Part shown: in pieces, positions 1 through 64,000 of the stretch | Position numbering within the stretch: the stretch's first letter is position 1 | Layout of the letters: the number at the start of each line of letters is the position of its first letter | NCBI GenBank assembly: GCA_044228405.1 | Contig: JBGAUX010000002.1 | Coordinates: 1,805 to 65,804, forward strand | DNA from: Candidatus Altimarinota bacterium | Lineage (GTDB): Bacteria; Patescibacteriota; Gracilibacteria; UBA1369; JBGAUX01 | DNA length: 64,000 nt | Direction of reading: 5' to 3' | The notes under the pieces: generated by a model | Database searches by the model: none | What the model saw: only the letters and a program-made list of their open reading frames with translations | What the model was told of the DNA's origin: nothing | Position numbers and translations under genes: made by a program

Positions 1-1
1 T

Positions 2-769
2 AAGAGTGATGAAGAAACTAGTCAAACAATCATTTCTGGTATGGGTGAATTGCATTTGGATATCATTGTTGACCGTATGAGAAGAGAATTTAAAGTTGAA
101 GCAAACATTGGACAACCTCAAGTTGCTTACCGTGAAACTATTCAAACTGAGACTGAAATGGAAGAGAAGTATGTTAAACAAACTGGTGGTCGTGGTCAAT
201 TTGCACATGTTTGGATTAAAATTACACCTCTCGAACCAGGCGAAGGTTTCAAATTTGTTGATAAAATCGTTGGAGGTAAAATTCCAAAAGAGTTTATTCC
301 AAGTGTAAGTAAAGGTTGTGAAAGCGCAATGGGCCAAGGTGTTTTAGCTGGCTACCCAATGGTGGATATTCAAGTAGAACTATTTGATGGTTCTTACCAT
401 GATGTGGATTCATCTACTTGGGCTTTTGAATCGGCAGCTTCAATCGCATTTAAAAATGCTTGTCGTAAGGCAAACCCTGTTTTATTAGAACCAGTAATGG
501 ATGTAGAAGTAACAGTGCCAGAACAGTTCTTTGGAGATGTAATGGGCAACTTAAGTTCTCGTCGTGGACAAATTAGAGAATCAGGCGACCGAGGTGCAGT
601 TAAGTTTATTAAATCATTTGTTCCCCTTTCAGAAATGTTTGGTTACGCTACCGATTTAAGATCTATGACACAAGGTAGAGCAAACTATTCTATGCAGTTT
701 GCACATTACGAAAAAGTACCTGGAAACATCGCTAATAAAATTAGAGAGGAAAAGGGAATAACAGCCTAA
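2..769 (+). CDS. fusA: Elongation factor G, C-terminal portion (gene starts upstream of window)
   Basis: Frame open from window edge; translation [47 protein letters not shown]... is typical EF-G; directly upstream of tuf as in the str operon. Confidence 0.95.
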
Positions 770-777
770 ATTTTTCC

Positions 778-806
778 TTGCAATTAAAAAACATTTTGGG
801 TAGTAT
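778..806 (+). promoter_or_regulatory. Sigma70-like promoter candidate upstream of tuf (TTGCAA-N17-TAGTAT)
   Basis: TTGCAA 778-783, 17-nt spacer, TAGTAT 801-806; about 65 nt upstream of tuf ATG. Confidence 0.4.
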
Positions 807-871
807 CCTTAAGCTTTTAAGGAGAAACCCTTAAAAAAGCAATTAATAATTATAAATTTAACATCTATCCC

Positions 872-2062
872 ATGGCAGAAGGAGTATTTGACCGCAGTAA
901 GGTCCATGTCAATGTAGGTACTATTGGCCACGTTGATCACGGTAAAACAACATTGAGTGCAGCTATTACAAATGTAGCAGCAGCAAAATTCGGAGGAAAC
1001 AACAAAGCAGTTGCATTTGATCAAATCGACAACGCACCTGAAGAAAAAGAAAGAGGTATTACAATCGCTACTTCTCATCAAGAGTATGAAACAGATAAAA
1101 GACATTACGCTCATGTGGATTGTCCAGGACATGCCGATTATGTTAAGAACATGATCACTGGTGCTGCTCAAATGGATGGTGCTATCTTGGTAGTTTCTGC
1201 TGCAGACGGACCTATGCCACAAACTCGTGAACATATCCTATTGGCTAAACAGGTTAATGTACCTTACATCGTTGTATTCATGAACAAAATGGATATGGCT
1301 GATCCTGAAATTGCTGAACTTTCAGAAATGGAAATTCGTGATTTATTAAACAAATATGGATTCCCTGGTGACGACACTCCAATTATTAAAGGATCTGCTT
1401 TGAAGGCTTTGGAAAATCCATCTGGCCCAGACGCAGAACCAGTTGTTGAACTTTTGAACACACTAGACGCATACATTCCAGATCCTACTCGTGATCTAGA
1501 CAAACCACTTTTGATGCCAGTTGAAGACGTATTCTCAATTAAAGGTCGTGGTACAGTTGCTACAGGTCGTATCGAACAAGGTGTAGTTAACATCAATGAT
1601 GAAATTGAAATCGTAGGTATTAAAGATACAAGAAAAGTAATTGTTACTGGTGTTGAAATGTTCCGAAAAACTTTGGACAGAGGTCAAGCTGGTGATAATG
1701 TAGGTATCTTGATGCGTGGTATTGAAAGAGAAGAAATTGAAAGAGGACAAGTAATTGCTAAACCTGGTTCAATCACTCCACATAGTGAATTCGAAGCTGA
1801 AGTTTATATCCTTACTAAAGATGAAGGTGGTCGACATACTCCATTCTTTAAAGGTTACAAACCTCAATTTTACATCCGAACAACTGATGTAACTGGAGAA
1901 GTAATTCTTCCAGATGGTGTAGAAATGATCATGCCTGGTGATAACATCAAAATGAATGTTGTACTTGGTTCTTCTATCGCTCTTGCAGAACAAACTCGCT
2001 TCGCTATCCGTGAAGGAGGCCGAACAGTTGGTGCAGGTGTTGTAACTAAGATCCTTAAATAA
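872..2062 (+). CDS. tuf: Elongation factor Tu
   Basis: 396 aa; G-domain motifs [21 protein letters not shown]; full-length EF-Tu. Confidence 0.98.
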
Positions 2063-2114
2063 CACCCTGCGGATCGCGCACCCCGTGTGCACCGCAAAAC
2101 AACCATAGCTATCA

Positions 2115-2141
2115 AAGCCCGCCTTCGGCGGGCTTTTTGTT
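2115..2141 (+). terminator. Rho-independent terminator after tuf
   Basis: AGCCCGCC-TTCG-GGCGGGCT hairpin (2116-2135) followed by TTTTTGTTTG; preceded by a second GC-rich hairpin region 2066-2095. Confidence 0.8.
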
Positions 2142-2174
2142 TGCCAAAATTTATTTGCCACAGCAACATTAATT

Positions 2175-2987
2175 ATGATAAATTGCCCTCTTTTTAAAGC
2201 AAATCATAAGGCCATGAAATTTCTTAGTGGAACCACATTCACGGACGCAAGAGCTGAAAATATAGGAGCTACTACTAGTATTTTTAAACTACGAGAACCT
2301 TGGTCTAACCAAACTGTCCTTGATTGTATAAAGTCTCCATATCCCCATCCTGCCGGTAGTGTTAGGGAACAAATTCAACAATGCTTACGAGTTCATAATA
2401 TGGTGGTGGGACAATGCCCAGAGATTATACAAATAAGGAGTTTACTAAAAAGAGTTAATCCCACTTACTCCGGCCCAACAAATGGTCTACTAAGCAGATT
2501 TGAGGTTAAACCTCATTATGACGGTGCCCACGTGTTTCTAAATATGTCACAACCTCGGTCGACGCCCACCACAACAATGCATCCCCTAGTATACATTATT
2601 GGCCTGCTGGACATTTTCGACGATTTTATCATACCAAACTTTCCCACGGCAAAGACACGGTTGTTAGCATGGCGGACTAAATCTATGGAAGCCGTAAATA
2701 ATACTAAAAGCACAAAAAAAGACTTCGCCAAGATTGTTAAAGATTTTATATACATAACAAACGACCTAGTCACTGAAGATTATATTATTGAGCTTCGTCA
2801 ACGGCTTTCACAAAGTCACCAAAAGCTTTTTGGCATCAAACAAGGTACATTACTTGAGCAAAGTTGCTACTGGCAAACCGACACACAATTTGCCATTATT
2901 AGCGAGCATAGCCTGCACTACATGGGAGAAGTCATTACTCGTGAAGCCTTGCAAGTTCACAATCCCTCTCACTACGCAACTTTTTAA
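2175..2987 (+). CDS. Hypothetical protein, 270 aa, no recognisable family
   Basis: Long ORF with no recognisable motifs; looks GC-richer than the neighbouring ribosomal genes; stop codon overlaps the stop of the convergent 556-aa gene. Confidence 0.55.
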   Translation: MINCPLFKANHKAMKFLSGTTFTDARAENIGATTSIFKLREPWSNQTVLDCIKSPYPHPAGSVREQIQQCLRVHNMVVGQCPEIIQIRSLLKRVNPTYSGPTNGLLSRFEVKPHYDGAHVFLNMSQPRSTPTTTMHPLVYIIGLLDIFDDFIIPNFPTAKTRLLAWRTKSMEAVNNTKSTKKDFAKIVKDFIYITNDLVTEDYIIELRQRLSQSHQKLFGIKQGTLLEQSCYWQTDTQFAIISEHSLHYMGEVITREALQVHNPSHYATF

Positions 2988-4654
2988 TAAATCTCTTTGA
3001 GGTAGCAGTCTTCACAATAAACGGTTTTTGCGCGTTCGGGAGAATAAGCTGTAGAAATTGGTTTTTGGCAGTTGCCACAATTGCGTGACCCAAATTTATA
3101 AGGTGTCTTAAGATGCGTTCTGCGGATGTGTCTTTCGTCGGGATGCAAATGCGGTAAAGGAATACCAAGCTTTTTATAAAACACTAATTCTGCAGGCGTC
3201 GTTTTAAAGCTTCGTCCACTTTTTTCGCAAACCAATGCGTCGTTAGGCGCCAAGCCCACACCTTGGGCGGCCGTAGCACCTTGGGCAACCGCAGACTTAT
3301 TTACAGCTTCATACCATTTATAACCCTTTTTCAAAGCTTCTTCCTTAGTAAGCGGAAAATAATCTTGAGCCAAAGTTTGATTATAGCCGAAAAATGAAGT
3401 ATCAGCAGGTGGAAACTCGCCCCACTCCCCTTTTTGCTTCATGAATTCAATAATTTTAGGCACCAAAGCAAAATACTCCTCCTTTGTATACTGCTTATTC
3501 AAAATACAATATTGAGAGTTTCGCAAGCCGGTGCAACCAAAACAATCCTTTGAGCTAAAAGTAACATTACAATAAAACAGGTTTGCCGAGCCATCTACAG
3601 CAATATGAGAAAAATAAATAGCATTGGCATTTTGACCGCTTGCCAGACTCTCATAAATTAATTCGGCATTTTCGCCACAATAAGTGCAATCCAACGCATC
3701 CTTCAAATTTGGAAAAGAATTCAAAACATAGCAACAATCTTCCGTACCGGGCGAAATCATATAGCAAGCGGTACAATTTTTAGCTCCATTTATATAATCA
3801 CCTGTGCAATTTTCAGCACTAATATTGTGAAACTGAGGCTTAATTTGTTCAAAACTCATCAATCGCCACTTATTCCACAAGTCAGCTACAGTTTGATAAT
3901 CATTTAAATCAATCTCAGACATCAATTTTTCATATTCCTCCTTACTATATTGCTTATTCATAAAACAATATTGCTTTCCTCTCAAATTCCAACTCATAAA
4001 ACAATCACTACAATTTGAGCAATCCTCCAAAAAAGCCGAATCCCTACAATTCTTGCTGTGGAGCGAATATTTAAGATTATATGAATCGCTGCATTCCACA
4101 CACTCATAACAAAGTTCGCAGTTCAAAACAAAATAACAATCAACACAATCTTTTGAATTTTGCGCATTATAGCAATATAAACTGTCTTCCAAATAATTAC
4201 CGGCAAAACACAAATAACAATTTTTGTTATCAGCATTATAGTTTGTGTAAAGACTATTCTCAGAGTTCAGAGTCATAACGTGGGGCATAGGCGCCCGAGC
4301 CAACAAATCTTTATACTGGTCAAAAAAACCTCTATTAAAATCAAAATCCACCCCATACTCTTTTGCATCCCAATCATCGGCCCACCACAAATCCTTATGC
4401 CAAACCGTCGCTTCGGTCTCGGGGTTAAACATAGAAATCAACTTTTGCCCGCTTTTATCGCAAACTCTTTCGTACAAATTACGATCATTTCTCCACATCA
4501 TCCTGCGTTGCATCCTACAATTAAAACACAAAGTTGGCGAAGGCAACTCATACTTTTTCCCACCAATAACCGGCGCCAACTTCGCCCTCAAAGCCAATTC
4601 CTCCGGCCGAGAACCAATTACACCCTTACAACTTAAACAAGCTTGTGAATTCAT
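2984..4654 (-). CDS. Cysteine-rich protein (556 aa, 35 Cys by my count) with zinc-ribbon-like CxxC modules at both termini and an internal duplication
   Basis: N-terminal CLSC...CFNCRMQRRMMWRNDRNLYERVC and C-terminal VCEKSG...NCGNC...YCEDC modules; two central repeats each ending QYC(F/I)(M/L)NKQY(S/T)KEEY; no signal peptide. Confidence 0.85.
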   Translation of the reverse strand: MNSQACLSCKGVIGSRPEELALRAKLAPVIGGKKYELPSPTLCFNCRMQRRMMWRNDRNLYERVCDKSGQKLISMFNPETEATVWHKDLWWADDWDAKEYGVDFDFNRGFFDQYKDLLARAPMPHVMTLNSENSLYTNYNADNKNCYLCFAGNYLEDSLYCYNAQNSKDCVDCYFVLNCELCYECVECSDSYNLKYSLHSKNCRDSAFLEDCSNCSDCFMSWNLRGKQYCFMNKQYSKEEYEKLMSEIDLNDYQTVADLWNKWRLMSFEQIKPQFHNISAENCTGDYINGAKNCTACYMISPGTEDCCYVLNSFPNLKDALDCTYCGENAELIYESLASGQNANAIYFSHIAVDGSANLFYCNVTFSSKDCFGCTGLRNSQYCILNKQYTKEEYFALVPKIIEFMKQKGEWGEFPPADTSFFGYNQTLAQDYFPLTKEEALKKGYKWYEAVNKSAVAQGATAAQGVGLAPNDALVCEKSGRSFKTTPAELVFYKKLGIPLPHLHPDERHIRRTHLKTPYKFGSRNCGNCQKPISTAYSPERAKTVYCEDCYLKEIY

Positions 4655-4727
4655 ACATGCACTATAATACGTGATGCGTACTCAAACAAGTAACAGTAAA
4701 AGAGAGGGGAAAGATATGCGTCTAAGA

Positions 4728-4850
4728 AATCATAAAGGGAGCTACTGATTTCGCGCCCTCTTTCATTTCCCCAAGCAAGGGGGGAGGGGGAGAATGTGGG
4801 ATAGCGGAATCATAAAGGGAGCTACTGATTCCGATACCCACATCTCCCCC
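4728..4850. repeat. Structured G/C-rich element: a 23-nt direct repeat in two copies plus an imperfect ~19-bp inverted repeat
   Basis: AATCATAAAGGGAGCTACTGATT at 4728-4750 and 4808-4830 (80-nt period). GGGGGAGAATGTGGGATAGCGG (4786-4807) pairs with CCGATACCCACATCTCCCCC (4831-4850), placing repeat copy 2 exactly in the loop. Confidence 0.8.
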
Positions 4851-4852
4851 CC

Positions 4853-4881
4853 TTGACTTTCCCATTCAAAACCCTTATAAA
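4853..4881 (+). promoter_or_regulatory. Sigma70-like promoter for the S10 operon (TTGACT-N17-TATAAA)
   Basis: TTGACT 4853-4858, 17-nt spacer, TATAAA 4876-4881; implies a ~140-nt leader before rpsJ. Confidence 0.55.
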
Positions 4882-4989
4882 TTCCATACAAAATTTATTT
4901 CCTGCTTTTAGGAAGTAACCCGCCGCACCTTTATAGGACGGCAGGACAGCCCGGAAAATTATTTTTCATTCAAGGTCAAATTACACGAC

Positions 4990-5016
4990 CCGGGCAAATT
5001 AACCCGGTATTTTTTT
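4990..5016 (+). terminator. Terminator-like hairpin plus U-tract in the S10 leader (possible attenuator)
   Basis: CCGGG-CAAATTAA-CCCGG (4990-5007) followed by TATTTTTTT; 12 nt upstream of rpsJ ATG. Confidence 0.3.
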
Positions 5017-5028
5017 AATTTAACAAAT

Positions 5029-5343
5029 ATGTCTCAAAAAATTCGCATCAAAATACACGCTTTCGATCATAAAGTTATCGACGAAACCGCTAAAATGATT
5101 ATCGATACAGCAGAAAGAACAGGTGCAATGGTAGCAGGTCCAATTCCTTTGCCAACGCATATTAAAAAAGTAACTGTTAACAGATCTACTTTTGTACACA
5201 AAGATGCGCGTGACCAATTTGAGATTAGAACACACAAAAGATTAATTGATATTACCGAGTGTAATCCAAAAACTATCGACTCTCTATCCAACCTAAATTT
5301 ACCGGCTGGTGTAGATATCGAAATCAAAATGTTAACTAACTAA
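5029..5343 (+). CDS. rpsJ: 30S ribosomal protein S10
   Basis: 104 aa; [21 protein letters not shown]... S10 family; first gene of the S10 cluster. Confidence 0.97.
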
Positions 5344-5372
5344 TAAACCTTAAAATAAAAGGATATTTTTCC

Positions 5373-5401
5373 TTGACTGAGCACAATCGCTTCACTATAC
5401 T
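5373..5401 (+). promoter_or_regulatory. Internal promoter candidate between rpsJ and rplC (TTGACT-N17-TATACT)
   Basis: TTGACT 5373-5378, 17-nt spacer, TATACT 5396-5401 inside an unusual 146-nt rpsJ-rplC gap. Confidence 0.5.
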
Positions 5402-5489
5402 AACGCGGCATCTAATCGATGTATGTTACAAAACCCAAGTGGGTAAGCCGATTATCTCCTTGGAAAACTATAAGTAACCTCTACAATAT

Positions 5490-6074
5490 ATGAACGGTGG
5501 AATTCTCGGCAAAAAATTAGGCATGACCCGCATCATTCAAGATGATGGCCGCGTGATCCCGATAACTGTTGTACAGTGCAATCCTAATACGATTACACAG
5601 GTAAAAACAGCAGAAAATGACGGATATCCGGCGATAGTCCTCGGCTTTGACGAGTACTCAAAACCAGGGAAGTGCAAGAAGTTTAAACACGTAAGAGAGG
5701 TTCGTATTAGTAAGCTAGGCGAACATGAAAAAGGAGGACAAGTTACAGTAGAAATTTTTGAAGAAGGTGAAAAAGTAAGAATATCTGGAACCACTAAAGG
5801 TAAAGGTTTCCAAGGTAGTATTAAAAGACATAATTTCTCAAGAGGACCAGAAACTCACGGATCACATCACCACAGAGAACCAGGTTCTATTGGTGCTTGT
5901 GCGGCTCCAGGTAGAGTTGCAAAAGGTAAAAAGATGGCAGGACGAATGGGTGGAGACAAAATGAGTTTAAGAGAGGTTGAAGTTATATATAAAGATATTG
6001 AAAAAAATCTTCTAGGTATTAAAGGACCATTACCTGGAGCAATAAACAGCTTAGTACTTATTAATAAGAAATAA
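5490..6074 (+). CDS. rplC: 50S ribosomal protein L3
   Basis: 194 aa; MNGGILGKKLGMTRIIQDDGRVIPITVVQ...; an in-frame TAA at 5475 prevents upstream extension. Confidence 0.97.
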   Translation: MNGGILGKKLGMTRIIQDDGRVIPITVVQCNPNTITQVKTAENDGYPAIVLGFDEYSKPGKCKKFKHVREVRISKLGEHEKGGQVTVEIFEEGEKVRISGTTKGKGFQGSIKRHNFSRGPETHGSHHHREPGSIGACAAPGRVAKGKKMAGRMGGDKMSLREVEVIYKDIEKNLLGIKGPLPGAINSLVLINKK

Positions 6075-6084
6075 TTAAAAAAAG

Positions 6085-6714
6085 ATGAAAGTAGAACTCT
6101 ACAATCAAAAAGGTGAAAAGGCTGGAACAGTTGATTTAAATGTTGATATTTTTGACATCGAATTCAATAAAGATTTAGTGCACCAAGCTCATACAAGACA
6201 AATGGCTAACGCTAGATTGGCTTTAGCTCATACTAAAACTAGACATTTCGTTAACAGATCTACAAAGAAACCTTTTAGACAAAAAGGTACTGGTAACGCT
6301 CGTCAAGGTTCTACAAAGTCTGCCCAAATGAGAGGTGGAGGTATTATTTTTGGTCCTTCTAATGAAAGAAATTTCAAACAAGATATGCCAAAGAAACAAC
6401 GAAGAAAGGCTTTATTCTGTGCATTATCAGAAAAAGCACGCAGTGAACAAATTATAGCGTTAGAAAATTATTCAGAGGATTCAAAGAAAACTAAAGATTT
6501 TACAGCATTAATGAGTAAATTACCTGTTAAGAGAAATCTATTAGTGGTTATGGACCAACACAACGACGGTTTAGAGTTATCAGCAAGAAATCTTCCTACG
6601 GTTAAAACGATTTTGGTGAACTACCTAAACATTTCAGATTTGATCAAGTACGAAAAAGTTCTCTTTCTTAAAGAGGCTTTTTCTAAATTGGAAGAAGTAT
6701 TTTTAAAAAAATAA
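6085..6714 (+). CDS. rplD: 50S ribosomal protein L4
   Basis: 209 aa; ...FRQKGTGNARQGS... L4 motif; position in the S10 cluster. Confidence 0.96.
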   Translation: MKVELYNQKGEKAGTVDLNVDIFDIEFNKDLVHQAHTRQMANARLALAHTKTRHFVNRSTKKPFRQKGTGNARQGSTKSAQMRGGGIIFGPSNERNFKQDMPKKQRRKALFCALSEKARSEQIIALENYSEDSKKTKDFTALMSKLPVKRNLLVVMDQHNDGLELSARNLPTVKTILVNYLNISDLIKYEKVLFLKEAFSKLEEVFLKK

Positions 6715-6720
6715 ATTAGA

Positions 6721-7029
6721 ATGGATATTTTAAATACAATTATTGAGCCTATCGTTACAGAAAAAACTGCTGAACTGCAGAAGAATCTGCAATACACCTT
6801 TAAGGTGGGAAGAAAGGCAAATAAAACAGATATTAAGAGATTATTTGAGATGATGTACCAAGTTAAAGTTGATAAAGTTCATGTAATGGTTACTCCTGGA
6901 AAAGTTAGACAATTAAAAGGGAGTCGCATTCACACCAAAAGGGCAACTATTAAAAAGGCTATTATCACTTTAAAAAAAGGAGAGAAAGCTGTAGATCTAA
7001 ATAAATTAAAGCTTACTAGCACTAAATAA
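6721..7029 (+). CDS. rplW: 50S ribosomal protein L23
   Basis: 102 aa; size, sequence and position between rplD and rplB. Confidence 0.93.
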   Translation: MDILNTIIEPIVTEKTAELQKNLQYTFKVGRKANKTDIKRLFEMMYQVKVDKVHVMVTPGKVRQLKGSRIHTKRATIKKAIITLKKGEKAVDLNKLKLTSTK

Positions 7030-7031
7030 AC

Positions 7032-7865
7032 ATGGCGTTAAAAGTATACAAACCAACTACAAACGGCAGACGAGGAATGACATCCTCTACTTTCGATGAA
7101 ATAACAACCAACAAACCTGAAAAATCTCTATTAAGAGTAAAAATGAGAGGATCTGGTCGTAATTCACAAGGTAAAATCACTGTTAGACATCGTGGAGGAG
7201 GTGTAGCTAGAAAATATAGAGTAGTTGATTTCAAACAAACTGAAAAAATCGATATTCCAGCTAAAGTTGCAACTATCGAATACGATCCAAATAGAACTGC
7301 ATATATTATTTTGGCTCAATACGCGGATGGAGAAAAAAGATACCACATTGCACCACAAAACATTAAAGTTGGTGATAACATTATCACAAGCAAATCAGCA
7401 AAAATCGAAGTAGGAAACCGTATGATGATTAAACACATCCCGGTTGGATATAACATCTACAATGTAGAATTAACAGAAGGCAAAGGAGGACAAATCGTGC
7501 GTTCAGCCGGCTCATCTGCAAAACTAGTATCCCTAGAAACAGAAAGAGCACAAATACAATTACCATCAGGAGAAGTTCGTTTTATTAGCCAAAAATGTTA
7601 CGCTACTATCGGAATCGTTAGTAACCCGGAACAAATCAATATTAATGTTGGTAAAGCGGGTAGAACCAGATGGAAAGGTAGAAGACCGCAAGTAAGAGGT
7701 AAAGTTATGAATCCAGTAGACCATCCGCATGGAGGTGGTGAAGGTAATCAGTCAATTGGTTTGAAATATCCAAAAACGCCTTGGGGAATGCCGGCATTGG
7801 GTGTAAAAACTAGAAACAAGAGAAAATACAGTCAAAAATGGATTATCAAAAGACGTAAAAAATAA
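7032..7865 (+). CDS. rplB: 50S ribosomal protein L2
   Basis: 277 aa; ...VMNPVDHPHGGGEGNQSIG... L2 signature. Confidence 0.98.
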   Translation: MALKVYKPTTNGRRGMTSSTFDEITTNKPEKSLLRVKMRGSGRNSQGKITVRHRGGGVARKYRVVDFKQTEKIDIPAKVATIEYDPNRTAYIILAQYADGEKRYHIAPQNIKVGDNIITSKSAKIEVGNRMMIKHIPVGYNIYNVELTEGKGGQIVRSAGSSAKLVSLETERAQIQLPSGEVRFISQKCYATIGIVSNPEQININVGKAGRTRWKGRRPQVRGKVMNPVDHPHGGGEGNQSIGLKYPKTPWGMPALGVKTRNKRKYSQKWIIKRRKK

Positions 7866-7884
7866 TTTCTAACTAACCAATAAG

Positions 7885-8160
7885 ATGGCAAGAAGCTCAA
7901 AAAAAGGGCCATTCGTAGATCCGAGAATCATGAAGAAGGTGGTGAATATGAGTGCGAGTGATAAAAAACCTATCAAAACATGGTCAAGATCATGTGTTAT
8001 AGCACCAGAGTTTGTAGGACACACGTTCCTAGTTCACAACGGTAAAGAACATATTCCTGTATCAGTAAACGAAAATATGGTAGGACATAGATTAGGAGAA
8101 TTCTCCCCTACTAGAAAGTTCCGTGGTCATGGAGGAAAACTGGCCAAGTCACAAGGTTAA
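7885..8160 (+). CDS. rpsS: 30S ribosomal protein S19
   Basis: 91 aa; ...[39 protein letters not shown]. Confidence 0.97.
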
Positions 8161-8180
8161 ACTAAAAAATTAAATTCACG

Positions 8181-8648
8181 ATGAAATCAATACTTAGATA
8201 TAGCAGAATCTCACCTAAAAAAGCCAACTTAGTTGCTGGCATGGTGCGTAATATGGAAGTTAGAAAAGCTTTAGACACTCTAAAGTTTACCCCTAAAAAA
8301 GGTGCTGACATTCTATATAAAGTAGTAGCATCAGCTAACGCAAATGCTCAAAACAATTTTAAGCAAAAAGAAGAACATTTGTTTGTAGAAGAGATTATCG
8401 TAACAAAAGGACCTACACTAAAGAGACATGTTCCTGTATCTAGGGGCCGTGCACACCCAATTCTTAAGAGAACTTCGCACATTACAGTTAAACTGGGAAT
8501 ACACGTTGCACACGGCACAGGAAGAGCTAAAAAAGAAGATAAAGATGATTCAACCGAAGAAACTACTGAAAAAAAGGCGACAACTGCCAAGAAGGCAGCA
8601 ACTAAAAAGGTAACTGTAAAAAAAGCTAAATCTACAACTAAAAAGTAA
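8181..8648 (+). CDS. rplV: 50S ribosomal protein L22 with Lys/Thr/Ala-rich C-terminal tail
   Basis: 155 aa; L22 core covers about residues 1-106, then KKEDKDDSTEETTEKKATTAKKAATKKVTVKKAKSTTKK. Confidence 0.95.
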   Translation: MKSILRYSRISPKKANLVAGMVRNMEVRKALDTLKFTPKKGADILYKVVASANANAQNNFKQKEEHLFVEEIIVTKGPTLKRHVPVSRGRAHPILKRTSHITVKLGIHVAHGTGRAKKEDKDDSTEETTEKKATTAKKAATKKVTVKKAKSTTKK

Positions 8649-8649
8649 T

Positions 8650-9309
8650 ATGGGACAAAAAGTAAATCCAATTGGGTTACGTACAGGCATTATCAGAACT
8701 TGGAATTCTAAATGGTTTGCTAAAAAGAATAAATTCGGCGATCTATTACACCAAGATTTGGCTGTTGAGAAAATGATCATGAAAAAACTGCATGATGCAT
8801 CTATCTCTCACATTGAAATTCAAAGAACAACTAACCAAGTTGGTATCAATATTTTCACAGCTAAACCAGGAGTTATCATTGGTAGATCTGGTACAACAAT
8901 CGAAGCTTTAAAAGCTGATCTTGAAAAACAATTCAAAGACAAATTCAACATTAATATTAAAGAGATTAAAAAACCTGCTTTAAATGCAAATTTATTGGCA
9001 GAAAACATTGCAAGACAAATTGAAAAGAGAGTTTCGTATCGTAGAGCAGCTAAAGTAGCTTTAGAAAAAACTATGGAAGCAGGAGCGCTTGGAGTAAAGA
9101 TATTCGTGACTGGAAGATTGAATGGTGTAGAAATTGCTCGTAGTGAATATTTTTCTAAAGGAACTGTGCCTTTGCACACATTCCGTGCAGATATCGACTA
9201 CGCATCAACACCAGCAATGACAACTTACGGAGCAATCGGTGTAAAAGTATGGATATATAAAGGATTAGTTTTCAAAAAGGCTCATTCAGAAATCGAAGAT
9301 CAAGCTTAA
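8650..9309 (+). CDS. rpsC: 30S ribosomal protein S3
   Basis: 219 aa; MGQKVNPIGLRTGIIRTWNSKWFA... Confidence 0.97.
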   Translation: MGQKVNPIGLRTGIIRTWNSKWFAKKNKFGDLLHQDLAVEKMIMKKLHDASISHIEIQRTTNQVGINIFTAKPGVIIGRSGTTIEALKADLEKQFKDKFNINIKEIKKPALNANLLAENIARQIEKRVSYRRAAKVALEKTMEAGALGVKIFVTGRLNGVEIARSEYFSKGTVPLHTFRADIDYASTPAMTTYGAIGVKVWIYKGLVFKKAHSEIEDQA

Positions 9310-9319
9310 TTAATATAAA

Positions 9320-9742
9320 ATGCTAGTACCAAGAAAAGTAAAACACAGGAAAGTATTTAGAGGCCGAAGTGCCCTAAAAGGCAAGGCTACAAGAGGTAGC
9401 AGAATTGCTTTTGGAACTTTTGCACTTAAAGCTATGACAGCTGGTGAATTGACATCAAGACAAATTGAAGCCGCAAGACGAGCAATGACTCGATATGTAA
9501 AAAGAGGTGGTAAAATTTGGATTAGAGTGTTCCCTCACAAGCCGTTAACAAAGAAAGCAGCTGAAGTACCCATGGGTAGTGGTAAGGGTTCACCTGATAT
9601 CTTTGTAGCAACAACACTTCCTGGAACAATTTTATTTGAAATGGAAGGAGTAACACCAGAAGTAGCGAAAGAAGCAATGATGTTGGCATCACACAAATTA
9701 CCTGTTAAATGTAAATTCTTAGATCTAAATAATCTTATCTAG
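9320..9742 (+). CDS. rplP: 50S ribosomal protein L16
   Basis: 140 aa; [16 protein letters not shown]... Confidence 0.97.
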
Positions 9743-9744
9743 TC

Positions 9745-9948
9745 ATGTTAAAAAAAGAAGAGTTAGCAAAATTAGACCACGGCAAGCTTAATCAAGAAGT
9801 GATTAGCTCTAAAAAAACTATGTTTGAAGTTAGATTCAAGGTAAGAGGAGGACAATCTAAGGAGCAACACAAAATTAAAGAGCTAAGAAAGTACATTGCT
9901 CAAGTTAAAACAGCTCAAACTGCTCAAAAACTTAAAGAAGCGAAATAA
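9745..9948 (+). CDS. rpmC: 50S ribosomal protein L29
   Basis: 67 aa; size, sequence and position between rplP and rpsQ. Confidence 0.9.
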   Translation: MLKKEELAKLDHGKLNQEVISSKKTMFEVRFKVRGGQSKEQHKIKELRKYIAQVKTAQTAQKLKEAK

Positions 9949-9971
9949 TTTAAAAATTAATTTAAAGCACA

Positions 9972-10223
9972 ATGCGTACTAAGAAAGGAATTGTAACTAG
10001 CGATAAACAAGATAAAACTGCAGTAGTAACTGTTATAGCTTATAAAGTGCACCCAAAGTACAAAAAGAGATACCAAGTTTCGAAGAAATTTTACGCACAC
10101 GATGAGACAAACGCAGTAAAAGCTGGAGATACAGTAATTATTAAAGAAACTAAGCCACTCAGTAAGCTTAAAAGATGGGAAGTTATTGAAAACTTAGGTA
10201 ATTCACAAGAAGCAACTAATTAA
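9972..10223 (+). CDS. rpsQ: 30S ribosomal protein S17
   Basis: 83 aa; ...[16 protein letters not shown]...[10 protein letters not shown]... Confidence 0.95.
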
Positions 10224-10228
10224 AGACC

Positions 10229-10597
10229 ATGATTCAAGTACAAACAATGTTAAAAGTAGCGGATAACACCGGAGCAAAATCTGTTCAATGTATTAAGGTT
10301 TTGGGCGGTAGTAAAAGAAGATACGCGAGTATTGGTGACATTATTGTAGTAGCAGTTAAAGAAGCTTCACCAAAAGGTGTTGTTAAAAAGAAAGCCGTAG
10401 AAAGAGCGGTAGTTGTAAGATGTAAAAAAGAAATCGGCCGTAAAGACGGTTCATACATAAGATTCGATGAAAACGCAGTAGTGATTATCAATAAAGAATT
10501 ACAACCAAAAGGAACTCGTGTATTTGGACCAATCGCAAGAGAATTAAGAGAAAGAGGATTCCAAAAAATTATTTCTCAAGCACCTGAAGTATTATAG
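10229..10597 (+). CDS. rplN: 50S ribosomal protein L14
   Basis: 122 aa; [17 protein letters not shown]... Confidence 0.98.
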
Positions 10598-10612
10598 TAA
10601 TTTCATTCTAAC

Positions 10613-10957
10613 ATGAAGCTTAAAATAGGAGACCAAGTAGTAGTTATAGCAGGCAAAGAAAAGGGTAAAACCGGTAAAATTGCTAGTATCTTGGTAGAAG
10701 CAAACAAAGTAGTTATCGAACAATTAAACATTCGAACTAAACACGTTAAAAAAACTGCGAGCAAAGCAGGTGAAAGAATTCAATACGAAGCGCCAATCGC
10801 AGCTTCAAATGTAATGATTATTGATCCTGAAACTAAAAAGAGAAGTCGTATTGGTTACAAGAGATTAGAAAATGGTAAAAAGCAAAGAGTTTACAAGAGT
10901 TCAAAGAGCGAAATTAAGGACTCAAATATTAAAGTTAAAACTAAGAAAAATGACTAA
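10613..10957 (+). CDS. rplX: 50S ribosomal protein L24
   Basis: 114 aa; KOW motif KIGDQVVVIAGKEKGKTGKI; short Lys-rich C-terminal tail. Confidence 0.95.
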   Translation: MKLKIGDQVVVIAGKEKGKTGKIASILVEANKVVIEQLNIRTKHVKKTASKAGERIQYEAPIAASNVMIIDPETKKRSRIGYKRLENGKKQRVYKSSKSEIKDSNIKVKTKKND

Positions 10958-11522
10958 AGCACCTATGAAATTAAGGGAAAGATACGCTAAGGAGATTGCT
11001 CCTAAATTAAAAAAGGATTTAGGTTGTAAGAATTCTAGCGAAGTACCGAAGGTAACAAAAATCACAGTTAATGTTGGTGTTGGTAGCCTTGTAGCTGCAG
11101 GCAATAAGGATCTAACCGATGTAATTGAAAATGTACGCATGATTACAGGTCAACAACCAGTTGTTAAAAATGCTAAAAAAGCGATTTCAAATTTCAAACT
11201 AAGAGAAGGTATGCCTGTGGGTATTAGTGTTACATTAAGAGGTGAGAGAATGTACGATTTTATCAGCAAGTTGGTGAGTGTAACATTGCCTCGAGTAAGA
11301 GACTTTAGAGGAATCACAACAAAGGCATTTGATAAGCAGGGGAATTACTCTCTAGGCTTTCCGGATCATTTGGTTTTCGCTGAAATCAATCCTGATGACA
11401 TCACAAAAGTGCATGGTATTCAGGTTTGTATAACAACAACAGCAAAAAACGCTCAAGATGGTCACGCTTTATTACGAGAAATGGGATTCCCTTTCCGTGA
11501 AGATAGAGCATCTAAGCAATAA
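10950..11522 (+). CDS. rplE: 50S ribosomal protein L5
   Basis: The track ORF starts at 10872 inside rplX. I chose the ATG at 10950 (MTKAPMKLRERYAKEIAPKL...), an 8-nt overlap with the rplX stop; the ATG at 10965 is also possible. Confidence 0.9.
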   Translation: MTKAPMKLRERYAKEIAPKLKKDLGCKNSSEVPKVTKITVNVGVGSLVAAGNKDLTDVIENVRMITGQQPVVKNAKKAISNFKLREGMPVGISVTLRGERMYDFISKLVSVTLPRVRDFRGITTKAFDKQGNYSLGFPDHLVFAEINPDDITKVHGIQVCITTTAKNAQDGHALLREMGFPFREDRASKQ

Positions 11523-11539
11523 ACAATTAACAAACTATC

Positions 11540-11764
11540 ATGGCTCGAACCGCACTAGTAGTAAAAACAAATCGAAGATTAAAGAAACGTGAACAAGCGC
11601 GTGCCAATGGTGAAAAAGAAAAATTTTCCACACGCACTTACCACAGATGTAGACTATGTGGACGAACAGGTTCTTACATTAAAATGTTCCAACTATGTAG
11701 AATTTGTTTCCGTGAACATGCTCAAAATGGAAAAATAATGGGAGTGAAAAAATCTTCTTGGTAA
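11540..11764 (+). CDS. rpsN: 30S ribosomal protein S14, zinc-binding type
   Basis: 74 aa; two CxxC pairs (CRLCGRTG...CRICFRE); C-terminal ...GVKKSSW. Confidence 0.93.
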
Positions 11765-11781
11765 TAATAACTATAAATAAC

Positions 11782-12165
11782 ATGCACACAGATCCAATAG
11801 CAGACCTGCTAACACGAATTAGAAACGCACACATGAGAGGAAGAACTACTGTAGTTATGCCTTACTCAAAGATGAAAGGAGAAATTGTTAAAATTCTTAA
11901 AGCTAACAAATTCATTGTTGATTTTGCGGAGAAAAAAGAAACAGCCTTCAAAGAATTGATAGTAACACTAAAAGAAGATAAAGTTGATTTTGCTCTTAAA
12001 AGAGTGAGTACACCAGGACAAAGAATTTATATTAAAGCATCTGAAATCAAGAAGGTTAAAAATGGCTTGGGTATTGGAATTATTTCAACTTCACAAGGCG
12101 TAATGACAACTAAAGAAGCTAGAGAAAAAGGATTGGGCGGAGAATTAATGTGTGAAATTTCTTAA
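11782..12165 (+). CDS. rpsH: 30S ribosomal protein S8
   Basis: I chose the ATG at 11782 (MHTDPIADLLTRIRNAHM...); the track start at 11758 overlaps the rpsN stop. Confidence 0.93.
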   Translation: MHTDPIADLLTRIRNAHMRGRTTVVMPYSKMKGEIVKILKANKFIVDFAEKKETAFKELIVTLKEDKVDFALKRVSTPGQRIYIKASEIKKVKNGLGIGIISTSQGVMTTKEAREKGLGGELMCEIS

Positions 12166-12184
12166 TTAACATAACTTAGATAAT

Positions 12185-12736
12185 ATGTCTCGAGTAGGAA
12201 AAGTACCGGTAACTATACCAGCCGGCGTAGAAGTAAATATCGACAAAAACAACCTTGTTAGCGTTAAAGGTCCAAAGGGCGAACTACAAGTTCAAATTCA
12301 CCCAAATATGACTTTAACAATCGCCGACAATCAAATTAAATTCAAAAGAAAATCTGATGAAAAATTTGATAAGGCTCTACATGGTTTATCAAGAAGCTTA
12401 ACTCAAAATGCCGTACAAGGTGTTACAGAAGGCTTTGAAAAGCAATTAGAAATCATTGGTGTGGGTTACAGAGCAGAAGCAAGTGGAGGAAGAAACATCA
12501 AATTAAGTCTAGGTTTTTCTCATCCAGTAGAATACGAAGCGCCAGAAGGAATTACAATCGAAATGGGTGGAGAAAAGAAAAACATGATCATTGTAAAAGG
12601 TATAAACAAACAATATGTTGGAGAAGTAGCTGCAAAGATTCGTTCTTTCAGACCACCTGAACCATATAAAGGTAAAGGTATTAAATACACAACAGAGCGT
12701 ATTGTTAGAAAAGCAGGTAAAGCTGCAGCTAAGTAA
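12185..12736 (+). CDS. rplF: 50S ribosomal protein L6
   Basis: 183 aa; MSRVGKVPVTIPAGVEV... Confidence 0.97.
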   Translation: MSRVGKVPVTIPAGVEVNIDKNNLVSVKGPKGELQVQIHPNMTLTIADNQIKFKRKSDEKFDKALHGLSRSLTQNAVQGVTEGFEKQLEIIGVGYRAEASGGRNIKLSLGFSHPVEYEAPEGITIEMGGEKKNMIIVKGINKQYVGEVAAKIRSFRPPEPYKGKGIKYTTERIVRKAGKAAAK

Positions 12737-12761
12737 ACTTAAACACTAATTTTCAAGTAAA

Positions 12762-13112
12762 ATGACTACAAGTACGAAACTTATAAACAGAGAAAAACGA
12801 CACAAAAGAGTGCGAGCCAAAATCAGTGGCACGGCCCAAAGACCTCGATTATTTGTGTATCGAAGTTTGAATAATAACTACGCACAATTAATCGATGATG
12901 TAGCAGGTAAAACTTTACTGAGTGTTTCAGATCTTAAAATGAAAAAAGCAGGCACAAAAGTGGAAATGGCAAAAAAAGTTGGAGAAGAAGTGGCTAAAAA
13001 AGCTCAAGATTTGAAAATTACAACTTGTGTTTTCGATAAAAATGGATATAAATATCACGGCAGAGTTAAAGCCATTGCCGACGGAGCCCGTGAAGGTGGC
13101 CTACAATTCTAG
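12762..13112 (+). CDS. rplR: 50S ribosomal protein L18
   Basis: 116 aa; ...[20 protein letters not shown]... Confidence 0.96.
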
Positions 13113-13131
13113 TATTTAACCTTAAAAAACT

Positions 13132-13836
13132 GTGAGTAAACCAGCACACAAAAACAACATGCAAGTAAGAGAAGTAAAGGAATTCGATGAAGAAGTGATT
13201 CAAATTGATCGTGTAGTCCGCGTTGTTAAAGGTGGTCGCAGATTGAGATTTAGAGCAACAGTAGCTATTGGTAACAGAAGAGGACAAGTTGGTGTAGGAG
13301 TTGGAAAATCAAACGAAGTTACAGGTGCTATTCAAAAAGCAATTGCTAAAGCCAAGAAAACTTTAGTAACTGTGCCAATTTATAATGGAACAATCCCCCA
13401 CGACCTTAAATTTAAGTTTAAGAGTTGTAAATTGTTAGTTATGAGAGCATCACCTGGTACTGGTATTATTGCTGGTGGACCAATTCGTAAAATTGCTCAC
13501 CTTGCAGGTATCAAAAACATCTTGAGCAAATCAACAGGTTCAAACAATCGTTTAAACATGGCTCAAGCAACTATTGCAGCCTTTAGAAAACTTCAAGAAT
13601 TACCATGGGCTCAAAAAGATGTAATCCCAAAAGCCGAACCTAAACCACAACCACAAAATAACAGACAAGGACAAAGACACGGCGGTGGTAACAATAGAAA
13701 CCACGGCGGAAATAACAGAGGTGGACAAGCACCACAAGCTCAAGAGACTCCTGTGGCAACGGCACCAGCCGTAAAAACAGAAGCTAAAGTAGAAGCTCAA
13801 CCAGCAGTAGCTGTTGAGGAAACAAAATCAGAATAA
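13132..13836 (+). CDS. rpsE: 30S ribosomal protein S5 with ~75-aa Q/N/G/P/A-rich C-terminal extension
   Basis: 234 aa; S5 core ...VVRVVKGGRRLRFRATVAIGN...; GTG start at 13132 (the ATG at 13159 is an alternative); tail ...QNNRQGQRHGGGNNRNHGGNNRGGQAPQAQ... Confidence 0.93.
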   Translation: MSKPAHKNNMQVREVKEFDEEVIQIDRVVRVVKGGRRLRFRATVAIGNRRGQVGVGVGKSNEVTGAIQKAIAKAKKTLVTVPIYNGTIPHDLKFKFKSCKLLVMRASPGTGIIAGGPIRKIAHLAGIKNILSKSTGSNNRLNMAQATIAAFRKLQELPWAQKDVIPKAEPKPQPQNNRQGQRHGGGNNRNHGGNNRGGQAPQAQETPVATAPAVKTEAKVEAQPAVAVEETKSE

Positions 13837-13853
13837 TTTAACAGCAAGATCAA

Positions 13854-14366
13854 ATGTCAGAACTTTTAGATTTAAAACCAAATAAAGGCAGAGTTAAAAA
13901 GAGCAAAAGACTCGGTAGAGGTAATGCCTCTGGAAAAGGAACCTACGCTGGTAAAGGTGTAAAAGGTCAAACTGCTAGAAGTGGCGGTAAAAGAAGACCA
14001 GGTTTTGAAGGTGGCCAAACACCATTTATTCGAAAAATGCCTAAGTTAAAAGGTTTCCGCAATATCAATCAAGTTACATTTCAAGTAGTAAATGTTTCAG
14101 CGCTTAACATCTACGAAGATAATGATGTTGTTGACATTGTTTCACTTTACGACAAAAAACTTATCTCTAGTAATTCTAAGCCAGTAAAAATACTTGGCGA
14201 TGGTGAATTAACTAAAAAACTTGAAATTAAAGCAGATAAGATTTCTCAGTCTGCTCAAGAAAAAATCACTAAAGCATCTGGATCTTTTCAAGAGTTAATG
14301 GTAAAAGTTGAGAAGGTTAAAAAACTTGCAAAAAAGGTGAAGAACCTTCCGAAAAAAGCAAAATAA
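13854..14366 (+). CDS. rplO: 50S ribosomal protein L15
   Basis: 170 aa; ...RLGRGNASGKGTYAGKGVKGQ...; follows rpsE directly with no rpmD; Lys-rich C-terminal tail. Confidence 0.95.
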   Translation: MSELLDLKPNKGRVKKSKRLGRGNASGKGTYAGKGVKGQTARSGGKRRPGFEGGQTPFIRKMPKLKGFRNINQVTFQVVNVSALNIYEDNDVVDIVSLYDKKLISSNSKPVKILGDGELTKKLEIKADKISQSAQEKITKASGSFQELMVKVEKVKKLAKKVKNLPKKAK

Positions 14367-14378
14367 CACTCAACTGTA

Positions 14379-15680
14379 ATGCTGGCTTATCTCCAACAAA
14401 TCTGGACCTCTAAAGATCTAAGAAAGAAAATACTTTTTACTCTTTTTATTGTAGTTGTTTACAGAATCCTAACTCAAATTAGTATTCCTGGAGCAAATTT
14501 AGCTGCAGTTAAACAAATTTTCGACACCAACCAATTTTTAGGAGCATTCAGCGTATTAACAGGTGGTAGTGCAGAAAACTTTTCAATCGTATTAATGGGA
14601 CTTTCACCTTATATTAATGCGTCAATTATCATTCAATTATTAAGTGTTGTAGTACCAAAATTAGAAACCCTTTCTAAGGAAGGTGATGCTGGCAGAAGAA
14701 AATTAAACAGTTACACACGATGGTTAACATTGCCGTTAGCCTTTTTGCAGTCTTACGGAATGATTGTACTTTTAAATTCACAAGCTCAAGGAGTACAAAT
14801 TGTTGAAGGTATAAACGAAGCAAGTATTATTTTACCTATCATGGTAACAATTACCGCAGGTACATTATTATTAATGTGGCTAGGTGAAATGATAAGTGAA
14901 AAAGGTATTGGTAACGGTATTTCAATCATTATCTTTGCAAGTATTATTTCTGGAGTGCCTACAGTATTTGGACAAAGCTTATTTTTAGCGCAAGAAGATT
15001 CAGAAAAAATTCTACCATTTGCAGTAATAGTTTTAATGACAATTGCCCTTACTATATTAGTGGTAATAGTTAATGAAGGTGTTAGAAATGTACCAATTAC
15101 TTACGCTGGGAGAGGTGTAAAAAGCAAAAGTGATCAATCTTCATTGCCTTTAAGAATCAATCAAGCAGGTATGATACCTATTATCTTTGCTATTTCAGTT
15201 TTATCTTTTCCACAAGTTTTAGGTAATTTATTATTATCGGCAAAAACGGAATGGGTACGAGCAGTTGGCGAATTTATGTCGACAGCTATTCAACAAAACT
15301 CAATAACTTACATGATAACTTATTTCTTGTTAGTGTTTGCTTTTACATATTTTTATGTGAGCATCACCTTCAATCCAGAACAAGTTGCAGAAAACATTCA
15401 AAAACGCGGTGGTTATGTGCCAGGTTTAAGGCCAGGTACTCAAACTGCAGAATACTTACAAAAAACTTCAAACCGATTAACATTCTTTGGTGGTGTATTT
15501 ATAGGCTTCATTGCCGTATCTCCCCTACTTATTCAAGCACTATTCACTAATTTAGATTTTGGTACAATGCCTTTAATCATTAGTGGAGCAGGTATGATTA
15601 TTATTGTGGGTGTAGTTTTAGACTTAATTAGACAAGTTAACGCACAACTAGTGCTTAACGACTACAGTAGATACTACTAG
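14379..15680 (+). CDS. secY: Preprotein translocase subunit SecY
   Basis: 433 aa multi-pass membrane protein; ...LGEMISEKGIGNGISIIIFA... SecY motif; canonical position. Confidence 0.97.
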   Translation: MLAYLQQIWTSKDLRKKILFTLFIVVVYRILTQISIPGANLAAVKQIFDTNQFLGAFSVLTGGSAENFSIVLMGLSPYINASIIIQLLSVVVPKLETLSKEGDAGRRKLNSYTRWLTLPLAFLQSYGMIVLLNSQAQGVQIVEGINEASIILPIMVTITAGTLLLMWLGEMISEKGIGNGISIIIFASIISGVPTVFGQSLFLAQEDSEKILPFAVIVLMTIALTILVVIVNEGVRNVPITYAGRGVKSKSDQSSLPLRINQAGMIPIIFAISVLSFPQVLGNLLLSAKTEWVRAVGEFMSTAIQQNSITYMITYFLLVFAFTYFYVSITFNPEQVAENIQKRGGYVPGLRPGTQTAEYLQKTSNRLTFFGGVFIGFIAVSPLLIQALFTNLDFGTMPLIISGAGMIIIVGVVLDLIRQVNAQLVLNDYSRYY

Positions 15681-15707
15681 ACCAATTCTCTTAAGATATA
15701 TTTTCAT

Positions 15708-16343
15708 ATGGACGTTGTACTATTTGGCATTCAAGGATCCGGAAAAGGAACACAGGGCCAATACCTTTGCAAAAAATTCAACCTACATTTATTTGAAACA
15801 GGTGGCGAATTAAGAAGACTATCTCAAGAAGAAAGTGAGCTTGGTAAAAAAATTAAATCAATTATCGAAGCGGGACACCTTGTGCCAACCGAAGTGGTAA
15901 TGGAGATTATCGAAAACTTTATGTCTACCCTACCGGCAGGTGCCAATATTTTATTTGATGGCATTCCTCGCAAAGCCGATCAAGCAAAAGCTTTTAACAA
16001 ATTAATGGCCGATGCAGAAAGAGATTTTATTGGTGTTTTAATTGAAATTCCAAAAGAAGAAGCTTTAAATAGATTATTAGGTCGAAGACTTTGCCCAGTT
16101 TGTAAAACAGTTTATCCAAAAGATTACACTGCAAGCGTTTGTGAAAAAGATCAAACCCCGCTCACAACCCGAAGTGACGATAATCCAGAAAGTATAACTA
16201 ACAGGCTAGAAGCATTTTTTACAGAAACAATGCCTGTAATTGAAACCTACGAAAACAACGAACAAATTATCAAAGTAAATGGGTTACAAGAAATAGAAAA
16301 AGTAACCGAAGAATTATTTGAAAAATTAAACGGAATTATTTAA
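15708..16343 (+). CDS. adk: Adenylate kinase
   Basis: 211 aa; P-loop GIQGSGKGTQ; lid segment with CPVC; canonical position after secY. Confidence 0.93.
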   Translation: MDVVLFGIQGSGKGTQGQYLCKKFNLHLFETGGELRRLSQEESELGKKIKSIIEAGHLVPTEVVMEIIENFMSTLPAGANILFDGIPRKADQAKAFNKLMADAERDFIGVLIEIPKEEALNRLLGRRLCPVCKTVYPKDYTASVCEKDQTPLTTRSDDNPESITNRLEAFFTETMPVIETYENNEQIIKVNGLQEIEKVTEELFEKLNGII

Positions 16344-17092
16344 TGTTTAGAGCAAAAACACCACAAGAAATAGAAAGCATGCGCAAAGCGGGTAAAGTTT
16401 TGGCGACTATTTTGAATGAAGTAACACAAATGGCAAAACCAGGTGTTACACCAAAACAAATTGATGCAAAAGCCGAACAAATGATGAAAGACGCCGGCGT
16501 TTTACCTTCATTTAAAGGTTACCATGGCTACCCTGCCGTAACTTGTATTTCCGTTAATGAAGAAGTTGTACACACAATACCTAGTAACCGCGAATTAAAA
16601 GACGGCGATTTAGTGAAAATAGATTGTGGAGTTGTTGTAAATAAACTTCATTCCGATGCTGCCAGACAAGTATTGGTTGGCAAAGTGAGCCCAGCGATAG
16701 AACATTTTGCTGCGAGCGCAGAGAGAGCACTCTATGCAGGTATCAAAGCAGCCAGAGCCGGCAACACAGTTTATGATATAAGCTCTGCTATTCAAAACTC
16801 TGTTCATGCCGATAAATACGAAGTTGTAAGAGAGCTAACTGGCCACGGAATTGGTTATAGTTTGCACGAAGAACCACATATCCCAAATTGCAAAGAATCC
16901 TTTACGAAAAAAATTAAGTTAATAGAAGGTATGACAATTGCAATTGAGCCGATTTTAACGATGGGAAAGCCAAAAATAAAAACACTAGCAGATGGTTGGA
17001 CCATTGTGACAGTGGATAATTCCATTGCTACACAGTCTGAGCACACGATTTTAATTACTAGAAATGAACCAGAGATACTAACAATGTTGTAA
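16343..17092 (+). CDS. map: Methionine aminopeptidase type I
   Basis: 249 aa; ...VVHTIP...DLVKIDCGV...HGIG...IEPIL...EHTILIT; TAATG overlap with the adk stop. Confidence 0.95.
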   Translation: MFRAKTPQEIESMRKAGKVLATILNEVTQMAKPGVTPKQIDAKAEQMMKDAGVLPSFKGYHGYPAVTCISVNEEVVHTIPSNRELKDGDLVKIDCGVVVNKLHSDAARQVLVGKVSPAIEHFAASAERALYAGIKAARAGNTVYDISSAIQNSVHADKYEVVRELTGHGIGYSLHEEPHIPNCKESFTKKIKLIEGMTIAIEPILTMGKPKIKTLADGWTIVTVDNSIATQSEHTILITRNEPEILTML

Positions 17093-17156
17093 CACAACAT
17101 TTACAAAATAAAGCAAGCGGTTTGGGGTAATATGACAAAGTATAACAATTTTCCCC

Positions 17157-17185
17157 TTGCAACAAGGCAAACGCTTCGCTAAAAT
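17157..17185 (+). promoter_or_regulatory. Promoter candidate upstream of infA (TTGCAA-N17-TAAAAT)
   Basis: TTGCAA 17157-17162, 17-nt spacer, TAAAAT 17180-17185. Confidence 0.45.
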
Positions 17186-17212
17186 CCAATAGCTTTTTTT
17201 TAGAAAAGATAG

Positions 17213-17467
17213 ATGTCAAAAGAGGTTATAGAAGTTGTAGGAAGAGTCGTCGAACCATTGCCAAACGGCATGTTTAAAGTAGAAATCGTTGATGACACAT
17301 TTACTGAAATGCAGGGCAAAATTATCAATGCCCACATCTCGGGGAAAATCAGAATAAATTTTATCCGTATATTGCCGGGAGACAAGGTAACTCTTGAACT
17401 CTCCCCTTACGACCTTGAAAAAGGTCGAATTACATTCCGTCATAAAGAACAAAGTCATGAAAGTTAG
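17213..17467 (+). CDS. infA: Translation initiation factor IF-1
   Basis: 84 aa; ...[13 protein letters not shown]...[39 protein letters not shown]... Confidence 0.95.
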
Positions 17468-17570
17468 ATCATCAGTAAAAAAAATATGTATTAAATGCCA
17501 AGTTATACGACGTCGTCGTGTAGTGAGAGTGATTTGTACAACAGCTAAACATAAACAACGTCAAGGTTAA
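17457..17570 (+). CDS. rpmJ: 50S ribosomal protein L36 (not in the supplied ORF track)
   Basis: Hand translation gives [37 protein letters not shown] (37 aa); the ATG at 17457 overlaps the infA 3' end by 11 nt. Confidence 0.93.
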
Positions 17571-17590
17571 TATTCACTTAAGAATTTAGT

Positions 17591-17965
17591 ATGGCCCGTA
17601 TTGCAGGAATAAATTTACCAAAAGATAAACGTATAGAAGCCGGACTTACAGCTATATTTGGAATTGGCAGAAACATGAGTCGCCAAATATTAGAAAAGTT
17701 AAAGATCGAAAAAGATAAAAAGGTTAAAGATCTTAGCGAAAACGATGTAACAAAATTGCGTGAAGAAATTGGTAAAATCGTAACAGAAGGTGATTTACGC
17801 CGAAAAGTTTCACTAGATATTAAAAACTTACAAGATATTGGATGTTACAGAGGTTTAAGACACAAGAAGGGCTTACCTTCAAGAGGTCAAAGAACTAAAA
17901 CTAACGCTCGTACTAAAAAGGGTAAGAGAAAGACTGTAGCTAATAAAAAGATAGCTACTAAATAA
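17591..17965 (+). CDS. rpsM: 30S ribosomal protein S13
   Basis: 124 aa; [26 protein letters not shown]... Confidence 0.97.
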
Positions 17966-17983
17966 TCATTTTAAGTAAATTAT

Positions 17984-18397
17984 ATGGCAATTACTAAGTC
18001 AAAAGACAAGAAGGGTGCAGCTGCAGCAGTAAAAAAAGCTCGAAGACGAAGTTTGGTTGAAGGACTTGCTTATATTCAAGCGGGACTTAATAACACAATC
18101 GTAACCATTACAGACACAAAAGGTGATGTAGTAGCGTGGAGTAGTTCTGGTTCAAGTGGATTTAAAGGAGCTAGAAAAGCTACACCATATGCAGCTCAAA
18201 TTGCAGCAGAAAATGCAGCAAATAAAGCTAAAGCGTTTGGATTGGAAAAAGTAGATGTTTATGTAAAAGGAGTTGGCAACGGTAGAGATCAAGCAACTCG
18301 TGGATTGCACACAGCAGGATTAACAATCACAACTATTACTGATGTAACTCCGGTTCCACATAACGGTTGTAGAAAAAAGAAAGCTCGAAGAGTTTAA
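17984..18397 (+). CDS. rpsK: 30S ribosomal protein S11
   Basis: 137 aa; ...[30 protein letters not shown]... Confidence 0.97.
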
Positions 18398-18427
18398 ACT
18401 TAAAAGTATTAATTAACAAAGTATTTA

Positions 18428-19042
18428 ATGTCACGATACAGAGGACCAGTAACCAGGCTTTCGAGAAGACTAGGAGTAATGCTTTTTACCAATGGTGCAA
18501 GCAAAACTAAAGCCTTCAACAAAAAACCATACAAACCAGGTGAGCACGGTCAAAAACGTTTTTCACAGGTTTCTGAATACAATAGACAACTACAAGAAAA
18601 GCAAAAAGCGCGTTTTATGTACAATATTACAGAAAAGCAATGTCGAAGATATTTTGAAATGGCAAACAAGAGTACAGAAGTTACAGGACCGCAATTTATG
18701 ACATTACTTGAACTTCGTTTAGACAATGCCGTTTACAAAGCTGGTTTTGCTTTAACAAGACAACAAGCACGACAAATTGTTAACCACGGACTGGTTAGAT
18801 TGAATGGTAAAAGAGCAACAATCGCTTCAATGATGGTAAAAGTAGGAGACATAATAGAAATTAGAGAAAAGAGTAAAACTTCAAAATTGTTTGAAGAATT
18901 AAAAAATGCAAAATATAAAGCGCCTAAGTGGTTGAACGCAGACGCTAAGACACTCAAGTGCGAGGTAGTTTCCTTGCCAGATCAGGACGATATTGAACAA
19001 ATCATTGATAGTCAACTTATTGTGGAATACTATTCCAAATAA
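18428..19042 (+). CDS. rpsD: 30S ribosomal protein S4
   Basis: 204 aa; MSRYRGPVTRLSRRLGV...; S4 RNA-binding domain near the C-terminus. Confidence 0.97.
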   Translation: MSRYRGPVTRLSRRLGVMLFTNGASKTKAFNKKPYKPGEHGQKRFSQVSEYNRQLQEKQKARFMYNITEKQCRRYFEMANKSTEVTGPQFMTLLELRLDNAVYKAGFALTRQQARQIVNHGLVRLNGKRATIASMMVKVGDIIEIREKSKTSKLFEELKNAKYKAPKWLNADAKTLKCEVVSLPDQDDIEQIIDSQLIVEYYSK

Positions 19043-19074
19043 TAATTTTCTTTATTCATTACTAAAAATAGCCC

Positions 19075-20052
19075 ATGCATATCATTCAAGAAGAAATTGG
19101 ACTAGCGAAAATCAAGCCTGTTAAATCAGGAAGTAAACATGCTATTTTTGAAGTTAGCCCGCTACCTACAGGTTACGGTATGACACTTGGTAACGGTTTA
19201 AGACGCGTATTGATTTCTTCTGTGCCTGGAGCATGTGTTACAGCAATCAAAGCTGAAGGTATCAGCCACGAATACTCTACAATCAAAGGTTGTAAAGATA
19301 GCGTTTTGGATATTACTTTAAATTTGAAACAAATTGAAATTGAAAAAACGACAAAAGAACCTAGCGTAATAAAGCTTAATGTTACTAAAGCAGGTGTGGT
19401 TACAGCTAAAGACATTGAAGTAACAAGTGATATAAAGATTTTGAATCCTGAAGCCTACATTACTACACTGGAAAAAGGTGGTAAGTTATCAATGGAAATC
19501 ACAGTGGAAAAAGGTGTTGGTTATTTTCCGGCTAATGCCAGACAAAAAGCTAACACAACAGCTAATTTGATTTTGATTGATTCCGTATTTTCACCTATTA
19601 AAAAAGTAAGATTTGATGTTGAAAGCACTCGTGTAGGTCAAATGACAAATCTTGATAAACTAATTTTGGAAATTGAAACCAACGGCTCAATTTCACCGGA
19701 AGAAGCTTTGAAATTTGCTTCAAACATTCTTAAGTCTTACTTCAGTTTGTTTAATGAAGAAACAACCATGGTAGAAGCAGACTACATGAGCGACTACAAG
19801 ACAATCATGACAAAGCAACAAGAAGAAGATAAAAAGAAGCCTGAACAAGAAGCTTACACACCTATAGAAATCCTTGGGTTCTCTCCAAGAACTTTAAATG
19901 CACTTATTAACGGTGGTATCGGTTCAATTGAACAACTAACTAAATGTACAGAAACTAAGTTGTCAAATTTAAGAGGATTTGGTAGGAAAGCACTTACAGA
20001 GGTGGCTGACGCTTTAGGTAAGAAAGGTTTCAAATTATCAGACGAAGATTAA
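19075..20052 (+). CDS. rpoA: DNA-directed RNA polymerase subunit alpha
   Basis: 325 aa; ...PLPTGYGMTLGNGLRRVLISS...; C-terminal domain ...LGFSPRTLNALINGGI... Confidence 0.97.
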   Translation: MHIIQEEIGLAKIKPVKSGSKHAIFEVSPLPTGYGMTLGNGLRRVLISSVPGACVTAIKAEGISHEYSTIKGCKDSVLDITLNLKQIEIEKTTKEPSVIKLNVTKAGVVTAKDIEVTSDIKILNPEAYITTLEKGGKLSMEITVEKGVGYFPANARQKANTTANLILIDSVFSPIKKVRFDVESTRVGQMTNLDKLILEIETNGSISPEEALKFASNILKSYFSLFNEETTMVEADYMSDYKTIMTKQQEEDKKKPEQEAYTPIEILGFSPRTLNALINGGIGSIEQLTKCTETKLSNLRGFGRKALTEVADALGKKGFKLSDED

Positions 20053-20071
20053 TCTATATTTTTAAGTTCCC

Positions 20072-20428
20072 ATGAGACATCAAAAAAAGAATTTACATAT
20101 TGGAAAGAGAGGTAAAGATCACAAAGAATCTTTACTGAAAAACCTTGCTGCTTCGGTTATAATTCATGAAAAAATTAAAACTACACGCACAAAGGCTAAA
20201 GCGCTTGCACCTTTTGTTGAAAGACTTATCAACCTTGGTAAGAACAAAGATAAAATGAATGCAATCCGTGAAATTAGCAAACTACTAAACCACGAAGATA
20301 GTTCAAGAAAGATTCTTGACGAACTAACTACAAGATACTCGGAAACTTCTTCTGGATACACTCGCATTATTAGTATTGGGGCCCGCAAAGGCGACAATGC
20401 TCCAATGGTACAAATTGAACTTACATAA
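20072..20428 (+). CDS. rplQ: 50S ribosomal protein L17
   Basis: 118 aa; MRHQKKNLHIGKRGKDHKESLLKNL... Confidence 0.95.
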   Translation: MRHQKKNLHIGKRGKDHKESLLKNLAASVIIHEKIKTTRTKAKALAPFVERLINLGKNKDKMNAIREISKLLNHEDSSRKILDELTTRYSETSSGYTRIISIGARKGDNAPMVQIELT

Positions 20429-20430
20429 AC

Positions 20431-20865
20431 ATGACTTACAAAACACCTACATTTAAAGGCAATGAACACGAAAAACAATGGTTTTTAGTGGATCTGAAAG
20501 GGAAAGTTTTAGGCAAAGCGGCAACTCAAATTGCCAACTTGCTTAGAGGAAAAAACAAGCCCGACTTTTCACCACACATGATTTGCGGTGACTACATTGT
20601 GGCTATTAACGCTAAAGACATCAAACTTACCGGTAACAAAATGGCCGATAAGGAGTATTTTACGCATTCCGGTTACAACAGTGGCTTAAAAACAACTACA
20701 GCATCTAAATTGGTTGATAAAAAACCTGAAGAATTGATTAAACAAGCTGTATTTGGCATGCTACCTAAAAACAGATTAAGAAAAGAAATGATGCTGAACT
20801 TTAAAATTTTCAGTGGCCAAGAGCATACACATTCCGCTCAAACGCCAAAAAGCATCGAAATATAA
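20431..20865 (+). CDS. rplM: 50S ribosomal protein L13
   Basis: 144 aa; ...WFLVDLKGKVLGKAATQIANLLRGKNKPDFSPH... Confidence 0.96.
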   Translation: MTYKTPTFKGNEHEKQWFLVDLKGKVLGKAATQIANLLRGKNKPDFSPHMICGDYIVAINAKDIKLTGNKMADKEYFTHSGYNSGLKTTTASKLVDKKPEELIKQAVFGMLPKNRLRKEMMLNFKIFSGQEHTHSAQTPKSIEI

Positions 20866-20885
20866 CCAATTAAATTAAACTTATT

Positions 20886-21398
20886 ATGGCAGTTGCTAAA
20901 GCTAAGACAACTAAGACTACCAAGGAGGCACCTAAAAAGGAGGCTCCAAAAAGTGCTAAAACCACTGCTGACAAGGCAAAAAAAGACGTAAAAACGGCTC
21001 CTAGTGGCAGTAAATACAACTACGCCAACGGTAAGCGTAAAACATCTGTTGCCAGAGTTAAACTATTTGAAAACGGCACAGGAGTTATTACAATCAACGA
21101 CAAACCGATTGCTGATTTTTGTTCGGTAAAAGTGCATGTTGAAGTAATCAAGTCCCCTCTTAAGTTAATTGGTAAAACAAAAGACTTCGATGTTCAAATA
21201 CAAGTTATTGGTGGAGGTGTTACAGGCCAAGCCGAAGCTGCCCGACATGGTATTGCCAAAGCGCTTGTAGATTTAAACCCTGAATTTAGAGCTACTCTTA
21301 AACGCGCAGGCATGCTTACTCGAGATGCCCGTGTTAAAGAAAGAAAGAAATACGGTTTAAAGAGAGCGAGAAGAGCTCCACAATGGGCTAAACGTTAA
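20886..21398 (+). CDS. rpsI: 30S ribosomal protein S9 with ~42-aa Lys/Ala/Thr-rich N-terminal extension
   Basis: 170 aa; core starts near YNYANGKRKTSVARV; C-terminus ...KYGLKRARRAPQWAKR. Confidence 0.95.
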   Translation: MAVAKAKTTKTTKEAPKKEAPKSAKTTADKAKKDVKTAPSGSKYNYANGKRKTSVARVKLFENGTGVITINDKPIADFCSVKVHVEVIKSPLKLIGKTKDFDVQIQVIGGGVTGQAEAARHGIAKALVDLNPEFRATLKRAGMLTRDARVKERKKYGLKRARRAPQWAKR

Positions 21399-21401
21399 AC
21401 A

Positions 21402-22046
21402 ATGCGTTTCGACATTTGTACACTTTTTCCGGGTGCATTTACCTCTTACCTTAGTGAGAGCATAATTAAGCGTGGCCAAGAAACAGGTGCTATTGAGATT
21501 TTTACGCACAATATTCGCGATTACAGTACAGATAAACATAAATCTGTGGACGACACTCCTTATGGAGGTGGTCACGGCATGTTGATGACGGCTCAACCTA
21601 TTTACGATTGTGTAAAACACGTGCAAAAAAGTAATAAAGGGCCTGTGATTTTTTTAACTGCTCAAGGACAAATGTTTAGCAACACTCTAGCTACAAAATT
21701 AGCCAAATTAGAAGGCATGATTTTTGTTTGCGGAAGATATGAAGGCATGGACCAACGAGTAATTGAACTATTAGCGGATCAACAAATTTCTATTGGGAAA
21801 TATATTCTAACTGGCGGTGAACTACCTGCCATGGTGATTTTAGATGCAGTAAGCAGATTTGTGCCAGGAGTTTTAGGTGAAGACGACTCGGCGGAGGAAG
21901 AATCTTTTTCAAAAAAACTAAAAGGAAAAAAGGAATATCCGCATTATACAAGGCCCATAAACTTTAAAGGTCTCGAAGTGCCCGAAGTGTTAAGATCTGG
22001 CCATCATAAAGAAATAGAAAAATGGCGACAAGAAAACCTTAAGTAA
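21402..22046 (+). CDS. trmD: tRNA (guanine37-N1)-methyltransferase
   Basis: 214 aa; MRFDICTLFPGAF...DDTPYGGGHGMLM...GRYEGMDQRV... Confidence 0.93.
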   Translation: MRFDICTLFPGAFTSYLSESIIKRGQETGAIEIFTHNIRDYSTDKHKSVDDTPYGGGHGMLMTAQPIYDCVKHVQKSNKGPVIFLTAQGQMFSNTLATKLAKLEGMIFVCGRYEGMDQRVIELLADQQISIGKYILTGGELPAMVILDAVSRFVPGVLGEDDSAEEESFSKKLKGKKEYPHYTRPINFKGLEVPEVLRSGHHKEIEKWRQENLK

Positions 22047-22106
22047 ACTTAGCCCTTTCCAACTAATGGCTCGCGTTGTATGCTAATTTAGCATTATAAA
22101 TTTTGC

Positions 22107-24938
22107 ATGAAAGCTTCAAACATTTTTATTGAACTCAAAAGTTCACCCCTTGGTTTAAGTGATGAACAAGCCAATTCTCTTTTAAGTGTCTACGGTGAAA
22201 ATGTATTAAAAGTTAAAAGAAGAAAGCCTCTTATACTTCAATTTTTAGAAGAATTCACCGATTTAATGGTGATAATATTAATATTTGCCTCAATTTTAGC
22301 CATTTATTCTGGTGAGCTAGTTGACGGTGTAGTGATACTTTTTATTGTAATTTTGAATGCGACCATCGGGTTTATTCAAAAATACAAAGCGGAAAAAGCT
22401 CTGGAAGCACTAAAAAAAATGATCGCGCCCCAAGCCAGAGTGTTGCGAAATGGGCGAGAAATGGCTATTAATGCAAGCAAACTAGTTCCGGGCGATATTT
22501 TAATCTTGAGTGAAGGCGACCAAATACCGGCGGACGGACGCATAATAGAAGAATACGAACTTGAGTGCCAAGAAGCCACCTTAAGTGGAGAATCCACTCC
22601 CGTAGCCAAAACTTCTACTTTAACAACTAAAAAAATGGCACCCTTGGAGGACAAAAACCGCATTTTTATGGGAACGGTTATTAGCCATGGTAGCGGAAAA
22701 GCCATTGTCACGCACACGGGTATGAAAACCGAATTCGGTAAAATAGCAGATTTAACGGTTTCTACAGAAAAAGAAAAAAGCCCTCTACAAAAGGAATTAT
22801 TTCGTATTGGAGTTTTTGTTGGCAAAATCACGCTTATTATTTCGAGCTTACTACTTTTAACTGGCATTTTTATTCAGGGAAACAGCTTTATTGATTCTTT
22901 ACTGTTTTCAATTTCTGTAGCTGTTGCTGCAGTGCCAGAGGGTTTACCGGCCACAGTAACCATTGCATTGGCTATTGGTGTGCAAAATTTAGTAAAGAAA
23001 AAAGCCATTGTTAAGCAACTTTCATCAGTGGAAACCCTTGGCTCTACCACGGTAATTTGTACCGACAAAACCGGCACTCTCACCAAAAATGAGATGACAG
23101 TAAAAGAAATGCATTTCGATTTATATGAAGCGTCAGTAAAAGGCTCTGGCTATGAACCAATTGGCACCATACCAATTCACACACCAGATAAAGGTATAGT
23201 AATTGTAGGTACAGAAGATAAGTATTATAGCGATTATGAAATTCATAAAAAGACACTTAAAGACATTCAACAAACACACGAAAAATTATATACATCGCTA
23301 GAGTTATTAATGAGTGCAGGCGCGATTTGTAACAATGCCAAGCTAGAAAGAAAAAACGATACCGTAGAAATGTTGGGCGATCCTACCGAGGGCGCAATTC
23401 TTACTGCTGTTGAAAAAAGTGGCTTCTCAATTGACGAAATCCTGGAGCAATATCATGTTTTGCACCAAATACCTTTCGATTCAACCAGAAAGAAAATGAC
23501 AGTTATTGTGCGCAACAAAGCGAGTAAAAAAGTTTTTGCTTTTATTAAAGGTGCACCCGATGAGGTAATTGTTAGCTGTAGTAATATTATTCTCAATAAT
23601 CGCAAACTCAAATTAGATACAGGCACAAAAAAAGACCTACTAAATAAAAATGCCGAATTGGCCGGCAAGGCACTAAGGGTAATTGGTTTTGGCTATAAAG
23701 AGCTACCCGATGCGCAAATTAATCAAGAATACAATAAAGACGAGATTGAAAAAGACATTACCTATATAGGAATGATGGGCATGATAGACCCACCCCGCCC
23801 AGATGTAGAAGAAGCAATAAAAAAAGCTAAAACAGCTGGTATTAAAATTTATGTAGTAACTGGCGACCACGGCCTAACAGCTCAGGCAATAGGAAAACAG
23901 TTAGATTTAATTAGCGATAAAAGACCCTTTGAAATTATCACTGGTGAAAAATTGGATGAACTCAGCGATTTAGATTTGCAAAATATGCTAACAAACAAAG
24001 AGCTAGACATTATCTTTGCGCGAGTTAGCCCTGAGCATAAGTTAAGAGTAGTAAGCCTTTTAAAACATCAGGGCGAAATTGTAGCTGTAACGGGCGACGG
24101 AGTGAATGACGCACCTGCACTTAAAAAAGCCGACATCGGCGTTGCTATGGGGGTTACAGGCACCGACGTTAGCAAGGAGGCAGCTAATATGATTCTTACA
24201 GACGACAGCTTTGCCAGTATTATTAGTGCCGTGGAAGAAGGGCGCAGAATATACATCAATTTGCGTAAGTTTATTTTCTACATTTTCTCCTGCAATGTGG
24301 GCGAAATTTTAACTGTTTTGGTAGGCATAATACTCAATTTACCAGCGCCCCTAACAGCCATATTAATACTAACTGTCGATTTAGGAACAGATGTTTTGCC
24401 AGCTTTAGCCATAGGTGTAGACCCGCCCGATGAAGGCCTCATGCAACAAAAGCCTCGTGACCCCAAAGCCCACATCATGAATAAAACCTTCGTATTGAGA
24501 TTTTTATTCAATGGTCTTTGCATTGGGATTATCGTCAGTGCAGTTTTTCTCTTTAACCTATTAAATGGCGGTTGGCATTGGGGAGAATCCTTAGCTCGTA
24601 CCGATAATTTATACCTCGAATCATCATCCATGGCATTCGCGCTTTTGGTGCTTATTCAAATGGTAAACGCCTACAATGTTCGTTCAGAAGAAAAATCAAT
24701 TTTCAAAATTGGCATCTTCAATAATTTATACTTATTAGGAGCAATAATGATTTCAATTATCATTGTAGTTAGTGTGGTTGAAATTCCGTTTATTCAAAAT
24801 TTTATGCACACTACTCACCTATCTTGGGATAAATGGCTACTCATCATTTTCGGGTCACTCACTATTTTGTTAATTGAAGAAATACGAAAATTTATCAAAC
24901 GAAATTTAGCAAAAACCAATGGAATACTTGCGAGTTAA
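22107..24938 (+). CDS. Cation-transporting P-type ATPase (P2 type, Ca2+/Mg2+-like)
   Basis: 943 aa; [41 protein letters not shown] motifs; about 10 TM segments. Confidence 0.93.
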   Translation: MKASNIFIELKSSPLGLSDEQANSLLSVYGENVLKVKRRKPLILQFLEEFTDLMVIILIFASILAIYSGELVDGVVILFIVILNATIGFIQKYKAEKALEALKKMIAPQARVLRNGREMAINASKLVPGDILILSEGDQIPADGRIIEEYELECQEATLSGESTPVAKTSTLTTKKMAPLEDKNRIFMGTVISHGSGKAIVTHTGMKTEFGKIADLTVSTEKEKSPLQKELFRIGVFVGKITLIISSLLLLTGIFIQGNSFIDSLLFSISVAVAAVPEGLPATVTIALAIGVQNLVKKKAIVKQLSSVETLGSTTVICTDKTGTLTKNEMTVKEMHFDLYEASVKGSGYEPIGTIPIHTPDKGIVIVGTEDKYYSDYEIHKKTLKDIQQTHEKLYTSLELLMSAGAICNNAKLERKNDTVEMLGDPTEGAILTAVEKSGFSIDEILEQYHVLHQIPFDSTRKKMTVIVRNKASKKVFAFIKGAPDEVIVSCSNIILNNRKLKLDTGTKKDLLNKNAELAGKALRVIGFGYKELPDAQINQEYNKDEIEKDITYIGMMGMIDPPRPDVEEAIKKAKTAGIKIYVVTGDHGLTAQAIGKQLDLISDKRPFEIITGEKLDELSDLDLQNMLTNKELDIIFARVSPEHKLRVVSLLKHQGEIVAVTGDGVNDAPALKKADIGVAMGVTGTDVSKEAANMILTDDSFASIISAVEEGRRIYINLRKFIFYIFSCNVGEILTVLVGIILNLPAPLTAILILTVDLGTDVLPALAIGVDPPDEGLMQQKPRDPKAHIMNKTFVLRFLFNGLCIGIIVSAVFLFNLLNGGWHWGESLARTDNLYLESSSMAFALLVLIQMVNAYNVRSEEKSIFKIGIFNNLYLLGAIMISIIIVVSVVEIPFIQNFMHTTHLSWDKWLLIIFGSLTILLIEEIRKFIKRNLAKTNGILAS

Positions 24939-25206
24939 AGTTTTGCCTAAAAGTAGCCAAAATCAAATCATTTCAATTACTCAAGAAGACACCGAGTTTG
25001 GAGATCAAGCAACGGTAAAAATCAAATTAAGAGCAGTACCAGAAAAAGGAAAAGCCAATCAGGCATTAATAGAATTTTTAAGTGAAGCACTTAATTTAAG
25101 CAAAAATCAAATTAGCATCATTAGTGGGGCAAATGCTAGACTCAAACTGCTCAAAATAGATAGCGACAACACACTCACAAAAATTGCCAAATTAATCAGC
25201 AACTAG
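24919..25206 (+). CDS. DUF167 (YggU-like) family protein
   Basis: 95 aa; ...KIKLRAVPEKGKANQALIEFLSEALNLSKNQISIISGANARLKLLKI resembles YggU/DUF167; 20-nt overlap with the ATPase 3' end. Confidence 0.7.
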   Translation: MEYLRVKVLPKSSQNQIISITQEDTEFGDQATVKIKLRAVPEKGKANQALIEFLSEALNLSKNQISIISGANARLKLLKIDSDNTLTKIAKLISN

Positions 25207-25207
25207 T

Positions 25208-25984
25208 ATGAAGCCCAAAAAACATCTCGGACAAAACTTTCTCAAAAACAACGATACCCTCAATTTAATTGTTGAAACCGCCAATATAATTTCAAACGAT
25301 TTAATTATTGAAGTTGGGCCCGGCAAAGGCGTTTTAACCAAAGAAATAGTAAAAAGAGCCCGGCAAGTAATAGCGATAGAAAAAGATCACGAGCTTTTAC
25401 CTTGGCTGAGAGAGACTTTTCAGTACGACAGCAATATTCAATTGATGCAAGCAGATGTGCTCCAAACAGAGGTTCCTAGTGAGCCCTATAAGGTTGTGGC
25501 CAACATCCCCTATTACATTACTTCGCCAATATTAAATCACTATCTACAAAGCGAAAATCCGCCGCAAAGTTTAACATTATTAGTTCAGTATGAAGTTGCC
25601 CAAAAAATTTGTGCTCCAAAGGGCGACCATAGCGTTTTAAGCCTGCAAGTACACCTTTTTGGCCAACCAACATTAATTGCCAAAATTCCACCCACGCATT
25701 TTTCGCCAAAACCCAAGGTGGATTCAGCCATTTTGCACATCACAACCTATCCAGAATCACCATACAAAAACACTCAAGACATACTAAAAATTGCTAAATT
25801 AGCTTTTTCGCAAAAGCGAAAAATGCTTAGGAACACGCTAAAAACACTTAATTTAGACTTAAGCCTGCTCGAAAAAAACAGCGGTATCAATTTCAATCGC
25901 CGGCCGGAAATGCTTTCACTTGCAGAATGGTCTACTCTTTGCGATGAGATTACAAAACTTCGGAAATCTCACGGTTCATCTTAA
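25208..25984 (+). CDS. rsmA: 16S rRNA (adenine1518/1519-N6)-dimethyltransferase
   Basis: 258 aa; KHLGQNFLKNN...IEVGPGKGVLT...VANIPYYITSPIL. Confidence 0.93.
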   Translation: MKPKKHLGQNFLKNNDTLNLIVETANIISNDLIIEVGPGKGVLTKEIVKRARQVIAIEKDHELLPWLRETFQYDSNIQLMQADVLQTEVPSEPYKVVANIPYYITSPILNHYLQSENPPQSLTLLVQYEVAQKICAPKGDHSVLSLQVHLFGQPTLIAKIPPTHFSPKPKVDSAILHITTYPESPYKNTQDILKIAKLAFSQKRKMLRNTLKTLNLDLSLLEKNSGINFNRRPEMLSLAEWSTLCDEITKLRKSHGSS

Positions 25985-26879
25985 TAACAGCGTCTTTTGC
26001 GGCTTCGTCATAAGCATCCTCAGTGTAGCCCGCATTTTCATATGCAAAAATAATCCCGCGTGAAGAATTGACAATAGCACCCAAGCCGTCTTTGTTGAAA
26101 CAATGCTTAATATCTTCCGCGCCAGCTCCTTGAGCGCCATATCCAGGAACCAAAAACAAAGTTTCAGGCATAATTTCTCTTAATTTTTTAGCTTGAGCCG
26201 GATAAGTTGCCCCTACCACAGCACCAACAGAACTATAGCCACATTCACTTAAGGAGTCTGCACCCCAAGAATCCACAAAGTGTCCCATAATTTCGTATAC
26301 AGCTCTTTGATCGGCCATTACCAAGTCTTGCAAATCACCTCCAGATGGATTTGAGCTCTTTACCCACACAAAAATACCCTTTCCGTTTTTTTCACAAACA
26401 TCTACAAATGGCTTAATACCGTCCCAGCCAGGATAAGGCGTAACAGTTAAACAATCAGCATCAAAAATAGCCTTTTTAGAGCCATCAACAAGCGTGGTTT
26501 CGCCTAAAAAAGTATTGGCCAGCATCTCAGCGGTAGACCCAATATCATTAGATTTTGCATCAGCAATAGTAAGTAAGCCTTTGCTTTTTGCATAAGCAAT
26601 CGTTTCTGCAAAAGCTCTCATGCCTTCGGCACCATAGGGTGCATAAAACGCAAATTGCGGCTTAACCACAGGCACCAAATCGGCAACTGCATCAATAATG
26701 CCTTTATTAAATGTTATTAAGGCTTCGGCCGAAGCCTTTAATAAGTCCTTTGGATTAGCTTCCAAAGCCTCTTTTTTTATAAATTCAGGGATTTTCTCCA
26801 TTTTAGGATCAAGCCCCACACAAACAGCGCTCTTTTTTTCTTTTACCGCCTTTACTAAACGATCCGCGAAACTTTCCAT
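25950..26879 (-). CDS. pyrF: Orotidine 5'-phosphate decarboxylase, type 2
   Basis: 309 aa; ...SAVCVGLDPKMEKIP...IADAKSNDIGST... long-form PyrF; 35-nt convergent overlap with rsmA. Confidence 0.88.
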   Translation of the reverse strand: MESFADRLVKAVKEKKSAVCVGLDPKMEKIPEFIKKEALEANPKDLLKASAEALITFNKGIIDAVADLVPVVKPQFAFYAPYGAEGMRAFAETIAYAKSKGLLTIADAKSNDIGSTAEMLANTFLGETTLVDGSKKAIFDADCLTVTPYPGWDGIKPFVDVCEKNGKGIFVWVKSSNPSGGDLQDLVMADQRAVYEIMGHFVDSWGADSLSECGYSSVGAVVGATYPAQAKKLREIMPETLFLVPGYGAQGAGAEDIKHCFNKDGLGAIVNSSRGIIFAYENAGYTEDAYDEAAKDAVIKMNREISEVL

Positions 26880-26890
26880 TTTATAATTGA

Positions 26891-27565
26891 TTAAACTCCA
26901 TATTGCGAACGATAGGCTTGAATAGCCTGCATTTTTGGCTCATCTATATAAACCTTACCATCAATTTCTTGGTTGTACAAAACTTCAACTACATCATTTA
27001 AGTCAATAATAGAATGAACATTTAAGCCAAAATCATCCTCCAAAGCCTGCACGGCATCAATGCCATCATTGTTTTTTTCCAACCGATTCAACATAATCAA
27101 AACCCCAGTAACTTTAGGATTGCCATTCTCTTTTAAAATATCCAAAACTTCGCGTATAGCTGTACCCGCAGTAATAACATCATCAATCAATAAAACTTGG
27201 GTGTCTTTGTTAAGCTCTGCACCCACCAAAACGCCTTTCGCATCGCCATAGTTTTTGGCTTCTTTTCTATTAAAACAATAGGAAACCTCTGTTGAAAATT
27301 CAGAAAAAAGCACACTAGCTAAAGATACAGCCAAAGGAATGCCTTTATATGAAGGACCAAAAATCACATCCGTTTGCATTCCCATTTCAAGGTAAGACTG
27401 CGCATAAAAGCGAGCCAACTTATAAACCTGCTCACCAGTGGCAAAACAGCCTGCATTAAGGAAATAAGGCGCTTTACGACCACTTTTCAGGGTGAATTCG
27501 CCAAACTTTAGGGCGTCACATTTAACCAAGAACTTAATAAAATCAACTTTATATTGAGGAATCAT
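26891..27565 (-). CDS. pyrE: Orotate phosphoribosyltransferase
   Basis: I chose the ATG at 27565 (MIPQYKVDFIKFLVKCDALKFGEFTLKSGRKAPYF...); PRPP motif VLLIDDVITAGTA; the track start at 27631 is probably spurious. Confidence 0.92.
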   Translation of the reverse strand: MIPQYKVDFIKFLVKCDALKFGEFTLKSGRKAPYFLNAGCFATGEQVYKLARFYAQSYLEMGMQTDVIFGPSYKGIPLAVSLASVLFSEFSTEVSYCFNRKEAKNYGDAKGVLVGAELNKDTQVLLIDDVITAGTAIREVLDILKENGNPKVTGVLIMLNRLEKNNDGIDAVQALEDDFGLNVHSIIDLNDVVEVLYNQEIDGKVYIDEPKMQAIQAYRSQYGV

Positions 27566-27595
27566 AATGGGCTTAAATAAGCATAAAACAGCCAC

Positions 27596-27624
27596 ATTCT
27601 GACGAAAAAAGCTGCAAAAGTCAA
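27596..27624 (-). promoter_or_regulatory. Promoter candidate for pyrE-pyrF (TTGACT-N17-CAGAAT, minus strand)
   Basis: Reverse complement: TTGACT at 27624-27619, 17-nt spacer, CAGAAT at 27601-27596; supports the 27565 start. Confidence 0.3.
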
Positions 27625-27654
27625 AAAACATAATGTAAAATAGAAAGATGATTA

Positions 27655-27683
27655 TTGACCATTCTGTAGAAATGTTGTATAAT
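27655..27683 (+). promoter_or_regulatory. Near-consensus promoter (TTGACC-N17-TATAAT) for the small repeat protein
   Basis: TTGACC 27655-27660, 17-nt spacer, TATAAT 27678-27683; 36 nt upstream of the ATG at 27720. Confidence 0.6.
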
Positions 27684-27719
27684 GTAGATGTTTTTTATAA
27701 ATATTTAACAAAAACAAAT

Positions 27720-28046
27720 ATGGAAAACAGAAAATACCTAAGTTTAGAATCATTTGGTATGTTCATTACCGGTTTGGTAGTTGGCATTCTAGTAATTCTA
27801 GCTGTTATGCTAAGTCACAGACTTAATGTAGGTGAAGACGGCCAAACGCGTTTATTGCGAAGCACACAACAATCCACGCAAGAAGCGGTGAGAGGAATCG
27901 GCCCATCTTATACTACAAGTGGCAATGAAGCTGTAAGTGGAGTTAACTCTTCGTTAACAACCACAAGTACTGAAAAGTTGAGCGGTATCGGTCCTTCTTA
28001 TACCACAAGTACTGAAAAGCTAAGTGGAATTGGTCCTTCTTACTAA
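27720..28046 (+). CDS. Small membrane-anchored protein with C-terminal GIGPSY tandem repeats
   Basis: 108 aa from the ATG at 27720 (the track ORF starts at 27648); one TM helix FGMFITGLVVGILVILAVML; 14-aa unit TTSTEKLSGIGPSY in two copies (27960-28001, 28002-28043) plus a partial copy RGIGPSYTTS. Confidence 0.7.
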   Translation: MENRKYLSLESFGMFITGLVVGILVILAVMLSHRLNVGEDGQTRLLRSTQQSTQEAVRGIGPSYTTSGNEAVSGVNSSLTTTSTEKLSGIGPSYTTSTEKLSGIGPSY

Positions 28047-28066
28047 GGATAAAATAGAATTTTAAC

Positions 28067-28099
28067 AAAAAGAGCCCGCCTACGGCGGGCTCTTTTTCA
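28067..28099. terminator. Bidirectional rho-independent terminator between convergent genes
   Basis: AGAGCCCGCC-TACG-GGCGGGCTCT (28071-28094), flanked by an A-run upstream and a T-run downstream. Confidence 0.85.
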
Positions 28100-28125
28100 A
28101 TTGAATTTAAACTAATAATATCTTT

Positions 28126-31100
28126 TTATTCCGCTTGAACATCTCTAGTTAACAATAGTTCAAAAGCAGACTTAGCTCCGTATTTAACAATCAAATCATG
28201 AATCGAACTAATTTGTGAAGCATCAAAATCATCTACTCCATTATACAAATTCAATTGAATACTATCATCTCCTTGGCTCTCTAAGCCATCAAAACGTTCA
28301 TTTGCTTTCATTATTAACTCTCTAAAATCAGGCATTCTTTCTCTAATTAATCCAATATGGTTAAAAGGTACCCCTTCTTGTGTTATGCTTACATCTTTGG
28401 CCTCACATAAAGCAAGATGTCTAGACACCAAAGCCAAAACTAATAATTTATTATCAACATCTAATTTCTTAGCTAAAAAAAGAAGTTGATCTAAAACGTC
28501 ATATGTTTCTCTTAGTTCCTTTTCAGCATCAGCATGTTCCATTCCAACTGCCTGAAACAATTTTGATTCAACATAATTATAATACCCATAAATCCGAGTA
28601 CTATCCTGCCCTTCAGGTCTTTGTATACGAGCAATTTCTGTAGCAAAAGCTAGTAATTCAGAAAATACATCTTCTGGCATATCAGCTCTAGATAAATTTG
28701 CCGATGCCCCACAATACATATTAATCATGCTAGTTTCCGCGTCACTTGCTGAAACATTTGCCATATATTGAACAGCTATACTAATAAAATAAGCCTGTTG
28801 TGGACGAGGCAAATTTAAAAATGCTCCAGCAGTAAACCTAGCTGTAGCTGCACGAGCTTCAACAGCATAATCACCACTCAAAGATCTTCGTTGTCTAGCA
28901 ATCAACAAAGTAGTATTACATAACTCAATAATTCTAAACATATCGGCTTTTAATTGGTCATCAACTTGAATTTGCTGTGCAATAATAACTTCGTCAAAAT
29001 CCACACACTGCCTCCACCTTTGATGAATTAAAGCGGCTAATGTTTGAGAAACCTTAGCAATCATTATGTCTATTTTTTCTGAAGGCTGTGCTCGCTTTAA
29101 ACTTGCTAAAAAGCCTTCAGATGCACCAATTAACTCTTTGAATCTCACGTCAATTTGATGTTTTTTATCTACTTCTGAAGTTTCATCATCTATTTTTTGA
29201 ATCTCCATAACAACACTCTTGTACTGATGTTCAAGTTCACTATGTCCAATCATTAATTTTGCTCTTTCTCCAGCCTCCACAGCATCAACTCCCATATCAT
29301 CTGCAAATTTTCTTTCCACAAACATTGTCATACCTCTAATTACATTAGCCCAATTTTTAATTGCCTCCTTCATGCCATCTTGATTTCTATGCAATTCTTT
29401 TTCAATAAATTCTTGTCTATATAGTTCCAATTGAACCTCAACAAATTCAAACCGCATTGCCAACGGCAAGTGGTCTATCAATTGTTTTCGAGCAAGTGAC
29501 AATAAATGTTCTTTTCCTTTTTCCTTATCGTGGCTAAATAGATATGCCTTTGCTAAATAGAATCCTGCCTTAGCCTGATTATTTGTGTCGCCTTCATATT
29601 CAGCATAAGCATATTCAGCACATTCAATAACTTTTGCATAATCATGTTCATTAGTAGCCTCGTCTGCAGCGTTTAAAGCCCATTCTTTAGCAAGATTTTT
29701 ATCACCCAATCCTTTTGCTAAATCAAAAATCATCACTGCCTTAACATGTTGAGCCAAAGCCGGGTTTGCCTTTGCCATAATCAAGGCATCTAAAGCCGCC
29801 TTTCTCAGTTGAATATTAAGGGGGCTCCTTTGAAACGTTTCTGCCTCCATATCTTTTTGAAGCTCTCTAGCCCACAAATTATGCATACTCATATTTGTAT
29901 CAGCACTCAATATAGCTTCATCAAAACTAGGCCGATCAACTCTCATACGCATTTTATCTAATTGATCAGCAAATCTCCCATCGTCTCCAGGAAATAACTG
30001 TGAATTCAAAAAGCCAGCAACTTGTGGATCTTCAAGTACCCTGTAATCCACCCCGCTTAAAATATCAGCAAAATAAAGTAGCGTAATTTTAGGAATATCA
30101 TTCTTAGCACGGCTCAATTGGCTTGTATATATGCTTTCTGGTCCTCTTGGTAATTCACCTCTTTCAATAGCCTGCTTTGCTTGCGCAAATCTAGGACACC
30201 CAATAACACCCGTTTTTCCATTTAAAGTTAAATAATTCTTAGCAAGCAAGCTATCAACGATTATTCTCAATGTGTGAGCAGGTACCTTTGTTGCAGTATC
30301 ATGTACAGCTCCACCTTCACTCGACATCATTGCACACAATTCACCAATTTGAGTTAATATAGCTGTACTAATTCTGGCACCATTAGGCACATTGGGAGCA
30401 AAACAACGTTTCAACAAAAATTCCTCCAACCAATCAGCATATTCGCCTTCACTATTACGCAAAACAAATTCTGCAACTTCAATTTTTTCGCCCAAAAGAT
30501 CTTTCATTGCATCCACATACACTCTACTAACTTCTGACACCGCATGATCTTGACCAGATCTCACTGTACCAAAAATACTAATTCTCTTTAAGACTTCTTT
30601 ATTTAGCTTTAAAGATTCCATTAAGCCTTGCAAAACAGCCTGCATTTTTAAACCTGCAGCATCAAAATCATCCAACACCAAAATAAATTTGCCTTTTTTA
30701 CTCTCAAGAGAAGCACTTAAAATTTTGAAAGCATCTGTAAGTGCAGCAATCATTTCAGCCTCATTATAAACATAATTAGGGTCTCTTCTTCCATTTAAAT
30801 ATCTATTTAAAAGTTGAACACTAGCACCTTGTAATCCATTAGGAACATCAGCTCCAATGGCATTAACAAGCCCTTGAGCCAAATCCCTCAAAGCATCCAA
30901 GTTATCTTTATTTTTAAACGCTAAAACAATTCTATCTGTAGGGGATATATCTTCTTGAGTAGCGGCAACACGCAATACAACTGCTGTTTTACCAGCACCT
31001 GTAGGTCCTTGAAAATAACCTGTACTTAAACTGTCCTCAGAAGCCTGAAGCGCTGCCTCCAAAGCAGCCAATTCAGCTTTTCTGCCCACAAATTCAAATA

Positions 31101-32700
31101 CTTGACCAGCTTCCACTCTATCTCTAATCAAAGTTAGTTTTTGTACTGTAAACAAGCCTTCCCCTGCCGGTTGCGTCTCCATTTTAACAAATCTAGCACG
31201 CTTATCTCCTCCACTAAATTCATTAATCCTTTCATCCACATACATTTTCCCATCAAACCTCAAAGGTCCCATTTTTTCCGCTTCACGTGTCCAACTCGTA
31301 GTCACAAATGACGCAGCATTAGTTATCGAAACTTCTGCTTCAGCTTGAAACATACGAGCATCAAAATTAACTCGAGGATTATCTTTATGCTTCGCTCTCA
31401 ACATTGCAGTCATACTTCCAAGAACCAAAGATACATCTTCTGGTCTTTCTAAGGCAGTAGGATCTTGTAGATTAGTTATAGCTGTAAAAGTCCTCCCATT
31501 AATCAAGGGAATACAAGAATTCATCTCTGCAAAACGAATAAAATCAGCAATGATATTTTGCCACATTACCATATCGTTAGCATCAGTACCAAATTCAGGC
31601 GACAATGTTATAGAAGCCACAAAAGCCCTTCCAGAAGGAGCCGTATTAAGGTTCATAACATCTAAATTTCTAGAAACACCCTGTCGTTCTTTTGACAAGT
31701 CTATCAATGGCCTCTTATAAGAATATAGCGCAGTCATTTGCGGACGAAACTCTGAACCATGTTTTCTATCAACTGTGGTTTGATCATCACTATTTAGCGT
31801 ATTAACAAAACTCATAGCAGGACCATATAAGCTTACGCCAGCAGAATGCTCCATTGCATAAACACCATCTTCAACACAAATGTCGTGAACATTTTTCATT
31901 TTTTTAGCAAGAGTACTACGCTCACTCAAATCTGCAGCCATAACGAAAAGTGCTGCAACCGAGTCAGTTCCATCTATTTTTGTATGCCCCAAAAAACTTG
32001 CATACTCAGGCATACCTTCTACCTGCTGTCGTGGATTATCTAATTTAACGGCCACAACACACAAACCAGCTTGTGCCAAAGAAATAGGCTCGCTAGCAGT
32101 TTTATCAAAAAGTTTTGGGAAACCTTCAACTAATTTTTGTCCCGGGTAATTTTCCTTTTTAGTACCCATCAAAATATTTGCAGATGCCGAAACCGTATCA
32201 CGCACTGGCGCCACCCTTTCACTTGGTTGTCCAGGTGGAGTTGTCCTGCCAGCTCTACCTGCGGGCCTTTTAGTTACACGTCTAACACCGTCTCTTACAA
32301 CAGAAGTTGGTTCATAAAAAGTCTGTTGAGTGGATGTATGTATAGGCGCTCTAGTAGAAGCTTCTGTGGTTAAAGATTGGTTAGATGGTAGCATTTGTCC
32401 AATAGCCTCTATAGACAAAGCATTCACGTCAGCTTTATCTACAGCCATGTTTCCGTAAATATCAAAGGTGTAAACATCACCTCCTAAAACTGTAATCTTT
32501 GTGGTACCAGTCCTAGCAAAATGTTCTGTACTCTGCACAACCGGTAATCCACCAGGAATTCTATCATACATCGAAGTTAACCTGTCTGAAGAAACCGCAT
32601 CTTTACTACCCGGAAGTTTTCTTGCATCAGCAGCATATTGCTTGGCTAATTGATCTGCAGTCCAATTATTTGAAAGATCCACACCAGCATGCTTAACCAT
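28126..32700 (-). CDS. Giant STAND/AAA_16-type P-loop NTPase (1524 aa) with unknown N-terminal ~530-aa region and helical/TPR-like C-terminal region
   Basis: FVGRKAELAALEAAL at residues 537-551; Walker A GPTGAGKT at residues 565-572 (nt 30985-31008); Walker B FILVLDDFD at residues 672-680; C-terminal TPR-like segments such as AKAGFYLAKAYLFSHDKEKGKEHL. Confidence 0.85.
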   Translation of the reverse strand: MVKHAGVDLSNNWTADQLAKQYAADARKLPGSKDAVSSDRLTSMYDRIPGGLPVVQSTEHFARTGTTKITVLGGDVYTFDIYGNMAVDKADVNALSIEAIGQMLPSNQSLTTEASTRAPIHTSTQQTFYEPTSVVRDGVRRVTKRPAGRAGRTTPPGQPSERVAPVRDTVSASANILMGTKKENYPGQKLVEGFPKLFDKTASEPISLAQAGLCVVAVKLDNPRQQVEGMPEYASFLGHTKIDGTDSVAALFVMAADLSERSTLAKKMKNVHDICVEDGVYAMEHSAGVSLYGPAMSFVNTLNSDDQTTVDRKHGSEFRPQMTALYSYKRPLIDLSKERQGVSRNLDVMNLNTAPSGRAFVASITLSPEFGTDANDMVMWQNIIADFIRFAEMNSCIPLINGRTFTAITNLQDPTALERPEDVSLVLGSMTAMLRAKHKDNPRVNFDARMFQAEAEVSITNAASFVTTSWTREAEKMGPLRFDGKMYVDERINEFSGGDKRARFVKMETQPAGEGLFTVQKLTLIRDRVEAGQVFEFVGRKAELAALEAALQASEDSLSTGYFQGPTGAGKTAVVLRVAATQEDISPTDRIVLAFKNKDNLDALRDLAQGLVNAIGADVPNGLQGASVQLLNRYLNGRRDPNYVYNEAEMIAALTDAFKILSASLESKKGKFILVLDDFDAAGLKMQAVLQGLMESLKLNKEVLKRISIFGTVRSGQDHAVSEVSRVYVDAMKDLLGEKIEVAEFVLRNSEGEYADWLEEFLLKRCFAPNVPNGARISTAILTQIGELCAMMSSEGGAVHDTATKVPAHTLRIIVDSLLAKNYLTLNGKTGVIGCPRFAQAKQAIERGELPRGPESIYTSQLSRAKNDIPKITLLYFADILSGVDYRVLEDPQVAGFLNSQLFPGDDGRFADQLDKMRMRVDRPSFDEAILSADTNMSMHNLWARELQKDMEAETFQRSPLNIQLRKAALDALIMAKANPALAQHVKAVMIFDLAKGLGDKNLAKEWALNAADEATNEHDYAKVIECAEYAYAEYEGDTNNQAKAGFYLAKAYLFSHDKEKGKEHLLSLARKQLIDHLPLAMRFEFVEVQLELYRQEFIEKELHRNQDGMKEAIKNWANVIRGMTMFVERKFADDMGVDAVEAGERAKLMIGHSELEHQYKSVVMEIQKIDDETSEVDKKHQIDVRFKELIGASEGFLASLKRAQPSEKIDIMIAKVSQTLAALIHQRWRQCVDFDEVIIAQQIQVDDQLKADMFRIIELCNTTLLIARQRRSLSGDYAVEARAATARFTAGAFLNLPRPQQAYFISIAVQYMANVSASDAETSMINMYCGASANLSRADMPEDVFSELLAFATEIARIQRPEGQDSTRIYGYYNYVESKLFQAVGMEHADAEKELRETYDVLDQLLFLAKKLDVDNKLLVLALVSRHLALCEAKDVSITQEGVPFNHIGLIRERMPDFRELIMKANERFDGLESQGDDSIQLNLYNGVDDFDASQISSIHDLIVKYGAKSAFELLLTRDVQAE

Positions 32701-32729
32701 ATAACAGTTTTGTAAACTTTTAAGACAGT

Positions 32730-32758
32730 AAACTACAACACTAAACTAAATCAGTCAA
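32730..32758 (-). promoter_or_regulatory. Promoter candidate for the STAND NTPase gene (TTGACT-N17-TAGTTT, minus strand)
   Basis: Reverse complement: TTGACT at 32758-32753, 17-nt spacer, TAGTTT at 32735-32730. Confidence 0.35.
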
Positions 32759-32794
32759 GTTTTTTACTTGTTCGAAATCAGTATACACAAAGGC

Positions 32795-32836
32795 AAATAA
32801 AAAGAGGAGGGGGAGCTTTCAGCTCCCCTCCTCTTT
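32795..32836 (-). terminator. Strong rho-independent terminator downstream of the secreted FN3-like gene
   Basis: ~16-bp stem (32801-32817 pairs with 32821-36, one bulged G); on the minus strand it is followed by CTTTTTATTT. Confidence 0.8.
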
Positions 32837-32863
32837 AACACTTTTCTTTAAAACCATAAAACC

Positions 32864-33637
32864 TTAGTATGTTGTTCCTGTAGTAACCACTAAAGCGCCT
32901 GAAGACCCTTTATTGATCATCTTTTGGCCTGTGCTCACCTCAACATATGGCATCATTACCACTGTGTATGTTGTGTTCTCTTTCATCTTTTTCATTTGGT
33001 ACGAAGTAGCATATTTACTCAAGTAAAAAGGCTTTCCGTAAGTCGCTTCATTTGCAGAAACCTTGCCTTCGGCCACAAAAACAGCATATCCGCTAAAAGT
33101 TGCACCTGTAAATTTATTCCATCTCAATCTTGGTAAACCATTGCTCCATCCAGTAACAGAAAGACTAATAGGATTAATTACCGGCTCTGCAACTTGACTA
33201 ACTTTAATACTGGTTTTAGTTCCCGGTTGAATATATTTTCGTGCACCACCTTCAAGCTCAATATAAGGATACACTTGAACACTTACAGTTCCACCATTCT
33301 TCAAATTCTTTGGATAGGTGTAACACTTGGAAGATCTAGGCAAAGTTTTAGGGGTGTAATTTGTTAATCCACCAACAAAGTTTCCTTCTGTAACAAAAAG
33401 ATCGTAGCCTTCAAAGAAGTTATTTGGTGTATTCCAACAAAAACCTGCCCAACCATCTAGTTGATAGGCATTTACTTTAAAGCTGGCATCCCAAAAATCA
33501 TCGTTACTAAAATATTGACCATTAGCACCATGATACCAATCACCACCGGCCATAGCTAGAGGAGAAGCCACAAGTAACATCATCACAGACATACTTGCAA
33601 CTAGGATCTTTTTAAACAAAGGTTTTTGTACTGACAT
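32864..33637 (-). CDS. Secreted protein with two tandem FN3/Ig-like beta-sandwich repeats
   Basis: 257 aa; signal peptide MSVQKPLFKKILVASMSVMMLLVASPLAMA; internal duplication (...GWAGFCWNTP...GYDLFVTEG...VSVQVYPYIELEGG... versus ...GLPRLRWNKF...GYAVFVAEG...YTVVMMPYVEVSTG...). Confidence 0.75.
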   Translation of the reverse strand: MSVQKPLFKKILVASMSVMMLLVASPLAMAGGDWYHGANGQYFSNDDFWDASFKVNAYQLDGWAGFCWNTPNNFFEGYDLFVTEGNFVGGLTNYTPKTLPRSSKCYTYPKNLKNGGTVSVQVYPYIELEGGARKYIQPGTKTSIKVSQVAEPVINPISLSVTGWSNGLPRLRWNKFTGATFSGYAVFVAEGKVSANEATYGKPFYLSKYATSYQMKKMKENTTYTVVMMPYVEVSTGQKMINKGSSGALVVTTGTTY

Positions 33638-33717
33638 AAAAAATGGGTTAAAAATACAAAAAAAATGTTGACATACATATCAACGCCAAGTTTTGTCAAA
33701 TATTACAAAAAACTTAA

Positions 33718-34995
33718 TTAAGCGCGGAAAATTGGCTTACCTCCAACAAAAGTTATTATTGGCCAACCTTGTAATTTCCAGCCTTCAAACGGAGACCACT
33801 TACATTTTGTATATAAATCGGCATTATTTACGGTCCTTATTTTTTGACTATCCAACACCACTAAATCGGCATCGTAGCCCTCTTTTATGGCACCTTTGGT
33901 GGTTAAACCAAAAATTTGGGCAGGCCGAGAAGATGTTAAATAAACCAGTTTCTCTAGCGACAAATTGCCTTTATTAACCTCGTTCATTAATAGCGGCAAC
34001 ATAGTTTCGAGGCCCGGCACTCCCGAAGGCACATGATCATAATCTTGCGTTTTTTCCGCTAAGGTGTGCGGTGCATGGTCTGTCGCCACAATATCTATTA
34101 AACCCTCAGCAATAGCTTTCCACAAAGTTTCCACATCTTCTTTTGCTCTAATTGGTGGATTAACCTTAATTTTATTACCTAGCGTAAAATAGCTACTGGT
34201 ATCCAAAAAAAGGTGATGAGGTGTTGCCTCGCAAGTGATTTTTTCCGATTTATATTTGGCAATCACTTCCAATTCTTTTTTTGAAGTAACATGGGCAATA
34301 TGTAAACGCGCATCGTGTTTTTCGGCAAGCTCACAAGCCTTTTTTACAGCCAAATAAGCACACTCAACACTTCTTATTTTTGAATGAATAGGCGCATCAT
34401 GCTCATCTTCGCTAAAAGATTGTTGATTTTTATGCAAACAACCAGAGTCTTCGGCATGCACAACAATAACTTTGTCGCCCGATCTTGCTAAAACATAATC
34501 CAAAAAGTCGTAATCGGCTTCGTGGCCTCCGGTAGAGGCACCCAAGTATATTTTAATCCCTACAATCTCATTCATTTGCAAAATATTATCAATGGTTTCT
34601 GGCACGCCCAAAGCGTACAAACCAACATTTACAACAGCTTTTTGATTAGCCAAAGCCTGTTTTTCCCTTACCAGTTGCGGTGTAGTTGTAGCTGGAATAG
34701 TATTTGGCATTTCTAAAACTGTGGTGACGCCGCCTGCGGCGGCGGCCATAGTACCGCTTGCAAAATCTTCTTTATCTTCCAAACCCGGTTCCCTTAAATG
34801 CACATGAGCATCTATTAAGCCCGGCAAAATTTGCATACCAGTTAAATCAATTTCTCCACCCTCAATCCCACTCAACTCAATCTTTTCTGCCAGCCTAAAA
34901 ATTTTGCCGTCCTTTATGTGAATATCCATTTTTTTAAGACCGCTCGGCAAAAAAACTAGTCCATTTCTTAGTACTGTTTGCTCTGTTTTGTCCAT
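33718..34995 (-). CDS. pyrC: Dihydroorotase
   Basis: 425 aa; ...LPGLIDAHVHLREPG...; ...IVATDHAPH...; adjacent to pyrB. Confidence 0.92.
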   Translation of the reverse strand: MDKTEQTVLRNGLVFLPSGLKKMDIHIKDGKIFRLAEKIELSGIEGGEIDLTGMQILPGLIDAHVHLREPGLEDKEDFASGTMAAAAGGVTTVLEMPNTIPATTTPQLVREKQALANQKAVVNVGLYALGVPETIDNILQMNEIVGIKIYLGASTGGHEADYDFLDYVLARSGDKVIVVHAEDSGCLHKNQQSFSEDEHDAPIHSKIRSVECAYLAVKKACELAEKHDARLHIAHVTSKKELEVIAKYKSEKITCEATPHHLFLDTSSYFTLGNKIKVNPPIRAKEDVETLWKAIAEGLIDIVATDHAPHTLAEKTQDYDHVPSGVPGLETMLPLLMNEVNKGNLSLEKLVYLTSSRPAQIFGLTTKGAIKEGYDADLVVLDSQKIRTVNNADLYTKCKWSPFEGWKLQGWPIITFVGGKPIFRA

Positions 34996-34999
34996 AAAT

Positions 35000-35950
35000 C
35001 TAAAAAGTAATTTCAGTATCTTTTCCCATCAATAAAAGCAAAAGTGCCATTCGCACAATCACGCCATTATGCACTTGTTCAAAATATTTTGCTCTAGGAT
35101 CAGCATCCACATCTGCATGAATTTCATCAACTCTCGGCAAAGGGTGAAGCACAATCGCATCCTTTTTCGCCTGTTTCATCAATTCTGCATTCAAAATGTA
35201 AACACCCTTATATTTCAAATACTCATTTTTATCCTCAAATCGCTCCTCTTGCACACGAGTCATAGAAATAACATCCATTTCACCAATCACTTCTTCAAGA
35301 TTTTCCGTTTCCACCACTTCTCTACCGGCTTTTTTCAATTCCTCCACAATCTCGCGTGGCATTGCCAAATCTTTTGGCGCCACAAAAGTAAATCGCACAT
35401 CAAAATGTTTCAGCAAATCGCATTGCGAATGTGGCACTCTACCAAACTTTAAATCGCCCACCATACCAATATTCAAGCCATCAAACAGCTCTCCCTTATT
35501 TTTCCAAATTGTATATAAATCAAGTAAACCCTGTGTAGGATGCTCATTTGGACCATCACCCGCATTAATAACCGGCGTATCTGTACCATTTGCCAATTTT
35601 GCCACCGAATGAGGCTCAGGATGTCGCATCACCACTACATCCGCAAAAGTTCCAACCATTTTCCCCGTATCCTCCAAAGTCTCCTGTTTTTTATATGAAG
35701 AAAGGCTAATCATGTCTGGATTACTAATTACAGAGCCACCCAAACGCAACATTGCAGTTTCATGTGAAAAACGAGTTCTGGTAGAAGGTTCAAAAAAAAT
35801 CGTTGCCATTAATTTGCCATGCAACAAAGTATCAAGACGCACTCCCGACGCCATTGCTTTATCTAATTTGCTCGCCAGTTTTAAAATATTCAAAATATCC
35901 TCCTGAGAAAATTGGCCTGTAGAGAGTATATCTGCGCCTTTAAAATCCAT
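35000..35950 (-). CDS. pyrB: Aspartate carbamoyltransferase catalytic subunit
   Basis: 316 aa; ...FFEPSTRTRFSHE...; ...HPTQGLLD...; ...LHPLPR... Confidence 0.95.
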   Translation of the reverse strand: MDFKGADILSTGQFSQEDILNILKLASKLDKAMASGVRLDTLLHGKLMATIFFEPSTRTRFSHETAMLRLGGSVISNPDMISLSSYKKQETLEDTGKMVGTFADVVVMRHPEPHSVAKLANGTDTPVINAGDGPNEHPTQGLLDLYTIWKNKGELFDGLNIGMVGDLKFGRVPHSQCDLLKHFDVRFTFVAPKDLAMPREIVEELKKAGREVVETENLEEVIGEMDVISMTRVQEERFEDKNEYLKYKGVYILNAELMKQAKKDAIVLHPLPRVDEIHADVDADPRAKYFEQVHNGVIVRMALLLLLMGKDTEITF

Positions 35951-36003
35951 AGTTTGAGGTTAGTTCTTAAAGAAATCTACCGCAAAAGGCAATCTTTCAC
36001 AAT

Positions 36004-36034
36004 GGATTTGCTTCAATAAAAAGAGGATTTGCTT
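36004..36034. promoter_or_regulatory. 10-nt direct repeat GGATTTGCTT in two copies in the pyrB/carA divergent region
   Basis: Copies at 36004-36013 and 36025-36034 (21-nt period); the second overlaps the -35 of the carA promoter candidate. Confidence 0.3.
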
Positions 36035-36056
36035 TTTGAAAAGCCTAGGCTAAAAT
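36029..36056 (+). promoter_or_regulatory. Promoter candidate for carA (TTGCTT-N16-TAAAAT)
   Basis: TTGCTT 36029-36034, 16-nt spacer, TAAAAT 36051-36056. Confidence 0.4.
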
Positions 36057-36080
36057 ACACCAAATTAAACGCATCTCCTC

Positions 36081-37157
36081 ATGGTTGAAAAACAAAAGAT
36101 TAAATTAGTATTAGAAGACGGCAGCATATTTGAAGGCGAATCCTTTGGTGCGCACATTAGCACAAACGGAGAAACTGTTTTTAATACAGGGATGATGGGT
36201 TATCCAGAAGCCATAACCGACCCTTCGTATAGAGGGCAAATTTTAGTTTTCACTTATCCATTAGTAGGAAATTATGGCGTACCAAATCAAGAAAAAGATG
36301 CTGATGGACTGCATAAATTTTTTGAAAGCGACAACCTGCACATCAAAGCTTTAATTGTTAGCGAGTACTCAAAAGAATATAGCCACTGGAACGCCGAAAA
36401 AAGCCTAGGCCAATGGTTAAAAGAAAATAACATTCCTGGAATTTCTGGCATAGACACTCGAACTTTAACTCAAAAATTAAGAGAAAAAGGTGCGATGATG
36501 GGGAAAATTATTGCCAACAACAAAGATGTAGAATTTCACGACCCAAATAAAGACAACCTAGTTGCAGAAGTGAGCATTAAAGAGCCTGTAACCTACAAAA
36601 GAGGCAAAAAAACAATCATTTGCGTTGATTGCGGAGTAAAAAACAACAGCATTAGAAACATTTTAGATCGCGGCTACACCGTGCGCCGAGTACCTTGGAA
36701 CTACGATTTCATTAAAGCAGGCGAAAAATTCGACGGCGTTTACCTTTCAAACGGGCCGGGCGATCCAACAATTGTAAAAGAAACCATCGAAATTATTAAA
36801 AAATGTTTAGATTTAAATAAACCTGTATTTGGAATTTGCTTAGGCAACCAAGTAATGGCTTTAGCTGCAGGCGCAAAAACCTACAAACTAAAGTACGGTC
36901 ACCGTGGACAAAATCAACCCTGTATAGACCTTCAAGACGAGCGATGCTACATCACATCTCAAAATCACGGCTTTGCCGTCAACGAAAAAACCTTATCAAA
37001 AGACTGGGAAGTTTGGTTTAGAAACAGTAACGACAACACAGTTGAAGGCATTAGACACAAAAAGAAGCCTTTCTTTGCCGTTCAATTTCACCCTGAATCT
37101 TGCCCTGGCCCAAACGACACAGAAGACATTTTCGATAAATTTTTGGACCTGGTTTAA
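36081..37157 (+). CDS. carA: Carbamoyl-phosphate synthase small (glutaminase) subunit
   Basis: 358 aa; ...FNTGMMGYPEAITDPSYRGQILVFTYPLVGNYG...; GATase motif GICLGNQ; ...FAVQFHPE... Confidence 0.95.
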   Translation: MVEKQKIKLVLEDGSIFEGESFGAHISTNGETVFNTGMMGYPEAITDPSYRGQILVFTYPLVGNYGVPNQEKDADGLHKFFESDNLHIKALIVSEYSKEYSHWNAEKSLGQWLKENNIPGISGIDTRTLTQKLREKGAMMGKIIANNKDVEFHDPNKDNLVAEVSIKEPVTYKRGKKTIICVDCGVKNNSIRNILDRGYTVRRVPWNYDFIKAGEKFDGVYLSNGPGDPTIVKETIEIIKKCLDLNKPVFGICLGNQVMALAAGAKTYKLKYGHRGQNQPCIDLQDERCYITSQNHGFAVNEKTLSKDWEVWFRNSNDNTVEGIRHKKKPFFAVQFHPESCPGPNDTEDIFDKFLDLV

Positions 37158-37167
37158 AAATTTGGAC

Positions 37168-37197
37168 AAAAAAAAGCCCCTCCAATTAAGGAGAGGC
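37168..37197 (-). terminator. Rho-independent terminator oriented on the minus strand, abutting the carA stop
   Basis: Minus strand reads GCCTCTCC-TTAATT-GGAGGGGC followed by TTTTTTTT (plus-strand A-run at 37168-37175); there is no T-run on the plus strand. Confidence 0.7.
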
Positions 37198-37598
37198 GAG
37201 AAAACTTAAAATAAGCTTTTGTTTTCTTTGTGTTTTTGTAACATTCTTGCCATAGACTTAGGAAATATTTTGAGTCCCTCCCGAAGACCTTCCGTTTAGT
37301 GCTTCATCTACCCACCTTAAAGGCAGGGATAAAACCGGAACACTTTGCGAACAAAGTTTCTAAAGCGGTTAATTTGAGTTAACCAGCATCTAAGCAAAAA
37401 CAGGAAGAAGGTAAAGTGCAAAATTTTCCTTTTAGGTCCGACAGGACTTTTGTTGTGTCGTAATGACTATTTTGATCTCCAGGAACAAAGAAGGATAATT
37501 AATTCTTTTTGTAGGTTACCTTCCCTACTGCTTTTGTTTAAAACTTAATGTAAATGAACGAGAACCTTTTGTTTTTTGTTTTTCCTTTTTCTGAAATT
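37168..37598 (-). ncRNA. Candidate ~430-nt non-coding RNA of unknown class (orphan promoter-to-terminator unit)
   Basis: No ORF of 60 aa or more on either strand. Bounded by a TTGACA-N16-TATAGT promoter and a U8 terminator on the minus strand. Hairpins include ACUUUG-UUCG-CAAAGU, GGUUAA/UUAACC and GUAGG/CCUAC. The octamer AACAAAAG occurs four times. Confidence 0.45.
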
Positions 37599-37604
37599 CA
37601 TATC

Positions 37605-37632
37605 ACTATACCTCGGCAAAATTATTTGTCAA
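37605..37632 (-). promoter_or_regulatory. Near-consensus promoter TTGACA-N16-TATAGT on the minus strand
   Basis: Reverse complement: TTGACA at 37632-37627, 16-nt spacer, TATAGT at 37610-37605; it fires into the 430-nt ORF-less region. Confidence 0.55.
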
Positions 37633-37706
37633 AAAATAGCCCTTGCCTTATGGGTATATGTTTTTTAATTTAAAAGCGCTGTTTGAATGTATCTTGAAAA
37701 TTCCCC

Positions 37707-38099
37707 TTACTTCTGCGCCAAAGCTTCCTTTTGAGCCTTCATCCATGCAGTGAAGTTTTCCTTTACCAATTTCAAAGCAGCATCAGCTTCATTTGGATTT
37801 GCTGGTTGATCATATCCAAATTCTTTTCGACAACTGTCCGACCCCCAATATGATCCAAATCTGCCTTCCACACCAACAACACCACCACCACCAATTAACG
37901 TAGCACCATTGGGAACCATATCCTTGTGATACACGCTGTCATAGCCAAAAACCAAATGCCTTACTTCACCAATAATTGCTAAAACAAATTTTACAGTTAC
38001 TTGATTCAACTTGAAAAGCTTATTAACAGGGCCACCCACAAATGAAACTTCTACTGGGGCAACATCTTCTGTGGTTTTATCGCCTACTGAATCAGACAT
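37707..38099 (-). CDS. Hypothetical protein, 130 aa, no recognisable family
   Basis: ORF 31 nt downstream of the 169-aa gene; shares the V(K/E)FVLxxIGE segment and an amphipathic C-terminal helix pattern with its upstream neighbour. Confidence 0.7.
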   Translation of the reverse strand: MSDSVGDKTTEDVAPVEVSFVGGPVNKLFKLNQVTVKFVLAIIGEVRHLVFGYDSVYHKDMVPNGATLIGGGGVVGVEGRFGSYWGSDSCRKEFGYDQPANPNEADAALKLVKENFTAWMKAQKEALAQK

Positions 38100-38130
38100 T
38101 TCCTTTAATTATTAAATGTTAAAAAACCCT

Positions 38131-38640
38131 TTAATTTACATTTGGTACTCCTACTACTTCCTCACCAGCAGTCTGTTGTTCTACTTCCCATCCTGATATT
38201 GCCGCTTTAATTGCTACTGTAATTTCTTCCAAAATCATTTCAGGAGTTTTGCCCCCTTCTTGCAAATTTTCAAGATACTGACGCGTACTGCTATCTTTTT
38301 TATCAAATTTCACAGGGTGCATCTTGCCATCAACAAATAACATATCTCCGATGGCAAGAAGCTTCTCTCCATCAAGTAACCAATTCCTGCGATTCGTATT
38401 GGCCAATATCTCTACTCCTACAACAATTCTTAGGCTTTCCCCAGTTTCGCCTATTTCACATAACACAAACTCTACAGATCCTATATCAGCTTTTGTTTGC
38501 CCCAAAACAGTGTCAACAGTATGTCTAACACGAGCACAACTTGGGTTATAGGGATTATCGATCCATTCAACCCCCCTTGTTGTAACAATAGATTCTCCCT
38601 CACCAGGCATTTCGATAAATGGTCTAACATCAACACTCAT
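38131..38640 (-). CDS. Hypothetical protein, 169 aa, no recognisable family; weak paralog of the downstream 130-aa protein
   Basis: I chose the ATG at 38640 (MSVDVRPFIEMPGEGES...); the track start at 38736 adds a Cys-rich, non-protein-like leader. Confidence 0.7.
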   Translation of the reverse strand: MSVDVRPFIEMPGEGESIVTTRGVEWIDNPYNPSCARVRHTVDTVLGQTKADIGSVEFVLCEIGETGESLRIVVGVEILANTNRRNWLLDGEKLLAIGDMLFVDGKMHPVKFDKKDSSTRQYLENLQEGGKTPEMILEEITVAIKAAISGWEVEQQTAGEEVVGVPNVN

Positions 38641-38821
38641 TTTCAAATATTTAAAATTATAAGGGAGCAAGCTATCACAGGGCAGCACAAAATTGCAACA
38701 ACTTAATGAAGCCACTTCAATCAAGCTCCAATGCAACCATTGCCTGTTGTTTTACAATTAAACAACAAATAAGCTTGAAGAAAGCTTTTACTTTTAAGGG
38801 TAGATGGCATATTTTTGATGC

Positions 38822-41524
38822 ATGTATATAACATTAGATTTAGAAACAACGGGTTTCGACCCAAAAGAAGCCAACATTATTGAAGTTGGTGCGGCACTTT
38901 TTGACGAAACCGGAATAGTGAAAAAGTTTTCCAAGTTGATAAATCCGCTTCATCCAATTCCAGATCTGATTACTCACATCACAAATATATGTGATGAAGA
39001 TGTAAAAGATGCTCCCACATTTGATCAAATAGCGGATGAATTGCAGGAATTTTTAGGCAACTATCCAATTATTGGCCACAATATTTCCTTTGACACTGGG
39101 TTTTTAAAGGCAAAAGGCTTAAAACTTAGCAATCCCGAATACGACACTTTTGCACTTTCAACTTTAGTTTTACCGCTACAGGAATCCTATAGTTTAGAAA
39201 CTTTAACTGTTACATTTGGCATTGAACACAAAGCCAAACATCGCGCCTATGATGATGCCATTGCAGCTATGGATTTGTTTAATATATTAGTAGACAAAAT
39301 TTCTGAGCTTAAACCGCACACATTAGAGAAAATTCAGAAAAAATTAGCGATTGGCAAACACAACCTAAGTGGGCTTTTTAACGAAATTAAAAGCAAACCT
39401 CAAACTAATCCTCCAATTCCAAGTTTTGTTGAACCAGCCAAAAAAGAGCTTGCCGAAGTTAAAATTTCGCCGGATGATTTTTTGAAAATTTATTCTGCAA
39501 CTGAATTATTTGCCCAAATATTTCCCGATTACCAAAAGCGCGAAGCTCAAGAATTAATGACCCAATGCATTATTCAAGCTTTTCAAACACCTCACCATTA
39601 CATATTGGAGGCCGGCACAGGAACAGGCAAAACTATGGCTTATTTATTAGCTGCAGCCTATCAATCCATTACCACTGGTGAACAAGTTGTAATAGCAACC
39701 AATACAAAAACTTTGCAGGAACAAATTATGCAAAAAGACCTTCCACAAGCCCAAAAAATACTGCAACTATTTTTAGAACCTCAACTTAAAGGCAAAGAAT
39801 TAAATCTCAAAGCCCAATCTTTAAAAGGTCGTACAAACTATGTGTCGCTACGCAGATTTGAAATATTTTGTGACAGAAAAGACTTGAGTGCCACCGAAGC
39901 GCTTTTCGCAGCCAAAATTTTGATTTGGTTAGACAAAACCCCAACTGGCGATCGTGAAGAAATTAGCTTATACGGCGAAGAATACTTCTTTTTTCAGGAA
40001 ATTTGTTGTCAGGAAAAAGCTTGTTTGCACGACGATCCCAAATATCGCCAAGGTTGTTACCTATTAAAAAGCCGAGAAATCGCTGAGACATCAGATATTT
40101 TAATTGTTAATCACAGCTTGCTGGTACAAGATATGAAGTTGGATTATGCTCTTTTGCCAAGTTATCAAAACCTTATTATTGATGAGGCACATCATCTTGA
40201 AGAGAGCGTAACAAGCGCTTACAGTAACTATTTTAGCTGCGAATATACGCTCAAACTTATTGAAGAATTTAAAGGCGCAGTTCAAAATGCGGGAAAAGAT
40301 TTAGCAGGTTCACTCTTTTTAAATGAAGATGAAATTAAGCTTATTCAAGACACAATCGAGCAAATTAACACTTTGCCCGACAAAATTCAGATATTTTTTA
40401 GTTTAGTTGGCATTTTTTATCAAAATCTACTCCCACAAGGCGAACAACAAATTATTTTAAACCAATACTTTGCGAATACACCTGAATGGCAAAAGATTTT
40501 AGCCAGCGCGCAAAACATTAATGAAAGCTTACAAGAGTCATTGGATGTGATAAATAAAACGATTCTTCAAGAAGAAAAACCTGAATTTTCTAAAGAAAAC
40601 TTTCAAATTCAAAAACTTATCACAACTTTTAACATCACCAGTGAGTGGCAAAAGAAGTTTGCCAACACATTTAAACCGCTTCCCGAAGATCAAGAAAAAC
40701 AGGATGAAGTTACTTGGGTGTCACAAAATCACTTAATGGAATTGAGAGTACAATCTGCAATTATCAATGTTGGCAATTTATTGGAAGAAAAACTGTATAG
40801 TCAAAAACAAAGTGTAACGCTTTTATCGGCTACACTAACAGTAAATCACTCATTTGAATTTTTACGCCAACGGCTAAATTTAGGCGAAAATTTTGAAGAA
40901 ATGGTTATTCCATCTCATTTTGACTACCCAGAACAAGTTGCAATTGTGCTACCAGAAAACATTCCTGCGCCTAATCACCCCGACTATACACAGGCTTGTG
41001 CAAATATTATCTATGATGCAATTAAGCAATTTGATGGACGCACCTTGGTTTTATTCACCTCACAAAGAGCAATTGAAAGCACCTATACATTAATAGCACC
41101 CAAGCTTAAAGCAGAAGGCTTTGAAATTTACGCACAAAACATTACCGGCAGTAAAGGTAAGATATTGCAAAAATTTAGAGGCAAAGGCGAAAAAAAGGCG
41201 ATTTTTGGAACAAACACTTTTTGGGAAGGTGTAGACATTAAAGGCGATGATATTAAATGTGTGATTATTCAAAAACTCCCTTTCGACCCTCCATTTGATC
41301 CTATTCATCTGGCAAGAGGTAGCATGTATATGAATTCGTTTGGCGAATATGCACTTCCCCGAGCAATTATTAGGTTTAAACAAGGCTTTGGCCGCTTAAT
41401 TAGAAGTGAAGAAGACACCGGAAGTATTGTAGTTTTGGATAATCGAATTACACAAAAAGACTACGGCAAGGCGTTTTTAGAGTCTCTGCCTGAAGGAATC
41501 ACGGTAAAACAATCCCTAAATTAA
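38822..41524 (+). CDS. dinG: DEDDh 3'-5' exonuclease fused to a DinG-family (XPD-like) ATP-dependent DNA helicase
   Basis: 900 aa; exonuclease motifs DLETTG, HNISFD, HRAYDDA; helicase motif I EAGTGTGKT, motif II DEAHHLE; four-Cys cluster CCQEKACLHDDPKYRQGC. Confidence 0.9.
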   Translation: MYITLDLETTGFDPKEANIIEVGAALFDETGIVKKFSKLINPLHPIPDLITHITNICDEDVKDAPTFDQIADELQEFLGNYPIIGHNISFDTGFLKAKGLKLSNPEYDTFALSTLVLPLQESYSLETLTVTFGIEHKAKHRAYDDAIAAMDLFNILVDKISELKPHTLEKIQKKLAIGKHNLSGLFNEIKSKPQTNPPIPSFVEPAKKELAEVKISPDDFLKIYSATELFAQIFPDYQKREAQELMTQCIIQAFQTPHHYILEAGTGTGKTMAYLLAAAYQSITTGEQVVIATNTKTLQEQIMQKDLPQAQKILQLFLEPQLKGKELNLKAQSLKGRTNYVSLRRFEIFCDRKDLSATEALFAAKILIWLDKTPTGDREEISLYGEEYFFFQEICCQEKACLHDDPKYRQGCYLLKSREIAETSDILIVNHSLLVQDMKLDYALLPSYQNLIIDEAHHLEESVTSAYSNYFSCEYTLKLIEEFKGAVQNAGKDLAGSLFLNEDEIKLIQDTIEQINTLPDKIQIFFSLVGIFYQNLLPQGEQQIILNQYFANTPEWQKILASAQNINESLQESLDVINKTILQEEKPEFSKENFQIQKLITTFNITSEWQKKFANTFKPLPEDQEKQDEVTWVSQNHLMELRVQSAIINVGNLLEEKLYSQKQSVTLLSATLTVNHSFEFLRQRLNLGENFEEMVIPSHFDYPEQVAIVLPENIPAPNHPDYTQACANIIYDAIKQFDGRTLVLFTSQRAIESTYTLIAPKLKAEGFEIYAQNITGSKGKILQKFRGKGEKKAIFGTNTFWEGVDIKGDDIKCVIIQKLPFDPPFDPIHLARGSMYMNSFGEYALPRAIIRFKQGFGRLIRSEEDTGSIVVLDNRITQKDYGKAFLESLPEGITVKQSLN

Positions 41525-41541
41525 ATCTCACTTTTTCACCA

Positions 41542-41570
41542 TTGACTTTTTTCTAGGCTATCTCTAAACT
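41542..41570 (+). promoter_or_regulatory. Promoter candidate for the atp operon (TTGACT-N17-TAAACT)
   Basis: TTGACT 41542-41547, 17-nt spacer, TAAACT 41565-41570. Confidence 0.45.
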
Positions 41571-41607
41571 TTTCCAGTTTACAAGAAATCAGAGAAAAAA
41601 ATTACAA

Positions 41608-41859
41608 ATGACACAAGCTGAAGAAAAAGAAGGGACAAACAAAATAGACCTTTTTGCTAAGAGTCGCTTAGCAGTTTTTACTCAAGCTACTTCATACACA
41701 ATCGGAATATTGCTAGTTTTTGGTTTTGTTTCATACTATATTGATAAAAAACTAGGCACATTTCCAGTGATTTTTATCATCGGACTAGCCATCGCTTACC
41801 CGCTCACTCAATTCCTGTTATTTAAGAAGGTTAAACAATTCGCTAAAAAGCTGAAGTAA
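41608..41859 (+). CDS. AtpZ/AtpI-like small membrane protein (ATP synthase gene 1 family)
   Basis: 83 aa with two TM helices; ...YYIDKKLGTFPVIFIIGLAIA...; first gene of the atp operon. Confidence 0.7.
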   Translation: MTQAEEKEGTNKIDLFAKSRLAVFTQATSYTIGILLVFGFVSYYIDKKLGTFPVIFIIGLAIAYPLTQFLLFKKVKQFAKKLK

Positions 41860-41862
41860 ATT

Positions 41863-42648
41863 ATGTCAAATATACCACAAGTAAAATTATCGCCGGACGT
41901 AATTGGTCAACTAGGACCGATTACTATCTACAACACCACAGTTACAGCAATAACTATATCTGTAATATTAATAATTTTTGCCTTGTTAGTTAGGAGAAAA
42001 GCGGGCATCAGGCCTACTAGATTACAAACTGGCTTCGAATTCATAATGGAAACTATTCTCGATAAAATGATTTTAGCCTTTGGTACAGAAGCTCGAGCCA
42101 GAAAGTTTTTTCCCCTTTTATTTACAATTTTTTTATTTTTGATTGTAGCTAATCAATTTATGCTACTGCCACTTGTGGGAACAATTGTAACAAAAGATGG
42201 AGTGAATTTGTTTAACACACCAACATCTCATTACAGTTTACCCATCGCTTTGGGCTTGCTAGTTTTATTTATTTCTCACTCTATAGCTTTTTTTACATCT
42301 CCACTAAGACATATTGGGAATTACATTAAAATAGCTCCTTTTTTCAAAATCAAGTCATTAAAAGAGCTACCTATGCTTCTTATGGATTTTTTCTTAGGAA
42401 TACTTGATATAATTGGCGAATTAGCAAAATTAGTTTCTGTTTCAACTCGTCTATTTGGAAATATGTTTGCAGGAGGAGTTGTAATAGCAATTATCTCTGG
42501 TTTACTAGCTTACACTCAATTCATACTACCTATACCTTTTATAGTTTTAGGGATATTGAGTGGGTTTGTACAGGCATTTGTGTTTACACTGCTCGGCATT
42601 CTATTTATAAGTTCGACGCTTAACGCTGTACAATCAAACAATCAATAA
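41863..42648 (+). CDS. atpB: F0F1 ATP synthase subunit a
   Basis: 261 aa; ...LVSVSTRLFGNMFAGG... with the conserved Arg of subunit a. Confidence 0.94.
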   Translation: MSNIPQVKLSPDVIGQLGPITIYNTTVTAITISVILIIFALLVRRKAGIRPTRLQTGFEFIMETILDKMILAFGTEARARKFFPLLFTIFLFLIVANQFMLLPLVGTIVTKDGVNLFNTPTSHYSLPIALGLLVLFISHSIAFFTSPLRHIGNYIKIAPFFKIKSLKELPMLLMDFFLGILDIIGELAKLVSVSTRLFGNMFAGGVVIAIISGLLAYTQFILPIPFIVLGILSGFVQAFVFTLLGILFISSTLNAVQSNNQ

Positions 42649-42683
42649 TTTATTAATAATTTAATTTTTTTAACAAAATTTTT

Positions 42684-42911
42684 ATGGAAACAGAAACTTT
42701 TAAATATTTAGCGGCCGGTCTTTGTATGGGTATTGGTGCCGTGGGATCAGCTTTAGGTGAGGGTTACATTGGTGGTAAAGCCATTGAAGCTATGGGTAGA
42801 AACCCCAAAATAGCTGACAAACTCTTTACAAATATGATTGTGGCGATTGCTTTGGCTGAATCTACTGCGATTTATTCATTAGTAATTGCATTGATTATCT
42901 TGTTTGTATAA
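42684..42911 (+). CDS. atpE: F0F1 ATP synthase subunit c
   Basis: 75 aa hairpin; ...GRNPKIADKLFTNMIVAIALAESTAIYSLVIALI... Confidence 0.95.
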   Translation: METETFKYLAAGLCMGIGAVGSALGEGYIGGKAIEAMGRNPKIADKLFTNMIVAIALAESTAIYSLVIALIILFV

Positions 42912-42930
42912 CAATTAAGACTCAAAATTT

Positions 42931-43431
42931 ATGGAAAAGTTATTAAATTTAGGCATAGATCCTTGGAGTATACTCGTTTATCTGCTCAATACTGGCGTGG
43001 TTTTAACTGTACTTACTTACCTTTTGTACAAACCTATGCTGAAATTTATTGATCAGCGAAGACAACAAATACTCAACAATATTGATCAAGCTCAAAATCT
43101 TCAAAAAACTTTTGAGGAAAAATTAAAGGAAAGTGAAAAACAAAGATTGAAAACCGAAGAAGAATTGAAAGCTGAAATTGATACATTAAAAAAATACACT
43201 GAGGAAAAAAGGGCTGAACTTATAGCCGAAATGGAAACAAGCAAGAATGAATTGATTCAAAAAGCTAATAAAGAAATTTCTCAAAAGAAAGCTGTACTTA
43301 TTAAAGAAGCTGAAAAAGAAATTTTAATTATTATGCAAAAAATTATTCTCGAAATAGTTGAAAACAAAATTCCTGAAAGTGTTATTCAAGAAAGTGTTCA
43401 ATCTTCTTGGAAACAATACGTAAAAAACTAA
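42931..43431 (+). CDS. atpF: F0F1 ATP synthase subunit b
   Basis: 166 aa; N-terminal TM helix followed by a long charged coiled coil; operon position. Confidence 0.9.
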   Translation: MEKLLNLGIDPWSILVYLLNTGVVLTVLTYLLYKPMLKFIDQRRQQILNNIDQAQNLQKTFEEKLKESEKQRLKTEEELKAEIDTLKKYTEEKRAELIAEMETSKNELIQKANKEISQKKAVLIKEAEKEILIIMQKIILEIVENKIPESVIQESVQSSWKQYVKN

Positions 43432-43434
43432 ACT

Positions 43435-44112
43435 ATGTTTAACGACTTTTTAACAGCACTGATTCAAAAAATTATTAGTTTTTTAATAGCTAATAAAGGG
43501 TTTTTTGAACTAACTGAACCAGATCGTAAAACACAACTGGAACATTTAAAGATTCCTCATTCTTTTAAACCTTATTTTGAAAAAGTTAGCGGAACAGGTT
43601 TTATGAAAGACATAAAACTAATACTTCAATTTTTACATGATCCAAAAAGAACTAATATTAAGGACAATGCTTTTTTTAAAGCTCTAGCCACTTTTTTCAC
43701 TTACGAACTAGCGAAAAAAATCGATCATTTAGATGGCGACTTTTACTTATTAACTAAGTCGGAACAAGCCACTGTAGCCACCAAGCTAATCCCAACAGAC
43801 AGTTTATTGGCTCAAACACTAAGAAATTTGATACTTAGTTTTAGTTATCAACAATTAGTGCACGAAATATATTCTCTCTCTACTAGGGCTATGAAAACGC
43901 ACTTAGTAATGGTTCAAGCACCAAGAAGTATTAATGTAGAGCTTAAAAAAGAGATACGCGAAGAACTTGCTGAAAAATATTCACCAAGTTTACCAATTTT
44001 TCAAATTAACAAAAAACTTATTGGAGGCATACGCATATTCAAGGATGGTCAAAATGTAGATCACTCTTGGCTTTCACGAGTTTTAAAATTCACTTCATTA
44101 ACTACCGTTTAA
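43435..44112 (+). CDS. atpH: F0F1 ATP synthase subunit delta (long form, 225 aa)
   Basis: C-terminus ...INKKLIGGIRIFKDGQNVDHSWLSRV is typical of delta/OSCP; operon position. Confidence 0.85.
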   Translation: MFNDFLTALIQKIISFLIANKGFFELTEPDRKTQLEHLKIPHSFKPYFEKVSGTGFMKDIKLILQFLHDPKRTNIKDNAFFKALATFFTYELAKKIDHLDGDFYLLTKSEQATVATKLIPTDSLLAQTLRNLILSFSYQQLVHEIYSLSTRAMKTHLVMVQAPRSINVELKKEIREELAEKYSPSLPIFQINKKLIGGIRIFKDGQNVDHSWLSRVLKFTSLTTV

Positions 44113-44121
44113 TCATTCAAC

Positions 44122-45630
44122 ATGTCTAAGGAAACTTTGCAAAACTTTTTATCCAGCCTTCAAGAAGCGGTTGAAAAGACAGAAACAACTCAGTCTAGTA
44201 CAGAAGAAAATCAAGGTATTATCCAATCTTATAAAGATGGTGTAATTAAAATTCAAGGGCTTAGCGGTCTAAGAATGAATGAAATTGTAGTAATTGAAGG
44301 TGTTAATGCTCAAGCATTAGTGATGAACCTGGAACAAGATGCTATTTACGCTTTAGTATTACAATCAAGTCGAGAAATTAGAGAAGGTTTATTTGTAAAA
44401 GCCACTGGTAAATTTTTGTCTATCCCAGTAAGCAACGAAATCATTGGTAGAGTGGTAGATGCTTTAGGTGCACCACTAGACGGCAAAGGCGAATATAAAT
44501 CTGATAAATTAATGCCACACGAAGCTCAAGCGCCAAGTGTAATGCTTAGAAAATCTGTACACGAACCTATGCAAACAGGTATTGCAGCTATCGATGCGTT
44601 AATTCCAATTGGTCGTGGGCAAAGAGAACTTATTATTGGCGACAGACAAACTGGTAAAACAACTGTTGCAATTGACACTATCATCAATCAAAAAGGACAA
44701 GATGTGATTTGTATTTATGTTGCTATTGCACAAAGAGAAGCCAAAACGGCTCAAGTTGTAGAAAAATTAAAAGAAACAGGGGCTTTAGATTACACAATTG
44801 TTGTTTCTGCACCTGCTTCTAGTTCAGCGGTTTTGCAATACCTAGCACCATATGCAGCTTGTGCAATTGGTGAATATTTTATGAATTCAGGCAAACATGT
44901 TTTGGTTGTTTATGATGATTTATCTAAACACGCGGTTGCATATAGAGAAATGTCACTATTACTTCGTCGTCCACCAGGTCGTGAAGCTTATCCTGGAGAT
45001 GTTTTTTATCTTCATTCAAGATTATTGGAGCGAGCAGCAAAACTTAACGATGCCGAAGGAGCTGGTAGTATGACTGCACTTCCTATTATTGAAACTCAAG
45101 CAAACGATGTATCTGCTTATATTCCTACAAATGTAATTTCAATTACAGATGGGCAAATATTCCTTGAATCAGACTTGTTTAATAGAGGTATTAGACCAGC
45201 CATTAACGTAGGTATCTCAGTATCTCGTGTAGGTGGAGCAGCTCAAACTAAAATCATTAAAAAAGTTTCTGGTACAGCTAAACTAGATTTGGCTCAGTAC
45301 TACGAATTAGAAGCTTTTTCACAATTTGCATCTGAGTTAGATGAGGCTACAAAAGCAAAACTAACAAGAGGAAAGCGTGTAGTAGAGTCATTTAAACAAA
45401 AGCAAAACAATCCGTATGCACTTTGGCAAGAAGTATTTGTTATTTACTCAGCAACAAAAGGCTATCTAGATAAAATCCCTGAAAGCGAAGTAGCAGGAAA
45501 ATTGGAATCTCTACTTACTTTAGTGGATTCAACTCATCAAGATTTAGTGAAAGAAATCACAACAAAAAAAGAATTAACTGAAGAAATTGAAAATCAAATC
45601 AAAGAAATTTTAGACAAAGTTTTTAAATAG
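44122..45630 (+). CDS. atpA: F0F1 ATP synthase subunit alpha
   Basis: 502 aa; GDRQTGKT P-loop. Confidence 0.98.
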
Positions 45631-45635
45631 TCACA

Positions 45636-46559
45636 ATGTCAGGATCTTTATTAGAAGTTAAAAAGAAAATTAACGGTATACAAAATACCCGCAAAATCAC
45701 CAAGGCAATGCAATTGGTGGCAGCGAGTAAAATGCGTCAATTTCAAAAAAGAGCTTTGTCGGCTAGATACTTTGTTTTTGATTTATTAAAGGTTTTAGAA
45801 AACAATCTAGATCCCAACCACGAAAGTGCATATACAGAAGAGCGAACAGGCGAAAAAACACTTTTTGTTTTATACACTTCCGACAAAGGGCTTTGTGGAG
45901 CTTTAAACAACAAACTTATAAATGCCTTATTCCGTTCTGAAAAATGGTTAAACACAACCGAAGAAAACAGAATGCTAATCACAATCGGTAAAAAAAGTAA
46001 TAATTATGCCAAAACACATCACATACCTGTTTATAAACATTTCACAGGTATACCCGAAAAACTCCATAATATTGATGTAATCGATGTAGTTGATGACATT
46101 TTTTCTGCTTGGCAAAACGACGAGCAAATTCAAGAAGTGGTTTTTATTGCCCCTCATTACAAAAATTCATTCACTTTCTACCCTGTAATGAAAACCTTTT
46201 TACCATTTTCAAAAGAGGCAATTCGTTCACAATTAAAGGTAGATGAAGATATTGACCCTAATGAAATAGAAGAAGACGATGCAGATAAAAATGGTTTTAT
46301 GATCTATTCACCATCACAAGAACAAGTACTAGAAAGATTATACGAACAAATTGTTCAATCTGTATTTATTCAATCTTTTTTAGAATTAAAAGCATCCGAG
46401 TACTCTAGTAGAATGATCGCCATGCAAAATGCAACAGACTCTGCCAATAGAATTATTGGAAGTCTTAAACTTATCTATAATAAAGCTCGTCAACAAGCCA
46501 TTACACAGCAAATCGCCGAACTTATCGGCGCTAGTATGGCTCTTGAAGATGCTGAATAA
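45636..46559 (+). CDS. atpG: F0F1 ATP synthase subunit gamma
   Basis: 307 aa; ...IQNTRKITKAMQLVAASKMR...; C-terminus ...ITQQIAELIGASMAL. Confidence 0.96.
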   Translation: MSGSLLEVKKKINGIQNTRKITKAMQLVAASKMRQFQKRALSARYFVFDLLKVLENNLDPNHESAYTEERTGEKTLFVLYTSDKGLCGALNNKLINALFRSEKWLNTTEENRMLITIGKKSNNYAKTHHIPVYKHFTGIPEKLHNIDVIDVVDDIFSAWQNDEQIQEVVFIAPHYKNSFTFYPVMKTFLPFSKEAIRSQLKVDEDIDPNEIEEDDADKNGFMIYSPSQEQVLERLYEQIVQSVFIQSFLELKASEYSSRMIAMQNATDSANRIIGSLKLIYNKARQQAITQQIAELIGASMALEDAE

Positions 46560-46571
46560 TTAAATATCTAA

Positions 46572-47993
<1,422 letters not shown>

Positions 47994-47996
47994 ATT

Positions 47997-48404
47997 ATGT
48001 TTCACTTAACAATAAAAACACCATACGCAGAAGTGTTTACAGGAGAGGTAGAATCACTAAGTTTAAGTTTAGAAGACGGTGATATGCAGGTTTTTGAAGA
48101 CCATGCATCGGTTACAGGATCTTTAATTTTTTCTCCTGTTGTAGTTGAACAAAAAGACAAAGAAGAAGTTTTTCTTGCTCGACATGGTGTTTTTACCTTT
48201 GATAATGAGAATAACACAGCTTCTCTACTCACTTCATATTGCACAAAAAAATCTGAAGTGGATTACAAAACCGTAAAAGAATATGCTGAATTCATTACTA
48301 AACAATTAGAAGAAGGTCACGATTTAAGTGAATTCAAACTATTTTATCTAAAGGGTGAAAAAGTTGCCCTAGAAAAACAAATTGAAGAAAGCGAAGAAGC
48401 TTAA
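47997..48404 (+). CDS. atpC: F0F1 ATP synthase subunit epsilon
   Basis: 135 aa; last gene of the atp operon; beta-sandwich plus helical C-terminus pattern. Confidence 0.88.
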   Translation: MFHLTIKTPYAEVFTGEVESLSLSLEDGDMQVFEDHASVTGSLIFSPVVVEQKDKEEVFLARHGVFTFDNENNTASLLTSYCTKKSEVDYKTVKEYAEFITKQLEEGHDLSEFKLFYLKGEKVALEKQIEESEEA

Positions 48405-48420
48405 TATTTAAGCGTTTAGC

Positions 48421-49137
48421 TTACTTGGTATCTAGCTTATAAAGATTGATGTTTGAGCAATAATCTCCATCGTGTTTTTTATAAACCTCATTAGCCTTCA
48501 TAATAATTTTCATCGCTTCTTTGTTGTCCTTAACCACATAAATACAATTCATATCTTCGGGACTAATTAAGCCTTTTTTCAATGGATACGCCTTTACCCA
48601 ATTAATAAGCTCTTTCCACATATCACCTATCAAAATCACTGGGATGGGACAAATATGACGCACTTGAATCAATTGCCAAGTATAAAATAATTCCAAACAA
48701 GTACCAATTCCACCTGGAGTTACAACAACAACATTTGAAAGTGCCATAAAATTGTCCAACCTATCAGAAAAACGATTAAAATGCTTTTTAATCTCTAAAT
48801 GCTTGTTATCGTCTGTTTCCCAAGGCAATCTAATAGTTAAACCTATTGAGTCAGCTTTGTTTTTTCTGTCGCCCTCTTCGTGCCCCAGATTCGCTGCACT
48901 CATTAATCCTGGTCCACCACCTGTAACAATATCAAAGCCTTGCTCACCAATCATTTTAGATAAATCCTTAACTTGTTTATATACCGTGTCGTTCTCTTGA
49001 ATTCGCGCAGAGCCAAAAACAGAAACTCTAAATTGATCAATTTTTAGTTCATCTTCCACGGTTTTGGATTTACTATTAAAAAGCGAAAACTGGTTTACCT
49101 TAAATTTAAGCTTAGTTTTAGTGTTTTTAAAAGGCAT
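48421..49137 (-). CDS. LOG family protein (TIGR00730 Rossmann-fold nucleotide-binding, 'lysine decarboxylase-like')
   Basis: 238 aa; ...VSVFGSAR...IVTGGGPGLM...; PGGIGTCLE motif. Confidence 0.85.
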   Translation of the reverse strand: MPFKNTKTKLKFKVNQFSLFNSKSKTVEDELKIDQFRVSVFGSARIQENDTVYKQVKDLSKMIGEQGFDIVTGGGPGLMSAANLGHEEGDRKNKADSIGLTIRLPWETDDNKHLEIKKHFNRFSDRLDNFMALSNVVVVTPGGIGTCLELFYTWQLIQVRHICPIPVILIGDMWKELINWVKAYPLKKGLISPEDMNCIYVVKDNKEAMKIIMKANEVYKKHDGDYCSNINLYKLDTK

Positions 49138-49230
49138 AATATGTGTTTATTTGTTTTTGTTTAGTAGTTTTTTCAAACTAATAAAACATTATACCACAAA
49201 AAAGAGATTAAGCAAAGGGTTGGCGTGCAC

Positions 49231-51207
49231 TTAAAGTTTATGCTCCTCTCGCAACATCTCAATTTCATCCCTTAAATCAGCCGCTTTTTCAAACTCCATA
49301 TTTTGTGAAGCCAAGTCCATTTGCACCTCTAACATATCCACAATCCGCTTAATTTCATCTTTTGGAACCTTATTTGGATCAAATTTTCTCTTTTTCCTGT
49401 CACTACCCTCTTTTTTACCCATACTTATGTCTTTAACAGCTTTAATAATGGTTTCAGGGGTAATGCCATGTGCCTCGTTATGCGCAACTTGCTTAGCTCT
49501 GCGCCTTTCAGTTTCTCCAATAGCCGCCTTCATCGCATCTGTCATTCTGTCGGCAAACATTGTTACATGCCCATTCACATTACGAGCAGCACGCCCAATA
49601 GTTTGAATTAAAGCCGAGGTAGAGCGCAAAAATCCTTGTTTATCGGCATCCATAATTGCAATAAACGAAACTTCAGGTAAATCCAATCCTTCTCTTAACA
49701 AGTTAATACCAACCAAAACATCAAATTTCCCAAGTCTCAAATCGCGCAAAATCTCAATACGCTCCATAGTATCAATGTCCGAATGTAAATATTTAACTTT
49801 AATACCAGCATCAGTTAAAAATTCTGTTAAATCTTCTGCCGATCGTTTAGTTAAAGTAGTGATCAAAACTCTTTCGTTACGCTTAACAGTTTCACTAATA
49901 TTCTTCAAAATATTCTCAATTTGCCCCTTAGAAGGGTGCACTTCTACCACTGGATCAATAAGACCAGTTGGCCTAATAACCAGTTCCACAACTTCTTTTC
50001 CAGACTTTTCAATTTCATATTTTGCAGGTGTAGCAGAAACATACACAGCTTGATTTATATGCTTTTCAAATTCTTCAAACTTAAGTGGACGATTATCATG
50101 AGCCGAAGGTAAACGAAATCCGTGCTCAATAAGCGTTTGTTTGCGCGAATAATTACCGTTATACATACCGCCAATTTGAGGAACGGTGATGTGTGATTCA
50201 TCAATAAACATCAAAAAATCATCAGGAAAATAATCCAACAAAGTAGCAGATTGTTCGCCTGGTTGACGCAAATTCAAGAAACGAGTGTAATTTTCTATAC
50301 CCGAACAATAACCGGTTTCTTGCAAAATTTCTAAGTCATACTCTGTTCTTGTTCTTAAACGCTCAGCCTCAATATTTTTGCCAATAGACCTTAAATAAGC
50401 GTATCTCTCCTCCATTTCTGCACGAATACCAGCAATAGCTCTCTCTACTTTTTCGCCAGTTGTTACATCATGTTTAGCTGGAAATATTTTAATTGATTGA
50501 AGTTCTTGCATTTCCTCGCCCGTAAAAGCATCAGCTTCAGTAATTCTTTCAATTTCATCACCAAAAAATTCAATACGGAAAATATTATCTCTATCTCGTG
50601 GAAAAATCTCAATCGTGTCGCCCAAAACATGAAACATACCATGTCTAAATTCCATTGCCGAGCGTGTATATTGCAAATCCGCCAAGTGGCGCAAAAGCTT
50701 ATCGCGCTTTCTTTCTTCACCAACCTTAATTTCTATAGCTAGGTTTTCGTAACTTTCAACAGAACCCAAGCCATAAATACACGATACAGAAGCCACAATT
50801 AGGGTGTCCTTTCTTGTTAAAAGGTTGATAGTTGCAGCATGACGGTACTTATCAATCTCTTCATTAATTGAGGCGTCTTTTTCAATATAGGTGTCGGAAC
50901 TCGGTAAATAGGCTTCTGGCTGATAATAATCATAGTAAGAAACAAAGTAGCTAACGGCATTATTTGGGAAAAATTCCTGAAACTCAGTACAAAGTTGAGC
51001 CGCCAAAGTTTTATTATGTGCTAAAACTATAGTTGGTTTTTGTACTTGTTGCACCACAGAAGCCATAACAAAAGTTTTTCCCGTACCAGTAGCACCCAAA
51101 ATTGTTTGATGTTTTTTGCCTTTGTTAACATTGTCCACAAGCCTTTCGATGGCTTTTGGCTGGTCACCTGCTGGTTGAAAATTGGAAACTAACTGAAATT
51201 TCTGCAT
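49231..51207 (-). CDS. uvrB: Excinuclease ABC subunit B
   Basis: I chose the ATG at 51207 (MQKFQLVSNFQPAGDQPKAIERLV...); GATGTGKT; C-terminal UVR domain ...FEKAADLRDEI... Confidence 0.95.
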   Translation of the reverse strand: MQKFQLVSNFQPAGDQPKAIERLVDNVNKGKKHQTILGATGTGKTFVMASVVQQVQKPTIVLAHNKTLAAQLCTEFQEFFPNNAVSYFVSYYDYYQPEAYLPSSDTYIEKDASINEEIDKYRHAATINLLTRKDTLIVASVSCIYGLGSVESYENLAIEIKVGEERKRDKLLRHLADLQYTRSAMEFRHGMFHVLGDTIEIFPRDRDNIFRIEFFGDEIERITEADAFTGEEMQELQSIKIFPAKHDVTTGEKVERAIAGIRAEMEERYAYLRSIGKNIEAERLRTRTEYDLEILQETGYCSGIENYTRFLNLRQPGEQSATLLDYFPDDFLMFIDESHITVPQIGGMYNGNYSRKQTLIEHGFRLPSAHDNRPLKFEEFEKHINQAVYVSATPAKYEIEKSGKEVVELVIRPTGLIDPVVEVHPSKGQIENILKNISETVKRNERVLITTLTKRSAEDLTEFLTDAGIKVKYLHSDIDTMERIEILRDLRLGKFDVLVGINLLREGLDLPEVSFIAIMDADKQGFLRSTSALIQTIGRAARNVNGHVTMFADRMTDAMKAAIGETERRRAKQVAHNEAHGITPETIIKAVKDISMGKKEGSDRKKRKFDPNKVPKDEIKRIVDMLEVQMDLASQNMEFEKAADLRDEIEMLREEHKL

Positions 51208-51279
51208 TAACGCGTATAATAATGGAATTTGACACCAAACCACTCTAATGATTTTATGATAAAAGTTCAAGTTCTATCT

Positions 51280-52050
51280 ATGATTGATATTAATTCCACA
51301 TTGGAATTCGTTAAAAATTTAGCTGTAGAAACGGGTAAAATGACCCTCGAAGCTCAAAATAAAGATTTTGAAGTTAGCTTTAAAAGTGCCAAAAACTTGG
51401 TTACAGAAGTGGATTTAGCGGCAGAAAAGATGATTACCGAGGCTATTGAGGCCCAATTTCCCGATCATAATATTTTAGGAGAGGAGGAAGGCCAAAAGGC
51501 CAAAAACAGCGATTACGACTGGATTATCGATCCAATAGATGGAACGACTAACTTTGCACACAAACACCCGTTTTACGGCGTTTCTATAGCTCTGTACCAT
51601 AAGCAGACACCTATAATAGGCGTGGTTTACGCCCCCTACCTAAAAGAGCTCTTTTGGGCGAGTAAAGGTGGCGGCGCCTACTTAAACGATAAAAAAATAG
51701 CTATTTCTAGCGTTACAGACCCTACACAAATGCTAACTTGCACCGGTTTCCCATCTAAGAATCGTGAAGAAAACTTAGTATATTTGCATAAAATGATAGC
51801 AACAGCCCAGGCTGTGCGCCGTTGTGGCGCCGCCACCCTCGATTTTTGCTATGTAGCCTGCGGTCGTTACGATACTTTTTGGGAAATTGGCCTGCAACCC
51901 TGGGATATTGCTGCGGGTCGTTTAATTTTAGAAGAAGCGGGCGGTATTTTAACTCAATTAAGCGGAGAACCAATTAAAGTATTCGAAAAACAATCCATTT
52001 TAGCTGGCAACCAAAAACTCCATCAAGTTATTTTAGACTTATTCAAATAA
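51280..52050 (+). CDS. suhB: Inositol monophosphatase family protein (SuhB-like)
   Basis: WIIDPIDGTTNF and ...AATLDFCYVACGRYDTFWE motifs; start uncertain (51229, 51256 or 51280). Confidence 0.85.
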   Translation: MIDINSTLEFVKNLAVETGKMTLEAQNKDFEVSFKSAKNLVTEVDLAAEKMITEAIEAQFPDHNILGEEEGQKAKNSDYDWIIDPIDGTTNFAHKHPFYGVSIALYHKQTPIIGVVYAPYLKELFWASKGGGAYLNDKKIAISSVTDPTQMLTCTGFPSKNREENLVYLHKMIATAQAVRRCGAATLDFCYVACGRYDTFWEIGLQPWDIAAGRLILEEAGGILTQLSGEPIKVFEKQSILAGNQKLHQVILDLFK

Positions 52051-52052
52051 AA

Positions 52053-52072
52053 ATGGTGTCCACGGCGGGATT
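52053..52072. repeat. 20-nt direct repeat of the tRNA-Arg 3' end (att-like distal boundary)
   Basis: ATGGTGTCCACGGCGGGATT at 52053-52072 is identical to 56136-56155 (tRNA acceptor/T-stem 3' portion plus CCA), in the same orientation. Confidence 0.85.
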
Positions 52073-52082
52073 GACTACTAAG

Positions 52083-52478
52083 CTATTTGAAATTTATTGC
52101 AAAATTATACATACCCATACTGCAAAGACCTTGCAGTTTTCCGGATTGCGTTGTACCCAAATCAATAACCTCTTCTCCCGTTGGTGGTAAAACATTGCTA
52201 TAGCCGATTGCTTTGATCACCAATGCTGCCGAACAATCGTATGTGCCGTTTGTTTTGACGATCAATTTTGTTGGTATGTTTGCTTGCGCCGTAGAGACTT
52301 TGGGCGAGTATCCACCACGAGCATTTATGGTAACATACTGAATACCATCTCTTATTTCGACATTTTGCGTGGACTGAGTGCCAGTTGAATCCAGATTTTT
52401 ATTTGACTGTCCAAAAAACACAATACCAATGCCTATGGCAAGCACGACCGTGATGATAACTGAAGTAGTTTTATTCAT
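52083..52478 (-). CDS. Membrane-anchored cupredoxin-like domain protein
   Basis: 131 aa; N-terminal TM helix; ...GGYSPKV...IPTKLIVKTNGTYDCSAALVI...GKLQGLCSMGMYNFAINF resembles Cupredoxin_1-type proteins found beside copA. Confidence 0.7.
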   Translation of the reverse strand: MNKTTSVIITVVLAIGIGIVFFGQSNKNLDSTGTQSTQNVEIRDGIQYVTINARGGYSPKVSTAQANIPTKLIVKTNGTYDCSAALVIKAIGYSNVLPPTGEEVIDLGTTQSGKLQGLCSMGMYNFAINFK

Positions 52479-52485
52479 ATACTAA

Positions 52486-53493
52486 TTATATGTTAAATAG
52501 CGGATTAATGATTCCGAGCCCGGCGAGTCCCGACAAAAGAGCAAACAGTCCAAGGCCAATTACAACAATGCCGGCTGATTTAAAAAACAAAGGAGCATGT
52601 TTACCTTGGGCAAACGAAGCTGATCCAAACGAAAGAAACGCGAGCATCGGCAATGTTCCGAGAGCGAACGCAAACATTATCAAAAGACCTGCCAGGAAAG
52701 ATCCACTGCTAAGCGAGGCAACCTGCATTGATTGCGTGAAGCCACAAGGCAAGAAAAATGTAGCAAAACCCAGAGTAAGGGGTGTTAAAGTTTTGTGCTC
52801 AATGCGCCTAAAAAAGTTAAACAGCCCTAAAGGCAATGCGATTTTATTTTTTGCAAACACCCCAACCAGGTTTAAACCCAAAAGCAACATTACTAACGAT
52901 GCCAAGAGTCCCAATATTGCCGTAAATGTAAAATTAATACCTATTGCGCTACCTATTACCCCAAGCACTCCTCCCAAGACTGCAAAGCCAACAAGTCTTG
53001 CCGTATGAAAAAGCACGAAAGTCTTTGTGTCGCTCACATTGTCCTGCGATATCTTTGCCGAGAGCGACAAGACAAGTCCGCCAACGATAGCAAGACAGCT
53101 TGAAACCGATGCGATTAAGCCGATGATAAAGCTGGTGACAGGAGTTATTTGCCCACCGATTCCGATATTGAGAATGCCTGATTTTTGAAGCAGGAAAAAC
53201 AAAATCAAAAATCCGAAGCCTATCGGCAAGGCTTGCCAAATCACATCCCCATTCGGTTTTCCTTTTGCCAGTCTTTCAACCGACACAATATACCCATTCG
53301 ATTGAATTTTACTTGTCAGAACTTGTGCAAGTTCTTCGGAAGTTCGACTATCATCGGTTTCAATTTGCAAAACTTCTTTCTTTAAATCAACTCGAGCATT
53401 TTGAATAAAATCCTGCTCGTTTAAAGCGTCTTCGATAAAGATTTTGCATGACGGGCAATGAGTGCCTGATACATAAAAAGTATATGTATTCAT
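52486..53493 (-). CDS. Heavy-metal-associated (HMA) domain fused to a multi-pass membrane domain (DsbD_2/TauE-like) with paired Cys motifs
   Basis: 335 aa; N-terminal GTHCPSC HMA fold; membrane part has SSCLAIVGG and FFLPCGFTQ motifs. Confidence 0.8.
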   Translation of the reverse strand: MNTYTFYVSGTHCPSCKIFIEDALNEQDFIQNARVDLKKEVLQIETDDSRTSEELAQVLTSKIQSNGYIVSVERLAKGKPNGDVIWQALPIGFGFLILFFLLQKSGILNIGIGGQITPVTSFIIGLIASVSSCLAIVGGLVLSLSAKISQDNVSDTKTFVLFHTARLVGFAVLGGVLGVIGSAIGINFTFTAILGLLASLVMLLLGLNLVGVFAKNKIALPLGLFNFFRRIEHKTLTPLTLGFATFFLPCGFTQSMQVASLSSGSFLAGLLIMFAFALGTLPMLAFLSFGSASFAQGKHAPLFFKSAGIVVIGLGLFALLSGLAGLGIINPLFNI

Positions 53494-53495
53494 AG

Positions 53496-55790
53496 TTATA
53501 ATTTTTTGGTTTTAATTCGGAGCGAGTTCGAAACTACTGACACCGACGACATTGCCATGGCAAATCCGGCAAAAATTGGGTTTAGCACCCAGCCAAAGAT
53601 CGGATAGAAAACTCCCGCAGCCAGTGGAATGCCCACAATATTGTATATAAAAGCCCAAAATAGATTTTGTTTGATACCTCTCATTGTGATCTTGGAAAGA
53701 TTGATCGCTTTGACCAATTTTGAGATGTCTCCGCCCAAAAGAGTAATACCGGCTGATTCTATAGCCACATCTGTTCCCGTACCCATGGCAATACCTATAT
53801 CGGCCTGTGCGAGAGCGGGAGCATCATTCACGCCATCGCCCGCCATTGCAATTGTCCTACCTGTGCGTTGAAGTAGCTGTATTTTTTCAAGCTTATCTTG
53901 AGGTAACACATGAGCAACAACATCATCAATACCTACGAGCGAAGCGATATACTTAGCGGCTTTTTCGTCGTCACCTGTGAGCATAACAACTTTAATCCCC
54001 AGTTTATGGAGATCGGCAACGGCTTGCTTCGCCTCCTCCTTTATTTCATCGGCCACCATCACAAAACCGAGCACCTTTTCTTTTGTTGCAAGAATAACAG
54101 GTGTTTTGCCTTGTGAAGTGAACTCATTCAATTTTGCAGAATCAAAAGGAAGTTTTAGGTCACTTACAAGCTTTGCATTACCAACAAAGTATTCGGTTTC
54201 CTGAATTGAACCTTTTAGGCCTTTACCCTGTATCGCTTCAAATTCTGAAGTCTCCAACAACGAGATCTTTTTTTCTTTTGCATAGTTTACAATCGCATGT
54301 GCAATTGGATGCTCGGACTTCTTCTCTAATGAAGCGATAATCGACACCAGCTCATCATCATTCAAATCGGAGATGTTCTGCACATCTACCAAAGTCGGTT
54401 TACCTTTGGTAATCGTTCCGGTTTTATCAACTACAACAGTGTCTACCTTGTGAAGTTTTTCGAGAGTAGCCGCATCTTTAATGAGAATACCCTCTTTTGC
54501 CCCCTTGCCAACTCCCACAATAATAGCGGTTGGCGTGGCAAGTCCGAGAGCGCATGGACATGCAATTACAAGAATTCCAACAAATGAGACGAGGCCGAAT
54601 GAAAGCGCCTGTGAAAATCCCAAGTATTGCGAACCTATAACGAGCCAGGCGCCGAGTGTAAGAAAAGCGAACACAAGCACAATAGGAACAAATACAGCAG
54701 AAATTTTATCCGCCAATGCCTGAATAGGTGCCTTGCTTCCTTGAGCCTCCTCAACCATCTTAACAATCTGAGCAAGCAAAGTTTTAGAGCCTACTTTTGT
54801 AGCCTTAAATGTGAATGAACCACTGGTGTTAATAGTCCCGGACACAACACTATCGCCAACTTTTTTTTGTGCAGGCATTGGTTCTCCGGTCACCATTGAT
54901 TCATCAATAAAAGAACTTCCTTCGGTTATAACACCATCCACTGGAATTTTTGCCCCGGGTTTAACAATAATTAAATCTCCGTATTTCACATCATTTACCG
55001 GGATTTCCACCTCTTTGCCGTCTCGAATAACAAGCGCGGTTTTAGCCTGTAGATTGAGAAGTTTTTCAATGGCATCCCCTGTTTTTGTCTTTGAACGTGC
55101 CTCAAGGTATTTTCCGAGAGTAATAAAAGTAATAACAACAATAGTTACATCATAATATTGGTATTCAACATTTATAAAAGGCCTAAGTATATCCTCAAAA
55201 GCGCTAACGGCAAAACTGTATAGAAAGGCTGCAACCGTGCCGATGCCGATCAGCGTATCCATGTTGGCCTTGCCATATCGAAGAAATCGATAAAAACCAA
55301 GCAAATACGGCTTACCAACAACGAAAAGAATATATGTCGCAAACACAGGAAGTAGATGATGAAAAAATTCTTCCAGCGTATAGCTCATTTCAGAGACAAT
55401 GCCATATTTGGCAAGGATCTCCCAAACCATAACGAGAGCCGCAAAAATCGCGATAGGGATCGCTGAAAGCACCTTTGTTCGCATATCAGCCACCTCGGCC
55501 AGCTTTTCTTTTTTTGATTGGTTTAGTCCCAGATGAGCAGCGTGCTCGTCGGCCGACATACCCATTTCCTCGGCTGTTGCGGGAATCTCCAAAGAATACC
55601 CCAAGGGCTCAATATGCTTTGAAAGCTCCTGCGGATTTGTTTTTGACGGATCAAAAGAAACTTTGGCTTTTTCCGTGCCATAGTTTACTTCGGCCGATTG
55701 TACGCCTGTAATTTTTTTGAAAGTCTTTTCTATAACCGATGAACATGAGGCACAGTGCATTCCTTTAACTTTATAAGTTTGTGTATGCAT
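53496..55790 (-). CDS. copA: Copper-exporting P1B-type ATPase
   Basis: I chose the ATG at 55790 ([21 protein letters not shown]...); [17 protein letters not shown] and [10 protein letters not shown] motifs; the track start at 55913 lies inside csoR. Confidence 0.95.
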
Positions 55791-55791
55791 A

Positions 55792-56067
55792 TTATTTTCT
55801 CTTAAGTTTATAAACTTTAATAATTTCCTCCTTAGCTTTTTGGGTTTGGCCGGATTGCACCTGATGAACAACACAGTGACCAAGGTGATTTTCAAGAAGT
55901 AAGTCTTCAACATTAGACAAGCCCTGTTTTACTGCCGATGTCTGGGTAATCACATCAATGCAATAAGTATCGTTTTCCACCAATCGTTGAAGCCCCCGAA
56001 CCTGACCTTCTAAAAGCTTGAGTCGGCGCACCACTTTCACCTTACTGTTATCGTCCATGTATTTCAT
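55792..56067 (-). CDS. csoR: CsoR/RcnR-family metal-sensing transcriptional repressor
   Basis: About 91 aa from the ATG at 56067 (56058 is an alternative); ...[29 protein letters not shown]...NHLGHC... (Cys plus H-x3-C ligand pattern); stop is 1 nt before the copA ATG. Confidence 0.88.
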
Positions 56068-56072
56068 ATGAA

Positions 56073-56105
56073 ACAAGCATACCCCCAGGGGGGTATGCTT
56101 GTCAA
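56073..56105 (-). promoter_or_regulatory. csoR-copA promoter with an embedded 14+14 bp palindromic operator
   Basis: Palindrome ACAAGCATACCCCC-AG-GGGGGTATGCTTGT at 56073-56102. Minus strand reads TTGACA (56105-56100), 18-nt spacer, TATGCT (56081-56076). The -10 ends 8 nt before the ATG at 56067. Confidence 0.7.
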
Positions 56106-56136
56106 ATTCTTTCAACTTTTTCGCTCAACTTTATTA

Positions 56137-56213
56137 TGGTGTCCACGGCGGGATTCGAACCCACGACCTCAGCCTTCGCAGGGCTGCGCTCTATCCAGCT
56201 GAGCTACGTGAAC
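56137..56213 (-). tRNA. tRNA-Arg, anticodon GCG, CCA encoded
   Basis: Reverse complement folds as GTTCACG-TA-GCTC-AGCTGGATA-GAGC-G-CAGCC-CTGCGAA-GGCTG-AGGTC-GTGGG-TTCGAAT-CCCGC-CGTGGAC-A-CCA; a clean cloverleaf with an Arg-type D-arm. Confidence 0.92.
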
Positions 56214-56272
56214 ACATCGTAAAGCCGGCTTATTCTAGGCAAAATAAGGCTCAAAGTAAAGCTTAAATAGCA

Positions 56273-56905
56273 CTACGCACGCAAACTGGCTATAGCTTTT
56301 TTTCTATCTTTCGAACCAAATATATAAGAACCCGCAACTAAAATGTTTGCCCCTGCCTCTATGGCAATTTTTGCAGTTTCTGCAGTAACGCCCCCATCCA
56401 CTTCAATATCTAAATTTGGCATCAATTCTCGCAATTCAATAATTTTTGGCACTGCATTTTCAATAAATGATTGGCCTCCAAAGCCAGGATTAACCGTCAT
56501 AATCAATACTTGATCCAAATCTTCCAATACATTTTCTAAAGTCACCAAAGAAGTAGCTGGATTTAAAGAAACTCCAACTTTCACTCCATAATCTTTTATT
56601 TGATGAATAATTCTGTGCAAATGTGTACAAGCTTCTTGATGCACAATAATCAATTTAGCGCCTGCATCAACAAAATCTTTAATGTAATCTTGTGGTCTTT
56701 GAATCATCAAATGCGCTTCCATCAACAATTTTGTCTTGATCATACGCATAATTGGCGCACCCAAAGTAATATTTGGCACAAAATGACCATCCATAACATC
56801 TACATGTAATCTGTCACAATAAGGCTCCACTGTTTTAATATCAGCGTTTAAATTGCCGAAATCAGCAGAAAGTATTGAAGGTGCAATTTGAATTTTTGGT
56901 TTCAT
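56273..56905 (-). CDS. rpe: Ribulose-phosphate 3-epimerase
   Basis: 210 aa; ...IAPSILSADFGNL...HVDVMDGHFVPN...MTVNPGFGGQ... Confidence 0.95.
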   Translation of the reverse strand: MKPKIQIAPSILSADFGNLNADIKTVEPYCDRLHVDVMDGHFVPNITLGAPIMRMIKTKLLMEAHLMIQRPQDYIKDFVDAGAKLIIVHQEACTHLHRIIHQIKDYGVKVGVSLNPATSLVTLENVLEDLDQVLIMTVNPGFGGQSFIENAVPKIIELRELMPNLDIEVDGGVTAETAKIAIEAGANILVAGSYIFGSKDRKKAIASLRA

Positions 56906-57348
56906 TATTCTTTTGGTTCAATTTTAGCAACACGACGAACATGTCTTTCTTCATCTACTTCAAAATCAGTACTAAAAAATTTATCTGTAATTGCAAAAGC
57001 TTCTTCCTGAGAAATAACTCTCTCACCCATACATAAAACATTAGCATCATTATGTTTTCTACTCATTTCTGCCATATACTCATTTGTACACAAAGCAGCA
57101 CGAATTCCTTTAATTTTATTAGCAGCCATAGAAACTCCAATTCCACTTCCACAAATTAAAATCCCTTTAGAAGAATTATTTTCAACAACCTTTTCACTTA
57201 CTTCTCGCGCAATATCTGGATAATCAGTTGGTATATCTTCAAACACACCTAAATCTATAATAGTAAATTTACCAGACTCTTTTAAATGCAACTCAAGAGC
57301 ATTCTTTAGTTTGTAACCTCCGTGATCTGAACCTATATAAATACGCAT
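56905..57348 (-). CDS. rpiB: Ribose-5-phosphate isomerase B
   Basis: 147 aa; MRIYIGSDHGGYKLK...GILICGSGIGVSMAANK... Confidence 0.93.
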   Translation of the reverse strand: MRIYIGSDHGGYKLKNALELHLKESGKFTIIDLGVFEDIPTDYPDIAREVSEKVVENNSSKGILICGSGIGVSMAANKIKGIRAALCTNEYMAEMSRKHNDANVLCMGERVISQEEAFAITDKFFSTDFEVDEERHVRRVAKIEPKE

Positions 57349-57383
57349 GATATTTTTTAATTATACATGGATTATAGCACAAA

Positions 57384-58328
57384 CTAGCGCTGAACACCAC
57401 TTACAGACCGGCCTTCGAAAACATTTTTCACTATGTGTGCCAATAAACTTGCTGTAGAAAGAACCTTTAAGCCTTTAAATTGTTTCTCACTAGGCAAAGG
57501 AATTGTATCGGTTACCACTACTTCTTTAAAATTTGCTTCTTTTAATCTTTCCACTGCAGGGTCAGAAAAAACCGCATGAGTAGCGGCTAAATACATATCT
57601 TTTTCGGCACCAGCACCTAATAATGCTTTTTTTGCAGCACAAACAGAGCCAGCAGTATCAATCATATCATCAAAAATCAAACAAACTTTGCCTTCAACAT
57701 CACCCACAACATGCGAAGCTTCTGCCACATTGTGTTTAGGACGCACCTTATGTATTAACGCAATAGGACAGCCCAATAAATTTGCAAATCTTCTTACATC
57801 TTTTACGCCACCCGCATCTGTAGCTACCACAACCAAATTTTTAAGGTTTTTCTTTTTAAAATAATCTGCAAACAAATGATGTGTACCCACATGATCAACA
57901 GGGAAGTCAAAAAATCCTTGTTCTTGATCGCTATGCAAAGAGATAGTAATTAAGTTATCTGCACCAGCTTTTGCAATTAAATTAGCAATCAACTTGGCAG
58001 TGATTGGTTCCCTAGCAGAAGCCACGCGATCTTGTCTGCCATAACCATAATGAGGAATAATTACATGAATTTTTTCTGCTGAAGACCTCTTAAATGCATC
58101 GAGCATTACAAACAATTCCATCAAGTCCTCATTCACATTATTCGTGCATGTTTGAACAATAAACACCTCCGATCGACGCACAGTTTCCAAAGGCTTCGCA
58201 TAAATTTCTCCGCACGCAAAACGAGAAATCTCCATTGGAGACAACTTAATTCTTAAACTCTTAGCTATACTACTCGCAAGCTGAGGATGAGAAGTTCCCG
58301 AAAAAATCTTGAGTTTTACAGATGGCAT
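57384..58328 (-). CDS. prs: Ribose-phosphate pyrophosphokinase
   Basis: 314 aa; ...IPHYGYGRQDR...; ...LIFDDMIDTAGS... Confidence 0.95.
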   Translation of the reverse strand: MPSVKLKIFSGTSHPQLASSIAKSLRIKLSPMEISRFACGEIYAKPLETVRRSEVFIVQTCTNNVNEDLMELFVMLDAFKRSSAEKIHVIIPHYGYGRQDRVASAREPITAKLIANLIAKAGADNLITISLHSDQEQGFFDFPVDHVGTHHLFADYFKKKNLKNLVVVATDAGGVKDVRRFANLLGCPIALIHKVRPKHNVAEASHVVGDVEGKVCLIFDDMIDTAGSVCAAKKALLGAGAEKDMYLAATHAVFSDPAVERLKEANFKEVVVTDTIPLPSEKQFKGLKVLSTASLLAHIVKNVFEGRSVSGVQR

Positions 58329-58359
58329 ATGCTTTTTTGCTTGGGCAATTTATAACACA

Positions 58360-59289
58360 TCAAGCCAATTTAATCAAAGACTTCAATTTCTTTAATAACG
58401 AATTTTTGTCCAAACCAGCTTTTGTATATATCAATTCCTTTTTATTTGAATCAGTAAAATCTTCAAATCCAAAAATGAAAAGTCTAGTTGGATACTTTTC
58501 CGCGAAAAGTTTGGCAAGCATTGAGCCCAGGCCGCCGAGCACAAAATGATCTTCTACCACAGCAGACACCTTTGTTTCACTGGCATATTTAATGATCACT
58601 TTCTCATTAAGAGGCTTAAGTGAAGACACATTAACAATTTTTAAATTGATATCATCGCGCTTTAATTCATCCGCAATCTGTAAAAGTGGCTTCAACATTG
58701 CCCCATAAGAAAACACGGTTATATCACTTCCCTTGCGCAAAACATCAACATTACCTTCTTTAAATGTAGTTTTTTTAGCAGGAATCTCAGCATCTTCATC
58801 AAAAGAAATTCTAATATAAACAGGACCAAAAATTTGAGCCGCTTCTTCTAAAACATGCTTTAATTCTTCAGAATTAGCTGGAGCAAAAACCTTCATATTT
58901 GGCAATGAAAGGATTAAAGAAAGATCATCAATGGCATGATAAGCAGGTCCTTGTTGATTCAGAGTTGTGCCCGCATCTAAGCCAATTAATTTAACATTTA
59001 AATTTGGGTAAGCAATCATATCTCTCACCTGTTTATACCCAGATGCCAGTAAAAAAACAGCATCCGCACAAACAAACGGCATTTTGCCTCTCAAGGTTAA
59101 TGCTGACGCAAAAGCGAGAGCACTCTGCACAGAAACACCTTGAGGCCAATATCTATCTTCATAGTTTTTAGCAAAGATTTCCATTTTTGAGCCTGGCGAA
59201 ATCACAGGATTAACTAGGCATAAATTTTTATACTTAGCCCCTAGCTTTAAAAGATTTTCATCTACTAATTTGTTTACAGATCTCATCAT
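58360..59289 (-). CDS. Transketolase, C-terminal (pyrimidine-binding) subunit
   Basis: 309 aa; split-type transketolase C-terminal half; TGA stop at 58360. Confidence 0.88.
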   Translation of the reverse strand: MMRSVNKLVDENLLKLGAKYKNLCLVNPVISPGSKMEIFAKNYEDRYWPQGVSVQSALAFASALTLRGKMPFVCADAVFLLASGYKQVRDMIAYPNLNVKLIGLDAGTTLNQQGPAYHAIDDLSLILSLPNMKVFAPANSEELKHVLEEAAQIFGPVYIRISFDEDAEIPAKKTTFKEGNVDVLRKGSDITVFSYGAMLKPLLQIADELKRDDINLKIVNVSSLKPLNEKVIIKYASETKVSAVVEDHFVLGGLGSMLAKLFAEKYPTRLFIFGFEDFTDSNKKELIYTKAGLDKNSLLKKLKSLIKLA

Positions 59290-59293
59290 ATGA

Positions 59294-59737
59294 TTATTTT
59301 AAAACGACTTTATCACCCACATTAAAAGCATTTTTATCTGCCAACCCAGCATTTATTTCCAGTACATACTGCGAATTATCGGCTCTATACAAAGCACAAT
59401 CTTTATCCTCTTTTGCCCCACAAGGTTGTACATTTTTATCAATTTTAACGATTTCCCAATTACCATTTATAAAAATAATATCCAAAGGCAATAAAGTATC
59501 TTTCATCCAAAATGTTTGAATATCTGGCTTCGAAAAAAGAAAAACCATACCTCGACTATCCAACATTTCATCCCTATTCATCAATCCCTTTGCCCTCTCT
59601 TCGGTTGTATTTGCCACCTCTACATCAAATTCAAAAACACCTTGAGCAGTTTGCACTTCTAGTTTTTGCAAATCGCCACCCTGCAAACCACATCCAGTTA
59701 AAGCCAAAAATATAACAAAGCAAATTATTTTTTTCAT
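59294..59737 (-). CDS. DUF192 family lipoprotein
   Basis: 147 aa; lipobox FLALTGC; ...GLMNRDEMLDSRGMVFLF...FWMKDTLLPLDIIFI... matches the DUF192 pattern. Confidence 0.8.
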   Translation of the reverse strand: MKKIICFVIFLALTGCGLQGGDLQKLEVQTAQGVFEFDVEVANTTEERAKGLMNRDEMLDSRGMVFLFSKPDIQTFWMKDTLLPLDIIFINGNWEIVKIDKNVQPCGAKEDKDCALYRADNSQYVLEINAGLADKNAFNVGDKVVLK

Positions 59738-60568
59738 CTAGTTATTTTTTAAAATCTTTTGTGCCTCTTTAAATTCATTTGCCGAAAATTTAGAAACAAA
59801 GTAACCCGGATTTTTTTCTGCAAAAGATATTCCTTGCCCACTAACAGTGTTAACCCATAAGCAAACTGGCTGTTTTTGTATTCTCCAAGCTCGTCCAATT
59901 GCATCTAAAATTTCACTATAATCGTGCCCATTTACAACTTGTATAACCTTAAATCCAAAAGCCTCTATTTTTTGTTGAATTGGCATAACATCACGCAAAC
60001 TTTTTACAAAACCATCCATTTGCAAACCAGCACTATCAATAATTAAAACCAAATTATCGCATTTATTTTGACTAGCCATCAATAAACTCTCCCAAAATAT
60101 ACCTTTCTGCAATTCATAATCAGCACACATAGCATAAACCATATTGCTAGCTTTTTCTCTTTTTAAACTCGAAGCTAAGCCCACAGCAAACGCAACCCCT
60201 TCGGCGTGACTACCTGCAGTATGCACAACTCCAGGCACTTTTCTATTGGGTGTAAACTTTAAATTTCCACCCGCCACATAATCCTTTAATGTATCTTTTT
60301 TGAAAAAATTCAAATCAGCCAACACGGCATATTGTGCTAGCAGACCCTCAATTTTAGACATTACAAAATAATCCTGCTTATCCCAACCTGGTTTTTTTGC
60401 GTCAAAAGATAAAATTTTTTCATCGCCAACTTTGCCGTAATACAAAGCAATTAAAATATCCAAACATGAAAAAGACGCGCCTAAATAGCCAAAATCAGCC
60501 TTGTGTATGGTGTTCATCACCAGCTCTCTTAGCTCTTTTCCCTTAGTTTGAAGTTGAGATATTTTCAT
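59738..60568 (-). CDS. Transketolase, N-terminal (TPP-binding) subunit
   Basis: 276 aa; ...GASFSCLDILIALYY...GSHAEGVAFAVGLA...; split-type N-terminal half. Confidence 0.88.
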   Translation of the reverse strand: MKISQLQTKGKELRELVMNTIHKADFGYLGASFSCLDILIALYYGKVGDEKILSFDAKKPGWDKQDYFVMSKIEGLLAQYAVLADLNFFKKDTLKDYVAGGNLKFTPNRKVPGVVHTAGSHAEGVAFAVGLASSLKREKASNMVYAMCADYELQKGIFWESLLMASQNKCDNLVLIIDSAGLQMDGFVKSLRDVMPIQQKIEAFGFKVIQVVNGHDYSEILDAIGRAWRIQKQPVCLWVNTVSGQGISFAEKNPGYFVSKFSANEFKEAQKILKNN

Positions 60569-60609
60569 GTAAAAGCAAGAATCTATACTTCAATTTTACA
60601 TAGATAAAA

Positions 60610-61020
60610 CTATTCAACAAGCGTAAAACCCAATTCTTCCAAACCATCCTGCACAAACTTCCGCTTAGCTATTTCAGGATGAGGAATAGTTAAATTTTCT
60701 GTATCAATAAACAAATCTTCGTAAATCAAAATATCAATATCAATTATGCGTGACCCCCATTTTTTTTGACGCACCCTGCCCATCGCCTCTTCTATCGACA
60801 AGCATTTTTTCAATAATTGAAAAGGACTTAAATCACTTTTCACCTTTAAAACTTGGTTTAAATATTGAGGTTGAACTAAGGCTCCTAACGGCTTTGTTTC
60901 AACAACTCTCGATGAATTTAACACCTCAATTTTGGCCTCATTTAAAAGCTTAATCGCTGTTTCCAAATTGTCCTCTCTATTACCCAAATTTGTCCCCAAA
61001 CCCAAATATATTGTGGCCAT
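60610..61020 (-). CDS. folK: 2-amino-4-hydroxy-6-hydroxymethyldihydropteridine diphosphokinase (HPPK)
   Basis: I chose the ATG at 61020 (MATIYLGLGTNLGNREDNL...); the track start at 61035 would overlap the upstream gene by 14 nt; ...WGSRIIDIDILIYED... Confidence 0.88.
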   Translation of the reverse strand: MATIYLGLGTNLGNREDNLETAIKLLNEAKIEVLNSSRVVETKPLGALVQPQYLNQVLKVKSDLSPFQLLKKCLSIEEAMGRVRQKKWGSRIIDIDILIYEDLFIDTENLTIPHPEIAKRKFVQDGLEELGFTLVE

Positions 61021-61021
61021 A

Positions 61022-61486
61022 TTAAAATTCAACATTAACTTTTTCGCCTTTATAAATAACTGATGAATCTGCCGTTTCCCATAATTGCAGTTCAGCCAAA
61101 CGAATTGTTTCGGTTGAATGCATCATGTCTAAATTTTCATTATCTTTAATGTATTTTTTTAATTCTTCTGCAATGTTTGGATCGTCCAATTCTTCTTTTA
61201 ACATATTGGGTAAATCGGCCAAACGACGCCAAATCCAAACTATAACTCTTTCCGCAGAAGGATTTTCAATAAAATCATTTAAAAGTCGATGATCCAAAGT
61301 GTCCAAAATATGTTTTTTGACTAGTCGTTTTAAAACCACAAAATCAATAACCAATCCATTAGACTGAATATCGCCCTCTACAGTAACTCGCAATTTATAT
61401 GTATGACCGTGTAAATGCTCACATTTACCATAATACTTGGTTAAAAAATGCGCGCTATCAAAGGAAAAATCTTTAGAAACTAACAT
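61022..61486 (-). CDS. 6-pyruvoyl-tetrahydropterin synthase / QueD-family protein
   Basis: 154 aa; ...FSFDSAHFL...GKCEHLHGHTYKLRVTVEG... (C-E-H-L-H-G-H zinc/active-site motif). Confidence 0.85.
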   Translation of the reverse strand: MLVSKDFSFDSAHFLTKYYGKCEHLHGHTYKLRVTVEGDIQSNGLVIDFVVLKRLVKKHILDTLDHRLLNDFIENPSAERVIVWIWRRLADLPNMLKEELDDPNIAEELKKYIKDNENLDMMHSTETIRLAELQLWETADSSVIYKGEKVNVEF

Positions 61487-61526
61487 AGTGATTGTTTAAA
61501 CAAAGCCAAAATAACTCGTAAAAAGT

Positions 61527-62303
61527 TTAAAGTAAAGCTTGTACAGTTTGCTTCACATCATGAACACGCACAATGCTAGCACCATTTTCAACGCAATCCT
61601 TTGCGGTTTTAATGGAAGCCTCTAAGCGATCTTTAACATCTCCTCCTAAGAAAGATTTTCTCGATGTACCAACTAAAATGGGGCACCCAAGTGTATTTAA
61701 TTCAGCCAGTCTATCTATGATTTCAAAGCTATATTTAGCTACAGAGCTAACAAAACCACCCATGCCTGGGTCAACAATAATTCGACTTTTATCAACACCA
61801 TTAGCCACCAAAAATTCTATTCTTTTTTGTAGAAAAGTTTTAATAGTTCCCACTACATTATCGTATTCTTGAGCAAAAGCAGTGGTGCGTGGCCCCAAAT
61901 CTTTTGAATACATAATTACAATCGGCACATTAAATTCATTCAAAACTTTCAGCATATTTTGTTCATCAAACCTAAGTGCGCTAACGTCATTAACCATATT
62001 GGCGCCTGCCAAAATAGCTTCTTTAGCCACTTGAGATTTACAAGTATCTATTGAAATAGTGACATTTTTATCAAATTCCCTAATAGCACGAATAACTGGA
62101 ATCACTCTTTTCAATTCCTCTTCCACACTCACATCTTTTGATCCAGGACCAGAAGATTCGCCACCAATATCAATAATTTTGGCACCGTCTTCTATCATTT
62201 TTAGTGCTTGCTTAAGCGCTTCACCAACAGCCAAATACTGCCCTCCATCCGAAAAAGAATCAGGCGTCACATTCAAAATGCCCATTATTAAAGACTGCTT
62301 CAT
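61527..62303 (-). CDS. folP: Dihydropteroate synthase
   Basis: 258 aa; ...GILNVTPDSFSDGG...IIDIGGESS...VNDVSAL... Confidence 0.95.
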   Translation of the reverse strand: MKQSLIMGILNVTPDSFSDGGQYLAVGEALKQALKMIEDGAKIIDIGGESSGPGSKDVSVEEELKRVIPVIRAIREFDKNVTISIDTCKSQVAKEAILAGANMVNDVSALRFDEQNMLKVLNEFNVPIVIMYSKDLGPRTTAFAQEYDNVVGTIKTFLQKRIEFLVANGVDKSRIIVDPGMGGFVSSVAKYSFEIIDRLAELNTLGCPILVGTSRKSFLGGDVKDRLEASIKTAKDCVENGASIVRVHDVKQTVQALL

Positions 62304-63136
62304 GTTAACAAATTAGGCAGATTCTCTTTCCATAACTTAATTAAATTTGCAGTTACAGCACCAGGAACAGTCGCATTTACTGGAAAATCATCAATATGAC
62401 TAACCGGTATTACGCTCCTAATTGAATTAGTTAAAAATATTTCATCAGCCTCGTAAAAAGATTCCTTATAGCATCTCTCAAAAATAAGACTATAACCAGC
62501 TTTTACAGCTAGCCCTAGTAAAACTTCTCGCACAGTGCCCGACAACATATCCATTTCTGGCACATGAATTTCGTTATTTTTAACAAAATAAACATTTGTT
62601 ATAGACCCCTCCGTAATATACCCATCGGCATCAACAAAAAGAGCTTCGTATGCACCTTTGGGAATCATAGTTTGCTTTGCCTTAACCATTGGCACCAAAC
62701 TTATAGACTTAACTTCTGGCAAGGCTCTCGAAAAGGGCACAGTAATAACTTTTACACCACTTTCATAATTCTCTATTGGCTCGGGCTCTAGCTCGTTTGC
62801 CAAAATCACCATAGTTGGATTTTTGCAGGTATCAAAAGTAAAATTATTTTCTCCTCTTGTTAATGTCACACGAATTCTGGCTTCTTTTAAATCATTTTTA
62901 GCTATCAACTCTTTAATGAAAGTATAAATTTCACGCTCCGAATATGGCAAATTAAGCTTTAATACATCAGCAGACCGCTTAAGCCGCTTATAGTGAGCCT
63001 CATAATTAAAAATTAAACCACCATAAGTTCTTAAAGTTTCATAAATACCATCTCCATACAAAAACCCGTGATCAAAAATTGATATTTTTGCATCTTTGGA
63101 GTCAATAAATTCGCCGTTAAGAAAAACTGTAGACAT
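62300..63136 (-). CDS. pabC: Class IV aminotransferase-fold protein, probable aminodeoxychorismate lyase
   Basis: 278 aa; ...GFLYGDGIYETLR... fold-type IV PLP enzyme; lies between pabB and folP; ATGA overlap with folP. Confidence 0.7.
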   Translation of the reverse strand: MSTVFLNGEFIDSKDAKISIFDHGFLYGDGIYETLRTYGGLIFNYEAHYKRLKRSADVLKLNLPYSEREIYTFIKELIAKNDLKEARIRVTLTRGENNFTFDTCKNPTMVILANELEPEPIENYESGVKVITVPFSRALPEVKSISLVPMVKAKQTMIPKGAYEALFVDADGYITEGSITNVYFVKNNEIHVPEMDMLSGTVREVLLGLAVKAGYSLIFERCYKESFYEADEIFLTNSIRSVIPVSHIDDFPVNATVPGAVTANLIKLWKENLPNLLT

Positions 63137-63175
63137 AAAAACAAGCTAATTGCACCATTAGAGTACCATGTTTTT

Positions 63176-64000
63176 TTAAGCCGACAAACTCATAAATAAA
63201 GCTTTCGCCTTATCAAAACTTTCTTCATATTCCTCTTTAGCACTCGAATCCACAACCACCCCTCCGCCTGCGCCAAAATAAAAACTACCATCGCGATTCA
63301 ACAAGGTTCTAATCATAATATTAAAATCCATATTACCATTAGCCGAAAAATAGCCTGCAGAGCCACAATAAACAGCACGCTTTACTTTTTCCAAATCAGA
63401 AATAATCTCCATTGTTCTCCTTTTTGGACATCCTGTAATAGATCCACCCGGAAATAAAGCCTTAAAAACATCCAAATTATCTTTATCCTCATGCAATTTT
63501 CCCTCCACCACAGAATAGGTGTGAAGCACATGAGACAACTTCATGATTTTGCGATCGATTGTAACTTTCACGCTCCCAGTTTGACAAACTTGCCCTAAGT
63601 CATTACGCGCTAAATCAACAATCATAGCTAATTCGGCCTTATTTTTTTTAGAATTAAGAAGAATTTCAGCCTTTTCCTTGTCTTCTGCAACTGTATTTCC
63701 TCGCTTTACCGTGCCCTTAATTGGACATGTTTGCACAACTCCATCATAAACAGACACCAAGCGCTCTGGCGAAGAACTAATCACAGTAAAATCTGGATGC
63801 TGAAAAAAACACGCCTGCTGTGAGGGGTTGATTTTGAAAAGTTTTTTGTACACCAACCAAGAATCAATATCCGATTTAAGCTCAAACTGCTGAGCAAAAT
63901 TAACCTGATAAGTTTCACCGGCTAAAAGACTATTTTTTATTTTTCCAATGCATTTTTCATACTGTTCTAAAGTTAAATTAGATTCAATTTTCGGTTCTTT
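63176..64000 (-). CDS. pabB: Chorismate-binding enzyme, probable aminodeoxychorismate synthase component I (N-terminus outside window)
   Basis: The frame stays open upstream of the track start (TTG at 63856) to the window edge: ...LAGETYQVNFAQQFE...SSSPERL...PIKGT...AELAMIVDLARNDLG...LFPGGSITGCPK... Confidence 0.85.
   Translation of the reverse strand, partial: KEPKIESNLTLEQYEKCIGKIKNSLLAGETYQVNFAQQFELKSDIDSWLVYKKLFKINPSQQACFFQHPDFTVISSSPERLVSVYDGVVQTCPIKGTVKRGNTVAEDKEKAEILLNSKKNKAELAMIVDLARNDLGQVCQTGSVKVTIDRKIMKLSHVLHTYSVVEGKLHEDKDNLDVFKALFPGGSITGCPKRRTMEIISDLEKVKRAVYCGSAGYFSANGNMDFNIMIRTLLNRDGSFYFGAGGGVVVDSSAKEEYEESFDKAKALFMSLSA

What the first reader, a model, noticed from the sequence alone, without database searches (positions are those of the whole stretch)
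28126..32700. Stand-alone 1524-aa STAND/AAA_16 NTPase with a novel ~530-aa N-terminal region and TPR-like C-terminus (Avs/NLR-like architecture)
Residues 537-680 carry the FVGR-x-AEL motif, Walker A GPTGAGKT (nt 30985-31008) and Walker B FILVLDDFD, which is characteristic of AAA_16/STAND NTPases. The ~700-aa C-terminus is all-helical with TPR-like segments. The N-terminal ~530 aa has no motif I recognise. It splits into a ~135-aa head, a basic P/R/G linker (RRVTKRPAGRAGRTTPPGQPSERVAPVR) and a ~360-aa body. An effector-like N-terminus, a STAND switch and a repeat sensor is the layout of antiviral Avs/NLR-like proteins and of large signalling ATPases. The gene is monocistronic with its own promoter candidate and terminator. 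It sits inside an accessory insert and takes up a large share of what appears to be a very compact genome.
Basis: partly seen in the sequence, partly recalled or inferred. Interest (0 to 1): 0.75.

Follow-up and report, generated by a model that had tools for sequence, protein, structure and literature searches.

The report
Orphan STAND ATPase splitting a pyr operon
A 1524-residue protein in a probable ultra-small (CPR-like) bacterium has the ATP-switch core of the NLR/STAND sensor family, but its other ~1,350 residues match nothing known, so it may be an immune or signalling sensor and no test here shows which.

Summary
Window 28126-32700 (-) is an intact 1524-aa ORF. Pfam finds a full-length AAA_16 NTPase domain at aa 536-699 (E 2.4e-12).

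The N-terminal 534 aa is a true sequence orphan. An exhaustive phmmer search of 1.84 billion representatives returned only the protein itself and one repeat artefact. The NTPase plus C-terminus also found nothing in the word-indexed search, PDB, phages, plasmids, or genome and metagenome scans.

The gene lies in a lineage-specific insertion at a pyrC|pyrE junction that overlaps in a distant relative. Its codon usage is native. It is confirmed in only one other strain.

The Avs/defence reading is not supported by any test. PADLOC gives no hit, no known effector domain is present, and no defence gene lies within 5 kb. Only about a third of STAND clades are defence-associated.

Both AlphaFold models were unusable (pLDDT 34 and 40). 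The C-terminus is predicted all-helical with one TPR-like patch. A weak resemblance of aa 213-307 to the Sco/thioredoxin fold, without the CxxxC motif, is unresolved.

Verdict: a real, divergent STAND-type switch of unknown output. It is a new variant of a very common kind and of moderate interest.

The parts
28126..32700 (-). Complete 1524-aa ORF (stop codon 28126-28128)
   Evidence: Identical on Logan contig L001.
32296..32700 (-). N-terminal 'head', aa 1-135. No homolog found.
   Evidence: Exhaustive phmmer found only the protein itself. No Pfam hit at E<=10. AF2 pLDDT about 50-57 here, the best part of a poor model.
32191..32295 (-). Basic Pro/Arg/Gly-rich linker, aa 136-170. Probably disordered.
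   Evidence: Sequence. Net charge +6 and 26% Pro+Gly. Two of the three amino-acid differences from the sister strain fall at its edges or within it, V134T and P159R.
31096..32190 (-). N-terminal 'body', aa 171-535. Orphan, mixed alpha/beta in a low-confidence model.
31780..32064 (-). aa 213-307: unresolved weak resemblance to the C-terminal half of the Sco1/SenC thioredoxin-like fold. His285 sits in 'MEHS', where Sco proteins have 'VDHS'. There is no CxxxC motif.
   Evidence: tblastn E 7e-3. Pairwise 48 bits. A 3-sequence Sco profile scores 8.8 bits, reached by 0 of 3000 shuffles. Pairwise z-scores 17.5, 6.2, 2.8 and 2.4. Against: Pfam gives nothing.
30604..31095 (-). AAA_16 (STAND-type) P-loop NTPase domain, aa 536-699
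   Evidence: Pfam PF13191, E 2.4e-12, 48.1 bits against a cut-off of 32.6.
30985..31008 (-). Walker A GPTGAGKT, aa 565-572 (Lys571)
30661..30687 (-). Walker B FILVLDDFD, aa 672-680
30559..30576 (-). IFGTVR, aa 709-714. Candidate sensor-1 arginine strand (hhhhTxR). This assignment is an inference.
   Evidence: Regex hit. The motif assignment rests on general knowledge of STAND/NB-ARC NTPases.
28129..30543 (-). aa 720-1524: predicted all-alpha-helical region, acidic (net -24 over aa 961-1524). Candidate helical/winged-helix domains followed by a sensor solenoid.
   Evidence: DSSP on a low-confidence AF2 model. Composition. Generic TPR/solenoid Foldseek hits. No homologs found.
29506..29748 (-). 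aa ~985-1065: the only moderately confident modelled patch. Short paired helices, TPR-like.
   Evidence: pLDDT 62-83.
32730..32758 (-). Weak promoter candidate: TTGACT, 17 nt, TAGTTT
   Evidence: Read. Not called by the scan. No differences from strain L010 here.
32810..32828 (-). Terminator-like hairpin after the upstream secreted-protein gene. It separates that gene from the STAND gene.
28067..28097 (.). Perfect 14-nt inverted repeat flanked by A/T runs. Candidate bidirectional terminator shared with the convergent small ORF.
   Evidence: I7. The terminator scan did not list it.
32864..33637 (-). Co-inserted gene: 257-aa protein with a signal peptide. Its family is conserved directly after pyrC in this small clade.
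27648..28046 (+). Co-inserted small ORF, convergent with the STAND gene. It has one hydrophobic helix and C-terminal GIGPSYTTS repeats. The real start is probably the ATG at 27722.
   Evidence: D2.

Best explanation
The gene encodes a highly divergent STAND-class (AAA_16 type) P-loop NTPase that works as a nucleotide-dependent molecular switch.

Shown: an intact Walker A, a Walker B of the STAND 'hhhhDD' kind, the FVGR-x-x-EL helix before the P-loop, and a full-length AAA_16 profile match.

Inferred from the architecture and from how characterised STANDs work: the ~800-aa acidic, all-helical C-terminal region holds the protein in an ADP-bound, autoinhibited state and binds a ligand. Ligand binding permits ADP-to-ATP exchange and oligomerisation of the NTPase modules. 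Oligomerisation brings the N-terminal ~535 aa (head, disordered basic linker, body) together as the output.

The gene is a lineage-restricted accessory gene, has no detectable relatives, and stands alone between terminator-like hairpins. I therefore think its most likely role is as a conflict sensor, NLR/Avs-like in logic: detection of a phage or other foreign protein with a new, unrecognised effector. It is not a member of any described Avs family, and the defence role is an inference only.
For: AAA_16 at 48.1 bits against a cut-off of 32.6, over the whole profile, with weaker ATPase_2, NACHT and Orc/Cdc6 echoes typical of the STAND/Cdc6 neighbourhood. Motifs are in place. The post-NTPase region is predicted all-helical with a TPR-like patch and gives generic TPR hits, including the MalT-like STAND 6mfv at rank 50.

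The gene is an accessory insertion. In L014 pyrC and pyrE overlap, and in L012 pyrD follows pyrC, whereas here three genes lie between pyrC and pyrE. The protein is confirmed only in the window and in a strain that is 96.7% identical at the nucleotide level. No homologs turned up anywhere, which fits a fast-evolving conflict gene.

Most sensors of defence STANDs are TPR-like helical repeats and the proteins are unusually large (PMC13581612). CPR genomes may hold defence systems invisible to current tools (PMC12259885).
Against: PADLOC gives no hit at E<=1. No recognised effector domain appears in Pfam, NCBIfam or PHROGs. No defence gene lies within 5 kb; the only PADLOC hit nearby is a DinG-like helicase 6 kb away with no cas genes seen nearby, probably housekeeping. 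There is no integrase, transposase or flanking repeat. Only 198 of 589 STAND clades are defence-associated, and they are interspersed with non-defence clades. Conservation of the Walker motifs could not be checked, because no homolog covers that region. Both structure models are unusable, so the helical-domain, winged-helix and repeat-sensor parts of the architecture are not demonstrated.
Confidence: 0.4

Rival explanations
1. It is a non-defence signalling STAND in the manner of the AAA_16+TPR regulators: MalT/LuxR-type activators, SARP/AfsR regulators, PknK-type kinases and the mycobacterial AAA_16 cyclases. These also have an output domain, an AAA_16 module and helical repeats. Here the sensor would bind a metabolite or a host-derived cue, and the N-terminus would be a regulatory output.
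For: The architecture is the same and AAA_16 is the only family matched. Codon usage is native, with GC3 0.24 like the ribosomal genes. The gene is surrounded by housekeeping genes and not by a defence island. Two thirds of STAND clades are not defence-associated.
Against: No HTH (GerE/LuxR, SARP/BTAD), kinase or cyclase domain is detected at either end. Regulators of this kind usually belong to large, detectable families, whereas this protein has no relatives. The gene is absent from the same locus in distant relatives.
Confidence: 0.3
2. It is part of a three-gene cell-surface or host-interaction module of an episymbiotic bacterium. The module would comprise the secreted protein (32864-33637), the STAND switch and the small repeat-tailed membrane protein (27648-28046). 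The STAND protein would sense or control something connected with the surface proteins.
For: The three genes fill the same insertion. The secreted-protein gene sits directly after pyrC in every member of the 6-member pyrC clade whose context is visible, and in L011 and L016 a further gene follows it. The secreted protein evolves faster than its neighbours: 90% amino-acid identity and dN/dS 0.24, against 0.03-0.04 for pyrB and pyrC.
Against: The three genes are separate transcription units: hairpins lie between them and one gene is convergent. The gene that follows the secreted-protein gene in L011 and L016 shows no significant similarity to the STAND N-terminus, with z-scores of 0.1 and -1.0. 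Linkage with a STAND gene is therefore shown in only two near-identical strains.
Confidence: 0.15
3. It is a lineage-specific gene that is evolutionarily young or decaying and has no important function. The AAA_16 core would be a remnant of a once larger family member.
For: It is a singleton. Between the two strains there are only 6 nucleotide differences, 4 of them non-synonymous (dN/dS 0.59), which is too few to show constraint.
Against: The 4575-nt frame is uninterrupted in AT-rich DNA and the catalytic motifs are intact. Codon usage is fully adapted. Carrying 4.6 kb would be costly in what looks like a streamlined genome.
Confidence: 0.1

Closest known systems
STAND NTPases of the AAA_16 / MalT-like kind (Pfam PF13191; Leipe et al. 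2004 classification, cited from my own knowledge; census in Lee et al. 2026, PMC13581612)
   Same: Full-length AAA_16 profile match. FVGR-x-x-EL helix, Walker A GxxxxGKT, Walker B hhhhDD and an hhhhTxR strand. Large size. A helical region after the NTPase. A variable N-terminal domain.
   Different: No pairwise-detectable relative among 5.8 billion (word index) or 1.84 billion (exhaustive, N-terminus only) proteins, and none in the PDB. No Pfam TPR, HTH or effector domain on either side.
Avs (antiviral STAND) proteins: Avs1-5 of Gao et al. 2022 (my own knowledge) and Avs7-21 of Lee et al. 2026 (PMC13581612)
   Same: Tripartite logic of N-terminal output, STAND NTPase and a large helical C-terminal region. 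Single-gene, stand-alone unit. Accessory, patchy distribution.
   Different: No match to any PADLOC Avs or NLR model. The N-terminus is not a nuclease, protease, SIR2, TIR or other known effector. The gene is not in a defence island. No phage trigger is known.
AAA_16+TPR signalling proteins: MalT, LuxR-family and SARP/AfsR regulators, PknK, mycobacterial class III cyclases (my own knowledge)
   Same: Output domain, AAA_16 module and helical repeats in one polypeptide. Chromosomal, among housekeeping genes.
   Different: No DNA-binding, kinase or cyclase domain is detectable. No family of orthologues.
Sco1/SenC copper chaperones (thioredoxin-like fold)
   Same: aa 213-307 align with the conserved 'VFISVDPERDT ... 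DYxVDHSxxxYLxxPxGxFV' half of the fold in four Sco proteins at the same register, and a His sits at the position of the Sco motif His.
   Different: There is no CxxxC motif, and no Cys at all before residue 214. Pfam SCO1-SenC does not match. The similarity is strong only to one Ruegeria protein. If real, it is a degenerate structural remnant and not a chaperone.

Membership tests
STAND NTPase superfamily (AAA_16 type) | P-loop NTPase with Walker A GxxxxGK[ST] and Walker B hhhhD[DE] | tested here: met
   GPTGAGKT at aa 565-572 and ILVLDD at aa 673-678.
STAND NTPase superfamily (AAA_16 type) | Profile match to a STAND-type NTPase family above the curated threshold | tested here: met
   PF13191 AAA_16 at 48.1 bits against a cut-off of 32.6, profile positions 1-161 of 167.
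STAND NTPase superfamily (AAA_16 type) | Helical domain and winged-helix domain following the NTPase (the NOD module) | tested here: inconclusive
   The AF2 model predicts helices after the NTPase but pLDDT is below 50. PDB phmmer with the NOD region returns only noise.
STAND NTPase superfamily (AAA_16 type) | C-terminal repeat or superstructure-forming sensor (TPR, WD40, LRR and similar) | tested here: inconclusive
   All-helical prediction with one TPR-like patch at pLDDT 62-83. Foldseek TPR hits with TM-scores of 0.17 or less. No Pfam TPR. No internal repeats by BLAST.
STAND NTPase superfamily (AAA_16 type) | Ligand-dependent nucleotide exchange and oligomerisation | not testable with these tools
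   Needs biochemistry.
Avs / known antiviral STAND families | Sequence match to a described Avs, bNACHT or NLR defence model | tested here: not met
   PADLOC-DB v2, 5027 models: no family at E<=1.
Avs / known antiviral STAND families | Recognised defence effector domain fused to the NTPase | tested here: not met
   No Pfam, NCBIfam or PHROGs domain in aa 1-535. The structure model is unusable.
Avs / known antiviral STAND families | Known defence genes within 5 kb (the criterion of PMC13581612) | tested here: not met
   The neighbours are pyrF, pyrE, pyrC, pyrB, carA and two unknown small or secreted proteins. PADLOC was run only on the unknown neighbours; the pyr genes were identified by Pfam.
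Avs / known antiviral STAND families | Protection against phage, triggered by a phage protein | not testable with these tools
   Needs an experiment.
MalT / LuxR / SARP-type STAND transcription regulators | DNA-binding HTH domain (GerE/LuxR at the C-terminus, or SARP/BTAD at the N-terminus) | tested here: not met
   No such Pfam hit even at E<=10 on sub-regions.
Sco1/SenC | CxxxC copper-binding motif together with the conserved His | tested here: not met
   No CxxC or CxxxC anywhere, and the first Cys is residue 214. A His aligned with the Sco motif His is present, at residue 285.
Sco1/SenC | Match to the family profile | tested here: inconclusive
   Pfam reports nothing. A home-made 3-sequence profile gives 8.8 bits, above all 3000 shuffles.
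Orc1/Cdc6 AAA+ | Match above the curated cut-off | tested here: not met
   TIGR02928 at 19.9 bits against a cut-off of 181.3.

The most novel reading that the evidence does not exclude
The protein founds an undescribed family of NLR-like immune or partner-sensing receptors specific to a small lineage of CPR-like ultra-small bacteria. Both its effector (aa 1-535) and its sensor (aa ~720-1524) would be new folds or new families. It would be an example of the 'exotic' defence systems that current detectors miss in streamlined symbionts.
Probability: 0.25. Interest if true: 0.65.

Novelty: new variant of a known kind. Interest (0 to 1): 0.4.

Why it matters
[quoted passage not shown] Their N-terminal effectors and C-terminal sensors are where new biochemistry keeps being found. 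CPR bacteria carry few recognisable defence systems, and it is an open question whether they have unrecognised ones (PMC12259885).

A 4.6-kb stand-alone STAND gene with about 1,350 residues of unmatched sequence is a concrete candidate for such a system, or for a symbiosis-related sensor. It sits in what looks like a streamlined genome.

Tens of thousands of STAND proteins have uncharacterised ends, however, and singleton outliers are routinely set aside in censuses. Without a structure or relatives, this one adds a candidate and not a finding.

Tried and rejected
1. Homolog searches
- Full-length and aa 536-1524 word-indexed searches returned only the protein itself.
- The exhaustive phmmer search of aa 1-534 returned the protein itself plus P0002. 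P0002 is rejected as an artefact: it is a eukaryotic BLTP1-like tandem-repeat protein, and its score is the sum of ten copies of one 25%-identity match.
- Scans of GTDB genomes, JGI metagenomes and IMG/VR with the protein found nothing.
- tblastn against phages found nothing. Against plasmids it found only the Sco hit, plus one E=7 ATP-binding protein.
- PDB phmmer found nothing with the full protein and only noise with the NOD region alone.

2. Structure
- The single-sequence AF2 models of aa 1-534 and aa 536-1524 have pLDDT 33.7 and 40.4. The Foldseek results are therefore not interpretable for the N-terminus and only generic for the C-terminus.

3. Mobile-element signs
- There are no flanking direct or inverted repeats, no integrase and no tRNA at the insert.

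4. Possible divergent orthologues
- By eye, the partial genes that follow the secreted-protein gene in L011 and L016 seemed to share features with the STAND head ('MV.K...', 'ADVxAL'). Shuffle tests reject this, with z-scores of 0.1, -1.0 and 1.9.

5. Other rejected or unhelpful lines
- I considered an archaeal origin because pyrC's best GTDB matches are Micrarchaeota. I rejected it because the window has RpoA with the bacterial C-terminal domain, TrmD and bacterial ribosomal operons.
- The missing Shine-Dalgarno site is not evidence against the start codon, since none of 21 genes has one.
- Loci L002-L009 share only pyrC and gave no synteny information.

Full report

Yes. The window holds a single uninterrupted ORF at 28126..32700 on the minus strand. 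It has an ATG start and encodes 1524 aa.
- FVGR at aa 537.
- Walker A GPTGAGKT at aa 565-572, which is nt 30985-31008.
- Walker B FILVLDDFD at aa 672-680.
- In addition, an hhhhTxR strand (IFGTVR) at aa 709-714.

Pfam gives a full-length AAA_16 match at aa 536-699 (E 2.4e-12, 48.1 bits against a gathering score of 32.6). Sub-threshold echoes of AAA_22, ATPase_2, NACHT and, in NCBIfam, Orc1/Cdc6 also appear. That pattern is what one expects of a divergent STAND-type NTPase. The basic Pro/Arg/Gly linker (aa 136-170, net +6) is there. An identical copy lies on an independent Logan contig, L001.

**2. How novel is the rest of the protein?**

Very. An exhaustive phmmer search of aa 1-534 against 1.84 billion cluster representatives found only the protein itself and P0002. 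P0002 is a eukaryotic BLTP1-like protein made of tandem repeats. Its score is the sum of ten copies of one weak 25%-identity match, so I reject it.

These searches also found nothing:
- Word-indexed searches of the whole protein and of aa 536-1524 against 5.8 billion proteins returned only the protein itself. This method needs shared 5-mers, so it is a weaker negative than the exhaustive search.
- PADLOC, at E<=1.
- PHROGs, nothing meaningful.
- Pfam on four sub-regions at E<=10.
- PDB by sequence, nothing or noise.
- tblastn against phages.
- tblastn against plasmids, apart from the hit discussed in section 6.
- Pattern scans of GTDB genomes, JGI metagenomes and IMG/VR.

With no homologs, AlphaFold2 had to run on single sequences and failed, with mean pLDDT 33.7 for aa 1-534 and 40.4 for aa 536-1524. 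The second model predicts everything after the NTPase as alpha-helical. Its one moderately confident patch (aa ~985-1065, pLDDT 62-83) is made of short helix pairs of TPR size. Foldseek against the PDB then returns generic TPR and solenoid proteins with TM-scores of 0.17 or less. The 'all-helical, TPR-like' claim is therefore plausible but not demonstrated. The N-terminal model gives no usable match.

**3. Host and genomic context**

The window is bacterial: RpoA has the bacterial C-terminal domain, and TrmD and bacterial S10/spc/alpha operons are present. Several features fit a CPR/Patescibacteria-like organism:
- There is no L30 gene. S5 ends at 13836 and L15 starts at 13854.
- None of 21 genes has a Shine-Dalgarno sequence.
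- GC content is about 37%.
- The closest named homologs of pyrC are from Patescibacteria, Peregrinibacteria, Gracilibacteria and DPANN archaea, at 43-50% identity.

This assignment is an inference and not a proof. Genome size could not be tested.

The STAND gene lies inside a pyrimidine operon. The gene order is:
- pyrF, 25950-26879 (-)
- pyrE, 26891-27631 (-)
- a small ORF, 27648-28046 (+)
- the STAND gene (-)
- a 257-aa signal-peptide protein, 32864-33637 (-)
- pyrC, 33718-34995 (-)
- pyrB, 35000-35950 (-)
- carA on the opposite strand

**4. Is it an accessory insert?**

Yes, by synteny. In L014 (pyrC 49% identical) the order is carB-pyrD-pyrK-pyrB-pyrC-pyrE with pyrC and pyrE overlapping. 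In L012 (52%) pyrD follows pyrC.

A neighbour-joining tree of 121 pyrC proteins puts the window in a clade of six. In every member whose context is visible (L010, L011, L016, L017), the gene right after pyrC is a homolog of the 257-aa secreted protein. These homologs vary in length, up to 593 aa with the domain duplicated. The secreted-protein gene is thus a shared feature of this small clade.

The STAND gene is confirmed in only one further strain, L010. That contig is 96.7% identical at the nucleotide level and carries the first 397 codons before it ends, with three amino-acid changes: K33R, V134T and P159R.

In L011 and L016 another gene follows the secreted-protein gene, but only 71 and 125 codons of it are on the contigs. 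They looked similar to the STAND head by eye, but shuffle tests show no significant similarity, with z-scores of 0.1 and -1.0. Whether those lineages have a STAND gene there is unknown.

The insert has no integrase, transposase, tRNA or flanking repeats.

By composition the STAND gene is native. Its GC3 of 0.24 equals that of the ribosomal genes, and its codon-usage correlation with the pooled genes is 0.88. The pyr genes are the ones that stand out, with GC3 of 0.33-0.37. The insertion is therefore not recent, or it came from a close relative.

**5. Transcription unit**

A terminator-like hairpin (32810-32828) follows the secreted-protein gene, and the terminator scan called it. A perfect 14-nt inverted repeat with T-runs on both strands (28067-28097) lies between the STAND stop codon and the convergent small ORF. 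The scan did not list this one; I read it directly from the sequence. 'Monocistronic' is therefore reasonable.

The promoter candidate is weak: TTGACT, 17 nt, TAGTTT at 32758-32730. The scan did not call it.

**6. A lead inside the N-terminus**

tblastn against plasmids gave one marginal hit (E 7e-3). It aligns aa 213-307 with a Ruegeria 'SCO family protein' at 35% identity over 95 aa and 48 bits pairwise. The aligned part is the conserved second half of the Sco1/SenC thioredoxin-like fold. 'VVAVKLDNPRQ' pairs with 'VFISVDPERDT', and 'EDGVYAMEHSAGVSLYGPAMSFV' pairs with 'EDsDYlVDHSiviYLldPdGrFV'.

I tested this as follows:
- A profile built from three other Sco proteins, taken from PDB alignments without Ruegeria, scores 8.8 bits at the same place. 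None of 3000 shuffles reached that score.
- Pairwise Smith-Waterman z-scores are 17.5 (Ruegeria), 6.2 (Arabidopsis HCC1), 2.8 (Blr1131) and 2.4 (human SCO2), all at aa 213-307.

Against it:
- Pfam's own SCO1-SenC and thioredoxin-like models report nothing, even on the short segment.
- The score falls when going from one sequence to a family profile, where a true remote homolog would usually rise.
- The tests are not independent, because Sco proteins share their conserved residues.
- The CxxxC motif is absent, and there is no cysteine before residue 214.

I rate real homology at roughly one in three. If it is real, it is a degenerate structural remnant and not a copper chaperone. It does not amount to 'the N-terminus matches a housekeeping enzyme'.

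**7. What is it, and how does it most likely work?**

The NTPase core is a STAND-type switch; this much is shown. From the behaviour of characterised STANDs, I infer this sequence:
- The long acidic helical C-terminus autoinhibits the protein and senses a ligand.
- Ligand binding allows ADP-to-ATP exchange and oligomerisation.
- Oligomerisation activates the N-terminal region by proximity.

Whether the output serves immunity or signalling is not settled. Lee et al. 2026 (PMC13581612) call a STAND clade defence-associated if it carries known effector domains or has DefenseFinder genes within 5 kb. Only 198 of 589 clades qualify, and they are interspersed with regulators. This protein meets neither criterion.

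In favour of a conflict role:
- The gene is restricted to one lineage.
- It has no detectable relatives at all.
- It is large and stands alone.
- Most defence STAND sensors are TPR-like.
- CPR genomes may carry undetectable defence systems (PMC12259885).

My estimates are:
- Conflict or NLR-like sensor: 0.4.
- Non-defence signalling STAND: 0.3.
- Part of a surface or host-interaction module with the two co-inserted genes: 0.15.
- Functionless young or decaying gene: 0.1.

**8. Comparison with known families, and novelty**

It works like, and by the tested criteria belongs to, the STAND/AAA_16 class. It is not a member of any described Avs family or of the MalT/LuxR/SARP regulators, because defining features were tested and not met.

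It is best called a new variant of a known kind: a familiar switch core flanked by about 1,350 residues without relatives. Interest is moderate (0.4). A specialist would not be surprised by another STAND with unknown ends. What is unusual is that a 1524-aa protein has no detectable relatives at all and sits in a probable CPR host. Without a structure or homologs there is no testable mechanism yet.

**9. Limits**

- The exhaustive search covered only aa 1-534.
- The NTPase and C-terminus were searched only by word index, Pfam and the other profile libraries, PDB, phages, plasmids and contig pattern scans.
- The DefenseFinder models for Avs6-21 were not available; PADLOC v2 dates from 2023.
- The host taxonomy is inferred.
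- The between-strain comparison covers only the first 397 codons and has six differences, too few to measure selection.

Noticed in passing
window 32864-33637 (-); L010 2698-3474; L011 1550-3331; L016 1603-3027; L017 2623-4056: A family of signal-peptide proteins with no Pfam match sits directly after pyrC in every member of a six-member pyrC clade whose context is visible. Length varies from 257 to 593 aa, with the domain duplicated in L011. Between the two closest strains it is the most diverged gene: 90% amino-acid identity and dN/dS 0.24, against 0.03-0.04 for pyrB and pyrC. It may be a surface or host-contact protein of an episymbiont.
   Followed up: partly
window 31508-36334 compared with L010: Divergence between the two strains is mosaic. 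There are about 150 differences over 36334-32739, including a 450-nt stretch with none and 150-nt blocks with 12-22. There are only 6 differences in the 1.2 kb of the STAND 5' end (32738-31508), and the tract runs to the contig end. This suggests frequent homologous recombination, and possibly a recent exchange or sweep of the STAND allele.
   Followed up: partly
window 25950-27631 and 33718-37157: The pyr genes have higher GC3 (0.33-0.37) than the ribosomal genes (0.23-0.26), and pyrB and carA have the lowest codon-usage correlation with the rest of the window. The nearest named pyrC homologs are from CPR bacteria and DPANN archaea. pyrD and pyrK, which flank pyrB or pyrC in relatives L012-L014, are not next to them here, and no carB lies beside carA. 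The pyr cluster itself may have been acquired horizontally and rearranged.
   Followed up: partly
window 27648-28046 (+): A small ORF convergent with the STAND gene has one hydrophobic helix and a C-terminal tail of GIGPSYTTS-type repeats (a 41-nt tandem repeat at 27960-28042). A near-consensus promoter (TTGACC, 17 nt, TATAAT) at 27655-27683 implies that the true start is the ATG at 27722. It has no homologs in Pfam, PHROGs or PADLOC.
   Followed up: partly
window, whole; S5/L15 junction 13836-13854: None of 21 well-supported genes has a Shine-Dalgarno motif in the 25 nt upstream. The spc operon goes from S5 straight to L15 with no L30 gene. Both features fit a CPR/Patescibacteria-like host.
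   Followed up: partly
window 38822-41524 (+): A 900-aa protein combines a DEDDh exonuclease with a DinG-type helicase. It strongly matches PADLOC 'typeIV_DinG' models (E 8.5e-113), but no cas genes were seen among the neighbours scanned, so it is probably the housekeeping exonuclease-DinG fusion and not a CRISPR type IV component.
   Followed up: partly
window 2984-4654 (-); 37707-38099 (-); 38131-38736 (-): Further ORFs of 556, 130 and 201 aa have no Pfam match (E<=1e-5). The 556-aa ORF lies between tuf and the S10 operon on the opposite strand.
   Followed up: no
window 26891-27631 (-): The pyrE ORF is 246 aa here against 208 aa in L014, and a promoter-like site (TTGACT, 17 nt, CAGAAT; 27624-27596) lies inside its 5' end. 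The real start is probably a downstream ATG, and pyrE-pyrF probably have their own promoter now that the insertion has cut them off from pyrB-pyrC.
   Followed up: no

What the first reader, a model, noticed from the sequence alone, without database searches (positions are those of the whole stretch)
37168..37632. Orphan ~430-nt promoter-to-terminator unit with no ORF: candidate novel structured ncRNA
A 550-nt ORF-less gap between convergent genes is exceptional in this tightly packed window.
- On the minus strand a near-consensus TTGACA-N16-TATAGT promoter (37632-37605) fires into the gap.
- A GC-rich hairpin followed by U8 (37197-37168) ends the unit right next to the carA stop.
- The predicted RNA contains ACUUUG-UUCG-CAAAGU (a UUCG tetraloop), GGUUAA-N6-UUAACC, GUAGG-N8-CCUAC and GUCC-UGUC-GGAC hairpins, plus a possible long-range UCCCUGCC/GGGAGGGA pairing.
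- The octamer AACAAAAG occurs four times; it reads CTTTTGTT on the + strand, at 37216, 37447, 37531 and 37566. That is far more than expected by chance in 400 nt.
I could not match it to RNase P, tmRNA, SRP or 6S RNA. It lies directly downstream of the two paralogous ORFans on the same strand, so the three may form one cassette.
Basis: seen in the sequence. Interest (0 to 1): 0.65.

Follow-up and report, generated by a model that had tools for sequence, protein, structure and literature searches.

The report
New large structured RNA in Peregrinibacteria
The gene-free gap next to carA holds a separately transcribed, intricately folded non-coding RNA of about 430 bases from a previously undescribed family that most bacteria of one ultra-small (CPR) order carry, usually in two copies, and whose function is unknown.

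Summary
Window 37632-37168 (minus strand) is a complete transcription unit: a TTGACA-N16-TATAGT promoter, about 430 nt with no conserved ORF, then a GC hairpin and U8.

- It matches no Rfam 15 family. The genome's RNase P RNA, tmRNA and a 6S-like candidate lie elsewhere.
- A second copy, 69% identical and with its own promoter and terminator, sits on another contig.
- A covariance model of the 3' core finds full-length homologues in 140 of 205 genomes of the order (MAGs titled Candidatus Peregrinibacteria/Peribacteria), often two per genome. There were 6 hits elsewhere in the class and none elsewhere in the phylum or in viral contigs.
- Covariation is very strong: 44 of 47 pairs change on both sides, and 88% of cells pair against about 40% in slid controls. 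It defines a five-helix junction with a pseudoknot.
- A single-stranded AAACAAAAA(C/U)AAA motif flanks the fold on both sides.
- Two syntenic lineages exist. The window copy belongs to the dinG-RNA-carA lineage.
- The two ORFans are a lineage-specific insert, not a cassette with the RNA.

Function is inferred only. My best guess, at about 30%, is a trans-acting RNP scaffold or titrating RNA. No expression data could be obtained.

The parts
37605..37632 (-). Sigma-70-type promoter: -35 TTGACA (37632-37627), 16-nt spacer, -10 TATAGT (37610-37605).
   Evidence: scores it 11/12. The same TTGAC(A/T)-N16-TATAGT layout is found in the C60 paralogue and in type-B orthologues. A promoter is present in nearly all of the 34 homologues examined.
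37588..37601 (-). Predicted 5' end and conserved 5' leader AUGAAUUUCAGAAA. The transcription start is inferred at about 37601-37598.
   Evidence: It is invariant between the two paralogues. A similar (A/G)UGA(A/U)UUUCA follows the -10 box in type-B orthologues. The start site is inferred, not mapped.
37566..37583 (-). A/C-rich single-stranded motif 1, AAAAACAAAAAACAAAAG.
   Evidence: This is the family-wide motif AAACAAAAA(C/U)AAA.
37530..37539 (-). A/C-rich motif 2, AAACAAAAGC (octamer at 37531), immediately 5' of helix P0.
   Evidence: Type-B orthologues carry AAAACAAAAACAAAA at this position.
37516..37525 (-). P0 helix, 5' strand (GGGAAGGUAA).
   Evidence: RNAalifold on the two paralogues gives 10 pairs, two of them with G-C/G-U or A-U changes. 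An analogous helix just 5' of the core occurs in many of 71 homologues: median duplex -12.6 kcal/mol and 65% with z<-1. Support is moderate.
37415..37515 (-). Lineage-specific insert inside P0. It holds the block UUUGUUCCUGGAGAUCAAAAUAGU (37489-37466), A/C motif 3 (octamer at 37447) and the hairpin GUCC-UGUC-GGAC (37447-37436).
   Evidence: It is conserved with the C60 paralogue only. The hairpin is kept through a compensatory C-G to U-A change. Insert length varies from 19 to more than 170 nt across the family.
37403..37414 (-). P0 helix, 3' strand (UUACCUUCUUCC).
37240..37404 (-). Conserved core: a five-helix junction.
- H1: 37402-37388 with 37257-37242.
- H2: hairpin 37384-37367.
- H3: UUCG hairpin 37357-37342.
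- H4: long hairpin 37340-37290.
- H5: hairpin 37289-37273.
- Junction strand: CAAAAUAUUUCCUAA, 37272-37258.
   Evidence: Models R1, R2 and R3 were built on this segment. Matches span the whole model in 140 of 205 genomes of the order. 44 of 47 pairs change on both sides, and 87.9% of cells pair against 38-42% in slid controls. MAFFT plus RNAalifold, independent of the models, recovers H1, H2, the base of H4 and H5.
37261..37283 (-). Pseudoknot: the GGGA in the H5 loop (UCGGGAG) pairs with the UUCC in the junction strand 3' of H5.
   Evidence: The family-wide pattern is loop GGNN with NNCC. The informative pair (columns 313-332) shows C-G 17, A-U 13, U-A 11. The covariation score is 0.219 against 0-0.08 in slid controls. 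A GUCC subclass needs a bulged U.
37216..37239 (-). A/C-rich motif 4 in the 3' tail, ACAAAAACACAAAGAAAACAAAAG (octamer at 37216).
   Evidence: The 3'-tail motif (G)AAAACAAAAACAAA sits 15-25 nt after the core in most homologues.
37168..37197 (-). Intrinsic terminator: GCCUCUCC-UUAAUU-GGAGGGGC plus U8. It ends 11 nt from the carA stop codon.
   Evidence: It is kept with compensatory changes in the paralogue. A strong terminator hairpin was found in 31 of the 34 homologues examined.

Best explanation
**Shown.** Window 37632-37168 (minus strand) is an independent gene for a non-coding RNA of about 430 nt. It belongs to a previously undescribed family of 350-540-nt RNAs found in Candidatus Peregrinibacteria/Peribacteria.

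The RNA has a modular build:
- a 5' leader;
- a long-range helix (P0) that encloses a variable insert;
- a compact core that is a five-helix junction locked by a loop-to-junction pseudoknot;
- a 3' tail ending in an intrinsic terminator.

The folded part is flanked on both sides by G-free, single-stranded AAACAAAAA(C/U)AAA motifs. Most genomes keep two old paralogues in fixed neighbourhoods: sdaA or purN / RNA / mscS, and dinG / RNA / carA. The window copy is the dinG-carA type.

**Inferred, about 30% for this specific mechanism.** The RNA acts in trans as a stable ribonucleoprotein scaffold or titrating RNA.
- The pseudoknotted core would give a specific docking surface.
- The repeated A/C-rich strands would serve as landing pads for a single-strand RNA-binding factor.
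- These strands resemble the A-rich, G-depleted, Shine-Dalgarno-less regions upstream of start codons in this genome. The titrated factor could therefore be the 30S subunit/S1 or a translational regulator that reads such leaders.
- The logic would be that of CrcZ titrating Hfq in Pseudomonas, but with a different protein, because Hfq is absent here.
For: **Gene anatomy.** Promoter and terminator are confirmed.

**Second copy.** A paralogue with conserved promoter, 5' end and terminator but different flanks lies at C60:2282-2760.

**No known family.** No Rfam family matches the window locus or 20 homologous loci.

**Distribution.**
- 140 of 205 genomes and 90 of 118 genera of the order, often two copies.
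- The hosts' record titles read Peregrinibacteria/Peribacteria.
- Six hits elsewhere in the class.
- None elsewhere in the phylum.
- None in viral contigs.

**Transcription signals in homologues.** Promoters are present in nearly all and terminators in 31 of 34 homologues.

**Structure.**
- Covariation: 44 of 47 pairs, 87.9% paired against about 40%, score 0.592 against about 0.1.
- Pseudoknot.
- Alignment-independent confirmation.

**Synteny.** Two conserved neighbourhood classes.

**A/C motif.**
- 6.9 per kb in the RNAs against 1.1 per kb in the flanks; 2.9 copies per RNA on the sense strand against 0.2 on the antisense strand.
- At fixed positions on both sides of the fold.
- Predicted unpaired probability 0.77 against 0.40 elsewhere.

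**Translation leaders.** Positions -14 to -1 upstream of 675 long ORFs are 40-52% A and 4-13% G, with no Shine-Dalgarno signal. AACAA-type words are enriched there.
Against: - No transcript evidence. No RNA run holds the sequence, and the laid metatranscriptome contigs gave nothing.
- No binding partner is identified, and Hfq is absent.
- An elaborate, order-wide conserved pseudoknotted core is more than a simple sponge needs. It would also fit a catalytic, ligand-binding or self-assembling RNA.
- A-rich stretches are predicted unpaired almost by composition alone.
- The likeness to translation-initiation regions is compositional, not a tested interaction.
- The single-sequence folding z-score is modest at -2.1.
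- About a third of the order's genomes gave no hit with R2. At least one of them is recovered by R3, so part of this is a sensitivity limit.
Confidence: 0.55

Rival explanations
1. It is an ornate RNA whose function lies in the fold itself: a ribozyme, a ligand or metabolite sensor, or a self-assembling particle like ROOL or GOLLD. On this reading the A/C-rich strands are only flexible linkers or stability elements.
For: - The five-helix junction with a pseudoknot has several near-invariant unpaired nucleotides: GAUGG, the AAAC bulge of H4, and the (A/G)AAAA(U/C)A junction. These are conserved across the order.
- Its size of 350-540 nt and its structural complexity are typical of the few known large bacterial ncRNAs.
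- No protein partner gene is consistently adjacent.
Against: - The A/C motif is conserved in sequence, position and copy number across distant members, which argues that it is read by something.
- There is no cleavage-site or ligand clue.
- No viral copies were found.
- Nothing here tests catalysis or assembly.
Confidence: 0.3
2. It is a cis-acting element of a neighbouring gene. Examples would be a convergent antisense or terminator module for carA, or a long leader or regulator tied to dinG.
For: The dinG / RNA / carA arrangement is conserved in several families. The RNA's terminator abuts the 3' end of carA: 86-107 nt from the end of the core in three lineages.
Against: - The type-A paralogues and the C60 copy sit in entirely different neighbourhoods while keeping the same fold.
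- The RNA ends at a strong terminator before reaching carA and does not overlap it.
- In the window dinG is 1.4 kb away, behind two inserted genes.
- Structural covariation of this extent is not expected of a mere spacer.
Confidence: 0.05
3. It is a strongly diverged member of a known housekeeping RNA family: SRP RNA, 6S RNA, RNase P RNA or tmRNA.
For: No SRP RNA is detectable in this genome or in 30 relatives. One universal RNA is therefore unaccounted for, and the new RNA is order-wide and strongly promoted.
Against: - The Ffh M domain that binds SRP RNA is also absent from all 31 genomes. Loss of SRP subunits is reported for many CPR bacteria (PMC8080830).
- No SRP-family hit reaches E<=10 on the locus.
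- Two diverged copies per genome are untypical for SRP RNA.
- RNase P RNA, tmRNA and a 6S-like candidate (40.8 bits) lie elsewhere.
Confidence: 0.03
4. It encodes a small protein, and the conservation reflects coding.
For: A 34-codon TTG-started frame lies on the sense strand at 37421-37317.
Against: - A 4-nt indel in the paralogue falls inside that frame.
- Substitutions across the family are compensatory in helices, not at third codon positions.
- Indels of all lengths occur in loops.
Confidence: 0.02

Closest known systems
CrcZ / CrcY / CrcX of Pseudomonas (Hfq-titrating RNAs; Rfam CrcZ family)
   Same: - Size is about 400 nt.
- It has its own promoter and terminator.
- Several single-stranded A-rich motifs with a C or U every sixth base (AAC-AAA-AAC-AAA, cf. 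AAnAAnAA) mimic A-rich translation-initiation regions.
- It occurs as paralogous copies in one genome.
   Different: - No sequence or structure match to the Rfam model.
- No Hfq gene in the genome.
- The promoter is sigma-70-type, not sigma-54/CbrB-type (from my own knowledge of CrcZ).
- The new RNA has a conserved pseudoknotted five-helix core that CrcZ lacks.
- The phylum is different (CPR).
Large 'ornate' bacterial ncRNAs: OLE, ROOL, GOLLD, raiA, HEARO
   Same: - It is a large (>300 nt), multi-helix, covariation-supported RNA.
- It is free-standing, restricted to one lineage, and of unknown or only partly known function.
   Different: - No Rfam match to any of them.
- It is smaller than OLE, ROOL and GOLLD.
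- No phage association.
- No adjacent partner genes of the oapA/oapB or IscB kind.
- It carries a repeated single-stranded A/C motif.
Protein-sponge RNA pairs: CsrB/CsrC, RsmY/RsmZ, and 6S-1/6S-2
   Same: The RNAs are abundant, come as paralogous pairs, and carry repeated protein-binding motifs.
   Different: - The motif here is a G-free A/C strand, not GGA in hairpin loops.
- The fold is neither a string of hairpins nor an open-promoter mimic.
Other undescribed 0.4-0.6-kb RNA genes noted by this scan in Peregrinibacteria genomes (e1-2997768 and others)
   Same: - e1-2997768 shares short words with a type-B orthologue. It is described as a roughly 380-nt RNA gene with its own promoter and terminator, found across Peribacteria. 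It is probably the same family.
- Several tandem or two-copy cases are seen here too.
   Different: Those notes are unchecked AI reports on other genomes. Whether the gmk-, rny-, mnmA- and HNH-linked RNAs belong to this family was not tested.

Membership tests
Free-standing structured ncRNA gene (generic definition) | Own promoter and own terminator, in the same orientation in all members | tested here: met
   for the window. for 34 homologues.
Free-standing structured ncRNA gene (generic definition) | Base pairs kept through compensatory changes, beyond controls | tested here: met
   44 of 47 pairs, 87.9% paired against about 40%, 0 of 500 shuffles reach it. One search confirms it on a MAFFT alignment made without the model.
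Free-standing structured ncRNA gene (generic definition) | No conserved reading frame | tested here: met
   (a frame-breaking indel in the only 34-codon frame). Indels of all lengths occur in loops.
Free-standing structured ncRNA gene (generic definition) | A discrete transcript is detected | tested here: inconclusive
   No RNA run holds the sequence, and the laid metatranscriptome contigs were empty. Absence in contigs proves nothing.
CrcZ-type Hfq-titrating RNA | Several single-stranded A-rich (ARN-type) motifs | tested here: met
CrcZ-type Hfq-titrating RNA | Hfq present as the titrated partner | tested here: not met
   PF17209 finds nothing in the genome at E<=1. The genome is 91% complete.
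CrcZ-type Hfq-titrating RNA | Match to the Rfam covariance model | tested here: not met
   No hit even at E<=10 with permissive filters.
SRP RNA | Match to Bacteria_small_SRP or Bacteria_large_SRP (conserved domain IV) | tested here: not met
   for the locus. for the genome and 30 relatives: 0 of 31.
SRP RNA | Ffh with an RNA-binding M domain is encoded | tested here: not met
   PF02978: 0 of 31 genomes, against 14 of 14 controls. No SRP54-type GTPase motifs in the genome's own ORFs.
RNase P RNA / tmRNA / 6S RNA | The locus matches the family model, and no other copy exists in the genome | tested here: not met
   RNase P RNA is at C44:27300-27713 (150.9 bits). tmRNA is elsewhere. A 6S-like candidate is at C1:26660-26815. 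The locus matches none of them.
OLE / ROOL / GOLLD / raiA / HEARO | Match to the Rfam covariance model | tested here: not met
OLE / ROOL / GOLLD / raiA / HEARO | Characteristic partners or carriers (oapA/oapB, IscB, phages) | tested here: not met
   The neighbours are sdaA, purN, mscS, dinG and carA. No viral contig hit with the one pattern tried.

The most novel reading that the evidence does not exclude
This RNA would be the founding member of a CPR-specific ribonucleoprotein. A pair of ancient paralogous RNAs would each combine a pseudoknotted core with idealised, G-free mRNA-leader mimics and so capture the translation-initiation machinery (30S/S1) or its regulator. They would act as a global translational governor in bacteria that lack Shine-Dalgarno-led initiation, Hfq and the SRP.
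Probability: 0.12. Interest if true: 0.85.

Novelty: categorically new. Interest (0 to 1): 0.72.

Why it matters
Only a handful of large (>300 nt) structured bacterial RNAs are known. Nearly all of them turned out to be ribozymes, RNP cores or striking assemblies.

This one is present in at least two thirds of the species-level genomes of a whole CPR order. It is usually kept as two ancient paralogues in fixed genomic positions, and its fold is pinned down by unusually rich covariation. It therefore behaves like a housekeeping component of organisms whose reduced biology is still poorly understood: no SRP, no Hfq, no Shine-Dalgarno signal.

- It gives a concrete, testable handle on RNA-based regulation in the Candidate Phyla Radiation: a defined fold plus a defined single-stranded motif.
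- It is a ready candidate for a new Rfam family.
- It would improve annotation of 'empty' gaps in Peregrinibacteria MAGs.

Tried and rejected
**Searches that found nothing**
- Rfam at the gathering threshold and at E<=10 on the locus, and at gathering on 20 homologous loci. The only sub-threshold hits were chance matches driven by the terminator: PyrR, ctRNA, L10 leader.
- BLAST of the whole RNA against 60 relatives found only the in-genome paralogue. The family is too diverged for sequence search alone.
- The first metagenome pattern, taken from the two paralogues, found nothing. A family-based pattern later found 12 contigs.
- Expression: no RNA run holds the window RNA or two homologues, and laying Saanich-type metatranscriptome contigs gave zero coverage. 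This is uninformative.
- Literature searches for Peregrinibacteria ncRNA, and two 2026 preprints on ncRNA discovery, turned up no description.

**Ideas rejected**
- Hfq as partner: the gene is absent.
- SRP RNA identity: neither Ffh nor any SRP-like motif is present.
- Cassette with the ORFans: no co-occurrence.
- Pairing of the H2 loop (YUGAC) with the 5'-domain CCAAGAG/GUCGAG boxes: on inspection of the sequences, the two variants do not co-vary.

**Analysis not relied on**
- A FastTree of the 151-column core was too noisy to decide whether types A and B are each monophyletic. It groups copies partly by host family, so I draw no conclusion beyond the window and C60 copies being sisters.

Full report
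**1. The observation**

On the minus strand of the window a near-consensus promoter faces a gap. The promoter is TTGACA 37632-37627, a 16-nt spacer, then TATAGT 37610-37605. The gap ends in an 8-bp, GC-rich hairpin (37197-37176) followed by U8 (37175-37168), 11 nt from the carA stop.

The only sense-strand frame is 34 codons long and starts with TTG. The octamer AACAAAAG lies at 37216, 37447, 37531 and 37566, exactly as reported. With 16 copies in 64 kb on both strands, four in 433 nt of one strand has a Poisson probability of about 3e-7. The folding energy of the single sequence is only mildly unusual (z = -2.1). Everything below therefore rests on comparison with relatives.

**2. Not a known RNA**

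- Rfam 15 gives only a tRNA in the whole window at gathering thresholds.
- On the locus itself, with permissive filters and E<=10, there are only chance hits driven by the terminator.
- Twenty homologous loci also match nothing.
- The genome has its RNase P RNA at C44:27300-27713 (150.9 bits), a tmRNA elsewhere, and a sub-threshold 6S candidate at C1:26660-26815.

**3. A paralogue**

BLAST of the RNA against the genome and 60 relatives found one more copy, on contig C60 (2282-2760, minus strand). It is 69% identical over the whole length, and nhmmer finds no third copy.

The paralogue keeps the -35 and -10 boxes, the 5' AUGA(A/U)UUUCAGAAA and a terminator. Its neighbours are different: an alpha/beta hydrolase upstream, and tsaB and rsmI downstream.

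**4. The family**

A covariance model of the 165-nt 3' core (R1) found matches spanning the whole model in 26 of 205 genomes of the order. Rebuilt from those sequences (R2), it finds 140 of 205 genomes and 90 of 118 genera, very often with exactly two copies.

- A class-wide sample of 401 genomes gave only six hits outside the order.
- A phylum-wide sample with the third model (R3) gave none outside the class. It did recover a genome of family f7 that R2 had missed, so the 68% is a lower bound.
- A pattern scan of the species-representative genomes names the hosts: MAGs titled Candidatus Peregrinibacteria, Peribacteria or 'Gracilibacteria'.
- Twelve further environmental contigs hold the pattern. 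No viral contig does.
- DNA runs from wastewater, sludge and freshwater hold the window sequence.
- No paper found describes such an RNA.

**5. Anatomy**

Nearly every homologue examined starts behind a -35/-10 promoter, and 31 of 34 end in a strong intrinsic terminator. Lengths run from 348 to 544 nt.

The core is a five-helix junction:
- H1 closes the junction.
- H2 is a hairpin. In most members its loop reads YUGAC.
- H3 is a small hairpin capped by a tetraloop.
- H4 is a long hairpin with a conserved A-rich bulge.
- H5 is a hairpin.
- A junction strand, (A/G)AAAA(U/C)A..NNCC(A/G)AA, follows H5.

On 57 distinct sequences, 44 of 47 pairs show changes on both sides. 87.9% of cells are standard pairs, against 38-42% when partners are slid. 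The covariation score is 0.592 against 0.07-0.14.

That alignment was fitted to the model. I therefore repeated the test on a plain MAFFT alignment of 30 members. RNAalifold independently recovers H1, H2, the base of H4 and H5, with 14 of 22 pairs compensated.

The H5 loop (GGNN) pairs with NNCC in the junction strand. The informative pair is C-G in 17 sequences, A-U in 13 and U-A in 11. A subclass reading GUCC needs a bulged U.

Immediately 5' of the core lies P0, a long-range helix that encloses an insert of very variable length. In the window it is GGGAAGGUAA 37525-37516 with UUACCUUCUU 37414-37405, enclosing about 100 nt. Support for P0 is moderate.

**6. The A/C motif**

- It occurs at 6.9 per kb in the RNAs against 1.1 per kb in their flanks.
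- It averages 2.9 copies per RNA on the sense strand against 0.2 on the antisense strand.
- It sits at fixed places: before P0, 15-25 nt after the core, and often again in the loop of a tail hairpin.
- It is predicted unpaired with probability 0.77, against 0.40 for the rest of the RNA.

In this genome the 14 bases before the start codons of 675 long ORFs are 40-52% A and 4-13% G, with no Shine-Dalgarno signal. The motif therefore looks like an idealised mRNA leader. That is a compositional resemblance, not a tested interaction. Other ORF-free promoter units of the genome carry the same motif.

**7. Neighbourhood**

Two syntenic lineages exist:
- Type A lies between a divergent L-serine dehydratase (sdaAB/sdaAA) or purN gene and a convergent mscS-like gene.
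- Type B lies between divergent dinG and convergent carA.

Many genomes have one of each. The window copy is type B. In relatives dinG lies 230-450 nt upstream of the core, whereas here it is 1.4 kb away, because the two ORFans sit in between. Neither ORFan has a homologue in the other 71 loci. They are an insertion, not part of a cassette.

In a rough tree the C60 copy is the sister of the window copy, next to the type-B clade of family f17. I do not interpret the tree further.

**8. What it does**

Shown: it is a gene, a family, a fold and a motif. Not shown: transcription, a partner, an activity. No RNA run could be used.

The combination of features points to a stable trans-acting RNA that binds something through its single strands, with the core as a specific docking or folding module. 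Those features are:
- a strong promoter;
- two old paralogues;
- a compact pseudoknotted core;
- repeated, conserved, accessible A/C strands on both sides.

The nearest functional analogy is CrcZ, which titrates Hfq with A-rich motifs that mimic target leaders. Hfq is absent here, so the partner would have to be another factor, possibly S1/30S or an unknown regulator. I give this about 30%. I give about 30% to a function residing in the fold itself (catalysis, ligand binding or assembly). Cis-regulatory, coding and known-family readings get small odds.

The SRP idea deserved a test, because no SRP RNA is detectable in 31 genomes of the order. However, the Ffh M domain is missing too, in line with the reported absence of SRP subunits from many CPR bacteria (PMC8080830). 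The locus also has no SRP-like features.

**9. Verdict**

The RNA belongs to a new, order-wide family of large structured ncRNAs of the CPR that is neither in Rfam nor in the literature searched. That note is a lead, not independent evidence.

Noticed in passing
whole genome G000 and 30 same-order genomes: No SRP RNA (RF00169, RF01854) and no Ffh M domain (PF02978) were found in any of 31 genomes, several of them closed, while the control genomes ring. The genome's own ORFs lack SRP54-type GTPase motifs. Loss of SRP subunits in many CPR bacteria is mentioned in PMC8080830. FtsY was not searched separately.
   Followed up: partly
whole genome G000 (675 long ORFs): The regions upstream of start codons are A-rich (up to 52% A at -10) and G-depleted (4-13% G from -14 to -1), with no Shine-Dalgarno signal. 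This suggests SD-independent initiation, as in Bacteroidota.
   Followed up: partly
G000 contigs C46:750-1470 (-), C23:1-360 (-), C38:~5750-6100 (+), C18:10007-10809 (-): Further ORF-free stretches have sigma-70-like promoters and the same AAACAAAAA(C/U)AAA motif. C18 also holds a small lysine/alanine-rich repeat ORF. These are possible additional ncRNA genes that share the A/C module. Earlier scan notes mention gmk-, rny-, mnmA- and HNH-linked RNAs in other Peregrinibacteria.
   Followed up: no
window 37707-38736 (-): The two ORFans (130 aa and 201 aa as listed) have no Pfam hit and no homologue in 71 loci of relatives. They sit where relatives have dinG directly next to the RNA, so they are a lineage-specific insertion.
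   Followed up: partly
homologue loci, e.g. L012, L017, L024, L032, L035, L038 (upstream of the -35 box): A conserved (A)TGTC(C/T)A box lies about 11-12 nt upstream of the -35 hexamer in type-A and type-B genes of other families. It is missing from both copies in this genome. It could be a regulator site or an UP-like element.
   Followed up: no
G000:C1:26660-26815 (+) (L084): A sub-threshold 6S RNA candidate scores 40.8 bits against a gathering score of 46.4, E = 3e-7.
   Followed up: no
G016:C2:49483-52374, G029:C1:90542-93448, G063:C1:245842-247316, G120:C11:9411-10764: In some genomes the two copies lie 1-3 kb apart on the same contig instead of in the two separate syntenic sites.
   Followed up: no
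core tree of 72 copies: Types A and B group partly by host family rather than by type. This hints at concerted evolution or co-evolution with a shared partner, but it may be noise from only 151 columns.
   Followed up: partly

Follow-up and report, generated by a model that had tools for sequence, protein, structure and literature searches.

Positions 52073-56135 of the 64,000-nucleotide stretch of DNA that we analysed (hereafter the window) are probably an acquired cargo cassette, which integrated site-specifically at tRNA-Arg, lost its recombinase module and is now a fixed relic. We regard it as genuine but, among genomic islets, rather ordinary. Its 4063 bp, enclosed by two copies of a direct repeat, are made up of four co-directional genes on the minus strand with gaps of 1, 2 and 7 nt between them (Table 1), and the content that an earlier sequence-only reading had given for this interval, i.e. 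csoR, copA, HMA/permease and cupredoxin genes, all co-directional and 1-7 nt apart, was confirmed.

Table 1. Features of the islet and its flanks, with positions in the window
Feature	Position	Strand	Basis
suhB, inositol monophosphatase, native left flank	51256..52050	+	Pfam PF00459, E=1e-69
Distal repeat copy, attR-like	52053..52072	-	displaced tRNA-Arg tail, 19 nt + 1 nt
cupA-like, membrane-anchored cupredoxin-fold Cu(I) chaperone, 131 aa	52083..52478	-	Pfam Cupredoxin_1, E=1.6e-8
HMA + DsbD_2 (CcdA-like) membrane protein, 335 aa	52486..53493	-	Pfam PF13386, E=1e-27; PF00403, E=5e-10
copA, P1B-1 Cu(I)-exporting ATPase, 764 aa	53496..55790	-	Pfam E1-E2_ATPase, Hydrolase, HMA
csoR, copper-sensing repressor, 91 aa	55792..56067	-	Pfam PF02583, E=1.6e-23
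Cassette promoter and candidate operator	56073..56105	-	promoter scan 10/12; inverted repeat
Linker, tRNA 3' end to cassette, 28 nt	56108..56135	-	sequence; comparison with L149 and L157
Proximal repeat copy, attL-like	56136..56155	-	inside intact tRNA-Arg
tRNA-Arg(GCG), intact, target gene	56137..56213	-	ARAGORN; Rfam, 67.8 bits
rpe, ribulose-phosphate 3-epimerase, native right flank	56273..56905	-	Pfam PF00834, E=2e-70

The 20-nt repeat, ATGGTGTCCACGGCGGGATT when read on the + strand, occurs in two exact copies, and no further copy was present in the 64-kb window with up to three mismatches allowed; it is thus not dispersed over unrelated loci, and the number of such repeats expected by chance is zero (100 shuffles). 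Because both ARAGORN and Rfam place tRNA-Arg(GCG) on the minus strand at the right-hand end of the islet, the proximal copy is the 3'-terminal 19 nt of this tRNA plus one flanking base, and only 2 nt lie between the suhB stop codon (TAA, 52048-52050) and the distal copy, exactly as had been claimed. The SuhB protein read from the 51256 start has an exact copy in the sequence collection. On the tRNA strand, the distal copy is followed by a T-run and then by the end of suhB; the sequence there reads ACCA-TTTTT, that after the proximal copy reads ACCA-TAATAAAG, and in the relative L135 the native flank 3' of tRNA-Arg opens with ACCA-TTTTTTT. In the acceptor stem, the tRNA-Arg of the window has a U3-G70 wobble pair and that of L135 a U3-A70 pair. 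An intact tRNA at one boundary and a displaced 3' fragment of it, as a same-orientation direct repeat, at the other are the marks of a tDNA-integrated island, and the combination of att-like repeats at both ends with an absent recombinase is that of the CIME and pseudo-SCC elements considered below. This is in keeping with the proposed footprint of integration into a tRNA 3' end, which gains further support from sister elements, carrying the same cassette in other genomes, that sit exactly at tRNA 3' ends.

The islet is also compositionally foreign. Its GC content is 42.0% compared with 36.7% for the rest of the window (z=3.3) and exceeds that of all 518 other 4063-bp segments, of which the highest reached 40.0%, and its tetranucleotide distance of 0.255 lies outside the values of the other segments (0.171±0.017, maximum 0.210). 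The GC-richness noted earlier by eye was thus borne out by the GC profile. GC3 is 0.37-0.40 in the four islet genes and 0.13-0.34 in the native genes, with suhB (0.37) as the sole native exception.

Genus-level relatives (SuhB 65-75%, UvrB 89%) carry neither cop genes nor any tRNA fragment downstream of suhB, and the four genes are thus not a shared property of this locus. The sequence-only reading had further predicted an empty site with suhB directly beside tRNA-Arg, which was not found in the nearest relatives: in the closest islet-free ones suhB is followed by a gene for a Cys-rich protein, not by tRNA-Arg, and a relative's contig that does bear tRNA-Arg ends 95 nt past the tRNA. As a clean empty site was not recovered, insertion is inferred and not observed. 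In the more distant relatives L137 and L004 tRNA-Arg has the opposite orientation relative to suhB; this locus has thus undergone rearrangement within the clade.

The cassette itself aligns at 77-80% nucleotide identity over approx. 4029 nt (52081-56107) with sequences in unrelated contexts, the homology running from its limit at 56107, by the -35 box, to 2 nt beyond the cupA stop codon, and gene order, gene lengths and spacings are equal in L140-148, L149/150 and L151. CopA is 87-92% identical with more than 100 proteins, including those of genomes labelled by their depositors, whose taxonomy we use in all comparisons, as Parcubacteria, Paceibacterota, Ryanbacteria, Pacebacteria and Minisyncoccota. 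In contrast, SuhB of the window is only 35-38% identical with its counterparts in Nealsonbacteria, Paceibacterota, Nomurabacteria, Brennerbacteria and Staskawiczbacteria, and the best organism-named housekeeping matches are Peregrinibacteria-labelled (SuhB 47%, Rpe 64-65%), so that by these identities CopA does not appear to follow the species. A horizontal origin of the cassette is strongly supported by these comparisons, because the identical four-gene cassette occurs in unrelated contexts and CopA and SuhB identities are discordant. The window thus appears to hold one version of a csoR-copA-(HMA-DsbD_2)-cupA module circulating among CPR/Patescibacteria genomes, and the family is still mobile, judging from a 7.74-kb unit with one identical CopA that is 99.4-100% identical in at least four different flanking contexts. 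The horizontal acquisition proposed by the sequence-only reading therefore holds, with one caveat to its view that such an acquisition is in itself notable: with more than 100 CopA proteins at this level of identity, uptake of the cassette by CPR bacteria is not rare and appears to be very common. When variants of the cassette are compared, their third codon positions prove to be almost saturated (44-55% identity), and the age of the acquisition can therefore not be estimated.

A native, vertically inherited cop operon beside a chance or structural duplication of 20 nt would be in keeping with the presence of the islet in all conspecific contigs and with the relatively high GC3 of suhB itself. 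However, an exact 20-mer coinciding with the precise tRNA 3' end has zero expected occurrences, the islet is a compositional outlier, the genus-level relatives have no operon at the locus, and the cassette keeps 77-80% nucleotide identity in unrelated contexts while housekeeping proteins are 35-50% identical. We consider this explanation extremely improbable and, on the repeat statistics, composition, the relatives' locus and the CopA and cassette identities, effectively refuted.

No integrase had been seen in the islet, and indeed none of its four genes, which are all that it holds, encodes a recombinase by Pfam. Recombinase families, including large serine recombinases (Resolvase, Recombinase and Zn ribbon), were likewise without a match among the 27 larger ORFs of the window searched in Pfam, i.e. 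the four islet genes, suhB, rpe, uvrB and 20 others, five of which gave no Pfam match at all. Of the five independent contexts, four have the start of the cassette, or of the element that carries it, at the 3' end of a tRNA or immediately beyond it (tRNA-Arg in the window, tRNA-Val in L140, tRNA-His in L149 and tRNA-Ser in L157), the serine recombinase gene of L149 overlapping tRNA-His and the L157 element starting at the CCA end of tRNA-Ser. Large serine recombinases are present in the sister elements L149, L156 and L157. In two of the five contexts (L149 and L157) this enzyme, matching Resolvase, Recombinase and Zn_ribbon_recom, is CcrB/XisF-like, the best NCBIfam models being CcrB for L157 and XisF then CcrB for L149, and lies between the tRNA and csoR, the interval occupied in the window by the linker.

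From this anatomy, a circular element that carried the 3'-terminal 12-20 nt of tRNA-Arg as a duplicate would have undergone site-specific recombination with the 3' end of tRNA-Arg(GCG) on the chromosome, this tRNA at the time lying tail-to-tail against suhB; the element's own copy would now complete the tRNA, and the original tail with its downstream T-run would have been displaced by 4083 bp to the suhB side. Because the sister elements carry a recombinase where the window has only 28 nt, deletion of the recombinase module after integration is the most likely history. The distances from the repeat copies to the conserved part of the cassette are only 8 and 28 nt, so that arm-type sites could hardly be accommodated and any such deletion had to be neat. 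In this species the islet would now be a relic, kept by selection for its cargo, that is fixed and probably immobile.

Alternatively, the islet could be a minimal, still-mobile element, a 4083-bp unit of cassette plus one 20-nt att core for which, in the manner of CIMEs or ccr-less SCC elements, another part of the genome or a co-resident element would supply the recombinase. Consistent with this are a repeat that is perfect in the window and in the conspecific contig L001, att copies that hug the cargo through such short linkers, recombinase-less cassette copies that adjoin tRNAs at least twice (window and L140), and the existence in the same bacterial group of tRNA-3'-end-targeting recombinases that carry this very cargo. 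Discrete cassette-sized contigs of approx. 4080 nt also recur in many assemblies; however, these are not circles, because their ends are inverted and not direct sequences. Moreover, the same site is occupied in five out of five conspecific contigs (L001-L003 and two short ones), and in L002 and L003 the distal repeat matches at only 16/20 positions, the four substitutions showing that it is not conserved. The 20-nt repeat is unique to the lineage of the window among the cassette contexts, no tRNA-derived direct repeat being found in the others examined, which is a point against the history set out above as well, and the tRNA 19-mer has no copy in IMG/VR viral contigs. Together with the lack of a Pfam-detectable recombinase among the larger ORFs of the window, this makes a still-mobile element unlikely, and the evidence leans to a decayed or fixed islet over one mobilized in trans.

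Several known systems in other bacteria resemble the islet. CIMEs, which are cis-mobilizable and derive from ICESt1/ICESt3 of Streptococcus thermophilus, are considered to be deletion products of complete integrative elements. Like the islet, they are att-flanked and have no recombination or transfer genes, but the islet has no adjacent complete element and no accretion structure. In staphylococci, ccr-less SCC-type elements (pseudo-SCC, ACME and COMER/copXL) sit at the 3' end of rlmH between direct repeats of 15-20 nt and carry cargo that includes copper resistance, complete family members using large serine recombinases. The islet resembles them as a recombinase-less copper cargo cassette with direct repeats at a conserved gene 3' end and a link to the serine-recombinase family, although its target is a tRNA and not rlmH, and the sister-element recombinase, when matched to Ccr, scores far short of the cutoff for that family. 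Association of copXL with SCCmec is documented (PMC5947656). The tycheposons of Prochlorococcus are tRNA-targeting cargo elements, a minority of which use large serine recombinases, and their islands contain partial tRNAs and recombinase-less remnants (bioRxiv 10.1101/2020.12.28.424599). They share with the islet a streamlined host genome, tRNA-targeting cargo and such remnants, but differ in host phylum and cargo, and the islet has no replication module. Finally, the tDNA-integrated genomic islands defined by Islander (Hudson, Lau and Williams 2015, PMC4383910) likewise have an intact tRNA at one end, a direct repeat of its displaced 3' fragment at the other and foreign composition; the islet, in contrast, is without an integrase gene, far smaller at 4.1 kb and pure cargo, and the recombinases of its sister elements are of the large serine and not of the tyrosine type.

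The repeat could also be older than the cassette, an earlier element having left the tRNA tail and the cop cassette having replaced its cargo later, either through recombination, homologous or illegitimate, or through transposition via short terminal inverted repeats. An inverted motif particular to the cassette subfamily, ATTTGACA...TGTCAAAT, does mark its termini, where the homology ends (12 nt and perfect in L140, at least 30 nt in L151, imperfect and 6-8 nt in the window, TTGAC/GTCAA), and the L002/L003 junction allele retains GTCAAAT, so that the conserved tail of the cassette may extend into the repeat. tRNA-linked islands often gather successive insertions and partial tRNAs (bioRxiv 10.1101/2020.12.28.424599). 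However, only the cassette lies between the copies, with 36 nt of non-cassette DNA and no remnant genes; no transposase was found, nor any target-site duplication beyond the flanking 20-nt repeat, which is tRNA-derived and unlike one; and the inverted motif on the left is nothing other than the -35 box. We consider this order of events quite unlikely, and prefer arrival of the cassette by integration at the tRNA.

With its repressor, predicted palindromic operator and P1B-1 ATPase, the cassette is, as judged from these sequence features, a CsoR-regulated Cu(I) efflux operon. CopA starts at a true ATG at 55790, scores 608 bits against TIGR01511 (cutoff 397) and has intact HMA CxxC, CPC, DKTGT and GDGVNDAP motifs in its translation, and the best NCBIfam match of the csoR product is RicR, below its cutoff. 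The promoter scan placed a -35 box, TTGACA (56105-56100), and a -10 box, TATGCT, ending at 56076, between which lies a 14+14-nt GC-rich palindrome, ACAAGCATACCCCC/GGGGGTATGCTTGT (56073-56102), which we take to be of the CsoR-operator type. By analogy with their families, CsoR would bind this palindrome, overlapping the sigma-70-type promoter, and let go on binding Cu(I), CopA would pump Cu(I) outward, and the membrane-anchored chaperone would feed or buffer Cu(I) at the membrane. The derepressed operon would also yield the HMA-DsbD_2 membrane protein, for which we propose no role and which in its HMA part is similar to CopZ and to N-terminal domains of CopA. The islet 'cupredoxin' is by its predicted features a CupA-type Cu(I) chaperone, since anchor, fold and Cys...CxMxM copper site are all matched: the translated protein has a hydrophobic N-terminus, phmmer aligned the protein with CupA (PDB 4F2E/2MRY, E=2e-6), the Cys is aligned, and CSMGM stands against CGMNM. 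Copper operons of this kind include copY-cupA-copA of Streptococcus pneumoniae and the csoR-regulated cop operons of Bacillus and Mycobacterium. The cassette shares with them a Cu(I)-sensing repressor, a P1B-1 ATPase, a CupA chaperone (PDB 4F2E) and a predicted GC-rich palindromic operator overlapping the promoter, but has a CsoR-type and not a CopY repressor, an extra HMA-DsbD_2 membrane protein and a CopA whose N-terminal domain is HMA, not cupredoxin.

An exact repeat bracketing a set of co-directional copper genes had been described from the sequence alone, and our searches bear this out. The window has two exact copies of the 20-mer ATGGTGTCCACGGCGGGATT, at 52053-52072 (distal) and 56136-56155 (proximal) and in the same orientation, and a scan for further copies at up to three mismatches returned none in the window and 0 in 100 shuffles. 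The only tRNA of the whole window is tRNA-Arg(GCG) (56137-56213, minus strand; ARAGORN and Rfam), and the proximal copy comprises its last 19 nt (T-loop end, 3' T-stem, 3' acceptor stem and ACCA) plus one base. Two nucleotides lie between the suhB stop codon and the distal copy, and the four genes enclosed are spaced 1, 2 and 7 nt apart. The interval, judged by eye to be GC-richer than its flanks, proved to be so, with 42.0% GC compared with 36.7% for the rest of the window and a value reached by none of the 518 other windows of equal size; its tetranucleotide distance was beyond the range of every other window. GC at third codon positions was 0.37-0.40 in the islet compared with 0.13-0.34 in the sampled native genes, with the exception of suhB (0.37). 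Pfam searches of 27 of the larger ORFs of the window (the four islet genes, suhB, rpe, uvrB and 20 others, five of the 27 having no match whatever) found no recombinase or transposase family, in agreement with the earlier observation that the islet has no integrase.

Features of the islet, of related cassettes and of the host locus (L084, L086, L087, L135 and L136, contigs of host relatives; L140 and L156-L165, loci elsewhere bearing the cassette or its variants)
Feature	Location	Strand	Basis or remark
csoR	window 55792-56067	minus	PF02583
copA	window 53496-55790	minus	TIGR01511, motifs
HMA+DsbD_2 membrane protein	window 52486-53493	minus	
'Cupredoxin' (CupA homologue)	window 52083-52478	minus	PDB 4F2E/2MRY
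Terminal inverted motifs	window 52070-52075 + 56101-56108		degenerate
Terminal inverted motifs	L140:7682-7693 + 11708-11719		12-nt perfect
7.74-kb unit	L157:3739-11479; also L156, L158-L165		large serine recombinase, csoR, copA, YncE-like beta-propeller, HMA-DsbD_2, cupA
270-aa ORF	window 2175-2987		downstream of tuf
Cys-rich protein, 556 aa	window 2984-4654	minus	repeated CxxC-type motifs; weak treble-clef zinc-finger Pfam match only
rplC	window 5490		ribosomal-protein cluster
Cys-rich homologues (46% identity)	L084:6975-7304; L086:1116-2450; L087:860-1933		immediately downstream of suhB
DUF6364/PIN toxin-antitoxin pair + palindromic operator-like sequence	L135:7941-8616; L136:2700-2751		between rpe and tRNA-Arg

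CopA scored 608 bits against the curated copper P1B-ATPase model TIGR01511 (cutoff 397), with intact HMA CxxC, CPC, DKTGT and GDGVNDAP motifs. The protein labelled 'cupredoxin' is a homologue of pneumococcal CupA, a membrane-anchored Cu(I) chaperone (E=2e-6), with which its upstream Cys and CxMxM copper site align; for the HMA-DsbD_2 protein we found no characterized counterpart. A sigma-70-like promoter (TTGACA, 18 nt, TATGCT) lies upstream of csoR, with a GC-rich 14+14-nt palindrome, ACAAGCATACCCCC/GGGGGTATGCTTGT, between its hexamers, an arrangement which we take to be the usual CsoR operator layout. From this promoter/operator and the presence of csoR, copA and cupA, the cassette is predicted to be a self-contained, self-regulated Cu(I) efflux unit, in function a CsoR/CopA/CupA copper-efflux operon.

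The host is a Peregrinibacteria-like CPR bacterium, its best organism-named matches being from Peregrinibacteria (SuhB 47% and Rpe 64-65% identity), and its SuhB is 35-38% identical to those of Nealsonbacteria, Paceibacterota, Nomurabacteria, Brennerbacteria and Staskawiczbacteria. In contrast, more than 100 database proteins are 87-92% identical to the window CopA, and some of these are labelled, by depositors' assignments, Parcubacteria, Paceibacterota, Ryanbacteria, Pacebacteria or Minisyncoccota, and one Oligoflexales. The divergence of the cassette is far below that of its hosts. Together with the foreign composition, this gap between CopA and SuhB upholds the horizontal acquisition that had been proposed, and we regard a native operon as highly improbable. 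At three independent loci the four genes recur with identical lengths and spacing and with 77-80% nucleotide identity to the window over approximately 4029 nt, the alignment running from the -35 box (window 56107) to 2 nt past the cupA stop (window 52081); GC content is a steady 42-45.5% in the cassettes and ranges from 34% to 46% in the flanks. Third codon positions are near saturation among these variants (44-55% identity, comparable with uvrB between the window and a genus-level relative), and none of the variants can therefore be a recent copy of another. No orthologues were common to the window and the fetched flanks of cassette-bearing loci, plasmid and phage databases gave only partial copA similarity (64-68%) and not the cassette, and a keyword literature search returned no description of this cassette in CPR.

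In IMG/VR neither the tRNA-derived 19-mer nor the HMA-DsbD_2 protein had a match. A single phage-like contig found there by CopA (L155, IMGVR_UViG_3300048073_000092) was rejected as a carrier, since it has a different cop operon (5849-8412) of csoR (35%), copA (75%) and a secreted beta-propeller gene. Here csoR directly follows genes for ParB/methyltransferase, large terminase, portal and MuF-like head proteins, and the operon may be either phage-borne or phage-adjacent.

Cassettes elsewhere are mostly linked to tRNA ends. In L140-L148 the cassette lies 62 nt downstream of tRNA-Val(CAC), past the tRNA terminator, with no recombinase and no tRNA-derived repeat in this context. A partial duplicate of the tRNA-Val 5' half (L140:7493-7534), which may be the scar of an earlier recombination at that tRNA, is found just upstream of the intact gene (7549-7621). 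In L149/L150 the order is tRNA-His, a 531-aa large serine recombinase whose gene overlaps tRNA-His at its 3' end, an HTH protein, a regulator, the cassette and dsbB. Upstream of csoR, L156-L165 have a large serine recombinase (520-541 aa) and a 393-nt segment of non-coding appearance, and in L157 the unit begins exactly at the CCA end of tRNA-Ser(GGA). The recombinases of L149 and L156/L157 match Resolvase, Recombinase and Zn_ribbon_recom; the best NCBIfam matches of the cassette-linked enzymes are CcrB and XisF, far under curated cutoffs. Thus four of five independent cassette contexts begin at a tRNA 3' end or no more than approximately 60 nt from one; in each of them the csoR end of the cassette faces the tRNA, and both are transcribed in the same direction. 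By our rough estimate (a few dozen tRNA genes per ~1-Mb genome) this is far beyond chance.

The 7.74-kb unit, with identical CopA, is 99.4-100% identical across at least four differing flanking contexts, and on this comparison is demonstrably moving at present. In L157 a perfect inverted repeat of 120 nt (3740-3859/5261-5380) encloses the recombinase gene of the unit and another of 277 nt (5377-5653/11195-11471) its cop genes, both stemming from the one 393-nt segment, which had been called a '145-aa ORF'; this arrangement suggests two sub-units that may invert or move separately. To the left of one insertion (L156:16-3634, 34% GC) lies a cluster of defence-type genes, which includes an MmeI-like N6 methyltransferase/Eco57I gene and one for a ThsB-like TIR protein.

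With these sister loci at tRNA ends, the repeat geometry and the foreign cargo, the proposal of site-specific integration at a tRNA 3' end to give a recombinase-less islet appears essentially right. We consider it probable that a circle bearing the cassette recombined site-specifically into the 3' end of a tRNA-Arg lying tail-to-tail with suhB and that the recombinase module was subsequently deleted, which would leave the cargo, under selection, between att scars. The predicted empty-site junction is ...TTATTCAAATAAAA-ATGGTGTCCACGGCGGGATT-CGAACCCACGACC... and the predicted circle junction, in cassette orientation, ...AAATAGCTTAGTAGTC-AATCCCGCCGTGGACACCAT-AATAAAGTTGAGCG... A direct repeat at a tRNA end is a classic of tyrosine integrases; serine-recombinase elements such as SCC also leave repeats, of 15-18 nt, and the sister elements of the window cassette use serine recombinases. 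Where present, the recombinase module occupies the position of the window's 28-nt linker (56108-56135), and no tRNA-derived direct repeats surround the cassette in L140, L149 or L157. That the islet is instead a minimal element, still mobile and served in trans, seems unlikely to us.

Relatives without the islet show how the host locus is otherwise arranged. At 65-75% SuhB and 89% UvrB identity the order atpD-atpC-LOG-uvrB-suhB is kept, and the next gene after suhB, in the same direction, encodes a Cys-rich protein, with no cop genes and no tRNA fragment. The window's Cys-rich gene is 47 kb from suhB, between the 270-aa ORF and the ribosomal-protein cluster; its displacement marks a rearrangement with its breakpoint at the islet. 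A contig (L135) sharing a sample with one relative carries tkt-prs-rpiB-rpe, a toxin-antitoxin pair that the window does not have between rpe and tRNA-Arg, and tRNA-Arg(GCG) in the window's orientation relative to rpe, ending 95 nt past the tRNA; the two arms of the window locus are not adjacent in this relative. A clean empty site of the kind that had been expected, with suhB abutting tRNA-Arg, was not found in the available data. Relatives reached by protein search were on short Logan contigs ending at or before the junctions; the closest match in a SuhB scan of a genome-contig collection, from which the window's own lineage is absent, was 46% identical, and that in an Rpe scan of metagenome contigs 56%. 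In the more distant L137 and L004, tRNA-Arg(GCG) adjoins suhB in the opposite orientation; the locus has a rearrangement history. The distal fragment was rejected as a relic of such an ancestral tRNA-Arg co-directional with suhB because it is oppositely oriented.

The relative's tRNA-Arg (L135:8674-8750) has A70, giving a Watson-Crick pair, and G37, whereas in the window positions 70 and 37 are G and A, and the acceptor stem has a U3-G70 wobble; the G70 state is present in both window repeat copies. The relative's native flank after the tRNA begins ACCA-TTTTTTT, and the window reads ACCA-TTTTT at the distal copy and ACCA-TAATAAAG at the proximal one, a weak hint that the distal copy may be the displaced original tRNA tail.

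The islet occupies one and the same position in every contig with SuhB at 90% identity or more (L001, L002, L003 and two short contigs) and is fixed in the sampled population. Both repeat copies are perfect in L001 (GCA_964555445.1). The distal position in L002 and L003 reads ATGGTGTCCACGACAGATTT, a 16/20 match to the 20-mer, of which 12 contiguous nt (CGTGGACACCAT) still match the tRNA terminus; there are therefore two junction alleles, and the distal copy is not conserved. In the L002/L003 allele the cassette tail is GTCAAAT, the same as the tail motif of other cassette copies, and this allele may be the older, the window's perfect 20-mer having perhaps arisen by conversion against the tRNA. 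The four changes fall inside a uvrB-suhB-cupA tract (window 49231-52478) which is 3.5-6% diverged from the window (uvrB 4.0%, suhB 6.0%, cupA 3.5%), compared with approximately 0.5% for copA, HMA-DsbD_2 and atpD and 0% for LOG. This mosaic indicates a homologous-recombination tract crossing the islet junction. We think it unlikely that the repeat stems from an earlier element and that the cassette came in on its own.

CPR bacteria (Patescibacteria) have tiny genomes in which mobile DNA is little described, and the locus would represent standard island-type acquisition, by site-specific insertion at a tRNA 3' end, in such a genome. It is an ordinary recombinase-less genomic islet of well-understood function and not a new kind of element. 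tDNA islands are bounded by an intact tRNA and a displaced 3' fragment (PMC4383910); the window locus has both but carries no integrase, and the best description is therefore that of a recombinase-less island remnant. It would work like the ccr-less SCC-type cassettes or CIMEs and is analogous to the degenerate tRNA-flanked remnants of Prochlorococcus islands (bioRxiv 10.1101/2020.12.28.424599). The most interesting by-products are the cop cassette itself, which is common to many CPR lineages and a concrete, traceable marker of gene flow among these bacteria, and its tRNA-end-targeting serine-recombinase carriers, small elements which bear it in some of those lineages and are still moving, and which supply a candidate family of tRNA-targeting serine integrases.

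The cassette subfamily has a short inverted motif at each end: ATTTGACA, which is the -35 box, and TGTCAAAT, located 1-8 nt past the cupA stop. These may act as a signal for recombination or may be coincidental, arising from the promoter sequence. In L151:1-4083, a Logan contig from 11 samples, the 30-nt ends are exact reverse complements (GCGCGGCGGTTTCGGGTTTCGGATTTGACA), a match length equal to k-1; this cassette is either flanked by inverted repeats of 30 nt or more or embedded in a GC-rich palindrome. Numerous further CopA variants are likewise on contigs of ~4080-4087 nt, which we rejected as excised circles since their ends are reverse complements and not direct overlaps. We tentatively entertain, as a less likely reading, that the ~4.03-kb csoR-copA-(HMA-DsbD_2)-cupA unit is a discrete, recombinase-less mobile module of CPR/Patescibacteria, bounded by terminal inverted repeats (ATTTGACA...TGTCAAAT) and moved in trans, with the window containing one such landing, its usable att sites still in place on either side. 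The mover would be a tRNA-3'-end-targeting CcrB/XisF-like serine recombinase or another enzyme, and landings would be next to tRNA genes, within palindromes or between long inverted repeats.

Outside the islet, the window also encodes a second P-type ATPase (22107-24938, plus strand; 943 aa), which is not of the copper type and is weakly similar to CopA, and a 1524-aa AAA_16/STAND-like ATPase (28126-32700, minus strand).
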